Assembly (NCBI GenBank): GCA_028534125.1
Contig: CM052822.1
Location: 68,572,001 to 68,636,000 of the forward strand
Length of the DNA stretch: 64,000 bases
Source: Lama glama
Taxonomy: Eukaryota
Reading direction: 5' to 3'
The position numbers and the translations under genes are program-made. The notes beneath the pieces are model-generated. The model saw only the letters and a program-made list of their open reading frames with translations. It made no database searches and had not been told where the DNA came from. Shown piece by piece: positions 1-64,000 of the stretch. The number at the start of each line of letters is the position of its first letter. Position 1 is the stretch's first letter.

Positions 1-99
1 ATTCTGGGAAACAGCAAGCTGAAGCAGACGTTTATGGAGATGCTCTGGTGTGGGCATGGTCATCTGAAGCCTGGATCCAAGGGCCCCTTTTCTCCATAG
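1..99 (+). CDS. TAS2R3: Bitter taste receptor type 2 member 3, C-terminal end (gene starts upstream of the window)
   Basis: Frame 1 reads ILGNSKLKQTFMEMLWCGHGHLKPGSKGPFSP*, matching the recalled human C-terminus ILGNSKLKQTF...GHLKPGSKGP. It lies upstream of TAS2R4 as expected. Intactness of the rest of the gene cannot be seen. Confidence 0.9.
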   Translation: MLGNSKLKQTFMEMLWCGHGHLKPGSKGPFSP

Positions 100-3000
100 G
101 GTGGCAGAGGGCACAGGAGGGAGCCCAGGGGTCCTTCGACCTGGTTCAAGGTTACAGGGCTCTTCCTGACCCCCCTGTTGCACCTGTTCTGTAACATCAA
201 TAGAAGAGACATTACTGCGTCACCCTGCCCCACCTGGGGACGCTTCTCGTAGCCTCTCTTTGTATGGTCATTTTGGAGAAGGTAAAATAGTCTTTGGAAG
301 ATGTCAGTATGGTAAAACCCTCCCTATGTAGACATGGAGTTGTATTTTAATAGCTATCAGCTCAACCTAACGAGCTGAGGACTAGCTTTAACTTCAGGTT
401 TATACAGACAGCGATCAGGTGATGTAAATAAAACAGTGTGGCAAACATGAGGGAAAGAGCAAAAGCATTGCAGTCCCACAGACTTGGGTTTGAATTCTGA
501 TTGTGTCCATTTTCTAGACTTTTTGGCCTTAGGTGAGTTACTTTAATTACCCGTTTGATCCTCTCTTCCCCCATTTTAAGATGCAGACTGTGGTATTGAC
601 CTCACAGGGTCTGAGAGATTCATGAGACAATGGATGTCAACATTTCGGAACAGTGTAAGTGCTCAGTGGGTGAAGCTGTTACTGTAACTGACAGTGGATT
701 TCTGCAGCAGCAGCAACCCCCACAAGACACCAGTTTCCACCAACCCGTTGTGTCATGACAACAGCAGTGGAGTGAAAACCAAGGCCCTTGGATACTAGGC
801 TCCAGTCCAGTCTGGTGGTGAAGTTATTTTGCTTTAATTTCAGGCAGTAATCCTTTGCATTCCTTTATTATTTTGCTAAGGTAAATCTTCAAGTAATTTT
901 TTATTTTTTAGATTGGACAAAAGTCTAAGAAGTTTTTTAAATTAACCAAGATACATATTTGTAAAATTTCATAGTTTTATTAAGAAATAAGCAGTTTTTA
1001 TAAGTGTAACCACTTTTATTTTAATAAAATTGTGTGGACTTTGATTTCGCTCCTGTCACTGAACAGTGCTGACAAGTTAGGACATTATGGCTTGAGACCT
1101 CAAACTTGTAAACATATTTAGGGCACATGACAGTTCTGAATCTGGACTTCTGTCGCTAATGGGCTCTCAGATATAAAGTTTTGTGGCTATGAATGTGTCC
1201 TGGTTCACATCCTGACCCTGAACTGGGTGACCCTGGGGAACTTTCTTAACGTCTCTCTATTTCACTTTCCTCACTTATAAAATGGGAATAGTAACAGTAT
1301 TTTTGGGATAGAGTGGTTGGAAGGAATGAGTGAGTTAACATATGAAAAATGCTTTGAGTCCCCCATGGAGTAAATAATAAATACTATTTATTTAATAATA
1401 AATGCTATTATTATTGTTGTTGTTATTGTTTTGTGAAAGGGGATACATGTTGACATAGCATGAAGGATCACCACATTACTTGGCAGTTGTTCATATGTAA
1501 CCATAAATTAATTTTTGGATTGTTCTGAGATTTATATATTCATTTCCAAAATTATAGGAATAAAATGTCTTTTGGTCTGCATTGTTTACTTTCAGATTGG
1601 ACCCTCTTGGAGCTGCTATGAAAATTCCTAATTCTGGCATAACTTAAAACTCCGTTTCAAAAAGGTATCTGTTGAAACATAAAAGAATGATTTAATAGTC
1701 ATTCATAATTCACTAAAATAGAAGGATTCTGAAATGAGTGCTTCTGTGATTAATAAAAATCTGTGCTGCTTTTCAGCACAGAGAAGTCTACATATGGAAA
1801 TCCCTACTCTCTCAATTGGCATCTGCTGTTTACCCCAAACCCTGCTCTTGAATTCATCCTCACCCACTCTTGAATACTTGTTGCTACTTTCTGTCACTTT
1901 GGTAACTTCTCTGCCTAGCTCTGACCTTCTAGTTCTTCAGCCCTTACCTGAATTCCTGATTCTGCCTTCTGCCTTAGGTGTGGGGATTTTCCTCCCTTTT
2001 AATTGAACATGACACTTTACTAGAGATCTTGGCTTGACTGATGTTTGTTTCTTGGTGCCTTTGGCTAACTTCTGAAGGATTCCTCCCTTCCATTTCTGCC
2101 ATGGCTCCATCAGCTCCTACCCTGACCTAGCAGACTCAAATGTGATGCCGTGAACTTGCTGAAGTTACCACCATTGTTCATTCCACCGGAGCCTGGAGTG
2201 TGGGTGGAAATACAGGATTCCCTGAGTGGGAGTCTGTAGTGGCAGTCCAGGTGGTTGAGTGCGAAGTTTCCTTCCCAGAGAGTAAATGAAATAAAATTCA
2301 TGGGCGTGGCATCCCCAGCTCCTCCCCTGTTTTCTCTTTCCTCTTTCAGAGAAATTTAGAGGTGACTCCTGAAAAATCTCCAACTTTGTTACATGACTTC
2401 AGCAATGTGTGGAGTGCCCTTAGCCAGAGTTTAGGGTAGGAGTAAGGATGTGGGTTGAGTAGTGGGTGAGGTGCTGAGGAAAGGAGTCTTACTTTTTGCT
2501 AGAGGCACACTGAAGGGAACTTTGGCTGTTTGGGAGAGACTATGGTCTTCTGAATCCACCAAGGGAAATACTTAATCTGCCAGATCCTCCCTGAGTTCTA
2601 GGCCATGGGGAAGAATTACTTAATGCCTCACCCCCATTTTTGAGAAATCCTGGAAGGGGTCTTTTTTTTTTTTTTTTTTTTTGCTTTCAGTTAGTTAACT
2701 GGTTGCTAAATACCGTGAGACTTTTAAATCTAGTTGTTTCACGCACAGAGGAGCAGAGCATGGTTTTCCCCCACTATGACCAGCTTCCTTTGGGTCAAAG
2801 TATGGGGACGAGAATTATTCCTACATTTGGAGTCCAGTTATATGCTAGATCTTGTTCCTGTGGCCACGTGTCTCCTGCAAGCACATCAGTCCTTTGGTGT
2901 GTTGCTGGGGGCTTTAACGCAAGTCAACACATGAGTCAACATACTGTCCACTTATGACAGTAGCTCATGAGACCTTCCACGTTTCCATCAGGGCCCCTGT

Positions 3001-5299
3001 GTTCTATGTCTCATGGTACTACTTCTCATTTTTGGTACTCTGGCCTCTTGGGCTGAGTTCATAGATCCTGACACTTAATGAGATTGAACTGTAGTTTGGG
3101 TCCAGGAAGATTCTAAGTGAAACAAATAAATAAACAACAACCCTCCCCACCAAAAAAAAAAAAACACAAAAATTACATTCCAACATTTCTCAGTTTCAGT
3201 GCTTACCATTGCTCATTATTTTGTACAGTATTTCTGCCATTTTCCAACTGTTGATGGACAGGGCTATCTAGAGGATCTTTTAAGTTGGGTTTGTGATTCT
3301 CTTGATTTGGGATAAGCAGAAAGGAAAGTCAGTGTTACTTGTTCATGTTCTGCAGGAGGTTCTGCTTTAAGAAAGCAAAAGTGACCTTATAAACAGCAAC
3401 TACTGCTGCTGCTTGTACGTTACTTTCTGGTATTTCTACATTTTGTTGGACTAGAAGAATGTACAATGTAGGGGCTAAGAATGTTAGTTCTGGAATTACA
3501 CATTTGGGTTCAAATCCTGACAACCGCCCCCCTCCCAGGCCCTTATTAGATGCATGATCTTTGGCAAGTTACCAAACCTCCTCGGACTTCAGTTTCCGAT
3601 ACTATAAAATAGGCATACTTGGCAGGATCGGTGTGAGGACCACATGTGTGCAAGGTGTTTTAGCAACTACAGCATAGTCAATGCACAGCAAATGTTCGCT
3701 GTTGATATTCTAACCTGTCAAGGGTTGAGCCTGCAGTAGGTGCCTCTTGGAGTCCTACTCTGATAACATGAAGCCCATGAAGCTTGTGTTGCTTGTGGTA
3801 ATAAGAGGACATGATATAAGGGGAAGTCTACTCTCCCCAGCCCCCAGGGGGTGGTGGGGAGGAGAAGGGCAGAAAGGAAAGGGACTGCAAGCAGGGAAGG
3901 CGAGAGTCTTGGTCTTCCTCCTTTCTGAGGACTGGTTGAAAGCTCCCTGTTTGAGGTCCATGGGAGCAAAGCATAGGCAGGCAGGGCGGGCAGCAACCAA
4001 GGGACAAGGACCTCTTCCTGGAAGCCCAGGGAGACAAGGACACTGAGGGAGAGGACGTGACACTTCTCTGCCGTCGTGGGGTACAGTTCATCTCAGCCCT
4101 TCCCAGTGCCCACCTGGACCCTAATTAAAGGGGAGAAGCATGGCTGGCGGGGGATGTCGCAGATGTTTTTATTTTTCCATCTACAGAAACTGAACATTTT
4201 TCTGAAGATACTCTTTGCATTATCCCGTTGGATTAAACACTTCCCCTGACCACAGGCGGAGGCTCAGGAGAAAATCTGTCTTACTTGTAGATAAAATTAA
4301 GAACATAATTTTTTTTCTCCACACATCTGAGTTTACAGAGTGAGTAAATTTGTTGACCACACTACAATTAAATTGTCACTGTAATTTGGTGGAGCTGGCC
4401 AGATGACCAGAACACTTCCAGGTTAACCCTGGAAAATATATTTTCAGAAGTTCGTGAGTGGAGTTTCTTGAAGTATTCTGTCTAGGCTGGCTGTCTGCCT
4501 GTTGCCAAATAACGTCCTCACAGCCCCAGAGCGGGATGATTTCTGAGGTTTTCTTGGTTGCTCGGGTTTGTACCGTTGCTGCCCAGCTGGCAGATCTCTT
4601 TGCGGAAGGGGTGGGTTCTGGATAGTTGCCAGATGCTCCTGTAATGTTTCAGGAATAAATACATTTCTTACTCCATTTTGATTCTGGCTTATCTTGATTC
4701 CAGTTCGTTCATGCACACCACAGACATTTTTTTTTAACACTCATTCTGCATAAAATACTGTAGTAGATCAGTTCTTATTCTCTAAAACATCCCATCTGAT
4801 GGACAATAAAGACACGGAAATGAGTATTTATTTCATCTCTACATCATTGAAACAGATGCTTCAGATATGATGAAGGAATCATCTTATCACCAGAGGGTTC
4901 CGGCACAGGTGATCTTCGTCTCTGGCTCCCTTTTGCGGCAGCCATGAAAACGCACTGCTCACTTTTCCCGCTGTGGGGAGTGAAACTTACTGAGGGCTCC
5001 TCGCCTCCTGCAGGCTGCTGTCAGCCGGTGCTGGAGCACTGGGGAGTATTAAGGTAAGCGTCTTCTGCTGGGACATGGTACTCTTCCAATAGGCAATTTT
5101 GGCCCAAGAACTCTCCATCAGCTTTTTTGGAACTGTGCTGTACTCTAGGATTCTTCCTACCCAATTCTTTTTCTTTCTCCCTCCCTTTTTATAGATATCA
5201 GACCTACAGTGCTGTCTGAATACTCTATTCACCTTCTCTTGCTCCCTGCCACCTAAAATTTCTTGCCTATCTAATTCTATTTCAGACTATGCTTCTTGT

Positions 5300-6455
5300 C
5301 TCACTGAAAGACAAGTGTTTTTGTTTTTTTTCTCACTTGCACTAGAATTTTGGAGATCATCCCAGATTCTTCCTTTTCCTTTAGTTTCAATATTCATTGG
5401 GTCACTAGATTCCTTTGGTTGTACTCAAATATTTTCTTTCAAATGTCCCCCAGTCTCTATTTCTACTTTTTTCAACCCACCAGAGTGACTGTAACAGAAT
5501 CCTAACCAGTTTCCTGTTTCCAGTTTCATCCCCTTCCCGCAGAGCATTTCCATGTTACTTGCATCGTGTTCTTCATGCAGTGAAAATACAATCACGGTGC
5601 TCCTCTCTTAAAGTCCTGCAGTGACTCTCGATTGCTCTACATGAAGTTCAGATGCCGTAGCTTGCAGCACGAAGCCATTCGTTATTTGACCCCCTATTTT
5701 CCTGTCTGGTTTCATCTTCCTACTCCTTACTTTTTCCAAAGAACCTTCTACTTTGGTTCCCAAATATGCCAAACTCTTCTAGCTGCTACACTTTTGTGTA
5801 AGCTGCTTTCTTTGCCTAGAATTCCCTTTCTTACTCATCAGCTTTGTTACCTCCCCATAGCCTTCAAGACCTGAGTCCTCCAGGAAACTTTCTCTGACTC
5901 TCTCAGATAAAGTTAAGGACTTACTCTGTGTGTTTTCCTAAAGTGTTAGATCAAATTACTGTAATGGTTATGTCCAAAATCTGTACCTATTCTGGCATAG
6001 ATACTTCATGATCTGTCTCTTATTTCTTTCCAGTTTTCTCACCACTTCTTCTCCTTGCATCGCTCCATTCTTCTGTTTCCTGAACCTACCACACTTTTTG
6101 TCACCTCTGAGTCTTCACATAGAGTTCTCCCCGCTGTTTCCAATATCCTTCTCCCTCCCACCCTAGACCTTTTTCTTGGACAACGCCTTTGCATCCTCAG
6201 GAGTTAATTTATATGTCTCCTTGACAAAGCCTTTCCTGAAGCCCCAAGGCTGGGTTAAATGCCCCTCCTGAACACTCCTACTGTACCCTTTGCTTTTCCT
6301 TATTATAGTACCCAATACAATGATCTAACTGTCTGTCTCTCCCACTATTCTGTATGCTCTTTGAAGGCAGAGTGTGCTGTGGGTGATTCTTTGTTTCCCC
6401 AGCTCCTAACATATATGTGACTGGCTGATAACAATTATAGAATAAATGAACTGAT
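5300..6455 (+). mobile_element. L2 LINE fragments
   Basis: Pyrimidine-rich L2 3' region ending gaataaatgaactga. Confidence 0.6.
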
Positions 6456-8932
6456 GAGGGGCGCCTAGGTTACTGGAAAGACTCAGTCTCAGAAAGACCT
6501 CCCAACTTAGCCACCGATTTTCTGTGATACCTGGCAGTCCCATACTTCTTTCGTCTTCATTTTCCTCATCTGTAAGGAAGAATAACCAGATCTCTCTCCG
6601 AGAACTATTTTAAAGACTAACTGAGATTTATGATGCCCAGTGCACTGCTGGGGACATAATACGTGCTCAGAAAAGCTGAAGAAATCCAAATTTCCTTCTT
6701 TCTTCCTCCTAGACAACATTGGTACTTTTAAAAAAACAATTCAAAGTTTGTTAATTCTCATTTATTCATGACTGATTTTATCCTTCAGAGCCTTCATCAG
6801 ATAAAGTAAGTCATTCTTTTGCTTTGACTGTTTGCCCTAAAACTTGCCCTACAGATCTATCTGCCAGGCAGCAGAGTTTGGACTCATGGCTGCAGTGCAT
6901 CCACCAGTGGGTCTTCTTGGGCTCCAATAAATAGTCAGACTTATAAGACTATCTCAGGCCACTCTGTGTACTCAGATGGATATAGTTAAGGATCCAGTTC
7001 ACCAGCAGAGAAGTGTCAGGCCTTCTTTTGCAGAGTCCTTGCTGCCAGTTATAACAGTTCAGGTGCAAGGAGAGGAGATCCACATTTGGGTAAGGATGGA
7101 GCTGCCCTAAAATAAAAGCTTCATGTCCCAAAAGAGCCAATTTCTCTTGTAATAATTTCAGAGATACACCTTCCAGGATTAAACCAAAGGATACACACGT
7201 AAGAGTTATCTGCCACATTCGAGGGAGCAGGAGGTCTCCATAAGATACTTATGTTTAACTGAAGGTGAGATTCTCATGCAGAGGGAGAAAGGATTTTGTT
7301 GACACTTTTCCCATAATGACCCTTTCAGAAATAACTTCAGACAGAAGCAGCTTACTCACTAATCATGCTTGCCAACATGATCACATCTGAATTATAGTAC
7401 CTCCTGCTACCAAGAACCCAACAATCTTGTATATCACACTCTGAATGGGATCTGTTACTGTCCAATACTGGCTTTTCCCCTCTTTGGGGGAACATTTAAT
7501 TCTTATATCTTACTCCATATTGCTTATTCTATGTAACTGTGGTATTTGTAATGTTTCAAGTTAATTACTCTAATTCAGTAATCTATTTTATAGATAGTTA
7601 AGTGGAAATATGTGCTATGATAAAATCTTTCTTTTAATCGTTGCCTTGCTTGTTCACTCCGTGTTGCCTGTTTGATCTGGCCATGCCTCTGTCGATGCCC
7701 ATTAGTTTTGTACAGAAAACTAGGCTCTGGATCAGGGAATTCCTCCAGGTTGTCTTCCTATCATCTGTCTTAACGAGCCTCATGAATTTACTTTCCTTTT
7801 CTGGCCCTGGTCATCTTCCTGTCTTACCCCCTTCTTTTTATCTGTTCCTGTTTGGATTTGGTAGTAGGACTTTGTGTGGGTCACCTGGATGCCGTTTTGT
7901 AGCCTGTATGTGGTTGCATCCAGGCCTGCACCTTGACTTCACTCAACTGTTAGAGGAGTTACGAGGCACCACACTCTTGCACTCACTCATGGTCTTTGAA
8001 AATGTAACTTACCAGGTATACTGTGCCCTTTACCATCTAAGAAACTACAGAGAAATCAGGCAATGATATGCCTGTCTATTAGGCACACAAAACTATAACT
8101 AAAGCATTACTGTGTATCTAGTACCAGAGTACTTTGATTGCCAGTTAACTGCCTGAGAGAAAATAGCCAAGTGTGATCTAAGCATAAACTCAGATCTAAA
8201 AAGAAAAAACGTGGATGAGCTGACATTTCTTTTCCAAGCAGAAGCAGATCACAGCAAATAACTATGGCACAAATCTATGTAAATGGTTAGGAGAGAATGC
8301 AAAGTAGAGGAGTCATCGTGAAAGGATGGCATTAGTTGAAAAAGGCTTTCTCCAGGAGTTCTTGAACTTGGTCTATTAGGTAACTGTAAATCACAGTAGA
8401 TGCTAAGGGATGAAAGAGTAACATTGGCATGGCCAGCATGACAGATGGAGGAAATGGTTGCAACATCAACAGATTGGAGGGGAGAGAGAAGTTGGATCTG
8501 GGTGATCCATGGGTGTGTGGGTGGGGTGGGTAGGAGTGAGGCATGGGAACTCCCACCATATACTTAGGTATGAAGAAAAGCTGCATTCATGGGGAAACAG
8601 TGAAGGAAAAAATGCTGGACTGGAACTCTTATCATTGGACTTGAAGTTCTTGGAGTGTGCCATAATTCCTCCTTCTATCTCTCCTTCTCTTGGAGAAGTA
8701 GACTCCCAGGTTTACCTCGGCTGTTTTAATTTGGCATTTCTAAGAAAAACAGGATATGCATGAAGAAATAGTAATGCAATCCTTGGAAGATTTGCATCTC
8801 AGTAAAAGCAGCTGGCTCTTGAGCCACTAATGCTCATTTGCCACACTGGGGAAAATTAAAAAAGGAAATGTCCTTCCTGGCTTGCTACTGGTGCCTACTT
8901 AGACATTTAGTATTCCTCTTCAATGTGTAAAG

Positions 8933-9820
8933 ATGCGTCAGGCGTTCTTTTTTTCTTCTCTTATTATCTCAGCAATTGTGACTTCTGTTGGAGTCATTGC
9001 AAATCTGTTCATTGCAGTGACTAATTACAAGAATTGGGTCAAAAGCCACAAGATCTCCTCTTCTGATAGAATCCTGTTCAGCTTGGGCATCACCCGAGTT
9101 CTCATCCTGGGACTGAGTACTGTTTTCTTCATCTTTTCAAGTATTCGAAGGTCAGTCTCCCCATCCGCTTATTTCCTGTTGTGTTGGTTGTTTTTGGACT
9201 CTAATAGTCTTTGGTTTGTAACCTTGCTCAACGCCTTGTACTGTGTGAAGATTACTAACTACCAACACCCAATTTTTCTCCTGCTGAAACGAAATCTCTC
9301 CCCCAAAATGCCCAGGCTGCTGCTGGCCTGTGTGCTGATTTCTGCCTTTACCGCACTCCTGCATGTTGTGCTCCGAGAAGCATCACGCTCTCTGGAATTG
9401 GTGACCGGGAGAAATGGCACCGTTTGTGACATCAATGAGGAAATCTTCCTTTTGGTGAGCCCTTGGCTCTTGAGCTCATGTCTGCAGTTCTCCCTTAATG
9501 TGACTTCTGCTTCCTTGTTAATAAATTCCTTGAGGAGACACATCCAGAAGATGCAGAGAAGTGCCACTGCACTTTGGACTCCCCAGACCGAGGCTCATGT
9601 GGGTGCTATGAAGCTGATGATCTGTTTCCTCATACTCTACGTTCCATATTCAGTTGCTTCCCTGCTCCATTATCTCCCTTCTGTAGCGAGTGATTTGAGA
9701 CTCAAGTCCATTTATATTATTATTTCCACCTTTTACCCTCCAGCACATTCTGTTCTCATTATTCTCACACATCCTAAACTGAAAACGAAAGCAAAGAAGA
9801 TTCTTCACTTCAATAAATAG
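8933..9820 (+). CDS. TAS2R4: Bitter taste receptor type 2 member 4, intact intronless 295-aa 7TM GPCR
   Basis: TAS2R motifs: TM1 Asn (GVIANLFI), SSSDRILFSLGITR, SLWFVTLLNALYCVKITN, ECL2 sequon NGT, SLRRHIQKMQ, TEAHVGAMKLM, HSVLIILTHPKLK. C-terminus KTKAKKILHFNK is typical of TAS2R4. Confidence 0.96.
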   Translation: MRQAFFFSSLIISAIVTSVGVIANLFIAVTNYKNWVKSHKISSSDRILFSLGITRVLILGLSTVFFIFSSIRRSVSPSAYFLLCWLFLDSNSLWFVTLLNALYCVKITNYQHPIFLLLKRNLSPKMPRLLLACVLISAFTALLHVVLREASRSLELVTGRNGTVCDINEEIFLLVSPWLLSSCLQFSLNVTSASLLINSLRRHIQKMQRSATALWTPQTEAHVGAMKLMICFLILYVPYSVASLLHYLPSVASDLRLKSIYIIISTFYPPAHSVLIILTHPKLKTKAKKILHFNK

Positions 9821-12800
9821 AGGAGTTTCGATAATAGATGGTGGCTGGAGTCACCTCATCCAGAGCAGGATTTTCTTCGTTAGCAGCTTTCCCAGTGGTC
9901 TGAGGAATTCATTTTTTGTAATTGCTAATCTGACTTCCTAGGCCTTCAAGTACCTGTATTTCAGTGTAGATATATATATATATATATATAGCTAATATTT
10001 TTAAATTAGGCACTTTCTCTGAGGAACTTGTTTAGGGTCATTGCTTATCATGTATTTTGCATGGGTGTTGCATTCCTGGATAATGGAAATCACCATGTTG
10101 TTCTGCTGGCTTCTGAAGTATAATGAGAAGTTCTCCCAGTTCAAGCAGTGCATTAAGGTTCATATCTTTAGTTACATTGTTGAGGTTTAGCTGAGGAACC
10201 CTGGGAAAGGGCTCAGCAATAGATAAATGGTCGTTGGGAACCGCTACACTGGCTTAAAGCGTAGCAAGAGGTGCAAAGAACAAAGGAGAAAAGGAAAGTG
10301 TCAGAGAAGAGAGGAAAGAGAAACAACAAAAGAACTAGGTGTACATTGTGGCAGATGTACAGAAAAAATGTCCTCAGCTTTCTGAGGGACAGTAACTGAC
10401 CTTTTACTACCGGGAAACTCTCGGGCTGAATTTTGGGATTTGTACTGGAAAGAATGGAAGGGCCAGAGTTGATGAGTGGAGGGAAGTCACTAGTATTAAA
10501 GAAGCCCAGTCCAGGATGGTTTCAAGGATCTTAAAATCCAGGGAGCTAGTCTAAGGTCAAAAGCAAGTGCCAAATAGTGAAATTAGCACAATCTGAATGC
10601 GACTTTACCCAAGATTGTGCCCTATCATATCATACGGAATTCAGTGGAAAGTCAAGAGGAGTCATTGGACTGGTGGTGGGGACATCTGACTTTTGGTGAA
10701 TTTGTGTCATCTCTGCATGAATTTATGCACTGAATTTTATGGGCACTGCATCATTCTCCAGGAGATTGCTGGCTTGTTTGTTTGTTTAATTAAAACAGCA
10801 GGACTGTGGCTACAGAGGAACAGAAATCTGAAGGCAGAATATTGATGTTCTGAAATGGAAATTGGGGAATGATAATTTATGTAGTTTTTTGGTACTTATA
10901 GGATATGTAATATTTACACATCTCAAAATAAATAATCTTATTAAAATAACATTCTCTTTATTAAAAAAGAAAAAACCCTGAGAAATCTCCCGATTTTACA
11001 AATTACTTGATTTTCCCCATTTCAGCCATCAGAATCTTGACTACAATATTCAGTAAAGATTACCCAAACCAATATTCTGTGCTACAAAACCTGGAGGTAT
11101 TCCTCATGTCAGATTCTGAAGATTAAGAGAGTGATTAAATGTACACCATGACATAAGAACTTTGAATGAGTAGCAGAAACCCTCATGGGTCCCCAGTATA
11201 TGTTCTCTTGCCCTTCTCTTACATAGTTATAGAATTTTTAGCGACCCAGAATTTTGGCAGCTTATTACGTTTTATAGCTTCCTCATAAATAGGTGTTATC
11301 AAGTGATCAATTTCTGTGAATATAGTATGAGCAGAAGTCATGTGTATAATTTCTAGGTGGCACATATAGAACAGGTATATGCCTTCCATTCCTTTCTCCT
11401 CTTCCTCTTCCTATGGGCTGGAATGTCAATGTAATGATTGACCATCTTGGACCATGCAGATGAGGTGACAGTTACTCATCCTAGAGTTGGCTGTTGAGTT
11501 TCTGCTGCACCAACTCTGAACTGCTTACACCTTCACCCCAGGACTGTTCATGAAAAATTAACATCTCCATTGTTTCAGACACTGGTTTTGTGTTTCTATT
11601 GCCTTCCTCAAATAACTTATGCTATACCATAAAGATGTGCAATATTGTATATCTTTATGATGAAGTAGTATGTAGTTATTTACCATCGTCTAGTCAAAGA
11701 ACATTTTATATGACCTGAGAAAATAGTTATAATATACTACTAAGTGAAATAAAAATAAAAACACGTGTATGCAGTATGATGCAGATTTTTTGTAAAAAAT
11801 ATATATATGCAAAGAATATTTAAAAATGGCAATTATTTTTGGGTGGAAGGTTTTGAGTAATTTTTTCTTCACATCACCTAAATTTTACTTAAACAAATGT
11901 GTCTAGGTTTCCCTGATCATTGTTACCAGCTTTCTGTTGATGAGCCATTTTCAGTTGTTTCAGCTGTCAAAAAAGGAAAAAAAAAAACAGACAAACAAAA
12001 ACACTGACAAAAGAAAGAAGGGATTAAGAGGAAGAAGACAGTAGTCTTTTAAAGCATGAATCGAATGTAACTTTTAAGATAGCCTCAGATGCCAGGATCT
12101 TCCGGTAAAACTGAAGCTTACTGAAGGTGTTTAAAATAAGTTTCCTGATAATGTTCTTTTTTTATAAGTTAAAGCTGGGATGGACCCTCTAGCCTAGCCC
12201 ACTGCTTCTCAGGGAGGGCTGGAGAGGTTGGGACTTTCTTTCAAATTTTGTATGCCCTGCCTCCCATTCTCCCTGGGGGTGGGAGTAGAAGAGGAGAGTG
12301 GTGGTTTGACAGACCTCTAAGGACTTGGATAACTGGCCCATGGCCAGTTTTATTCCTTGAGGGAGAAAAAGGTGAAAAGAAGCTCCATGAATGTATGAAA
12401 ATTTGCCTGGCATGGAAATTAACAACAAATAAGAGACAGGAGTTAAAGGAGGTCAGGGAGGGGCTGGAGGGTAAAGACAACAGCGGGAGGAGGGGCACGG
12501 ACTGCAGGCCATCCTCCCCACGTGGGTGAGGTGGGTGTCAGGTCAGTCTGCTGGGGGAGCGCCAGTGGTAACTTCATGTCAGAACAGCTAGATTGTTCCC
12601 CGGATTATGGCTGTGGGGTGTGTGTATAGGTCTGGGAAAAGGTATGACTATAACTCTGCGTAAGTAGAAGGAGCGTGAGGTCCTGGGTGATGGCTCGATA
12701 TGTGTGCAGCTTGCTTGCAAATGAGGTGCCTAAACACAGGTACATACTTGATTTGTTTGATGATTTTTCTTACCTATTTTAAATACAGGAAAATTATTTA

Positions 12801-13689
12801 TCTTAATTTTGCTGCTTTCATAGTTGGGAGAATGACTATATAATGATCTGAATTCAGGTATCTCAAGAGAAGAAATAATTAAATACATTGATATTACTCA
12901 GAAAATCTCTCTAATGCCTACCTATCCCTCTGTATCTTTGACTTCTCTGTGTTTTTAAAGGCCTGTGGTAATCAGTCTCCTATCTTTGCTCATGCTTTCC
13001 TTTAGAAATTCTGGAATTTTACAGAGCTGATCACCTTCCTTTAGAAGCAGCAGCGCAGTTCGTGTATTTCTAGACTGCGGATGACCGCAGACCTCACATG
13101 CTCTCCTACTTTATTGACAGGAGTGATTATGGAGAGAAATCCCCAAGGAAGGAAAGAACACTAACATTAATTTCTAGGCACCAGGCTAGGTAATTTCATA
13201 CGTCCTTTTATCCTCACAGTAGCCCAGTGAGGTAAACAATATTACCGTAATTTTTATAAAGAGGAACCAGGAGCTCTGAGAGGGTAATCGACTGGTCTAA
13301 GGACACAGCTACTAACTGGCTGAGTTGGGAAGCAAACCCAAATTTGTGTTTGAAGCGCATTACCTTTCTATGACTGGCCACAAGTTCCCCTATTTAAATT
13401 TCCCTTATAAGGAGCTAGTCATGACCTTTTGTTCCATTGAGAGCTGGAACCAGCATGAACCTGCGGGCGCTTTGCTTTGGATGAGCAGATATTCAGAAAG
13501 CCCTGTCTGCCCACTCTGTTGCTTGGCTCTTTTCTGAGCATGATCTTTCAGTGTTGGGGGAAAACCTCGGTCTCCTAAGTCTCCTCTGGAAAAGCACAAT
13601 TCTCAAACTGCTAAAAGTGTAATTTTCATGCAAACAGCTTTATTCAACTGAGTTTTATATAACTTTTCAAAAATAAAGTTTTAATTTTT

Positions 13690-14300
13690 TGTCTTATTTT
13701 GTTTTTTAGAAAAGTTGCAAACAGAGTACAGAGTTCCCATAATCCCCTCTCTCAGCTTTCCTGATGCTAATGCCTCACATAACCTGGTATATTTGCTACA
13801 ACTAAGAAACTAGCATTTATGCATTAACTAGTAACAAAACTACAGACTGTATTCAAATTTAACCAGTTTCCCCACACATACTCTTCTTCTATTCCTGAAT
13901 CGAATCCAGGATATCACATTGCATTTAGTCGTCAGGTAGTTTTAGTCTCCTCTGATTTGTGATGTTTCTCCATCCTTCTTTGTTTTCCATGACCTTCACA
14001 GCTTGGATGATGACTGTCCAGGCATTAATCTAGCTTTGTCTGTTTTTCCCACAGGCAGGCTGGGGTTGTGGGCCCTTGGGGAAGAGTGCAAGAGATGTGA
14101 AGTACCTTTCTCACACCACGTCACGTCAGGGTGCGTGATGTCATCATGACCTGCCTTTGGTCATGCTAACCTGTTTTGCTCGGTTAAGGTGGTTATCTGC
14201 CAGGTTTCTCCACTCACTGTCTGGTTACTCTGGTTCCCTTTCCAGACATTCTTGATTAGAATAAGTCTCTAAGTCCAGCTCCCTCTCAAGGAACGGGGAA
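13690..14300 (-). mobile_element. Old L1M 3' end
   Basis: agaaaagttgcaa...atccaggatatcacattgcatttagtcgtca motifs. Confidence 0.65.
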
Positions 14301-14981
14301 TTAAGCCTTGCTTCCCAGAGGGTCTCCCAAATCTTGTCTGCTGTCCTTACTTCTCTTCCCATATTTTCATATTTATGGAAGCAGCGGAACACAGCTCCTG
14401 CTCTGTCAGTCCCTACGTCCCCTCACTGCCATTCACTTTCCCCCCCAGCCATGCTGCTGGTACTTATGCTCTTCCTCAAAGACTATGATCCTTGCTGCAT
14501 GCAGGCCATGGAGGGTGTAGTTTGGCACCTCCCTCCAGATACCTGAGTTTTGGTACCCAAGAGAAGGTACTGACCCAGTGAGCAAGAACTCCACCCCATC
14601 ATGAGGTGGTGGGAAAAGAAGTTGGGGAGATGATGAATGTATGTGTACTGGTAATTGTTGTTCCTGTTACACATGCTTATCAACAATGTGCTTAATTTGC
14701 TCAATTTCTGAATTTCTCAACTCATACAGTGCATTAAGAGAAGAATTAATTTGCTCAGGTTAACAGCTGCTACAGAAGAGTTTCCTCCCTCAGTGCCTTC
14801 CAGTGGCAATGTAGGCACAGTTCTGGAAAGCACTGAAAAAGGCCGTGTGCAGGAAAACAAAATGTTTGCGTCCCTGAGATGTGTCTGCTGTAGACTAGGA
14901 GTTGGAGCTGTGCTTAGTCTTGCAACTTGGAGGGGGAGGACATTTTGGGGGGAAAATGTCAGACCTGAGACTTTGAAACCA

Positions 14982-15206
14982 GAGTCCCTTAGCTGCTGCT
15001 TCCTCACTCACATGGCTTTTATGCCCTGGCTGGTCTGTCTGCCATCACGTCCAACTCTTCCCCTTTCTGAGTCCACCACGATCTTGTCTCTGAGACGCTC
15101 ACAGCTGCCTACACTTCTCTCTTCTCTCATGATGGTCCTGAGGAATCAGACTTGCTGGAGAATTCTGTGGAAGGTGGCCTGTGCTTGGAGGTCCTAGAGG
15201 CCGTGA
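14982..15206 (+). pseudogene. Decayed 3' remnant of a TAS2R5 paralogue (TAS2R6P-like position)
   Basis: Aligns by eye to 18505-18740, e.g. tctctgagacgctcacagctgcctacac vs tctctgagacactcgtggctgcctacat. Encodes QTCWRILWKVACAWRS* vs [17 protein letters not shown], with indels and TGG>TAG. Homology continues into the 3' flank. Confidence 0.8.
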
Positions 15207-16364
15207 CATGGGAGAGAGATCTAGTCGTCCTTACTCTAGATAACTGCCAACAGTGAAATTAGTTTACTGTAAAATTAAGTAAAGTTAATTAAATTTTTGT
15301 TCTCAATTCTTCTCCTCATTTCTTCCTTGATTTTGAAATAAAATGAGACGGTAACAGGACAAACAGAATAGAAACGTGAGCTGTTGCTCTCTAAGCAATG
15401 CAAAGTGCATTATTTTAATAAACTCCAGAATTCAAAACTGAGCTTTCATGTTTTGCATGGAAAGTATCACATTTTTCTAAATGACTGCAGATAATCCAGT
15501 TTTCTTCGCCAGTACCCTATGTCTCCCTGATAAAATGAAGTAGAAAATAGCTATAATTTTGAAATAAAGTGTGTTTAAACAAAAAAGGTGAATTTATGCA
15601 TTAATTGTTATGTAATTTTGGGGGAATTTTTCTTATTAGAATTAATTAATTATCTCAATTCTTTATGTGGTTTAGCTTTCTTAACACCACTCATAAAGTG
15701 ATCTATCAGGAAACCATCCTATTTTTCTGGTGGGTTTTTTTTTTTCCTTTGAGGTTAAACTAGGCATCCTGGATACACATCAGTTGGCCACTGCTCTTTG
15801 CATGAAGTCCCACTGCCCAGGACCTCGAGTGCTACAAGGTGGGAGAGAAGGGCAGTTGTGTCTGCTACCAGACAGTCACCATGGAAACCGGAAACCTTGC
15901 TCCTAGAGAGGTTCATGCCTCGTTCAAGCTTTCTGGCCTGTGGCAGCTGTGGCCTTCCCCTCTGCCTCTCCACAGCTGCAGCCAGAGCTCCCAGGCACCA
16001 GGTCTCACAGCTGGGTGAGGATGACATGCAGTGTGTGCCCCTGGAAGCAGGACGTGGACAGTGCACGCTGCCTGGCACACGATGAGCGCTCTGTAAGTCG
16101 TATCTAAATGAGTAGATATCTAGTTCTGCATCCATACATTATTAGTAGGGTGACTGGGGCCCAGGGATGTTGGCCTTCCTGTAGCTTCATGGAGGGCCCG
16201 AGGCAGCGCCGCGCCCAGACTCTGGGGCTTCTGACCTCTGATACAACTCTCTTTCCACTGCACCCACGCTGCCTTCCTGAGAAGCTCGCTGGCCTTTTTC
16301 CTTTCTATTTCAATTCTTCTTCCTCCTCGTTTCCTCATTGTTGTTTCTAGCCTGGCTTGAACAC

Positions 16365-17021
16365 TGTACTGGTTTTCTATTTTATGTGTAGCAAGACAAA
16401 CTTAGCAGCTTACAACCACATTTATCTATCTTGTCACAGCTTCTGTGGGTCAAGACTTCTGGCACAGCCTAGGTGGGCCCTCTGTGCAGGGTCTCACCAG
16501 TTGCAATTAAGATGTTGGCTAAAAAAAAAAAAAAAAAAAAAAAAAGATATTGGCTGGGCAGTGTTCTTGCTGGAACTCAAGGTGCTCTTCCAAGATCACT
16601 GGTTGTTGGCAGGATTCAGTTCCTTGCAGTTGTAGGACCAAGGTCCCATTTTCTTGCTGGTTGTCAGCTGGAGGGGCAATCTTAACATTCAGAGGCCTCC
16701 CACAGTTTTTCACCACGTGACTCACAACACAGCAGCTGGATTCTTCAAGGCCAGCAGGAGGGCCAAGTCCCTCTTCCAAGACATTAACTGGTTAAGTTAG
16801 GCCAACATAGGATAATCTCCCATTTGATGAACTGAGACTCAACTGATTTGTGACCTTAATCACATCTGCAAAAATGCTTTATCTTTGCCCTATAACATAA
16901 CCTAATCACAAGAGTACCATCCCCTGTTATTCACAGTCCCACCCCGCTCCAGGATTATTCAGGGTGTATACACCAAGGGGTGGGAATCTTGGGGGCCGTC
17001 TTAGAAATTCAGCCTCCCACA
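16365..17021 (-). mobile_element. MaLR MLT1-type solo LTR
   Basis: TGTA start, ggcaggattcagttccttgcagttgtaggac core, cacatctgcaaaa motif, ends gcctcccaca. Confidence 0.7.
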
Positions 17022-17847
17022 AATGCATGTGCCTTGGGCTGGTCCCAAGGAAGCTGGAATCTGGACAGTAAATGAAGCACTTTCCCTATATTTCTTCATA
17101 ACTGAGCTAGTCTTTTTCACTTCTTTGAGCTCATCTCCTTCCTCTAAGACCTTGATGTGAGATAGATGCTAAGTCAAGAGCATGTGGGCAATTGGTCATG
17201 AAGGACAGATGACATCAAAAGTCCTGATTAACAGTAATAGCTCCTCTATCTGACCTCTTGTATTTTTTACAATTTGGCACTTAAATATAATATGTTTTGG
17301 TTTCCTGATTGTTATCTTTCCCCAAACTTCCCCCACTTCCGTCTTTAATAATGAAGTATATTTTAAATTTCTGATTTATTCAGCTTTCAAGTGTATGTTC
17401 AAAGTTTTTTTTTTTATGAAAAGAAAGTTTCTTTTTTATTCATATGAGCTCACAGCTGGCACTGTATAGAAGCTGAGAATGTTTTGATCTGGTCTTTCTC
17501 ATTAAGAGATCTTATTATATTATGTGTTGGTATCTAGATGTTAGCCCATGACCCTTGAGAGGGAGAGTTTGTACCTGTGGTACTGTTTCAGATCTCTGAG
17601 TCTAGGATCAGGGCTCATTCAGAGTCCATGCATGTGGATGCAAATACAGAGGGGTTCTAACTTCTCTCTGTTCCTGGTCACAGCCTTTCAGTCTCTGCTT
17701 GAGGACAGGTTACAGAAGGGCAAGACCAAAGGCAAATTTTGTGATGTGAAAGTTTGTCGGGAGTGAGTGTGGTATCACCTTCAGGGAATCTGAAACTCAG
17801 CCACCATACACATTTACCAGCACTGAAGCAGTGAGAGACCCCCCAGG

Positions 17848-18740
17848 ATGCTGACTGCCGTCCTAGGACTGCTGGTGCTGGTGGCAGTAGCTAAATTTCT
17901 CACTGGCCTGGTTGGAAGTGGAGTCCTTGTGGTCTGGCATTTTGGGGAATGGGTCAGAAAACTCGAGGGGTCCTCATATAACCCCATTGTCCTGGGCCCG
18001 GCTGTCTGCTGATTTCTCCTGCAGTGCTTGATTGTGGTGGACTTAAGTCTGTTTCTGCTTTTCCAGGGCAGCCATTGGCTTCACTGTCTCAGTGTCTTCT
18101 GGGTCCTGATAAGCCAGGCCAGCCTGTGGTTTGCCACTTGCCTCAGTATCTTCTACTGTAGGAAGATCACAGCCTTTGAACACCCTGTCTACTTGTGGCT
18201 GAAGCAGAGGGCCTGTTGCCTGAGTCGCCGGTGCCTTCTGGTGTACCGCAGTTTGTTACTTACATTCCACGGTGGCTTAGAGCTCTGCCATTCTTCCAAA
18301 GGAAACAGCAGCGTTTTATCCCCCTTTCAGACTGGCACCATGTGTATACATTACAGTTCAGTGCAGGAAGTGTGTTGCCTTTCATGATGTTTCTTATTTC
18401 CTCTGGGATGCCGATGGCCTCTTTGTGTAGACACCACAGGAAGATGAAGGTCCACACAGCCAGCAGGAGAGTTCTTCAGGCCACGGCTCACATCACTGTG
18501 CTGAAGTCCTTGGGCTGTTTCCTCATACTTTACATAGTTTACTTCGTGGCCATCCCCTTCTCCATCACCTCCAAGTCTTTTCCTGCTAATTTCGCCACTC
18601 TCTTCATCTCTGAGACACTCGTGGCTGCCTACATTTCTCTCCATTCTGTCATCTGGATCACGGGAAATCCCAGGTTGAAGCAGACTTGCCAGAGAATCCT
18701 GTGGAAGACAGTGTATGCTAGGAGATCCTGGGGCCTGTGA
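17848..18740 (+). pseudogene. TAS2R5: TAS2R5 pseudogene (premature stop plus frameshift)
   Basis: ATG at 17848 gives [25 protein letters not shown]..., then TGA at codon 55 (18010-18012, position of the conserved TM2 Arg). The same frame resumes with [21 protein letters not shown] 1-nt deletion in the C run at 18320-18324 moves the rest ([12 protein letters not shown]...[19 protein letters not shown]) into the 18195..18740 frame. Confidence 0.93.
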
Positions 18741-20878
18741 TCTGGAGAGAAAGGAGTGGTCAGGAGACTCTTTTGAGATGCTCTTTTGATAGCTCTCCAT
18801 AAGGGAGCTGACTTGTATATCTTTAAAATTTTTCCTTCTTTGACACCAAATCAAAGATGGCAATAGGAAATACAGAATAAAGATCAGTACTGTTTCTCTC
18901 TTGGTAATGCAAAGTACATTATTTTAATGTATTGTAGAAATCCAGGCTGGGGCTTTATGTTTGGTAAAAGAGGTGTTATGTTCTGTTTACATACAGCAAA
19001 TAATTCATTTCTTTTAAAATTGCATATATAAGTTGGGTTTTTCCTATTGCACGAAACAGAGACTAAGAACAATTAATATAATGATTATTAATTTTTATGA
19101 AATTTGACCTGTCCATTAATATTAGTCATTTTAGATAAACTTACAGAAAGTATCAAATAATTTTCTTATTTTTCTTCTGTAGTAGGTCTAGTTATCTAAT
19201 TGAAAAACAAAACAAAACATCCTTTTATTTCTGGAAGCTTCTTTGAGCCCTAGACTTGCCTTTCAGGATAAAAGTTAGTTGGCTGCCGTGATGGGTATTC
19301 AGCTCCGATGCCCAGGACCTAGGGTGGGGCAAGATGGGAGTGAGGGGCACTTGCTTCGGCTCCCCTAAAGAACACTTTTCCCTGAAAAGGCCAAGCCTCG
19401 TTTTCTTAGGTCATTCAGCCATCCTTTGTCTCTCTACAGCCTCAAGTCAGCGTTTGGGCATGTTGGGTCTTTGAGTTGCAGGCAGATTTCATAGAATGTC
19501 AAATCCATGGCAGCAGGAAATGTGTCTGGTTTTATTTTTTCCTAGGTTCCTGCTGCCTAGAATCTTACATAGCCCACAACAAACACTTAATAAATATTTT
19601 CTAAATGATTGATTAGCTGTGTTAACCAGTCACATTATTCCTTGGCTATCTTTTAAAGAAATTGAAGCCCTCCCAGGGTTTCATAGGGAGCCTGTGGCAG
19701 TGCTGGGACCAGGACTGAGTTTCCCGACTCCTGGTTCAGGGCTGTTTCCTTTAAATCACACTGCTTTCCTAAAGAGCTGGCTTTGCCTTTCCTGCCTCTG
19801 AATCTCACCCCTCTTTCTACATATTTTCTTCGCCTTCTTTTTAAGCTTGCTTGAACACATTTCCTTTGGTTCCGTTCTGAAGGATCTGTAATCCAAAGGC
19901 CAATACTTGATATACTTAAAGTGTTTTTTCATTGCTTACTAATCATGCTAACCTACTTTCATTAACATGTTCTCCCTAACACATGTCTTTTCCTTACGCA
20001 AAGCAGTTCACGTGTGGATGTTAGGCATCGTTCAAGGGAGAGCTAGCTCTGCTGATGTCACTGAGTTGTGTGAGGTCGAGCACCATCTTTGTCTTCTGGA
20101 AATGATGATATTCATCCTTTTCAAGTAGACAGATGCTTCTCTTTGGTTACATTTTTTAGCAGTAGAATGAATTTTCTGTCACCCCATGTCAATTTTTATA
20201 CAGATGTCTGTTGTGACCAATTGTTACAATGATGTTAATAATCTAACATCTGTATTGGGCTTTACATTTTATCAGGTATTCTTATATATGGCCCATTATC
20301 TCATTTGATGTTTAATAGCAACTCTGTGAAGTTAGTAGTTCCACCCCCATTTTATAGATGATAAAACAAATGCTGGAGTGATGATTTTCTCAAGATTATA
20401 AACTAGTAAACAATGCAGATAAAACAGTCCCGAATTTTTGGACTCCAAGTATTGTGCTTTTTCCAGTAAACCTTAAGTTCTTCTTATTTATACTTCTAAG
20501 ACTTCATGCTGGGATTAGCCTGTGAAATGCTCAAGTTTATGAATATTTTTAAATAGGTGAAATAAGCAACTAATCTTAAGTTTGGTTTTGATAGGATGCC
20601 TGGGAGCCAAGATCCAAAATCATGCCTGGATGAAGTTTCTGTGATTTGCTTTTCTTAGGGACAAAACACTTGCATTTCCCCCATCACCTTTTGAGGTTGA
20701 ATTTCCTTCCTTTTCTGTATGTGATTTAGCGCATGATGGATATGAGGCTACTTTGTGTTTTAGCCAAGAAAACAAATCTGGAGGCAAATATGTGCTCTTG
20801 AATTGAATCTTGTGTAATTAAATCTTTTATAGTTTGCATATTCAGAGCTGCAGCTGGATCCATGCTTATGTGCGTTAA

Positions 20879-20902
20879 GTGTGTGTGTGTGTGTGTGTGT
20901 GT
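20879..20902. repeat. (GT)n microsatellite
   Basis: Directly visible. Confidence 0.9.
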
Positions 20903-21305
20903 AGGTAGGTAGGTATTACTAGCGTTCCTTTCTTTTATGGGGTATGATCTGTGATGGTACAGCCTAGAGGAGGACTAAAAAAGATTTACACAGAACAGAA
21001 AGGTAGAAAATGAACAGCAGCATTTCCCATTCCATTCCACTCCCCATTAGTAGTCCCACTGTCCGGATGTAGTCACGTTTCACTGTTTGTCTTAGTTCTT
21101 CTGGTGGTTACTTTCACAGCTCTAAATAATAAGATTTTGCTTCTCTCACTTGGTTTATCAACTTTAAACTGTAACTTCTGAATCCCATTCATCAAAGTTT
21201 AGGGAATCTCACTTAACCCCAAATCCATTCCCCTCTCCTAAATTTGCTTAATTTTTATTTACTTGTCATTTTTCCACTCACTAATTTTATAACTTTAAGT
21301 AATAC

Positions 21306-21448
21306 TTTTTTTTTTTTTTTCCTTTGGAGGGGAGAGGTAATTAGGTATTGAGTGAGTGAGTGAGTGGAGGTGCTGGAGATTGAACCCAGAACCTTGGGCT
21401 TGCTAGGCATGTGCTCTACCACTAGGCTGTACCCTTCCCCCCAGCCCC
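21306..21448 (-). mobile_element. tRNA-derived SINE, camelid Vic-1-like
   Basis: Minus strand has an A-box region (TAGTGGTAGAGC), a B box (GGTTCAATCT), a cctaattacctc tail motif and poly(A). Confidence 0.8.
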
Positions 21449-21879
21449 ATAATATGTTTCTAACTTTACTTTTTTGAACCATAACTTATGACAGTATCAC
21501 AGAATCTGAATTAGGTAGAAGGAAGAAATTAAGGCCTCAACTATCCTGTACTTTTTCCACATCCCAACTCAGGTATCCAACTCCATATGACTTAAGGAGA
21601 AAATAAATTTACTGGAAGGAAATTGGCTGGCTCACAGAATCAATGGAGACTGATCAATACTACAGAAATCCGGAAAGTTAACATCAGAATGAGAACCAAG
21701 AGGGTTTAAACAACTGAGAACACAACCAAGTCAACCACTCACATTTCAACTGTCAGCACTGTGTCCTTGACATTGCCACTACCTCTATGAATGTGTCCCT
21801 TTGAGTCATAGTGCCAAGGTCCAAAATCCTGGCCAAGAGCCTTTGGGTGGCTGATTCTAGGTCACACACCTGCCCTAGT

Positions 21880-23750
21880 CGACAGGTTCTGTGGCGAGGA
21901 AAAGTCTGATTCCCTTTAGGCTTCTGAAATACATATTTTAAAATTAGATGGAAGAAAGTACTCAACAATGAGAGTAATCAGCAAATTGAATACAGCTAAT
22001 GGTGAGTTAATAAACTGGAAGTTCAGCTCAAAGAACTCTCTCAGGAGGTATCAGGAAGCAATAAAAGGATGGAAAATGTAAAAAAAGAAAAAGAAATGGT
22101 ATATGGCACATAGAAATAACAGGGTAATTATATAACTGGAGTCCCAGGAGGAGATGGAAAAATGAACAAGAAGAATAAAATGTTTGAAAAATTAACAACC
22201 AAAAATTGCACTAGATTAAAGAAAGATAAAAAACTAGATTGAAAACTCTCAAAGGGGACCAGCAAGACAGATAAGGTCAGGGGAATCCTTCAAACTTAAG
22301 CACATTACAGAGGAATTTAAGAATATCAAAGACAAAAAGGATGTTTACAAAACTTTAAGAGAGAAAGAGCAGATCAAGAATCAGAGTGGCACTTCTCGGC
22401 AGAATGCAGAATAACAAATTTTGTATTACACTTTATTCTAGTAAATATTTTCTTATTTTCAAATAGTACCAAGAAGAAAAATTTCAAAATATTTTTCTGG
22501 CTAACAACATATTTCATATTGATTATATACAGGGAGTTGGTTATAAAGATAAAGTCTTTGTGGGTTGATGAGCATTGTTAGCAAATTCTGAAATGTTTTA
22601 TCAAAGACAATCTTGAAACTCTAAAGGATTTTGAAGGAATATGATATCATAATCACAACTGAATTAAGGGAGTCAGCATTGCATATAATTAGAGCTGATT
22701 CTAAGTGGGAAAAAGTATCTAGCAAAAATAATTGCCAGTGCTACAAAATTTGATAGACTAAAGTAAAAGAAATATGAGAAATAGATTTAAAAAATTAAGC
22801 ATACAGATTGAAGACAAAAGAAAAAAAAACTATCAGGGACAACTTACTCTCAATTGAAGAGGAAACCTTAGCAATATGTGAGCATTTTAAAGAACAAAGC
22901 TGAAAACTTTGCTAAGGTGCTTTCCTTTAGTGGGATCTAGTGGAATGGCTTCAAGAACTTCTGCATTCTACATTAAATACACAGTCACATATGAGCCAGC
23001 AATTCCTCTCATAGGTACATAGCCAAGAGAAATGAAAATATGTGTCCATATTAAAAGTTGCCAGTGAATGTTCATGGCAACATTGTTCACAGCAGTCGAG
23101 AAGTGGAAACAACCCAGATGTCCATCATCTGATGAACAGATACACAAAATATGGTGTGTGTGTGTGTGTATTCACACATACATATGCATTTCAATGGAAT
23201 AGTATTCGGCCATTAAAAGGAAAGAAGCCCTGGCAAAAGCTACAATATAGATGGACTTCGGAACATTATGTTAACTGAAAGAAGCCTGTCACAAAGACGA
23301 CATGTTATATGATTTCCTTTATGTGAAAGGCCCAGCGTAGGCAATTCTGTAGAACCAGAGAGTAGATTGGCAGTTTCCAGGTGCTAAAGGACAGAAGTAT
23401 TGGGTAGTGACTGCTTATGGGTATAGGGTTTTTCTCAGGGTCATGAAAATGTTCTAAAATTAGATAGTGGTGATAATTGCTTATGTTTGTGACTATATGA
23501 AAAACCACTGAATTATACACTTATAAAGACATAGTAAAGAAATTAAAAATGTAACTATTGGAAAAGAAGAAATAAAACTGTCATTATTTTAAGAGGCTAT
23601 GGTTGTCTACATAGAAAATCCCAATAATCTAAAAAACTTTAGGAAATGAGTTAATTTAGAAAGATAGCTATATGAGGTCAATACCCCCAAATTAATGTGT
23701 TTCTATGTAGTAGTATGAAACAATTAGTAAACATGGGTTTTTAGAAGACC
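21880..23750 (+). mobile_element. Old L1M fragments (ORF1-like part, L1MB-type 3' end, ORF2 fragment)
   Basis: A-rich ORF1-like stretch and L1 3' motifs ccagcaattcctctcataggta, aacaacccagatgtccatca, tatatgatttcctttatgtgaa. Confidence 0.7.
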
Positions 23751-23815
23751 ATTTTTCACAGCCTCTGGTATTCTGTAAAATTCTGGGGACGCTTTAAATA
23801 GTACAAGCTTCTGGG

Positions 23816-23995
23816 TGAAAATTAGTTTTAGATTCTCTATCTTGGCTGCATATGAGAATCACTTTGGCAGGTTACAGAGTGTCCCAAATGCCCAGGTCAT
23901 GCCCAAGAGCAATTACATCAGAATCTCTGAGATAGGACCAAGGCATTACATCTTTTAAAGCTTCCCAGATGATTCAGAAGTGCAAAGAAGGTTAA
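23816..23995. mobile_element. MER5A-like DNA transposon fragment
   Basis: cttggctgcatatgagaatcac...tcagaatctctg...ttttaaagcttcccagatgattc. Confidence 0.6.
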
Positions 23996-25164
23996 AAGGA
24001 GTTAAGTATTAATCTCATTGAAGTTTTCCGGATCTGAAATCAATTTAGGTAAGCATAGTATCATGTGAGATGAACTTATCTTGAATATAAGGTAAAAGAT
24101 TACTTGAAACAATAGATATCAACAATTTAGACCTTCTTTCTTTCGATAAGGTTTTGTAATTCACCACTGGGTATTTCTGAGGAACTAGTGAAAGAACTGG
24201 AGGAACATCTGATGACGGCAGCCATCACTCCAAGACCCCTAGCTTTGTAACTTGGCTTTGGGTTTTCCCAGTATCCCCACAGGAGCAGAGCCAATCCAAA
24301 TCCTTACTCCTGAGATTCACGTCCTAGATGTCCCTGGACGGATCCCTTATTCTCTTCCCTCCTTTTGCCCATTTGTCAGCATCACATTCTGGGTACATGC
24401 AGACTCAGGAACCACATTTGCGCACACTTTATTATTATCACCTGCATAAACACATTCTGCATCGTCACTTCCTCCCCTCTAATAGTAGCCTTTTCACTAT
24501 TCTTTGTTAATCATGTTATCTCTTGGAGAGCAGACACCACCTCCCAGCCACCTTTCAACTCCATTTTCTGCATTCCAGAGGGGAATTCTTAGAACCTGCT
24601 CAAGTTTGGGGGATCCTTGTCAAATGAATCTCAGTATGTACTCTCTTTAAGATGTTATTACCCCCGTACTCCCAATTCCACATTAGTTTATATATATATA
24701 TATATATATATATGGCACTTATTTGACATAATACATTTTTAAACTTAACTACTTGTATGCCTCACGAGGACAGGAATCTTTCTGCTTGTTTGTTTTCTTC
24801 CTTTATCTTCAGTGTTTAGAATAGCAGGTATTGTTGAATGATTAGTTAGTTATGGGCACAAAAATGAAACCATATCATATATACTATTTTGTAAATGAAA
24901 TTTTATACTTACAATTTTCATGTCATTGCATATTCTTTTACTGCACCATTTTAAATGATCACACATATTATTGTGTGTGGCAAGACTGTGGGTGCATTTT
25001 AAAAAAATAAGCAAGACTCTATAACCCCCCCAACCCCACTAGTTTTTTGCTGTCTACTCTGCTGCAACCAACATCCTTGTAAAACTTCAAAAGTAGAAGT
25101 CAGAGAATATGCATAATCCTAAGGTTTATCATAGACATTGCCAAATTTTCATAGCAAATGAAAA

Positions 25165-26600
25165 GGCACTTCCACCAGAGGTGGGGGGGTCCTCATTTTA
25201 AATAGGGTAGTCAGACGAGACTCACTGAGAAAATATTTAAACAAAGATTTTAGGAAGTGAGGGGAGCAGCCATGCAGGATTCTGGGGAAAGTGCAAAAGT
25301 TTTGAGGTAAGAAAGTGTCTAACGTGTTCAAGGAAGAGCAAGGAGGCCAGTGTGGCTGGAGTAGAGGGTGCAGTTGGAGATGAGGTCAAAGGGGCAAAGG
25401 GGTCTGTAGTTTTTAGAGGCCTTACAGATGAAGGCTTATGTGCAAATGTTATCTTTTATTTTCAGTGAGATGGGGAGCCATTGGAGGGTTTTCAGCAGAG
25501 GCAAGTGACAAGACTTGACTTACATTTCCATATATTGCTTTGGTAGTGTTGAATTTAATAAGGCAAAGTAGAAGCCTCAGACGAGTTGGGGTGCTACAGT
25601 CCTGCAGGTTTACCTGGAGGTAGCAGTGGAGACAGGAGGAAGTGGTAAATTGTCAAGATGTTTTGAAGGTGGAACTAGCAGAATTTACTTATAGACTGAT
25701 GTAAGAGAAGAGAGGAATCAAAAATGATTTCAAAATTTTTGGCCTGGGTAAATTGCAGGGTCATCAGCTTGCCATCAGCTTATGTGGGCAAGACTGTGGG
25801 TGAAGCAGGTTGACCTGGGGGCTAAGACTTGGAGTTCTATTTTGGACATGTTAAGTTTGAGATAAGCTATCAAAGTAGACTGTGAGAGTACGATATATGA
25901 GACTGCACGTCAAGGGAAAGTCCAAACTGGAGATAAACATTTGGGAATTGTTTGATTGTATATGGTATTTAAAATCATAAGACTGGTATAGATCACTCAG
26001 GAAATTGATATATACGGATAAAAGAAGGCCAAGACTAAAACTTGGGAAACTCTACGTTAAGAGGTTAGAGAGATGCGGTGGAATCAATAAAGGAGACTCG
26101 AAAAGAAGTAGCCAATGAGATAGATGGAAAAAAAGGTCATCATGTCCCAGAGGCCAAGTAAGGAAAATGTTTCCAGGAAGAGGGAATGACGTGCTTTTTC
26201 AGTTGGTGCTGATATGGTTGGGTAAAGTGAGAGCTGGACTTGATGTTTGGATTTAGAAATATCCAAGTCATGGGTGACTTTAGAAAGAGTAGTTTTAGAG
26301 GGAACACTTTGCAAAAGCCAGATGTGAGTTGGATCAAGAGCCTGGGATGGAGAGAAATTGGAGAAAGTGAAAATAGACAACATTTTCAAGGAGTTTTGCT
26401 GTAAACTGTAGGAGAGAAATAGTAGCAGTGGGTAGAGGACATGAAATCTAAATTTTTTTTAAGTGGGATATATAACAATATGGTTTTATGTTGATGAGAA
26501 TGGTAAGGGGGGTGTGCAGAGAGAGAGACTGAGACAGAGGAACAGAGAACAAAAGAGAAATGATACTGGGGTGATTTTCTTGAACAGAAGTGAAAGGGAT
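25165..26600 (-). mobile_element. L2 LINE fragment
   Basis: Typical L2 motifs gcaaggaggccagtgtggctggag, ggggagccattggagggtttt, ttttggacatgttaagtttgag. Confidence 0.75.
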
Positions 26601-27986
26601 GGTAACTAGTGAATAAGTGGCTTTATACGTGAGCTATTAGAACCCGCACGAAAGTTATCAGGAAAGCCTAGGTCAAAAAACAAAATCATTTATTAATAAT
26701 TTTCCAGCAAGGGAAAACCACTAAGAACAGAACATCAGTGATCTCACAGAAGGGAAGTTACAAAAGATTTTTTAAGGGTTAGCTCTTAGGATTATAAATC
26801 GGGTGATCTTTTCTGGGCAAGCTTTTGAAAATGGGCATGGAATAGGGATTGGTCACTTTTAATTGGCTTGGGAGCATAGAGTGGGAGTGGAGGAAACAGG
26901 GAACGGTTGCTCAGGGGGTAGAAAGTTTCGGTTACACTAGATGGGAAAGTTCTAGAGATCTGCAGTATGACAGAGTTCCTGTAGTTAACAATATGATATT
27001 GTACACTTTAAAATTATTGAGAGGGTAGATCTCATATTAACTGTTCGGTCACAAAAGAAAAAAAAAGCAAAAACTAAAGGCCACAGGGCAACGTGGAGAG
27101 GTGTCAGGATGTCTCTGTTACCTTGACTGTGGTGATGATATCACATGCAATTGCACATGTACAATCTCATCAAGTTGCACACGTTCAATATGTGCAGTTA
27201 TTTCTATATTAATTTGTTATGGACTGAGTGTCTAAAGCCTATGTGCTTTCCTTTTTTCCCTATAATAACTTCCTGTTAGGGAACAGAGATAATGGAACTG
27301 TTTCATTTATTTATTTCTTATTGAATTGATCCTAACCCTTTTAGAGACACACCAAGAAGACTTTGCCTTTCAATTCAAGCATATCTCTTTCCTTTCTGTT
27401 AGTTACAAAATAAATTCTTAATGGCAAGTGAGTTTTATGACTAGTGCTTTGTGGTTACAAGGTAAACACCGCTGAGTTTTTTTTGTCTACAGTTTCTTTT
27501 AATAGTGTTGATGCTATAATATTATCTGATAGTCTTGCTATTCCTTCCTATTCTGGTGCTGCATAATTACCTGAAAACTTAGTGACTTAAAACAGTAATT
27601 TATTATTGTCTCTCATGTGTATGTGGGTTAACTAGGCAGAACTATATGGTGTTTGCTCAGAGCTTCTCTGGCAAGTGCAGTCAGATGTTGGCTCCCTGGG
27701 GCCCTCCCACTGGCCAGTGACACTGCCTATTGGCTGCATCAGTGGAGCACCTACAATGAGTTCCTCATGAGGCTTGGGTTTCTCCTAGTATGTTAACAGG
27801 TTCTAAGAGCAAGCATCCTCAAAGTGCAAAAAGCAAAGCTTTTTGGTGGGGGGTGGGAGGTCTCAAGGAGGTTTGGATGCTATTCTAATAAGTTTAGAAT
27901 TTATTCTCAGGGCAATTGGGAACCATTGGGGGTTTTTACATCCCATTTTGAAAAGCAGTTCTTTTAGGGGATGTGGATTTAAAAGT

Positions 27987-28573
27987 TGTATTAGTTTTCT
28001 GTGGCTGCTGTAACAAATTACCACAAATATCTTAAATCAAAACGAATTTATTATCTTACAGTGATGTAGATTAGGAGCTCGACAGATTTCACCAGGTTAA
28101 AATCAAGGTGTCATCCATATTGCATTCATTTTGGGGGAGAATCTATTTCCTTGCTCATTTTGGTTGTTGGCAGAATTCAGCTCCTTGATATTGTAGGACT
28201 AACGTCCCCATTTCCTTGCTCATTGGTGGCTGAGGGGATCGTTTCCAGGTTCTACAGACTGCTCAAATTCCTTGCCTTGTAGCTCTTTTTTTCCCATCCT
28301 TCAAAACCTGCAGTGGGGGCGAAGTTTCTCTCTCATGCTTTGAATCTCTGCTGCCTCTTCTGGTGTCACATCTCTCTGGCCAAATATTCTGCCTTCCTCT
28401 TCTGAGGGCCCATGTGATTACATTGGTCCCACCCAGACAATATGGGAAAATTTCAAGGTCCATTAACATAATCACATCTGCAAAGCTGCATTTTCCATGT
28501 AAAGTCACATGTTCATGGGTTCTGAAGATTAAGGTGTGGACATTTTGAGGGGAGCATTATTCTGCCTAACACA
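27987..28573 (-). mobile_element. MaLR MLT1-type solo LTR
   Basis: Starts tgtattagttttctgtggctgctgtaacaaattaccacaaa and ends cattattctgcctaacaca, the typical MLT1 termini. Confidence 0.75.
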
Positions 28574-29515
28574 GACACCATTAAAGTATAGATTGTATTT
28601 TAAACCTTGGGAGTAGAAAATATTGCCCAAGAATAGTGTGTGATTGTTTCCTGAATGTTCATCTGCTGGGAGATTACTTTACCCTTCCTTGTTCTACATG
28701 ACACCGTCTCTTGGGAATCCTGAATTCTTCCAAATCTGGAACATCTGGAGAGGTGTTTTACCAAGTTCTCCACCAGAGGACTGGTACCTGCTTTCTTGAC
28801 CTTGGTAATCCCATGGTCTGTGGCTAAACCAGTTTCTGCCCTTCCTTCACCTCCTCTCAGCCATCTCTACCTCTTAAGCTCTGCTGCTGCCCTGGTACTG
28901 GACTCTTCTTGGATCTAGGTGACTTCTTCACCTTGCTCTGGAGCTACCAGGGCCTCCTTTTGGACTTGATTTGTGGTGGTTGTCACTGAAGTTTCTTTTT
29001 CACTTACACCCATCCACTAGCTCCCTCCCTGCAGCATGCTGCAATCAGAGTAGCACTGAGGTGAAGCATGACCATTCTGAGAAGAGTTTATTTCAGCATC
29101 CAAGATCTTAGCCACAACTATGAGCGTTTCAAGCCCTTTGAATGACAAGAGAGGTAGCAGGAAAATAGAAGCCAACATCTACTTTGAAGCTATGGGCTCA
29201 CCTGTAGTTTTGAGGCTAATCGCATGGGACTGAGAATCTGACATTTTGGGGTTCCATTCCAGGCTCTGTCTACCAGCTATAGATAAGTAACCTCTTTTAG
29301 TTTCAGTTTTCTCATTTGTACACTGGGAATAAAAGATAACCTAAAAGGCTTGTTAAGAGCATTAAGTGAGATAACGGATGTAACCCACTACTGTGTAGGA
29401 AGCGCTCATTTCCTGTTTCGTTCTTGGTGCTTCAGATCATTTTGGGATATGGGTACAGATACAAACAAGACATAGGATACGCGTATGATACGTCCAGATG
29501 TTTGTATTTGGACAT

Positions 29516-29521
29516 TTTATT
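29516..29521 (-). terminator. Probable PRSS37 polyadenylation signal AATAAA
   Basis: TTTATT on the + strand ~75 nt beyond the stop codon, followed on the minus strand by a GU-rich tract (tgtttgtatctgt). Confidence 0.7.
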
Positions 29522-29594
29522 TTGGATTTGGGGAAAATTGTGGTTTGTATCACCAATGGCAGAGTCAGGGGGATGCAGAGGGAACAGCATGGTC

Positions 29595-29735
29595 TCATTT
29601 GTCTTTAGCGATTTTCTCAATCCAGGGTATATACTTGTGAACGTCGGTGTAGATGCCCACATCTCCTCCCATGAAGTGTCCGACCTCGATCCCCTGGAGC
29701 TTGTCTTTGCAGATGACAGTAGCAACGGCCACCTC
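29595..29735 (-). CDS. PRSS37: PRSS37 exon 5 (terminal); catalytically inactive testis serine protease
   Basis: 141 nt, [46 protein letters not shown]. Exons total 34+142+254+137+141=708 nt = 235 aa plus stop. GDSGGP is replaced by EVAVAT. Confidence 0.95.
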
Positions 29736-29750
29736 CTACCAGGGATCGTG

Positions 29751-29790
29751 CAGAGAGAGACAGACAGAGACAGAGACAGACACAGAGACA
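29751..29790. repeat. (AGAGAC)n-type repeat at the PRSS37 exon 5 acceptor
   Basis: cagagagagacagacagagacagagacagacacagagaca; pyrimidine-rich on the coding strand. Confidence 0.8.
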
Positions 29791-30298
29791 GCTATGGTCA
29801 GATTTGCTCCTTACAGGAGCCCTGTAGTCAACTGGGATGAGCCCTGTCTGGAGGTAACATGCTCCTTGTCATGAGAACACTGAATCGGGATGCAGGAAGC
29901 TTGAGTCATTTATCTAGCTTTACTGTCACTAGCCTTCTGTGACCTTGAGAAGGTCAGAGAAAACCCTTTCTAGAACTTAAGTATAAAATGAGTGAAAAAC
30001 TCCATTTATTTGAATTGGTGAAGGCAGTTTCATTGTATGAAAAGTCTGAATTTTTTTTTTTAAGCAATACCCATTTTCACTGACAGCCATGTGAATAGGA
30101 ACCAGGAGTTACTAACTACGGTACTGCCTGATGCCCATTAACCGACACATTCGTCTGTAAGGAGAGCCCTTTGCTGGAGCCTTATCAAACCTCCAAGAAT
30201 GATGAGGATGAGGCCTTTCTATTTTTTTAAATATCATGATTAAATAGCTAACTAGACATATATGAGTAAGTGAAGGCTGAATATAGAGAAAAGATTAC

Positions 30299-30435
30299 CC
30301 CAAAAAGTCGATTGAGCACTTTCACAAATTTAACACATAAGGAGTTCCTGTGGCTTCTGCCCTGTTCCACCTCCTGGCATTCTGCATCAGACATCACAGG
30401 GGCCTCCAGGTTCTGCCTTAAATCAGGGTGTCTGC
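30299..30435 (-). CDS. PRSS37: PRSS37 exon 4
   Basis: 137 nt, [46 protein letters not shown]; acceptor ctcag, donor gtaatc. Confidence 0.95.
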
Positions 30436-31019
30436 CTGAGAGAAGACAGGGATAAAAGACCTTCAGTTCACGATTGTTATTTGGCCCTCCAGTCACCACC
30501 CTCTATTTCAACTGGTGTTCTTTTTGTGTGTGTGTGTGTCAAGAAAACAATGAGAAAAAGGGAAGAAATGAGCTTGTGCATGGTAATGAGTTAATCCTGA
30601 GAATCTTGAAATAGGCTTTATGTCTCTTTAAAAAGTAGGGTCTCAGTTTTACTCTGTGTCCTATCTTGGAGAAATTAGAGGTGTCCTAACTCAAATTCAG
30701 GTGTCCTCTATGTGTGCAATGAGCCCGTATGGGAGGGAGGAGCACAGCCTCTTTAATGTGAATTGTGCTCTGACAATCAGGAAGGCTGTGGCCTCTGTGC
30801 AGAGGCTGCCAAAAGCCCTGAAGAGGCAGTGGAGCATTAGATACTCTGGGAAAGGAGCAGCTTTGGACTTCTGGGAGGGTCTCTTTTTTGCCTCAGACCA
30901 CTCATGTAGTATCTCCCTTTGGTCTCCACCCATTCTCCTCCCTTCTCCGCCGTGCAAACATGGGTGCTCCTCTTCAGGGATAACAGATGACCCCGATTTC
31001 CTGTGGGAGGTGCACTCAC

Positions 31020-31273
31020 CGATGTTATCTTGGCTCCAGTCCAAACCTGAAATCAGACAGACGGTGCCTGGCTTGACGGCCTTTGTGGCGAGGGGAAGGA
31101 GCTGGACTTTGTGGTTGAGGTTGGCGGGCTTAGCCAGCTTAATGAGCATGAGGTCATCCTGGGGGGAACTATGACTGTAGTTCCAGTAGCGGATAATCTG
31201 GATCGGGTTCAGTATCTGCTCTGTCCCATCTCTGACTCTGGTCCTGAAATTTCCTAGCATCACTTTCAGATTT
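31020..31273 (-). CDS. PRSS37: PRSS37 exon 3 (Asp motif DDLMLIKL)
   Basis: 254 nt, [19 protein letters not shown]...[12 protein letters not shown]...GLDWSQDNI; acceptor ctgcag, donor gtgagt. Confidence 0.95.
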
Positions 31274-32259
31274 CTGCAGGGGTAAGGGGTTGGAAGAAAT
31301 ACTGTCGTCATCAAAGCTGATACTGAATGTTGCAGGGTGCCAGGTACGGTGCCAGGTGCTTCATCTGGATTCGGGATTACCTCATTTACCACTCACAGCA
31401 AATCTCTGAGCTGGATTCTATTTTGAATCCCCATTTTCCAGATGAAGTAATGGAGGCACATAAGGGTATTCACCCACGGTCACACAGTTAAGTGGTGGAG
31501 CCTTTAACCACTATGTGTTCATCTAATGTCTGTAATGTAGCAGAGAGGAGAAGCATGCAAGTCATAGAAATACTATTTTCCCTCCTCCCTAGCTCTAGCC
31601 TGTCCAGCTGGGCACTTCCATTCTGGTGGGGGTGAGAGAATGAGATGACTCGAGTGTTGGCTCTCTCCTGCTGGCATCATCAGAGCTACTGACAACCCTA
31701 TTTCATCCTACTCTGTACTCCGGAAGGTGGTACATGTGAATGAAATCAATGGGCTTTCTTGTCCTCTGGTGTCTAAGTGGGTTTTGGCCAATAAGAAGCA
31801 AGAGAAAGTATTTGGAGGGAGAAGAGTGAGGCTGGAGTATTTGTCCTCCCATCTTCCTTCCAGCAGGGTTGCCGCAGATTGCCTGCTGGCTGTTTATTGA
31901 TTAAAGGTTACAGCTCCTATCAGGCAGTCTCTCCACGCAGAGCTTTCTCTCCCCTGGCCCCTCACCTGCTCTTTATTTCCCCTTCCCGCCTTGTAATCAT
32001 TCTCTCCCCCCATCCCTTATACTTCTAGGGGTAGTAACTGCACCTTTCTAATACTAAACCTGGGGGGACTGAACTGTTCTTTGTGTTTTCCCTGTAACTA
32101 GACCATACCTTTGTTGTAAGTTCTTTTTATAAATTCTCGATCCAATCAAATTTGAATTTACCATCAGTTACCTGCTGGTCCTTAACTGACAAAACACATT
32201 CACATGGCCAGCAAAAAACTTGAAAAACCTATGGAAGACTGAGGAGGCATAATACGTAG

Positions 32260-32500
32260 AGCAGGGCTCCTCGGCAGTGGCACTATTGATGTTTTGGGCT
32301 GGATAATTCTCTGTTGTCGGGGGCTGTCCTGTGCATCGTAGAGAATTCAGCCGCATCCTTGCTCTCGCCTCTATTGGCTAGGTAGATGCCATTAGCGCAG
32401 CCCTCCCCTCACCCCTCCCTCCAGTGCGACAACCAAAAATATCCTCAGACTTTGCCAGATGTACCCTGAAGGGAAAAGTGCTTCTGTCTGAGAGCCACCA
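32260..32500. mobile_element. MER20-like hAT DNA transposon in PRSS37 intron 2
   Basis: ggcactattgatgttttgggctggataattct...caaccaaaaatatcctcagactttgccagatgt resembles the recalled MER20 consensus. Confidence 0.7.
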
Positions 32501-32551
32501 ATGCAGAATGAGTACTAGCTGTTTTAGTGGGTGAAGGTGCCCAACACTCAC

Positions 32552-32693
32552 GGTAAGTAGCAGTGAGCAGGGGCCAGCACCCAGCTGCTTTTGATGAGGA
32601 CACCCACACAGGGGTTGAAGTGGGACTTGAGGTATACCAAATAGGGAGCATGGTCTTCCTTCTGCGCGGATGAGTGAGCGGACAAAAATGTCC
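32552..32693 (-). CDS. PRSS37: PRSS37 exon 2 (catalytic His motif)
   Basis: 142 nt, [48 protein letters not shown]; acceptor ttctcag, donor gtgagt. Confidence 0.95.
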
Positions 32694-34110
32694 CTGAGAA
32701 AATAATATACATAAGATGTTCTTAGAACAAATAAGACAGTCAACAACTTCCTAGCTGAAAAGAGATATGCACGATTTTAAAGAAGTAATCAGTTGGCCAG
32801 GAAATGTGAAGATGTTTGACATTTTTTTCTAATAAGCATGCAAATCAAAGTGACATACCATTTTAGCATGATTTATAATAAATATCAGAACTATGAATGT
32901 CCAATACGATAATGTTGGACATTGAAATGAAAAAGCGCATGAATAAATGGAACATCATATATATTAAAATTGTATTTATAAAGAATATTAAACAGCAAAG
33001 GAAATATTGGTAACCTTTCTTTAAGTTAAAAAATAATAAAAATGTACATTTAATCCCTTAATCTGATTGTCTAAAAAAAAGTAAATAAACAAAAATAAAC
33101 CATTAAAAATAAACATATGAAACGTGGAAGTAAGTTAGGGAATAAATTCAAACAAAGCATTGGCAAGTGTTGACTGGGAGGTGAGATTATGAATGATGTT
33201 TATTTTTTCTACTTTTTAGTATTTCCAAATCTTCTAGTATGAACATGCGGTGCTTTTATAAATGAATTATCAAAAAGAAAAAAAAATTAGAGAAGAAAGG
33301 AGAGGAAGGCTGATTCTAGTCTCCGAAATAGTGTTCTTGTCTCAGCTGCCCTTGGTTCTTATGCCAGTCCTCCCAAGCCTAGGCCTGGACCTCTGTGTGG
33401 TCACACAATTAGAAACCACATAGGGAAAAAGGTGGTGTATTAATAAGGAGAAGAGATATTGAGCGCTTGTTCTAAGTGCTTTACATGGATTTATTCAATC
33501 TTCACAACAGCTCTATAATGTAGATTAGTAATATGCCCACTTTGACTGTAGAAACTGAAGCACAGGTAGATTAGTCAACTTGTCCAAGCTCACCAGGCTA
33601 ATTTGTGATGCAACCTAGGCAGTCAGGGAGTGGTGGGAAAGGCCTCGCCTGCAAATTCTGCCATCAGAAGAACTTCGTGGTCGACAGGGAGTGCAGGAGG
33701 AAGGGCCCTTGCATTTGACCTTTCGTTCCCACCTTCTCCACTCCCTGCCTTCTGAGTCTGTAAGCTTTTGAAAAAGGGGGGAGATCAGAGGTCATCTGTC
33801 CTTGTGACTACACTGAGACTTATCCACTGTGTGATGGGCCCACATTTTGGAATAACCAGGGTGGAACACTCACTGTTGAGCTTTCTCCAAGGCAGGTGTA
33901 CACCATAACGTACCCCTTAGCTTAGCACAGGGGGCTCAGCCTGTCTTGAGAGCGTTTGACTGGGGTCTGAGCAGGGAGACCCTTGTTCTGCTCATTCTGC
34001 AGTTTTTCTTGCCTCTCTTTTTGCACCTTCTGCACATCCTGCATCTGCCTTACTCCATCCTACATTAGCCTGTTCCTTATAGAACAGAGCAGAAGGTCAT
34101 GGATACATAC

Positions 34111-34144
34111 CAGCAAGGATACTCAAACAGAAGATAAATTTCAT
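34111..34144 (-). CDS. PRSS37: PRSS37 coding exon 1 (signal peptide)
   Basis: 34 nt, MKFIFCLSILA+G, donor gtatgt, phase 1. Confidence 0.9.
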
Positions 34145-37100
34145 AGCAGTCCAGATCTTTCCCTGTGAGGTGTGGAAGGTCAGAAGAGCATGGACCTCTC
34201 AGCTCAGTCTTCTCCTCGGGAACACCTGGGAGAATCGTGGATGTGGTTGGGGATGGGGACATGTGGTGAGGTTGGAAAGAAGCTCTGGGCAAAAACAGGG
34301 AGGAATAAGAGGGCTCCCTACAGACAGATGGAGGCCCTACTGCTTCAGGGAAGGTGGAGAGGGGGGAACTGTGCCTCTATTGGGGTCTCTCAGGAAGGAC
34401 AAAGAAGCCTAGTTCCTAGACTTCTGGATTCAGGTCCCTCTTTGCTGTCCCTAGAAGTCCATCTGCCTAAAAGTAGTTCAACTGCCTGTGGGAAAGGGAG
34501 CTCTAGGCTCAAGACTTATTTCCCCATGGAGTTTCTGAGGCCAGGGCTGTGGAGGACAGGATTCCCCACCTTAGTTCAGGAAGGCAGTGTCCCTTGGTTT
34601 ACTCTGAACCCCTCGATGGTTACTTATACTTCCCATGAGCCCCTCCCATCTTTATTACACTGGCTTCATCTTTCCCTGTGATCACTATTTCATCATTCAG
34701 CCATCATCACCAGCTTGGTCTGGTTGTTGTGATCAGCAGCTTTGAGCTAAGAAAATGTGAAAATAAAAAGCATTCATAGAGCAGTTTTGACAGATGGGGA
34801 ATGCTTTATATTCTAGATTACATTCGATCTAAGATCTACTGAATGATTGGTGACAATTTAGAAGGCAGGACCTCTAAATGCTATTTACCTCATGAAAAGA
34901 TTTCTCACCTAATCATAGACTGCCACTGTCATTGGATAATTGGGAGCACACTCTAACAAGAAAAAGAGCAGCGACGCTAATAGCTCACATTCATTGAGCA
35001 CTTACTGAATCCCAGGCACTGAGTTAATTCTTTACAGGCATTGTTGGTGGAGATTTTATATCAGGTTAGTCTGAGATGTAAAAGTAAACACTTTGTATAA
35101 TTCCGAACATTCAAAATTTCTTAAACCTATAATCTCATTCCAGTGTCACAACCACCCTGGATAGAGGACAGGGCTGGGGCTAGTATCATCCCCCACCCCA
35201 ATCTATGGGTGACAGAACTGAAACAAAGAATTTGAATGATTTTCTCAAAATCACACGTGACTGAAAAGACTAGAAGTCGAATCTATGTATGACTGGATGC
35301 CCACAACTTTTCAACCACATCCTCCAGACTTCAGCTAATTAACCAGCATCCATGGATCTTGGAAAGCTTTACAGTCCCTCACACAAATTCCCTGAAATGC
35401 AGAATGAAAAATTGGCACATACTTTCCTGAACCTCACAACAAACACAGGGGTACGTTGGAAGTTGGGCTGGTTTATGAAATACACTCGAGGTTTGAAGAC
35501 AAGATGGAGTTGTGGAAGGTTTTCTGTCGTGGGACTGGGCTTAGTTAAAACAGGTAAAACTTTGAGAAAGAGATATGCTTTACTTTCAGGTTGTTTTTCC
35601 TAGATCTTTTGGAAAGATTCTGGGCCAGGAAGGGAGTTTGAGGCTGGTTTTGGCGTACGAGGACTGAGAACAGAAAAGCAGATTTTCTGGAGGAGTTGGC
35701 GCTGGGAACCACTACCTGTTGATGAGTTTCAAACTGGTGTCTCTAGCCCAGAGCTCTGGTCCCACATATACAACTGCCTCCTGTAAACCACTGTTTGCAT
35801 CTTTTTTCTGCTCCTGAAATTTAACAAGTCAAAATTAAACTCCTCATTCTTCCAGCCTTTCAAATTCATTCTTCTGCCTGTTTTCCTTAGTTTAGGAGAA
35901 AACTCTACCTTCCACTTGTTTAATTTTTCTGTTTTTGCGACCACACAACCCCAAAGTCCATTCTACTTCCTGAAATCTCTTAAATTCATCCATATCTTTC
36001 CATTCTCGCTGCTGTCACCCTAATCCAAGTCATACTCTTGTCTCGCTTGAACTAATGCATGTGATTTTCTACTGTTGCTCAACTTGACATTCTTCTACTC
36101 AGATTTTTTTTCTAAAATGTAGCATCTCTGAACCTCAGTTTCCTTATGTGCAACATGAAAAACATAACTTCTAAGTTTTAAGACATAATTTCTAAGTTTT
36201 AAGAACATGTGAAACATCCTAAACCTGTGTTAGAGTGAGTGGAGTTAACCAAGTGAAGTGAGGTGGATTGTTTCAGACAGAGGACCCAGCCAGTGGACTG
36301 GAGTGCAGAGGAAGGAAGTGGACTGAGTCATTTGATTTTAGAAATGATCCTGGTCTGGGTGAAGGTCAATGTTTATTCTCTCTCTGGACCCTGGTTACAC
36401 CATCCCAGCAGGAGGGGAGTGCTGACTCATAATACCTCATTGTGAATAGGTAGGGTGAGGTTAACTTCCCTCCTCAACCATGCTGACATCTTTTGGGTGA
36501 AGATGGAGCTCTGTCACATGCCACTTACTGTCACCAAATAGGGGCGGAAGCTCAGCTCCCTCTGGCCCCTGCTCACACCAAAGGGGTGAAGGGAATTGAA
36601 GATTTGCATAAACTAGCACATTTCCATATTGAAGGTTTGGGATTGAAACTCAGCTCCCCACTGGGCTCTGCTTTACTAAGGGATGGAAGAAGCAGTGTGC
36701 TGACCAGCTCTGCCTTACACAGCCTTGTTCAGTCTCGTTGTTGTCAGATGGTGGTGAAGGCTCAGCAACCTGCTGGGTCCTCGGGACGCAGGGCAGGGCG
36801 TGGTGGAGGGAGGGAAGTAGAGCCCTGTTAGTCCAGCCTCGCATCTCCCCCTTTGCCCTCCTTGCCACTGGGTGAGGCTCAGCTTTCCCCTCTGCCCTAC
36901 GCACACCAGCCTGGTTGGGGATTTGGAGTATTGCCTGCTTCCACTGAGACTGGGGATGGAAGGTTAGCTCCCTGCTCAGCTCTGGTGAAGCCATGGTGGG
37001 TGGGCATTTTCCCACTTTTTTTAGAGTGGGTGTTGTCCAAAAGATTTCCTTTCCATTAGACCACCCTTTCCCCTTTCCCTTAGCTAAGGGGAGCAGGGTT

Positions 37101-38104
37101 TTGCTTGGAGGTTTTGTTTGTTTGCTTGCTTTTGGCCTTTGCCTGTCGGTGGTTCTGGGTTGCAGGCTGCTCCTGTGCCCTGTCCTGGATCTATGGAGAC
37201 ATAAAAAGTAAATGCAGGGTTATTGCTGCCATGTTTTTCCTAAAGTCCCCAGGTTTCTCGCAGTCCACTGTCTTCTTTTCAACGTTCAGAGTCTGCTTGT
37301 TCTGCCTGTTGTACAAGGGTTTTTAGTTGTAAAAGAGAGGAGCTGGGAGGAATGGGGTACTCACTCCATCTTGGATCAACTGGGAGTTGAGCTCTAATGT
37401 TTTGAGGGGTAGAAGATGAGAGACCAGTAAAGTAAAACAATGTGATTTTACACAAGTCAGGGGAATCTATTTCTAAGAGGAGGGAGTAGTTATGTGTTCT
37501 GTGTCTGTGAGAAATTAAGATATATCAAAAAAATAAAAAAGAAATTAAAGTTAAAGCTGCAGACACAATGAAGACAGATAGTTGCTTTAGTATGGAGTTA
37601 AGATTTGCCCAGCTGAAGTATGACTCAAGGACGTTAGCACAAGGGAGTTCCAAAGAATAATAAAAGCATAGTTCAAATGATGAATAAAGGAATCTAACTT
37701 GGGTAGAGAGGGAAGTAGAAACTTCTAGACAGGGTCTGACTGGAAATGGAGAGGAAAAAAAGAGTCAATATGTAAGTTTCCAATGAGCTGTTAGAATCAG
37801 TGACTTTGTAAAGCTCTGTTCCAAGTCACAGTACTTTCGGTCCCAGGGCATCAGGGCTTTGGTGGGAAGAAACCTGGACACGTGTAGAGTCAATGACCAA
37901 TATTTAGTTGAGGGGCTCATCCGGGTCCATAACTCAGTTGTAAGTAGGACAGGACCTGTTCTTCAGCTTTCCTTGGAAGTCCCAGTGGCTTGAAAGGACT
38001 CTGGGTATCTTGCTGCTAGAGATAAGTTGGAGCTAGTGGTAGTGCAGGCTTAAAAGCTAACAAGAGATGGTCTGGAATCAGGGATACACTGTGGGAGTTA
38101 AATA

Positions 38105-38670
38105 GACTTAGGTTTATATCTGTTAATCCCAAATTCCTAATCTATCCATCCTCACCCCTTCTCCTCCTGGTAACCAGTTTGTTTTCTATGTCCGTGAGTC
38201 TGTTTCTGGTTTGTAAATAAAATTTGTGTCTTTTAATTTTTTAAGATTCCACATATAAGTGACTTCATATGATATTGTCTTTCTCTGTCTGACTTCACTT
38301 AACATGATAATCTCTAGATCCATGCATGTTGCTGCTAATGGCTTTATTTCATTCTTTTTGTATAATTATCCTCCTATAAAAGAACCAAATGTGTGTGTGT
38401 AGCTGTATATGTTTTATGTTTTGTTCTGTTTTTTGTTGTTGTTGAAGTATTGTTGACTTACAATATTATATTAGTTTCTGGTGTGCAATGGGGTGATTCA
38501 GTTTTTTATATATATATACACATACACACACACACATATATATACATTTTCTTTTTCATGTTCTTTTCCATTGTGGTTTATTGCAGGATGTTGAGTATGG
38601 TTCCAACCTGTGCTATACTGTGGGACCTTGTCGTTTATCTATTTTCTATGTAGTAGTTTGTCGCTGTATA
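38105..38670 (-). mobile_element. L1 3'-end fragments
   Basis: agattccacatataagtga...tctctagatccatgcatgttgctgc and ttgacttacaatattatattagtttctggtgtgca. Confidence 0.7.
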
Positions 38671-41501
38671 CGTTTTAAAGAGACATACTATATCCAAATA
38701 TAGAAGGTAAACACTGAGATTTTGTGCCACCAGTATGTATTTTGCCTATATATTTTCTAAGTAGCATGAATTTAAAGATTAAAAGTCTACTTTACATAAT
38801 AAAGAAAAAAAGACTTAGATTTATGTACTGGAAGACCTTAGAGTAAGAAGGAATGGCATTACGTATGCCAGTGGTTCTCAGCCTTTTCGAGCGTCAGAAC
38901 CCCTTTTAGTCTTGAAATCTTTTGAATCTTTTTATGATAATTGTTAATTAAAACCTTATGTAATAACAAAAAGGGTGAATTAACTCTACATGTTAAAGCA
39001 ATTTGTCCTATTATCAAAACAGTGTTTAACTGGATTTCCTGTCCACTCTACTTGGGAAACAGATCTCACATCCATCTTAACTGCTGCCACGTTAGCACAA
39101 GCCACATCACTTCTGGCTAGGTCTGCTTTATTTAAGCCTGTTTCCACTCATGTCTAGTCAGAAGCAAGTGATGTTTAAAAAATAGAATTGGATCATATCA
39201 CTCCCATACATCAAATTCTTCAAAATATTTCTATTACATTTAGCATAAAATACAAAATTCCTGACTGTGGCTTCGAAGACCTGATTGATGATTCCTGCCT
39301 CCCCTCCAGGCTCATTCTAGGCCAATGTTTTCCTTGCTCTCTATGCTTCACTCTCACTGGCTCTTTTCAGATTCCTGAGCACTCCTAGTTCTTTCCCGTT
39401 TTTGAGCCTTTGCACATGCAGTTCCTCTCCTGGAAAACTCTTTCCCCTAAACTTATGGCCGTTTTTCCTCATCTTTCATGTCTCATATTATCTGTTGCTT
39501 TCCCAGCAAGTTCTTCTTTGCTAACCAGACTAAATTAGATCCTTCATTTACTGCCATTATTTATTCTTTCTTGTAGAACACTGTTACTGTCTCATCACAA
39601 TTTGTAACTATTCACTCATGTGCCTGCTTATTTGTTTATTGTCTACCTCCCTCATTTAATGAAGACAAAGTCTGCTTTTGCTTGGATACGTCTTTATATT
39701 TAACATCCAGTGTATTGCCTGGTACATATAAATATTTAGTAAATTAAAAAAGTAAATGCATGCATATATAGATTTGGAATAAAATACACATGTATGTATA
39801 CATAATATTAACTTTCAGTCGTCTCATGATGCTTGCTTCACATATGGATCCATAAAACTGTTGCATTAATTTCAGAAACGTCCAGTGGACCCCTGCACAC
39901 AAAGTGAGCTCTACCCTAATCTCTCATTAATTCATTTGTATAGTACATATGTACTGAGATCCTACTATGTGCTAGGCATTGTGTTCAATGCTGGGGATAT
40001 TTTATAAATCATTGTTCCTTCACTATTTAATGTGTAGATGAAAAACCCATAGACCCAGAAATATAAATTGACGTAGCAAGAGAAGCCCAAACTGGAACAT
40101 AGATTTTAAAAATTGATAGTTTCTTATTTTCCTGCCTCCTTTCCTAAACTGGGGAAAGCAGGATATGATCTAACTTGTTGAACCCACTAACAAAATGCCA
40201 CCAAGAACACACCAGTAATTTTTTCTTTTAATGAGGTTTATTTTGCTTTATGCAGCAGGGAGAACACACTTCAGAGAACCTCAGAAGTGCCCCAGCAAGG
40301 GGGAGCTGGAAGGAGTGTCTTATGGGGTTTGAACTTGCGCTGGATAATTCTGAAGATGAAGTTAGATGTGTGGGGTCAGTTCAGAATTAGATGCAGTGAA
40401 GAAGAAGGAGCAATTTGGTAACTGGGTACCTCAAAAGTCTTTTTTAGGAGGTAGGAGGATTAATTAGGGCTAGAGCTGTCACTGGTAAAGAAACAGCAAT
40501 AGTAAAAAGAAGGGTGGTTATCAGTCACTATCTGATGTTAGTTATTTGGGGGGTCATAGAGAGGGTTTGTCTGTCTTTTTCTGAGCTTTATTTTGCACTT
40601 TCTTAACATAAAAATAAAAATGTTCTTGAAACTGCATTAGCAAGAAATAACATTTATTGAATACACACATTATATGTCAAACATTCTTCCAAGCTATTTA
40701 CATACGTTAACACATTTAATCTTCACAACAACCTTAAGAGAGAAGTTCATTTATGATCTCAGTGTACAAATAAGAAAGTGAAGATATAGAGGTTTACATA
40801 ATTTGTTCAAGTTCATACTAGTAGTGAGGATAGAGCTAGAATTTGAATCCAGGTCCCTATTTCCAGAGAAAAAGTACTGTACTATATTTAAATGCCCATC
40901 GGTACAAAGTATTTTCATGCCAGAATTAAAGTGTTAATTTTAAATTTATTTAATTGTCATGGTGACTGGCCTCACAGCAAGCCTGCAGTCCACTAGTAGG
41001 AAAAGGTTGCTGTAGAAAAGACTGTATTGCTGTGACTATGGATAGAACCAAGAAGCCTTAAGAGTTTGGGAGATTGGAAATGAGCTACGCCATTCTGAAA
41101 AGCTACAGACAGGGTGAGGAGAAGCAGGCAGGTCCTGCTGAGAAGAAGTACATACATAGGATTTGGAATCAAACTAAAGTCGGAATCCTTGAACCAAGCA
41201 TCATTCACTAGTTGTGTGGCTTTAACTAAGTTTCCTAATGTTCTTACTCTGTAAAATAATATAAAAATTATCCACCCACTTTTTTTTTCCTGTGAAAATT
41301 TAAAAGTTTTCTAAAGTACCTATATCACTTAGTACAGTGTTTGTACAGTATGGAACTCTACTACCACAGGGCAGGCTAGGTGATTAATGTGGTAAATACT
41401 TGTATTATCTGACACTGGTGTCTTGAAATCTCCGTAACCACCCCAGGTTCCCTTTACTCAGCGGGATTGTATCCCTTGAGTCTCCTCTTTCTGTGTTCCA
41501 G

Positions 41502-41643
41502 GTGTTATTTCATTTGTTAGTGAAGATACCAAAGGCTTAAGTAGTCTTTTCTACTTATTATACTTGAAATCCAGTAACCAGTCTTGTATGGGGACTCTGA
41601 TTGCTCCTAAGTGGATGATAACAGCGGCACACTGCTTCTTACC
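41502..41643 (+). pseudogene. PRSS58/PRSS37-like pseudogene, exon 2
   Basis: 142 nt after ttccag, GVISFVSEDTKGLSSLFYLLYLKSSNQSCMGTLIAPKWMITAAHCFLP. Has the TAAHC motif and the same length and phases as PRSS37 exon 2. Donor mutated to ATAAGT. Confidence 0.9.
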
Positions 41644-42084
41644 ATAAGTGATGGGGAGCAATCTGCTCTGTTAAGGCTTCAACGCTGGGACTCAACACTT
41701 CTCATGGAAATTGTGAAAAACCCATGCTGATCAGGAAATCCTAAGAATTTGATGGTGAAGGGGAGGGAGCTCAGCTACCCGGATAAAACCTAACTACATA
41801 GCCTTATGTTTAACATGTTCAGAAAGGAAAAAGTAATATGGTATAATATATCTCACATACATAATAAAAATAAACCTGCAAATTGTTCTTAATGGTTTTA
41901 AGATTCATCTGAACTTTTGGATTCATCCAAACTTTTATTTTTCATTGCTATATAATATTTCAACGTGAATGTCACACAATTTGGTTCATTCTTCCCTTGA
42001 CAGATATTTGAGTTATTTCTAGTTTTCTACTGTTTTGAACAGTTACTTTAAACATACTTGTACCATGTACCTTAAAAATATATA

Positions 42085-44180
42085 TCTGTGTAGCAGTTAT
42101 TCACTGTAGTCTAATAAAGTATCATCCCAGTAGGGAACCCTGAACAGTTTAGATCCTCCCATGTTGTATTCTGAAATAACCACTCTGTATTTCATTGATT
42201 TTCTTTTGTTTGGTGATCTCTGAGGCAGGATTCAGAGTTTGGCAATGCAACATGAAGGAGTAGGAAAAGTATTGAAGTGTGGGTGGAAAACTTGTTAAAA
42301 ATCTGAGAGTTTGAAGTTTAAGCTAAAAGACATTTGAATTTGGAATTGACTGGGAGGCCAAAGATTTAAAGAAGTGGAAGATTCTCTCAAGATACGAGGA
42401 GTAAGTTGTGTTTTGCTTGTGTGTTTTGTGTGCATGATGGAGATTTGTAAATGACGTTGAACTCTGGGTGAATTCTCAACTCCAACAATCATTGTCAACA
42501 GAAAGTCAAGCTGCAAATATTTATGCTTTAAATCTTAAATTATAAGCCTAGTTAAATCTTTCTAACAACTAGTTTTAATGTTCATGGGTACATTTTATGT
42601 AAGTTACTTTTTACAGTATATATGAAAAGATTCATGCTAAGTACAAATTATAGAATGGAGATCAGTTTGGGGAATAGGTTTTTGTGGATTTGTTGATACT
42701 TTAAAAGAAAAAGATTTGATTTCTGGGGAATTGGGACCAATTTTCTTATCTAGATTTTAAGACTAGAATGCCCAAAGCAAAAGTATGAAGGAAATTACAA
42801 TCCTTTTTTAAAGTGATCCGTGAAAACATTGTTACTGGAAATTGAATAGACTTGAGTCCTTGATTCTGGAAAATAAGGATTTGATTGTCAGGCCTATATT
42901 AGGTTCTGAACCTTAATGCCATATATTTGTACTTATTAAAATTTTTTTCCATGAAAACTACATTAGTAATATGATCTTCTGGTCTAGTTGGGAGTTGATT
43001 TGAAAAATGTGATATTTGCATGGGACTGTTTGAATCTTTGTTTTTTCAGTTTCCCCTCCTGGATAGGATTGAAGCTAGAATTTTCCCTTTTGATAAAGGA
43101 ATAAAAAGTAAACATGTTATTTGTAAATTAATGATTAGTGCTAGAGAGAAAGTTGAAATACTTAGAATACATTATAAGCCTAATCCTAGGTAGCCATATA
43201 AAAATATTGATTTTTAACTGTCTTCTAAACCTGTATTCACATTGGTTTTTCAAGATATTTTAAGTTATATTTTCCCTTTTCAGGGCTGCTTCTATGGCAC
43301 TGCTTTTTTTTTTTTTTTTGTAAATTGAGGTGTAATTCACAAAGGGCTGCATTTTTTGATAAGGTTTTTTACAACTATGGTTCATGTTTTACTCTAGTCT
43401 TCTAAGAAGGGCCATTTTACTTTTTAGAGTCACTTCTAATGTCATGTGGTATTTAACTTTGGGGACTATTTTGCATATGAATGCTAATTCAGATTTAAGC
43501 TTAAGTCATCACTTATCTCTCCATGAATGTTGACAATGGAAGTAGTACCTTTCCTGTAGTTTCAGTTCTTGACTGAAAGGCTGGGGAAAGGAACTTCATT
43601 TTCTTTTTTTGCATATATCAGGAAAACAGCTATTGTGTGGTTACCTTGTTGACCTCAGCAGATGAACTGGACTGATAGTGTTAATTCAGATTTAAGAAAT
43701 TATCTGAATCTGGGTTTGTGTAGATTTGTGATCTACATGTAATATTAACTAGATCAGATAGATTTTACATTTTCATATATGTACATAGGCCCTTCCCACT
43801 CATCAACATCCATTAGTTTATGGAACTTGTAAGCTGGCATCGAAACGTTGTAATGCTTTGTTGCACTAGTTTTATAAGCTTTTACAGTGCCATACATGTT
43901 ATGTTTCAGAGACAAACCAAAGGTTAATTTCTCAAGGTTCTTACTGTTTGCTTTAGCAGCATTTAATGGGAGATCTTTTATATACATTTGTAATAGATGA
44001 AAAATAAACCAGATTGCAAATCTTTTTTTTTTTTTTAAATTTTAAAGCAAACCATGTACCAAGTTTTTGGTACAAATTGTGTAGGATAAGTTAAATTTAA
44101 ATTGCATTCTTTTAACCAGTATGAGTGTGTTATAAGTATAGTTATGTTGAAATAAAGTTTTAAAAAGCAGGGAAAAAAAA
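42085..44180 (+). pseudogene. 5'-truncated processed retrocopy of an mRNA 3'UTR (parent gene not identified)
   Basis: AU-rich, UTR-like, non-repeat block ending in AATAAA (44151-44156) and a short A tail. It interrupts an old L1 that continues on both sides. Candidate TSD aaa(a/g)atatatat. Confidence 0.65.
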
Positions 44181-44199
44181 GATATATATGTATGTATGT

Positions 44200-45520
44200 C
44201 TGTGATATATATTTTGTACATATATGTGTTGATATATGCACATATTGGTTTATATCTCTAAGTATACTTCTTGGTATATAACTAGAGTATGTAATTAGGA
44301 GCTGAATTGCTGGTCATAGAGCATGCAAATGTTCACTTTTACATACCCTCCAGCAGTTTATGAGTCCTTCCAACATTGGATATTATCAAACTTCTCAATT
44401 TTTTTGCTGATTAAGTGTCAAATATCTTATTATGGTCTGAATTTTATTACCTTTACTAGTAGTGATAATTAGTATCTCCCCCCTTCCCCACCATCCTCCT
44501 CCTCTTCCTCCTTCTGACAATAATGTTTCTTTGGGAAAATATTCTTTTATGTCTTTTGAACATTTTGTGTATTAAATTTTTAAAATACTGCTTTGTAGGA
44601 CTTCTATAAAGGCTCTAGATATTACTCATTTGCTAGTTACATATGTTGAAAATATCTTCTTCCATTCTGTGGTTTGATCTTCTCTTTATGGTGAATTTTG
44701 ATGAATAAGAGCTCTTAACTTCAATATAATTTAATTAAAACGAGTTATCAGTCTTTATCTGTGATTACTGAGCATTGTGCCTAGTTGAAAATATCTTTTA
44801 TGACCTCAAGATCAGAGAGATATTCCTTTACACTTACTTCTACAGATTTTAAAGTTTTGATTTTCATATTTAAATTTTACATAATTTGGATTATAATTTT
44901 TGTGAATGATGTGAAGTAGGGATCCAATTTCATTTTTTTTAACATTTTTTAAGCTAAAAATCCAAATATCGTTTGTCAGTGGTCCCCTTTTTCCCCAGTG
45001 ATTTACAGTGCCTACTCTGTCATTTGTCAAAGTTCCATCTGTACGTGGGTCTGTTTCTGGGTTGTTGCTGCTGTTCAGTTGGTTTATTTATTATAGACCA
45101 CAATGCCTTAATTATTATGCCTTTATCATAATTTGTGATTTCTGATATGGTAGCCCAGCCATCTTATTCTTCATCAGGAATGCTTAGGAATTCTCTTACA
45201 TAAATTTAAAAATTAGCTTGTCAATTTCTATGAAAACCTCTGTTGGGATTATTTGGAATTGCTTTGACTTTTTATATATTGATATTTTTCTGATATTGAT
45301 TGTTCCTAGCCATGGATCTGAGATAGCTCTCTATTTATTTATGTTTATCCCTTTGATGCATTTCAAGAGTGTTGTATTATCTGCATACATTTCTCACACA
45401 TATCTTATTAAATTTGTTCTTAAAGTGCTTTATATTTTTCTATCATATTTTAATTGAAGTACTTGCATACAATTATATTTTCTGTTTATTAGTGATGATG
45501 GAAATGCAATTAATATTCAG
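44200..45520 (-). mobile_element. Old L1M ORF2 fragment (continues the piece at ~41930-42070)
   Basis: gaattgctggtcatagag, gtagggatccaatttcattttt, aaaattagcttgtcaatttct. Confidence 0.7.
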
Positions 45521-46617
45521 AAATCGAAGGGAGCATATGTTTGGTGTAGAGGACCAAACAGACTGAGATGATCCAATGAGAAATACTGCAACAGTCAGCA
45601 AAGACAACTTGGCCAAAGACAAGTCATCTCCACCTGGAGGCCCAGCAAAATCCTTTGTTCCAAGCAGATAAAATTAAGTATGGTAGTTCTCAGGAACACA
45701 CAAAAAACAAGACTAAGGAAAGTCCTTATAATCTTTTGTAAAAGTGACCCAAAGCAAAGTTTGTCTGAAGGATGCTGCTCTGATGAGCTCTTCTGAACTT
45801 GTCAGTCCCTGGGGTTGGCTCAAGAATGCACTTACCAGGCCTATTCCTTTTCTAGTCCTTTAGACTTTATCTTATAAACTCCAAACAAACTGACAAGAAC
45901 AGACGGAGAGACAGATGGTACTGCTGTCAGGAGGCAAAATAAACTTAGCAGTTGGGAGTGCACCAACAAAATTTATGCTCAGTACCAATTTGTACTTATT
46001 TCACTATTGTGGTTGGGGAGATCCCTGAGAGGGAGACTCAGGGGTCTCAGAGGAGTGTTCTTTCTGAACATAGGGTCTTGAGCCATGTTAGTGAGTGGAT
46101 CTCAGTTGGATTTCAGTGGAACATCCAGGATTTTTGACTACTGTTCTCCTAAAGGACCCTCAGAAAACCCTGTTAATTCAGCAAAGTTTTGATTGAGATG
46201 AGTAGAGCATAGTATATTTGGATCCTCCCTAGCTTTAAAATATTTCAACTCTATAAAATGTTATTTATTTCATTTGTACAATCTCCTATTTCCTGTCTCC
46301 CCCACAACTCCCAAAAGAGCCTTCCTAACAGAACCTACTACTTTCAGAGAAGCCGTGACTATCTACTCACATGCTTCTTTCAGTTGTTTCTAGATCTTGA
46401 ATTGGAGCTTCTCCCTGGAAATATGCTAAGATTGGAGACCAAGCTATTGCGTTGTTTAACTCCTGGAGACACCATTCACGCTATAATCTATGTGAATGGA
46501 AACCCATTGAATTGTATAGTGGACAACCTACATGACCACATGTGGTGGCTATGCATAAAGGGTCAAATGGACAGAGATGAGAGGAGAAGGTTTAATGGGT
46601 CACTATGGAAGGAAACT

Positions 46618-46644
46618 CTGTGTGTGTGTGTGTGTGTGTGTGTG
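46618..46644. repeat. (TG)n microsatellite
   Basis: Directly visible, ~55 nt upstream of pseudo-exon 3. Confidence 0.9.
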
Positions 46645-46699
46645 ATTAGCCTTGTGATGTGTGATAGGATCAATCTTTTTTTTCTCCTTCATTTTCCAG

Positions 46700-46951
46700 A
46701 GATCTCCAGGTCATCTTAAATGGTGGTAGCCAGAGTTTTCAAGACTTTACTGGGGAGATTCTGCCTTATGAAAAGATCATTGTTCACCCAAACTTCACTG
46801 TTACTTCTCCTAAAAATGATCTTATGCTGATCAAGTTGTCTGTTCCTCTTTACCTTCTTTTCCATCAGCATTTTTCAGTTGCCTACTGTCAAGGCAGAGA
46901 ATGTTAGAAATTGCCCGGTTTACACCTGCTTAGAGAATAAAGAATCTTTTG
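46700..46951 (+). pseudogene. PRSS58/PRSS37-like pseudogene, exon 3
   Basis: After ttttccag: DLQVILNGGSQSFQDFTGEILPYEKIIVHPNFTVTSPKNDLMLIKLSVPL, then a frameshift near 46850, then TFFSISIFQLPTVKAENVRNCPVYTCLENKESF|gtgagt. 252 nt is out of phase. Confidence 0.9.
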
Positions 46952-47462
46952 GTGAGTGACTGTCAAAAAGAAGAGTTAGCTGCCTCCTTAGATATATTCA
47001 CATCTTCAGGATCTCTGAGGAACTAGGGGAAGGAATTGGAATGTATTTCTAACCACATGTGCAAAGCTAGAAAGAGAGCAACAAATTTGGAGCTTCAGAG
47101 TGCTTTGGGAATCAAATCTTAAATCAAAGTGTTGCATGTATCTATCACATGGGGCACACATTGCAGAAATCTGGGATTCAGGGACTTATGTTTGAGTTTT
47201 GGTTCTGCTATTTATTCTAGGGTTATTGACAAATTCTTTAACTTCTTTGAATCTTAATTTGCAAGTTGATGAAAATTATATTTTTCCTTTATCTATCACC
47301 TTACAGCGATATGGTTATCAGTTACAGTGATATGGTTATCAATTACAGCACGATGATAATAGCTACCATTTGTTGAGCACTAATTATGTCCCAGGCACTT
47401 AGTATCCTATACATGTCATTTAGTTGTCATCATACATCAAGTAGATAAGTTTTCTTAGGATT

Positions 47463-47614
47463 AATTATTTTTAAAAAATTATTTATTTTATTATTTTTTG
47501 GTGGGGGGAGGTAATTAGGTTTATTTATTTATTTAGTTTTAGAGAAGGTACTGGGGATTGAAACCAGGACCTTGTGTATGCTAAGCATGTGCTCTAACAC
47601 TATACTCTCCCGTC
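47463..47614 (-). mobile_element. tRNA-derived SINE, camelid Vic-1-like, with 17-bp TSD
   Basis: Same family as 21306-21448. Flanked by taagttttcttaggatt at 47446-47462 and 47615-47631. Inserted in a MIR. Confidence 0.88.
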
Positions 47615-47945
47615 TAAGTTTTCTTAGGATTTATATCTTATAAATGAGGAAATGAAGACTTAGGGGGATTAACTAATTGTCCAAGGTCACAAACTTGATG
47701 ATGGCAGAGCTTGGATTCAGATCTTGTTTGATGTGTGGAGTGTCTTGGTTGGTACCACTCTGTGATGCTGATCATCTTTCAAAGACGATAAGTGAGCAGG
47801 AGGATATGTTTAATCCATGCTATATTCCATCAGTTCTTCCTCTGAAGCCCATTTTAACTGAAAAGAGGCCGTGAAGGAGAAAAAGGCAAGATGCCTTATG
47901 AAAATGCAAATTGGAATGAAAGTCTCCTTTATTTCTCGTACTTAG

Positions 47946-48071
47946 GAAATTCAAGAAGTAACCTGTATAATTTTCAGAAAAATTATTGGGTGAAAAAAAT
48001 TACTGGGTGAAAAGTTTCTTTAAGACATGTTCTGTATAGGAAGCATAGCACAAATCAGAGATAAATGCCAG
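47946..48071 (+). pseudogene. PRSS58/PRSS37-like pseudogene, exon 4
   Basis: Acceptor cttag; 3' part reads KLLGEKFL*DMFCIGSIAQIRDKCQ|gtaacc (trypsin-like MFC.G...D.CQ). In-frame TAA, internal short duplication, 126 nt instead of 137. Confidence 0.75.
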
Positions 48072-48453
48072 GTAACCTTCTTATCTCATTTGCCTATAAG
48101 CTCAACCCTCTTTGCCTTTGTGTCTCCATTACCTCTCATCCTTCATTGAGGGTCTATATTTCGCAGTCAGGCTGAAAGCACAGAGTTGAAGAAAGATGAC
48201 TGTGTCTCACCCACCCTGTGTTAGAGATGAGAGAAATAGATTTTTTAGATTTTTATATCTTCCAGCTACTGTTTTGAAATTTCTGTCTAGGGATGATTGG
48301 GAGGTAGGGGTAGTCAGTGCAGCGGCAAGAAGCTTTCACACTATTATATCTGGGGCCCTTTTGCAGGTCAATATACTAGCGTTCATTTTTTTCAAGTGTT
48401 AAGGAATTCCCAGACGGGAGGGAAGTTCTGATCCCCTCTGCTCTGTCTGGCAG

Positions 48454-48602
48454 GCGGTCAGAGCTGCACCAGTCACATGTGGCAGCGAATTACATGGAGT
48501 TATATCTGGGCAACCGGATGTATTCTGAGAGATCGTGTTGTTGTCTTCACTGACATCCACAGCTACATGCCATGGATCAAGAACATTATGTCTACAAAAT
48601 AA
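48454..48602 (+). pseudogene. PRSS58/PRSS37-like pseudogene, exon 5
   Basis: AVRAAPVTCGSELHGVIS / 1-nt deletion near 48506 / WATGCILRDRVVVFTDIHSYMPWIKNIMSTK*. Parallels recalled PRSS58 [32 protein letters not shown]...YIPWIENV. Confidence 0.9.
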
Positions 48603-49050
48603 GCTGATAGAGAACTCTACTGACACCCTTACATCCCAGCCGATCCATGACAACCACACTGAGTATTTCAGTCTCAGTTTTTCCTAGGATCTAGGCTTGA
48701 TTGGAGTTTCGAAAGAGATCATTAATGACTCCTGGGTGTTGGCAATCCTCTCGTTTCTCTAACTGCTTCTTTGCTTATCCCCAGCTCATGAGTGAGTGTT
48801 TATAACGATGAAAACATGAATGCTGGTCTTAAGAAGTAGAGTTCACCCAGGAAGCTTTTTGGATTCTACCAACTCAGACACTTCTGTTAAAATACTCACT
48901 GTTTTATCCTGAGAACACAGAAAACAAGTAGAAATGATGGACAGTAACTATCAGGAGTCTATTTGGGCTAGATGCAACCACATAACTGAACAGTATTTGT
49001 CTGAAATGATTTAGCAATTCTTCTAATGACCAAATGTCTCCTGGGTGAAT

Positions 49051-49052
<2 letters not shown>

Positions 49053-49084
<32 letters not shown>
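49053..49084. repeat. (GT)n microsatellite
   Basis: Directly visible. Confidence 0.9.
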
Positions 49085-49086
<2 letters not shown>

Positions 49087-52000
49087 CTATGGGGGTTGTA
49101 GTTAATGTTTCCATTGGCTACTTAAAAGATCTATAGAATTCAAATTTTGCTTAGGTTGTCTGAGGCCACTAAAAGGTCAGTATAATTTTTGGATTAAGGA
49201 TTTCTGTATTTTGAGGTACCGCTGTAATGCATATTACAGATATTGAAGATTTCATGAATGGTAGGGTGGGTTTTTTCCAATACACTTTCCTTCCAGTTCA
49301 CTGATTTTTTATTCGCTTAAAAATCACACATACTTTCTTAAAGGGGAACAAAGTGATAGAGTTCATGAGGATTTTGCTTGGGAGTGTTCATCCGTGACCC
49401 TGAATGTACCTTCTAGGCCATGCAGGGATTCATGGGCACACACTTCCATCCACAAGCACACCCAAAAGACACTTGTTTGTCATTCCAAAAGTGTGTTCTC
49501 CACATACGAAGGTTCATTAATCCATGATAGATTAAACTGATTTTGAACCAAAACCTGTTAATTTTCATATAGAATATTGAGCATTCAAGAAATTTCAGAG
49601 TATCTGAAATGTAAAATGCAGTTTTGTTTTGTCCAGTGCTCTGAAGTACTGGGATTCATTTGTTCAAACTGCTATACAATTGATATAAATCACTGACTTT
49701 CACAAAGCTTCACAAAATCAAAACTGTCCTTCCTTTTGAGACTATTATGGGGACCAGATATAATGTGATGAATGCTCAGTGTGCTTAGGAGGGGTTCAAG
49801 AATTGGCCACAGTTAGTAATTTTAACAGTTTCCACGTGTTTCACCCTTTTGTTGACTTAATTCCTACTCCGAGTTGTTGGAGATACTCTCCATCCTTACC
49901 CCATATTCCAGATGGTGTATTGTCCTGAGCAAATAGCAGCCTGAACTTTTCATTGGCAGTATCTTCCCAACAACCTACCCATACTTTTGTCCTCACTTTT
50001 CCAGTCACACACACCTGACTGCCTTCCTCCGTCTGTGGTTGTTCTAGATTGAATCATGCCCTTTAATTCTAAGCCTTTCTGATTGATTGGGTCACCAATT
50101 CTTCAACTATTGGGCATTTTTACTTCTTCATATCATCTGGATTTGAGTTTTCCTGGTATGAATTCCCTTCTCTCCATCTCATCTCACTCCCTGCTATAAA
50201 AAGGAAAGGATAAATCATCCCCTCATCTATCTAATTATCTATCTATCTATCTACCTATCTAAACTATGATTGGACTGTTAATGACTCTACTAATTTTTGG
50301 AGAATGTCAGTATCTTTCTAATTATCCTGTCAATTTCTCCTAAACTCAAATCCTGTAGATAATTGATTCCAAAGCCTTTTCTTTCCTATCCCACATTTTA
50401 ACTTGGTTTACCAGTAACTTCACGAAGCCTGTACTCTGTCTTCTCTCACAAGCACATCCACCTCCCTCTATCCTGACATGCCCATCAATCACTGTTGCAT
50501 TCCCTTTCTGGTTCCCTTTTCTCATAAGCATGGGTTGGGGCTGATATTCCATGCCCTTCTCTTTAGCTTAAGACCATTGCATTAATGGATCTCTGGTACA
50601 AAACAACAGATTGCAGTATGGTAACTGGAGAACACAACACACAATGGGAACATGAAGGCTTGCCCTGTTTGGTCAGGTGGATGGTTCCCCTCTACACCCT
50701 CGTTCCCATCTGGTCTCCAACCATCTGATCCAATCATATCTGACCTTCAGCTCGGGAGAGAGATCATTTTTGGGGGGTCTATAGCTTTATTTATAGATTA
50801 CTTCAAAGATCCTTTCTAAACTTGAGTGTAAATGTTATATATTTGGCTTCTATTTACCCCTAATTTATTCTATTTTTATTTATTCATCTCAGACCTATTC
50901 CAGCTTCCTGAAGAGTTCAAAAATCTGATTGTGGGTCTTCATTTCTGATGGTTCCCTCAGTAAACTACTCTAATCTCATCGTGTTTATCGCCACATACTT
51001 CTAACATCACATCTTTTCTTCCCCAGTTCACCTCCTTCTTTGGAAATATGTAGGGGATAGATATACAGTGGACTGTGGTTTGATTCTTAGCCTAGAATTG
51101 ACAAACTATGTGAATTTAGAAAATCATTGGGCTTTGGTTTTTAGTTTCATTTTATATACAAAACAAGAGTTAAACTTGATGCCGTCACTAGTGGACACTG
51201 TGACTGCCTCCCCAGCATCCATTCTACCTCTCCTCTATTTATGTTCAGTGTTGAGATAACCCTGTAAGAGCTATGTTGAGACATTGCTGGGGGCAGTGTG
51301 GCATGTATTTGAGAATCAAAATTGCTGCTGTCATTTTGCAACTATCAGGGAAGCTACCTAGGGATGAAGGAATCAAAACAAGAGAATCTTCCAGAAATGT
51401 AGCTGAAGTCCCAATAAAAGCATGCCAGAATGTAGGTCTTCTCTCTAGATATTTTTAGTTATCATCTACTAAATTCCTTTCAATGGGTTTAAGTCAGTTT
51501 GAGTTGGGCTTTCCGTTGCTATAGTTAAAAACATCTCAAATGACATAGTTTCCAAAATCCCTTCTGTCTCTGCATCAAGCTAGACTTACTGTATGTGAGG
51601 TTCTTTCTATGTTTATTCTTATTTTCATGGGATATCTGTGAGGTCATTTTAATGGACACAAATCTGCAACTCATAAGATCTTAACTGCCTCTTTCTTTCC
51701 AAAGGCATTGCCAGCCTCCTGGATCATACTGCTGTCACCTTTCCTGGGCTCTTTCCAAGCTGGCTGGAGGCCACAGGAAGCTCTCATGTCCAGAAGCTGA
51801 TCCTATCCAGGCCAGGTTGCCACGCTACTTTAAAACTTGTATGAAAAGCCACACTTTCAGACCTTGCTTTGGGCTTCCTGAGTGATCGTCAAGGGCAAGC
51901 TGGTACCATCGTGAATTCTGAATAGTTATCTCCTGGGGCGTGAACCTTGACCAATGAGAAATGAGATGCGGGGTGGGGGAAACCATACAATTAATACCCT

Positions 52001-54096
52001 GTTCTCTCCCTGCTATGGGCTTCCCTGAGCTATGGTTTTGTCTTTCACATCTTCCTATAGGTTTGCTTCATGTCTCTCCTTGCCTCACTTCTCCTTACTC
52101 TTCACCCTTACTTTCCTGGGTTTGTAACTTTCAAATAGTGTCAGTTCTTTAATCCTTGCCTCTGCTTTCAAAAGGACCATCTTTCTGCTAATAAAGCAAC
52201 AAACAGTTCAGGGTTAGTTTGTTCAAAATTAGTCAGCAGCAGCTCTTGGATTTGCATCTGGGGCTCACGACAAGCCAGATTACCATAAATGTTTCTAAAT
52301 GTTTACTTTTTGGTCTGTACTTTTCTTGTCACAGAACAGTAACAAATAGTTTAGAGACCAGACCCATCCATGGACCACACTTTACATCGTCCTGTTAATA
52401 CTAGCACGATGAAATCTTCTGAGTCTCAAGTTACATTCTTTTTGCTGTCTTTACCCCATGCCTCCTTCCCACAACATTTGCAGCTAGTGGACTTGAGTGG
52501 TTGGGAAGATGTCAGAGGGACTTATATAATCCACTCATTTATGCATTAAGTAATTCACATAACATTGCATTCCTTATTTGGAGACAGAATTAATGCTGTA
52601 GGACCCTGGAACATCTCCCAAGAGTTTGGTATGACATTGTGTTTGATGGGAGAAAAATCAGCATTTGTTTCCTAGGCTTTTAGATGTCTGTAGGTATCTG
52701 AATCTATCTATATATAATATAGATATATAATATTATAGATATCTATAATATCCATAAATACTTTAGATTATCATTTCACTTAGGCTCTGTCCTGTCTTCC
52801 TGAATTGAGGCCCAAAGCTCTACCACTCAAAATACTTTTAAGTTTATTAGACATGAGAGGAAGTTCATTTGTAAGGGAAATAGAAGATGTTAGGGGTTGA
52901 TATGAAGCTGTATAATTAGATAAATCTAGTTTCAGAAACCAGCCTATTAATTAGCTATGTGTTTGGGGAAAATTATTTAAACCCTTGGAACCTCAGTTTT
53001 GTCATTCCAACAAAGAGGGATAATAATAATAATTGTTCACTGTAAGGGCTTAGTCTATGGAGTCAGGCTGCTGGTGTTTGCATCCTGACTCTATAGCCTA
53101 TTTACAACTAATAAGAATCCTGGGTGTGTTACATAACTTCTATTTCATTTTCCATATCTGTTTTTTTTTCTGGGTTGTTTTATAATATACTAAAACTCCT
53201 CACTCTTTATAAACTTATAAGGGAAAAAAAAAATCTCCCTGGAGTCTCAGTACCAGGAATTGTTCTGTGTCTCAGAGCAACAGATCTGCTTTTGCCTTTT
53301 GGACACTGGCAATCATGTAGAGTGATCATTCTTGGCTGGTGGAAAGTTCCAAACTGAGTTTGCAGCCCACTACTGGCAGGTGGACGGGGACTGGTGTGCT
53401 GTGTACACCCCCTGCTTCTGGTTTTATCTTCATTTCCTATTGTATAGTGTCCCCACTTATCCGATGTATTTTCTTATAAGCAATTTTATATTCCTTTTGG
53501 GAAGAGGGTATAAATAAATACACAAATACGTAATAATGTTAAGCGCCTCTTACAGAATTATGCCCAACAGATGAGTTCCCTTGGTCTTTGCCTAGTGCTG
53601 AGCTTTATTGAGAATATTAGATCTCGGCAGCCTTGCCTGTGTTCAGCACTGATGGAGTGCGGTGAATGGAGCTGTAATAGAACAGCCTCTGTTGAATCCT
53701 CCTTCTCCCTTTGCTGCTCGTTTTAAGAAAGAGGTGGGCTCCAGCATGGTTTTGAGGAGGACTGGCCCATTTTGACCTGGGCCGCAATTTTGAGGACACA
53801 GTATGTGTATCCTTTGGAATTCAATGAGGGGTGTGGGCAGACCCAGTTCAGATCATACCACTACTTACTCTGAGGCTTAACATTTTATTTGCTGAATTTC
53901 AAGGGTGAGATCTGTAAATTTCTGTAACTCTGAGTCTTTGGTCTCTCTTAACACAAGTATGTCATCAGCTTTAATAATCCCATAAGGTAAAAATTCTACA
54001 TGGTGGCAACTTCTGGTAATTGTGCCAAGTTTCTTTGTGAGAAATAAGGAACCTTGTGGGGGCTGTCAGAATAATATAAGAGAGCTCGTGGTATTC

Positions 54097-54870
54097 TTTT
54101 TTTTTTTGATTAAAGAATAGTTGATTTGCAATATTATATGTTTCAGGTGTACAGCATAATGATTCATAGTTTTTAAAGATTATACCTCATTTATAGCTAT
54201 TATAAAATATTGGCTATATTCCCTGTTCTATACAATATATCCTTGTAGCTTATTTACTTTATATGTAGTTAAAGGTGCCTCTTAATCCTCCACCCTTATC
54301 TTCCCTCTTCCCCTTCCCTCTCCCCACTGGTAATCACTAGTTTGTTCTCCATATCTGTGAGTCTGTTTCTTTCTTGTTATATTCACCAGTTTGTTTTATT
54401 TTTTAGATTCCACATGTTAGTGATAACAGAACAGTTGTCTTTCTTTGTATGACTTATTTCACTTAGCTTAATACCCTCCAGGTCCATCCATGTTGCTGTA
54501 AAGGGNNNNNNNNNNNNNNNNNNNNNNNNNNNNNNNNNNNNNNNNNNNNNNNNNNNNNNNNNNNNNNNNNNNNNNNNNNNNNNNNNNNNNNNNNNNNNNN
54601 NNNNNNNNNNNNNNNNNNNNNNNNNNNNNNNNNNNNNNNNNNNNNNNNNNNNNNNNNNNNNNNNNNNNNNNNNNNNNNTATTGAAATAATGCTGCTCTGA
54701 ATATTGGGGTGCAGTATCTTTTGGATTAGTGTTTTCATTTTCTTTGAATATATACCCAGGTGTGGAATTGCTGGATCACGTGGCCTTTAGTTTTAGTTTT
54801 TTGAGGAATCTACATATTGTTTTCCACAATGGCTGGAAATTACATTTCTACCAACCATGTACAAAGTTTT
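54097..54870 (-). mobile_element. L1 3' end with poly(A), interrupted by an assembly gap
   Basis: Poly-T followed by L1 3'UTR and ORF2-end motifs (tccatccatgttgctg, ggaattgctggatca). Confidence 0.75.
54506..54678. other. Assembly gap (N run)
   Basis: 173 N. Confidence 1.
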
Positions 54871-55533
54871 CCTTATCTATTAAAACTGAGGTAATACTAT
54901 TACTACCACATAAATAGTTGTGGATTATAAATTATATAATATATATCTAATTCTTTGAAGAGGGCATAGTATTTAGTAAGATCTCAATAAATACTAGCTA
55001 CTTTAGTAAAAGAATTGTAGTGGTTGAATGAGATAACCTATATAAAGCATCTGATCCATAATAATATGCTGTAAATTGAAATCATTACTCTCTTTTCTTA
55101 GATCCCTAAGAAGCACATCACCTCTTTTTGAAGACCACAATATATGCATACGTATATCAAAGAGCATTTTGGAGTAGGCATAGTTTTTCTAGAAATGAGC
55201 ACCTGGGGAATTCCTTATTTATTCATATGTTTATTCCTCTTTTAACAAAAACTTAATACATGCAGTGTGTTAGATACTCCAACAGACTCTGTGAAGACGT
55301 GAACTAAGAACTCTGAACTAAAAGCCACATAACTGGGATAAAGCATATCCACAAATAGCTGTGGTGCAGTGCTGAACCCTCCAAGTGCTAGAGGAGAGTC
55401 ACAGAGCACGTGGGAAATTCCAAGGAGGAAGAGATCACATCTGGATGGAAGAACAGGTTACTTGAAAGGGTAATCATTTGAACTAGTCCTTAAAGTATGT
55501 GTACAATATTAATAGACATAGATGGGAAGAGAA

Positions 55534-56351
55534 TGTTAGCAGATGGACAGATCTGAAATTAGGGGTCCCATGAAAGTGTGGGTCCTTGCTGTTGGCTGTG
55601 TAGGAATTTGAAGCAGAGCCAGAGGGACAAAGTGAATGGCTGTTTTATTGCTCAAAATAGGAAAAGAAAAGAAGGTGATCAAGCAGCAAAAAGGAAAGAA
55701 AGGTGCTTGAGCAAGGAAGAGGCCCTCGAGTGGGGAGCCATCAGTTAAGATGGCCAGTAGAGACAGCTCCAGCTGAGGCTTGGACCATGTGGACTTTTAT
55801 GGGAGGCTTCTGCCATCATGTCCTTGTTCCTGGTGTGCTGAACCCAATTGCCTTATTTTCTGTCCTTGTATGGGCTTTTCTGGTTGTCGTCATGGCAATC
55901 GTCAACTGTCATGGGGCTGGTAGGTGTGTCATTTAGCATGCTAATACGTTATAATGGGCGTATAATGAGAGTCAAGGTCCACTGGAAGTCAAATCCTCCA
56001 CCATCTTGGGCTGCATTGGTTCTAACCAGTTTTATTTCTTCTTTTTGCATTTGGCTCCTGAGATTTAGATAAGGGTGACCGGTTTCTATTCAAGGGAGGG
56101 GCAAGGGTATGATCCTGCAGGCAACAGCCTTAGTAACAAAAAAGGAAAGTTGCTTTTAACCAGAATGCCGGCAATTTGGTGGACCCAGTGTTCCTCCCAA
56201 AAAACTATCTCTGAAGATTCTGCTCAGCCACAAACTAGAGGGAAGGTTAAGGAGGCTGCCTGAAGCCTATAACCTATGAAAGAGAAGTAGGGGACAGAAA
56301 GGATGAAAGGATTTATATCAGGGAGGGCTCACAGTGTCCTGCTCCCTTTCT
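55534..56351 (-). mobile_element. ERV LTR (solo or composite)
   Basis: Starts TGTTAG, has TTTATT near its left end and an internal TAACA at 56138. Candidate TSD AGAA on both sides, but the right terminus is CT rather than CA. Confidence 0.6.
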
Positions 56352-57916
56352 AGAAGGCTCTTCAAGAGTTAGAATCAGCATGAACAGGAAAGTCTGAATT
56401 CAGAGAGATAGGAACAGCGTTTGGTAAGTAAGCATTTGGTAAACAGTACGTAGTCCAGGATCGGAGTGGTATGGGGTAAGTGAACACAGAAGATTAGCAG
56501 ACTATAGCTGGAACGGTGGGTTGTGCATAGTGTGGTAGATAATGATTAGAATAGTTTATTTATTTATTCTCTGCCTCATTGGCTCCTAGGAGGAGAGATT
56601 GTCCCTAAGCCCTCCTAACGACTTGCCCTACTTCCTCCCCTACTTCTCCTAATGGAAAGTGGAGGGATCTTTCCACTTGATGAGTTCAGAGACCAAATTC
56701 AGCTTATTTTTAACTTTCTATGGCTTCTCTGAGAGCCAACAACCTACAAGAAACCTGGCAACTCCATGCTGTGAGCATGCAGGGCCAGAGAAGGGGTGGG
56801 GGGTGGAGGGAAGCCTGCGTTTTTTTTTTTTTTTTCCTCCCTGACTGAGGTTCATTGATCCCGCCCAAGTCTTATATTTCAGCCAACTTTTATTAGTGAT
56901 AGGCTGCTAAGTATTTACTTCTGTTTACATGTTTATCTCCATCAACCTCTCTTCCTTTTATGTGTGCTCTTTGTCAGGTCATAAGACATAATCCAAAGTA
57001 TCAATCTCCTATTAATATAGAACAGAATGCACTTTAGTTAAAGTTTATCTCCAAATGCCACAGGGTACCAGGTGGAAATACCTTTACTCCACCCACTTCC
57101 TCTGTGAGCATCCATCAAACAGATTGGTCATCAGAGAAAGCAGTTTTGTTCTGTTCTGCCTCAGTCTTCCCAAAAAATCATTTTTGCCAATCTGAGAGAT
57201 TAGAAATGATATTTCATTGTAATTTTAAGATCAATTTCTCATAATGAGTGAAGTTGAACATCATATGTGTAAGGGCCATTTGTGTATTTTCTCTGAGGAC
57301 TGTTTATTTATATTTTTGCTTTTTCCCTTTAGGTTTTTGATCCTTTTTCTTGATTTTAAAAGCTTTCCATATATTAAGGAGACTAGCTTTTTAATCTGTG
57401 ATACAATTTACCAATATTCTCTCCAAATTTGTCTTCTGTCTTCGATTTTACTTAAGGTCAGTTTGATAGGCAAAAGTTAAGCTTTAAAAAATTTTTATGT
57501 AGTCAAATTTAGCTATCATTTCTTTTATGCTTCTGGATTTTGTATCATATTGAGAAGATCTTTCCATACTCCCAAATTATAAAGGAAATTTTTCTTTTTG
57601 CTTTTTCTTGTTTTCACTTTCAAATCTTACTTTTAGTTTTCCTATCTATTTGGAGTTTACTCTGGAATAAGATGCATGGATAAAATTCACTTAGCATTTA
57701 TTATATGTCAGAATGAAGCAATTTCTACAAGGATATCTTTGAGTCTTATCAGAGTTTGTAGCTTTTAAAGGATCATCCAGGGCAATTCATTATTCACAAG
57801 ATATCCTCTACAAAACAGTATTTTATACTAATGAACACTTATCTAGGAATCAGGAGACTTTGGTCAGTAAACTTGTTTTGCTAGTAAATTACATGTGACC
57901 TTGACTTAAGTCATTT

Positions 57917-58555
57917 TGTTGCTGGTGGATCCGACTGGTGTTCCAGGTTCTTGTCCCGTCCCAGAAAGAATTCAGAGACAAGACTTAGAGGTTAAAAAAA
58001 GTAAAGTGAGGATTAATTAAAGAGTGGATAGTACACTCTCAAGAGGAGAGCGGGCAGGATCAGGTGAGCGGCTGCCCTGAGTTTCTTTGGCAAGTTAGTT
58101 ACATAGGGTGTAAAAATGAATGGGCAGAATATTCATTGAGAAGGGAAGGGCTTGGGGTCGTATTTCCTGATTGTCATCCCAACTCCACCTTCCCAAAGGG
58201 AGGAGGGATTGTTGTCCTTATTTAGTCTGGATCAGAAGTGTCCTGGCATCCGTGAATGATGGGTACTTCTGACCTACAAGGCTAATTTTATTGAAATGAG
58301 GGAATAATGAGCAAAAGGTTATATTAGGACACTGAAAACTCCTGCCTTTTCTGACCTTTCTTTGTTAGTCTCCAGGCCAAAAGGTATGTCCTCTTACAGC
58401 CCAAAGATTCCTGCTTTTCTTTCTCTGCCCAGGGACCCCTGGTGCTTATGTATGTTTCCTGCATTTGGCTTGTGCCCCTCCTTTCTGCCCAATTCCTGCT
58501 ATTTGCTCTATGTCCCCCTTTCTCTGTCATATCTAGCTATCTGTCTGCTCTAACA
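57917..58555 (-). mobile_element. Class I ERV solo LTR
   Basis: TGTTG...TAACA termini, 4-bp TSD ATTT, 639 bp. Confidence 0.85.
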
Positions 58556-59095
58556 ATTTGACTCATATTAGATATTAGCCACCTTAATCTTCAAAGATTT
58601 TCTTAATTTATATGTATTACTTATTGGTCAAAATTAAAATACTCCTTTAGGAGAAAGGCAGCGTTCTTACAATTTATTATGATAGTAATGAGTAACTCAA
58701 TTGGACCAGAAATTAAAGTATATTGAATGTATGTAGGTTGAACAAAAGTCATACATTTTTGCACCAAACTAATAAAGGCTCTTCATCAGAAAGTTTAAAA
58801 TAAATGTAAAATTAAAAAGTTTATTGCTATCTCTGTTTATAAGAATAGCAAAGCTTATTAAAGAAAAACTAAAAGATAAAGAAAAAAGAAAACAATAAAG
58901 ATCACTCATAGCATAAAAAATAGTACAAGAGAAAACATTTAACAAAAACAAAAGAATGTAATCTTGGGAGAGGGAGTTTGTAAACAACACAAATTCGAAA
59001 GAAAAGATTGAAAAATAATACGGTGTCATTCTAAAAAAAAAAAATGGCAAAGCATAATCACAATTAGAAGGGAAACAGCAAACTAAGAACGATAT

Positions 59096-60309
59096 TGTTG
59101 CCAAAAGATTGGCCCCTGTCCCAGACGAGCCAAATAACCCAGAGACATGGTCTTGGAGCTTAGAAGAAAAGAGGCAATTTTATTGCTTTGCTGGGCAAAG
59201 GGGACTCACAGCAGGCTAGTGCCTTCACAACTGTGAACCCACCTTGGGGATAGGGTGGGGTGGTTATATAGCCAGAGCTCAAACAATAAAGCATCGATAA
59301 CAATCAACAGAATCATTTTCTCATCAGAAAACTTAGAATGGCGTCATGATGCCTCCAGGGGACCAATTCTATAGAGGCCAGCAGTTAGATCTCTTTATCT
59401 CTTAAGCACTCAAGGTGTGGTCTTCTTGGTAATTCAGGCTATTTTGTAAGGTTACAGTCCTGTGACCTTCTCCTTGGAGAAGGACTCAGAGACCAAGCAT
59501 GATTATTACTTTGAATTACTGGAATAAAGTAGGAACAGTTTAGATCAATAGCTTTAGTTTTAACAATGGGCCTGGAACTGTGAGTAGCAACTGGTCAGTC
59601 AGGTCAGTTGACCATTTTAAGGGCGAGCATAAGAATAAGCAATCTGTTAGCCTAAGTGTTGCCGAAAGGTCAGCCCCTGTCCCTGACAAGCCAAATAACC
59701 CAGAGACAAGGTCTTGGAGCTTAGAAGAAAAGAGGCAGCTTTATTACTTTGCCAGGCAAAGGGGGCTCACAGCAGGCCAGTGCCTTCAAAACTATAAATC
59801 CGTCTTTAGGGTTGGTGCTTAGTGATTATATAGTGAACAAATTGGAGAGTAAAAGGGGATATCAATTAACAAGAGCCTCTGGTGAAGCTTCTTCCTAAAT
59901 CTTGGCAAGTCTGTCCAGCATCATGGGACCATCTGGTGGTCTGGAGGGTCAGCAGCCTGTGACCTTCTTCATCTGATCAGGCTCATTAGGTGCCACGAGG
60001 GACTTCAGAGGGTCTGGTTCCTCTCCTGAGGTTGTTACCTGGTGACTCCTTTTCTAGGGGAATGACTCAGAAGCCAAACATGATTGTAAATTTCAATTGC
60101 CAGAGTGAGGTAAAGCAAACAGGAAAGTTAATATCTCTAACTCTAATTGTAACAGTGGGCCTGGGGCTGGGGGCAGTGTCTGGTTAGTCAGATTTGCTGA
60201 CCATTTTAAAAGCAAACGGCAAGTATAAGGTCAGGAATTAGTTAGCCTAAGCATGGCCATTTTATTATTTCTCCTTCATAAGTGTGGCCATTTGATTAAT
60301 CCTCCTTCA
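59096..60309 (-). mobile_element. Class I ERV solo LTR (outer, family A), interrupted by a nested LTR
   Basis: TG...CA termini, TSD ATAT (59092-59095, 60310-60313). Near-identical to 61708-62289 once the insert is removed. Confidence 0.9.
59657..60278 (-). mobile_element. Nested ERV solo LTR (related family B)
   Basis: TGTTGCCG...CTCCTTCA termini, TSD TAAG (59653-59656, 60279-60282), 622 bp. Confidence 0.9.
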
Positions 60310-60391
60310 ATATTTCAAATACATCTAGAGTAAAAGAGGATATTTATTATATAAAAATCTATTAAAAATCATAAGATAAAAGCCAACAAAC

Positions 60392-60960
60392 TGAAACAGC
60401 AGGACCCTGTGGGGTCCTCTCTGGTACAAACGCTTTCTGTGTCCCGGGTTTCTTATTTGTAAGAAAAAGGCTTCATTCAGCCTCTCTGACCTTTCCTGAG
60501 TTCCAAAGGGCAGATTCAAACAGTTGCTAATCAGGGAAGGGAGGGAATGCAGAAACGAGGGAGGAAGAGTTAAGAAACAATAATGTAGCCTCAAGGCAGT
60601 ATCCTGGTTCCTCCTCAAGGAATATACATCACAATATTTTTGAGTTCTTCTGCAGGAACTAAGGCCCCCACCCAGGTGGAGGATGGCTACTTCATCCTGA
60701 ACACAAGATTCCTGGAACACCGCCCTCTTACCTTACCACCAACCAATCAGAAGAAAGTCACACACCTTGTGCCCTTACCCCAAGTTTTGCCTATAAAAAC
60801 TTTTCTCCAAAACCTACCAGAGAGTTTGGGTTTTTCTGAGCACGATCCGCCCTTCCTCCTGGCTTGGCCCTGCGACAAACCTTCCTCTGCTCTGAATTCT
60901 GGCATATCGGCTTGTTTTGCCTCACGGTGCGTCAGTTACAGGAAATTTTATTCCATTAGA
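60392..60960 (+). mobile_element. ERV solo LTR (another family)
   Basis: Starts TGAAAC, has CCAAT and CCTATAAAA boxes, TSD AAAC. Right terminus is GA. Confidence 0.75.
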
Positions 60961-61707
60961 AAACTAATAGAAAAACAGCAAGTATGTGAGGACACAGTTT
61001 TCAGAGAAATATGTACAAATGATTTTAAAATCAGTGAAAATATACCTAACTTCACTTATACTTAAAGAAAAGCAAAAATATATAATCGAGCCCTTAATAC
61101 ACGCCAGGGACTGTGAATATAACAGTGAGAAAAAAGAAAACGGAATCTTTCCTGATCTCTCCCCGTGATACGGAGTGAAAGACCAACATTAATCATTAAC
61201 AGAATGGGTCAGAGGAAGCCTTCCTGAGTAAGTGACCTTTGAGTAGAGGCTGAAGAATATAAAAGTTAACTAAAAAATCTGGATGGGAAGGGAAAAACAT
61301 TTAAGATAAAGGAAATAGCATGTTCAAAGGCCCAGAGTCAGGCAGAGGAAGCAAAACTTGGTCAATGAGCTGAGAGAAAATCAGGGTATCTGGAGGAGAG
61401 AGAGCAAAAGAAGTGGGAGTATGAGATGGGAAAGAAGTGGATGGGGGCCATATTACCATATAGCACTGAAGGGCTTGCTAGGGATAGGAGAGTTACTCTA
61501 ACAGCAATGAAATGTGTTAGAAGAGTTTTAAGCAGGGGAGTAAGATGTTCCAATTTGGCTTTTAGAAAGGTTACTGACCACCTTATACCTACTGGGATTG
61601 CTACCCAGGAAATAAGTGTTGAGAAGGATGTAGAGAAATTGGAAGCCTTGCATACTGTAGATGGGAATGTAAAATGGTGCAACCTATGGGAAACAATATG
61701 GTGGTTC

Positions 61708-62289
61708 TGTTGCCGAAGATCGGCCCCGTCCCTGATGAGCCAAATAACCCAGAGACAAGGTCTTGGAGCTTAGAAGAAAAGAGGCAATTTTATTGCTTTG
61801 CTGGGCAAAGGGGGCTCACAGCAGGCTAGTGCCTTCACAACTGTGAACCCACCTTGGGGATAGGGTGGGGTGGTTATATAGCCAGAGCTCAAACAATAAA
61901 GCATCGATAACAATCAACAGAATCATTTTCTCATCAGAAAACTTAGAATGGAGTCATGATGCCTCCAGGCGACCAATTCTATAGAGGCCAGCAGTTAGAT
62001 CTCTTTATCTCTTAAGCACTCAGGGTGTGGTCTTCTTGGTAATTCAGGCTATTTTGTAAGGTTACAGTCCTGTGACCTTCACCTTGGAGAAGGACTCAGA
62101 GACCAAACTTTATTATTTTGAATTACTGGAATAAAGTAGAAATAGTAAGATCAATAGCTTTAGTTTTAACAATGGGCCTGGAACTGTGAGTAGCAACTGG
62201 TCAGTCAGGTCAGTTGACCATTTTAAGGGCGAGCATAAGAATAAGCAATCTGTTAGCCTAAGTGCGGCCATTTTATTAATCCTCCTTCA
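61708..62289 (-). mobile_element. Class I ERV solo LTR (family A, second copy), inserted in an L1
   Basis: TG...CA termini, TSD GTTC (61704-61707, 62290-62293). The L1 reads through: tatggtggttc|ctcaagaaattaaaaatagaattaccatat. Confidence 0.9.
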
Positions 62290-62718
62290 GTTCCTCAAGA
62301 AATTAAAAATAGAATTACCATATAATCCAGCAATTCCACTTATGGGTATATACTCAAAGGAATTGAGAGAAGAATTTCAAAGATATATTTATACATCCAT
62401 ATTTATAGCAGCATTATTCACAATAGCCAACCAGTAGAAGCAAACCATTTGTCCATTCTGGATGAATGGACAAATGGGATATATATGTACACACGTATAT
62501 ATGTTATATATGAATGTTATTCAGCCTTTAAAATGAAAGAAAATTTGACACATGCTACAACATGGATGAAACTTGAGGATATTATACTAAATTAAATGAG
62601 TCCATCACCAAAAGACAAATACTGTATGAGTCCACTTATATGAGAGTAGTCAAATTCATAGGGTAAAAAAGTAGAGTTGTGGTTGTCAGGGCCTGGAGGG
62701 AGGGGAATCGGGGGTTAC

Positions 62719-62881
62719 NNNNNNNNNNNNNNNNNNNNNNNNNNNNNNNNNNNNNNNNNNNNNNNNNNNNNNNNNNNNNNNNNNNNNNNNNNNNNNNNNN
62801 NNNNNNNNNNNNNNNNNNNNNNNNNNNNNNNNNNNNNNNNNNNNNNNNNNNNNNNNNNNNNNNNNNNNNNNNNNNNNNNNN
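62719..62881. other. Assembly gap (N run)
   Basis: 163 N. Confidence 1.
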
Positions 62882-64000
62882 TTGTGCAGAATGAAATGGA
62901 AGGAGTTGAAAATGGACATGAGAGACCATTTGAGGAATTTCTGTTAAATTTCAGCCCCTGAATGAAGGTAGAAGACAGTGTTTACCAGCTTTAGAGATCT
63001 TACTTTTCCCTGACCCATGATCATTTTTCCTCTCTCACCCTGGACAGTCTCCTCTCTATATTTGGGAGAAAAACAGGGGACCATGAATTCATTTAGTCAG
63101 GGAAAGAATCAGTTATAAGGTTCCTTTTTCTAATGATCTGATTTGGCCTTGAATTTAGGATCTAGGATTGAATTAAAGGAATCAAGACTCTAGGACTGAT
63201 TTAAGGAAGTTGGTTCTGAAAAAGGAGTTCTGAGAAAAAAGATCTTGGTCTATGATCTTTGGATTTCTTCATTTGCCAGCAACCTTCCTTTCACATTTGT
63301 GCTCCCCGCCCACCTCTCCCTCACCCCGGGTCTGTTGTCACATGATCCAGCACAGCTGCTTCAAGGCTAACAGGCAGATATTAATTAGCACAGACTTCCT
63401 GGATGGCTGTCAGCATGGTTCCATGGGATAAGGACCTCTGGGATGTGTACTTCTTTCCAAGGCAGTCTGCAATTCCTGATTTCTAGGATCTGCACAGTTA
63501 ACACTGAAATGGAAACATATGCCTGTAGGCTCTGGGGATAGACTCAATATATTTCATTCCAAGAGATTATAAATTGATGCAATTTTTTGGAAGGCAATTT
63601 TATAAGAGATTGGAAAATGCAACATAATTTTAAAAATTATAAATGTATTTTAAAAAGTATAGAGGCTTGTATGCAAGAATTATATTGCAGTATTGTTGGT
63701 AATGATCAAAAATTGAAAACAATTCAGTGTCCATCAGTAAGGAAATGGTTAAACAGTGATTACATATTCATAAGGAGAATATGAAGAAATTATTGAAAAG
63801 ACAGTAGACCGAGATGTACTACAGTATATTACATGGCAAAAAGGCAAGTTTCAGGACAGTGTATATGATGAAATACTACTTGGAAAAAAGTATATGGTTA
63901 TATATCCAGTCTATGCATAGATAATTTCTGTATGGATACATGAGAGATTAATAAAAGTATTTAGCTCTCAAATGGAACATCTCTAGAGAGATATTTGATT

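Follow-up and report, generated by a model that had tools for sequence, protein, structure and literature searches.

Introduction

Active trypsin-type enzymes carry the catalytic triad His57-Asp102-Ser195 together with the GDSGGP motif. PRSS37 (TRYX2) has the trypsin fold with no working Ser195 and no IVGG start, and PRSS58 (TRYX3) and PRSS59 (TRYX5) belong, like the gene described here, to one small family of trypsin-like genes. As two papers report, male mice need both PRSS37 and TRYX5 to be fertile: when PRSS37 is knocked out, ADAM3 is lost and sperm migration fails, and the TRYX5 knockout likewise loses ADAM3 (PMC13184221, PMC9114714). A further group of proteins, approximately 236-237 aa in length, is listed by NCBI as "probable inactive serine protease 58" or "serine protease 58-like". 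We call this group clade B; examples are P0057 (Zalophus), P0066 (Herpailurus), P0073 (Myotis), P0087 (Talpa), P0078 (Capra), and P0092 (Hippopotamus).

In this study, we analysed a stretch of 64,000 nucleotides of Lama glama DNA (hereafter the window), in which the initial annotation had proposed a broken trypsin-family gene. With a probability of roughly 90%, and judging from sequence comparison, we believe that this locus is a unitary pseudogene, the camelid orthologue of a distinct clade-B gene of mammals, which encodes a trypsin-like pseudoprotease and lies head-to-head with PRSS37 and downstream of TAS2R4/TAS2R5.

Exon Remnants of a Trypsin-Family Gene

The plus strand carries four exon remnants whose splice phases and motifs are those of the trypsin family: exon 2 at 41502..41643 (142 nt, AG acceptor, AT donor), exon 3 at 46700..46951 (252 nt, AG..GT), exon 4 at 47946..48071 (126 nt, AG..GT), and exon 5 at 48454..48602 (149 nt, AG acceptor), which ends with a TAA stop codon at the orthologous position. 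The frame of exon 2 is open and gives ..CMGTLIAPKWMITAAHCFL(P). The motifs TAAHC, NDLMLIKL, MFCIG..DKCQ, AAPVTC, and YMPWIK were all found in these fossil exons, and the coordinates, lengths, splice dinucleotides, and motifs that the initial annotation had given for the four exons were reproduced throughout. Three of the four acceptors and two of the three donors are still canonical. The exon ends coincide with the splice points of the orthologues (after ..AAHCxxP and after ..CQ), as in the trypsin-type exon-intron layout, and the splice phases sum correctly once the indels are allowed for.

The fossil exon pieces were compared singly and never joined. When an intact hippopotamus orthologue was searched against the window by tblastn, its matches to exons 2, 3, 4, and 5 (E=8e-18, 6e-29, 4e-7, and 1e-13, respectively) were colinear and all on the plus strand. 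Pfam Trypsin (PF00089; cutoff 20.6 bits) matched two of the six pieces scanned: exon 2 reached 26.8 bits (E=5.5e-6), and exon 3a, the opening part of exon 3, stayed slightly below the cutoff with 19.2 bits (E=1.2e-3). The other four, which are short, gave no score; the clade-B orthologue P0057, by comparison, reached 112.6 bits. Searched against the PDB, exon 3a matched 35 distinct sequences at E<=0.01, and all of them were trypsins or TMPRSS2. At the level of sequence, the trypsin likeness of the fossil exons exceeds chance. The Rfam scan of the window found no RNA family above threshold.

Disabling Lesions

Compared with the orthologues, the assembly sequence has an AT donor, three frameshifts (+1, -11, and -1 nt), and two in-frame stops. 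The donor of intron 2 (41644..41645, plus strand) reads AT in place of GT; the orthologues splice exactly here, between ..AAHCFLP and DLQ.., and the next in-frame codon past the end of exon 2 would be TAA. Exon 3 has gained one T in the T run at 46849-46851 (plus strand), so that the frame switches between 46850 and 46852 against all orthologue queries covering this exon. The conserved Trp of ..YTW.. in exon 3 is Cys. Exon 4 has lost 11 nt between 47969 and 47990 on the plus strand, where 25 nt of the window stand against 12 residues (36 nt) of the hippopotamus protein; an apparent 17-nt tandem repeat in this exon proved to be a chance likeness of two adjacent codon runs. The same exon carries two plus-strand stops, TGA at a conserved Cys (47991-47993) and TAA at a conserved Glu (48021-48023). 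In exon 5, a 1-nt deletion at 48505-48509 (plus strand) makes the Ser-Trp codons read TCTGG, with the frame change at 48507. The initial annotation had listed the GT>AT donor, the three frameshifts, and the TAA, all of which were recovered, and the TGA is added here. These disabling lesions lie in an intron-bearing (non-processed) copy, as in a unitary pseudogene: the four exons keep the intron positions and phases of the family and are jointly no longer able to encode the protein.

Beyond these lesions, the decay of the fossil sequence is modest. When 25 intact clade-B proteins are aligned, 62 columns are conserved in 24 or more of them; the fossil pieces span 57 of these columns and are changed at 2, and both stops fall on two additional conserved residues.

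A close sequence for comparison is P0120, a 180-aa partial "serine protease 58-like" model of Camelus bactrianus, which represents this very locus in the sister tribe. Over exons 2 and 3a it shares 98% identity with the fossil, and it has the same +1 frameshift after ..SVPL and the same Trp-to-Cys change. In contrast to the window, P0120 has an ATG exon (..MKCMLLALLMIT), restores the frame within exon 3 by a second 1-nt change of its own, and ends by reading into intron 3. Because this Camelus model has the same shift, we consider the exon-3 frameshift to be real and old.

The ATG exon was not found by motif scans and permissive tblastn over the whole window outside N runs and some excluded places, with the N-termini of five clade-B models as queries. 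Three matches were examined and rejected. A KC..MVTG-like stretch at about 40.93-40.97 kb, at the start coordinate given in the initial annotation, had E=69 without a donor and was dismissed as chance. Neither a minus-strand match of 13 residues within PRSS37 intron 2 (31548-31586, E about 0.1) nor a weak minus-strand match at about 51177-51218 across the exon 4/5 junction had any extension. The absence of the ATG exon from the window may reflect either a deletion or an assembly problem.

Could the gene be intact in the animal, with the lesions being assembly or consensus errors? Short T runs are a common site of consensus errors, and two of the three indels do fall in such runs. However, the separate lesions number six and differ in kind, with three base substitutions (GT>AT, TGA, and TAA) and the 11-nt deletion among them; P0120, which comes from an independent assembly and another genus, has the exon-3 frameshift as well, this Camelus model also ends just past exon 3, and the ATG exon was not found in the window. 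The word shares of DNA runs were 0.91-0.95, a measure too coarse to vouch for single indels, and independent support is limited to the exon-3 frameshift in P0120. Taken together, we regard assembly error as very improbable and the unitary pseudogene as the better reading.

Phylogenetic Position

The fossil pieces were 67-88% identical to clade-B proteins, with exon 2 at 66-74%, and all six tabulated pieces had their highest score against clade B. For exon 3a, the median score was 84.9 bits against clade B and at most 36.8 against the four other clades, and the median identity was 78% for clade B (30 proteins), 54.7% for PRSS58 (36 proteins), and 34.7% for PRSS37 (10 proteins). These last two medians agree with the earlier statement that the sequence is closer to PRSS58 than to PRSS37 and diverged from both. 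Over exons 2, 3a, and 5b, the median identity to the fossil pieces was 50-60% for PRSS58 and 36-57% for PRSS59, and PRSS37, which forms a separate clade, was 35-50% identical to the pieces.

Two trees were built, a careful tree of 72 rows, in which four fossil pieces were entered unjoined, and a quick tree of 135 rows. In the careful tree, all four pieces fell inside clade B (100/97, starred), and three of them grouped with P0120 inside a cetartiodactyl subclade (98/95, starred). PRSS58 (100/99), PRSS59 (100/100), PRSS37 (100/100), and clade E, a further "58-like" clade distinct from clade B, each formed one starred clade, and the quick tree recovered the same five clades. The pieces lay outside the PRSS58 clade (100/99 branch) and outside the PRSS59 clade (100/100), which holds the rat "trypsin X5" P0150. 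Because they are placed inside the separate clade B, nesting within PRSS58 or PRSS59 is refuted, and the proposal of a separate ancestral gene is borne out.

Rather than a gene of its own, the locus might be a copy, displaced or duplicated, of PRSS58, PRSS59/TRYX5, or PRSS37. Its relatives are publicly named "serine protease 58", and the pseudoprotease motif ..TAAP is common to clade B and PRSS58. However, the well-supported separation of clade B from the PRSS58, PRSS59, and PRSS37 clades speaks against this, as does the fact that clade B and PRSS58 are found together in one species, both in Herpailurus (P0066 and P0065) and in Talpa (P0087 and P0084). Moreover, branching within clade B tracks the mammalian orders. 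We therefore hold a displaced copy to be highly unlikely, and prefer the orthologue of a distinct gene.

The initial annotation had also suggested a gene lost in this lineage and intact in others. Full-length clade-B models of 236-237 aa, consistent with this, were found in carnivores, bats, horse, rhinoceros, mole, rabbit, hippopotamus, and ruminants. They share with the window copy the exon structure and order, the tree clade, and the neighbourhood (TAS2R4/5 and PRSS37), but they are open reading frames, whereas in the window copy the donor is dead, the reading frame is broken by three frameshifts and two stops, and an ATG exon is not detectable. No primates, rodents, or afrotheres were among the 41 clade-B-like matches in the public protein database, which is clustered and was searched without proteins known solely from samples, so this gap is an absence of annotation and not a proof of loss. 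The suggestion that the gene is unnamed held in part. No separate symbol was found, and a partial survey of the literature found no paper treating clade B as its own gene; yet NCBI labels exist, and Camelus bactrianus has the partial model P0120. Clade B is thus an annotated but not separately named pseudoprotease neighbouring PRSS37.

Active-Site Residues

In the window, TAAHC and NDLML are present, but AVRAAP replaces GDSGGP and the residue equivalent to Ser195 is Arg, so the fossil does not have the combination of triad and motif of an active enzyme. In clade B, the motif VVTAAP stands in place of GDSGGP; the triad columns hold His in 27 of 30 proteins and Asp in 30 of 30, and the Ser195 column holds Thr in 24 of 30. 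In contrast, the separate starred clades of PRSS58 and PRSS59 keep Ser195 in 14 of 36 and 24 of 30 proteins, respectively.

Genomic Neighbourhood

PRSS37 lies on the minus strand at 29598..34285, as the head-to-head neighbour of the fossil gene. Its exons 5 to 2 map to 29598-29735, 30299-30439, about 31024-31272, and 32551-32703, and the 5' parts of the C. ferus PRSS37 model map to 33647-33763 and 34113-34285, all on the minus strand. PRSS37 seems intact in the window over exons 2-5; its exon 3 matches the C. ferus model at 100% identity, and the intron- and UTR-derived parts of the model are only about 90-92% identical.

In the clade-B models of hippopotamus, sheep, and muntjac, the 5' exons are probably untranslated; they matched the plus strand at 34257-34316, 34526-34582, and 35412-35474 (tblastn E=0.003, 4e-6, and 0.007, respectively). 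From these matches, the segment 34257..35474 is likely the ancestral promoter end of the clade-B gene. The 5' ends of the two genes thus abut, with clade-B 5' exons at 34.26-35.47 kb on the plus strand and PRSS37 5' parts at 33.65-34.29 kb on the minus strand, in accordance with the head-to-head arrangement proposed earlier.

Public chimeric models from seal, bat, and sheep fuse TAS2R4 or TAS2R5 to the clade-B gene. The N-termini of P0121 and P0127 map to the TAS2R ORF of the window (8933-9160), that of P0081 maps to a TAS2R5-like relic (17899-18108), and the non-TAS2R remainders of all three map to the fossil exons. In addition, source contigs of equal size were found for the clade-B and PRSS37 proteins of Talpa, Myotis, Rhinolophus, Oryctolagus, Erinaceus, and Rhynchonycteris, and for those on a 1.4-Mb Hipposideros scaffold. 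This indirect evidence supports a clade-B position downstream of TAS2R4/5 and beside PRSS37.

Discussion

With the indels corrected and a 37-nt ATG exon taken from the orthologues, the ancestral exons would have summed to 37+142+251+137+150 = 717 nt, that is, 238 codons and a stop. In the species that keep the gene, the product would be a secreted protein of trypsin fold without a working active site, in which His57 and Asp102 are kept and GDSGGP has become VVTAAP. By analogy with its paralogues, from which alone a function in other species is inferred, the clade-B protein probably acts like PRSS37, as a non-catalytic helper in the maturation of sperm surface proteins. This role may have been lost or made redundant in camelids before the camel/llama split.

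The fossil DNA may still be transcribed from a promoter region common with PRSS37. In such a case, the dead exons would be expressed and spliced in reproductive tissue as non-coding RNA, which is compatible with the main explanation. Two "reproductive system metagenome" RNA-Seq runs hold 0.25 and 0.24 of the words sampled from 46600-48650, and exons 3-5 make up 527 of the 2051 nt of this interval (0.257); the canonical acceptors and donors that remain would also allow splicing. However, the matched quarter could be intronic, repeat sequence, or DNA carry-over. We consider a transcribed pseudogene quite possible, although on balance doubtful.

Whether or not the unitary pseudogene is transcribed, a broader reading may be put forward, which we regard as speculative and, taken as a whole, rather unlikely. 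In this reading, clade B would belong, as an ancient member so far unrecognised, to the PRSS37/PRSS58/PRSS59 family of trypsin-like genes of the testis, possibly pre-placental in age because its sister, with weak support, is a possum protein. Clade B would share a bidirectional promoter with PRSS37 and act with PRSS37 in ADAM3-dependent sperm migration in those mammals that retain the gene. It would have been lost repeatedly, in camelids, where the loss is shown, with further losses probable in pigs, whales, primates, rodents, and afrotheres, and it would have escaped study because human and mouse lack the gene.

For the databases, these results mean that the name "serine protease 58" mixes at least four different genes, and that the proper annotation for the camelid locus is a pseudogene and not a partial protein. 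For the biology of the family, a close PRSS37 paralogue that probably shares its promoter region is present in dogs, cats, horses, bats, rabbits, and ruminants and is missing from the annotated proteins of model species. Clade B could confound attempts to apply what is found in mouse and human to livestock and companion animals, and its patchy loss provides natural knock-outs for probing the function of the family.

Exon remnants of the trypsin family

Four plus-strand exon remnants of the trypsin family lie at 41502–48602, and the initial annotation proposed that they were a PRSS58/PRSS37-family gene fossil, perhaps of a separate ancestral gene. Our results show that they are a real, old, unitary pseudogene of a PRSS37-adjoining paralogue, which is annotated but not separately recognised; observation and inference were both upheld, with small corrections. 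Exon 2 (41502–41643, 142 nt) has an AG acceptor and AT in the place of the donor, exons 3 (46700–46951, 252 nt) and 4 (47946–48071, 126 nt) are bounded by AG and GT, and exon 5 (48454–48602, 149 nt) has an AG acceptor and ends with TAA. On re-reading of the sequence, the lengths and splice dinucleotides first reported matched exactly, and every quoted motif was found in the exon blocks. The Pfam Trypsin profile matched two of the six fossil pieces (E = 5.5e-6 and 1.2e-3), and there was no match in the remaining four, each 24–41 residues long. When the opening part of exon 3 was searched against the PDB, 35 sequences were returned, trypsins or TMPRSS2 without exception. Intact relatives aligned colinearly to all four blocks; for example, the hippopotamus protein matched them with E values of 8e-18, 6e-29, 4e-7, and 1e-13, respectively. 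Judged from these profile, structure-database, and colinear matches, the trypsin likeness of the four blocks is beyond chance.

Phylogenetic position

The searches were run exon by exon, and the pieces were never joined into one model for search or folding. The database queries were a profile of one PRSS37 protein and one exon piece, followed by one full-length match. A quick tree of 135 rows contained 10 PRSS37 representatives, all other matches of 195–300 aa, and 5 outgroups, without P0048 (a 372-aa dromedary model, apparently two genes run together) and three TAS2R-trypsin chimeras. In a careful tree of 72 rows, four fossil pieces were entered as separate rows. Both trees gave five strongly supported clades: PRSS37, PRSS58 (241-aa proteins), PRSS59 (including rat "trypsin X5"), clade E, and clade B, the last comprising proteins of about 236–237 aa named "probable inactive serine protease 58" or "serine protease 58-like". 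The public protein names fail to tell these clades apart.

All four fossil pieces fell inside clade B (100/97 in the careful tree), which contradicts nesting within PRSS58 or PRSS59 and bears out the proposal of a separate gene. In the same tree, exons 2, 3a, and 3b (the last two being parts of exon 3) grouped with the Bactrian camel model P0120 in the cetartiodactyl part of clade B (98/95), and the short exon 5b piece could be placed no more finely than clade B. The median bit score was highest for clade B in 6/6 pieces; for exon 3a, the medians were 84.9 for clade B, 36.8 for PRSS58, 32.7 for clade E, 32.1 for PRSS59, and 30.8 for PRSS37. Identity of the unjoined pieces was 98% to P0120, which is a Camelus bactrianus model of 180 aa named "serine protease 58-like", and 67–88% to the clade-B proteins. 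Within clade B, mammalian orders grouped according to the species tree, the pattern expected for orthologues, and a possum protein (P0128) was its weakly supported sister (89/72, long branch).

Clade E (e.g., P0130, P0137, P0143, and P0166) comprises 17 "serine protease 58-like" proteins of 229–298 aa with strong support, and Ala occupies the Ser195 column in 10 of them. In the cat family, judged from jaguarundi models, clade E does not share the chromosome-sized contig of clade B and PRSS58 but lies on another. This clade, too, may lack a name of its own.

Lesions and age of the pseudogene

The intron-2 donor (41644–41645) is AT instead of GT, and read-through meets TAA immediately. Compared with the orthologues, exon 3 carries an extra T within the run 46849–46851, and 1 nt is missing from exon 5 at 48505–48509. 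Exon 4 has an 11-nt deletion (25 nt against 12 codons in the hippopotamus protein), past which TGA (47991–47993) replaces a conserved Cys and TAA (48021–48023) a conserved Glu. The counterpart of the ATG exon (..MKC.LL.LLMIT), which P0120 possesses, was not found anywhere in the window. The lesions first described stand, with one extra stop codon and the missing ATG exon as corrections. If the three indels are corrected and a 37-nt ATG exon is taken from orthologues, the exons would total 717 nt and so divide evenly into codons.

Beyond ..SVPL, P0120 follows the fossil's shifted frame for eight residues and then returns to frame, indicating that the exon-3 frameshift is real and arose before Old World and New World camelids diverged, roughly 16–17 million years ago. 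The change of the conserved Trp of ..YTW.. to Cys is also common to both. Among 25 intact clade-B proteins, 62 columns were conserved in 24 or more; the pieces covered 57 of these, and 2 were altered. Otherwise the decay is modest and, as a rough estimate, would fit neutral drift over some tens of millions of years.

DNA runs of four organisms contained 0.91–0.95 of the sampled words of the searched stretch. For two RNA-Seq runs (X15 and X16; "reproductive system metagenome"), the shares of the words of 46600–48650 were 0.25 and 0.24, near the exon share of that interval (527/2051 nt), which is at most a hint of transcription of the fossil.

Gene neighbourhood

An open plus-strand TAS2R gene of 295 aa (8933–9820; Pfam TAS2R, E = 1e-77) shares 55% identity with the N-terminal part of a seal model that carries the name TAS2R4. 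A TAS2R5-like gene at 17899–18740 (+) looks dead: its two TAS2R-matching ORFs (E = 5e-21 and 1e-34) are in different frames, and the part matching an argali model has an in-frame stop. PRSS37 exons 5 to 2 occupy 29598–32703 on the minus strand (39/39 database candidates were PRSS37), and exon 3 is 100% identical to the Camelus ferus model, whose non-coding-derived parts match at only about 90–92%; the DNA is accordingly camelid, but probably from a genus other than Camelus. That model, P0001 ("inactive serine protease 37-like"), maps to 30700–34285 (−) and is mis-built: its C-terminus is intron 3 in translation, and upstream non-coding exons supply its first 100 residues.

In three faulty public models, a taste-receptor exon is joined to the clade-B gene; these fusions are annotation artefacts, yet useful as synteny evidence. 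P0121 (elephant seal, "TAS2R4") and P0127 (bat) have N-terminal sequence that maps to the TAS2R ORF, and P0081 (argali) has N-terminal sequence that maps to the TAS2R5-like relic; the rest of all three models maps to the fossil exons. First exons of clade-B models from hippopotamus, sheep, and muntjac, probably untranslated, match 34257–34316, 34526–34582, and 35412–35474 (+), and 5′ parts of the Camelus PRSS37 model match 33647–34285 (−). These adjoining opposite-strand matches suggest that the two genes begin next to each other, pointing in opposite directions and no more than a few hundred bases apart, in line with the head-to-head arrangement first proposed, the synteny being indirect and drawn from mapped protein models. 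Such starts would fit a shared bidirectional promoter. The last 45 residues of P0126, a yak model, match 50892–51038 (+), 2.3 kb past exon 5 (E = 3e-5); ruminant models might here include read-through or an alternative 3′ exon.

The intact gene in other mammals

A search with a full-length clade-B query returned 103 proteins, 41 of them clade-B-like: Chiroptera 13, Cetartiodactyla 12, Carnivora 8, Lagomorpha 3, Perissodactyla 2, Eulipotyphla 2, and Dermoptera 1. None of the 41 came from primates, rodents, afrotheres, or xenarthrans, which is an absence of annotation, and a further 133 candidates of undisclosed source lay outside the count. The clade-B models of pig (P0129, 165 aa, running into intron 3), pygmy sperm whale (Kogia; P0124, 211 aa, with exon 2 skipped and conserved Trp and Cys lost), and yak (P0126, 188 aa) are truncated or odd, and no baleen whale or warthog clade-B protein was among those returned; independent losses may underlie these cases.

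A literature search found no paper treating clade B as a separate gene. Published work does mention a "PRSS58-like" transcript of the horse, on ECA18, and a LOC of the cat under the name "probable inactive serine protease 58", either of which might belong to clade B or to another clade. The view that the gene is possibly unnamed elsewhere holds in that it is not separately recognised, and is amended in that other species carry automatic names and the Bactrian camel a partial model.

In clade B, His57 is kept in 27/30 proteins and Asp102 in 30/30. The Ser195 column is Thr in 24/30, VVTAAP stands where GDSGGP is expected, and, by eye, the sequences begin with a short signal peptide and lack an IVGG start. 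On these residues, the product is predicted to be a pseudoprotease, as is PRSS37. According to reviews, mouse PRSS37 and TRYX5 are required for ADAM3 maturation and sperm passage into the oviduct (PMC13184221, PMC9114714). By analogy, we infer that the clade-B protein might play a similar role.
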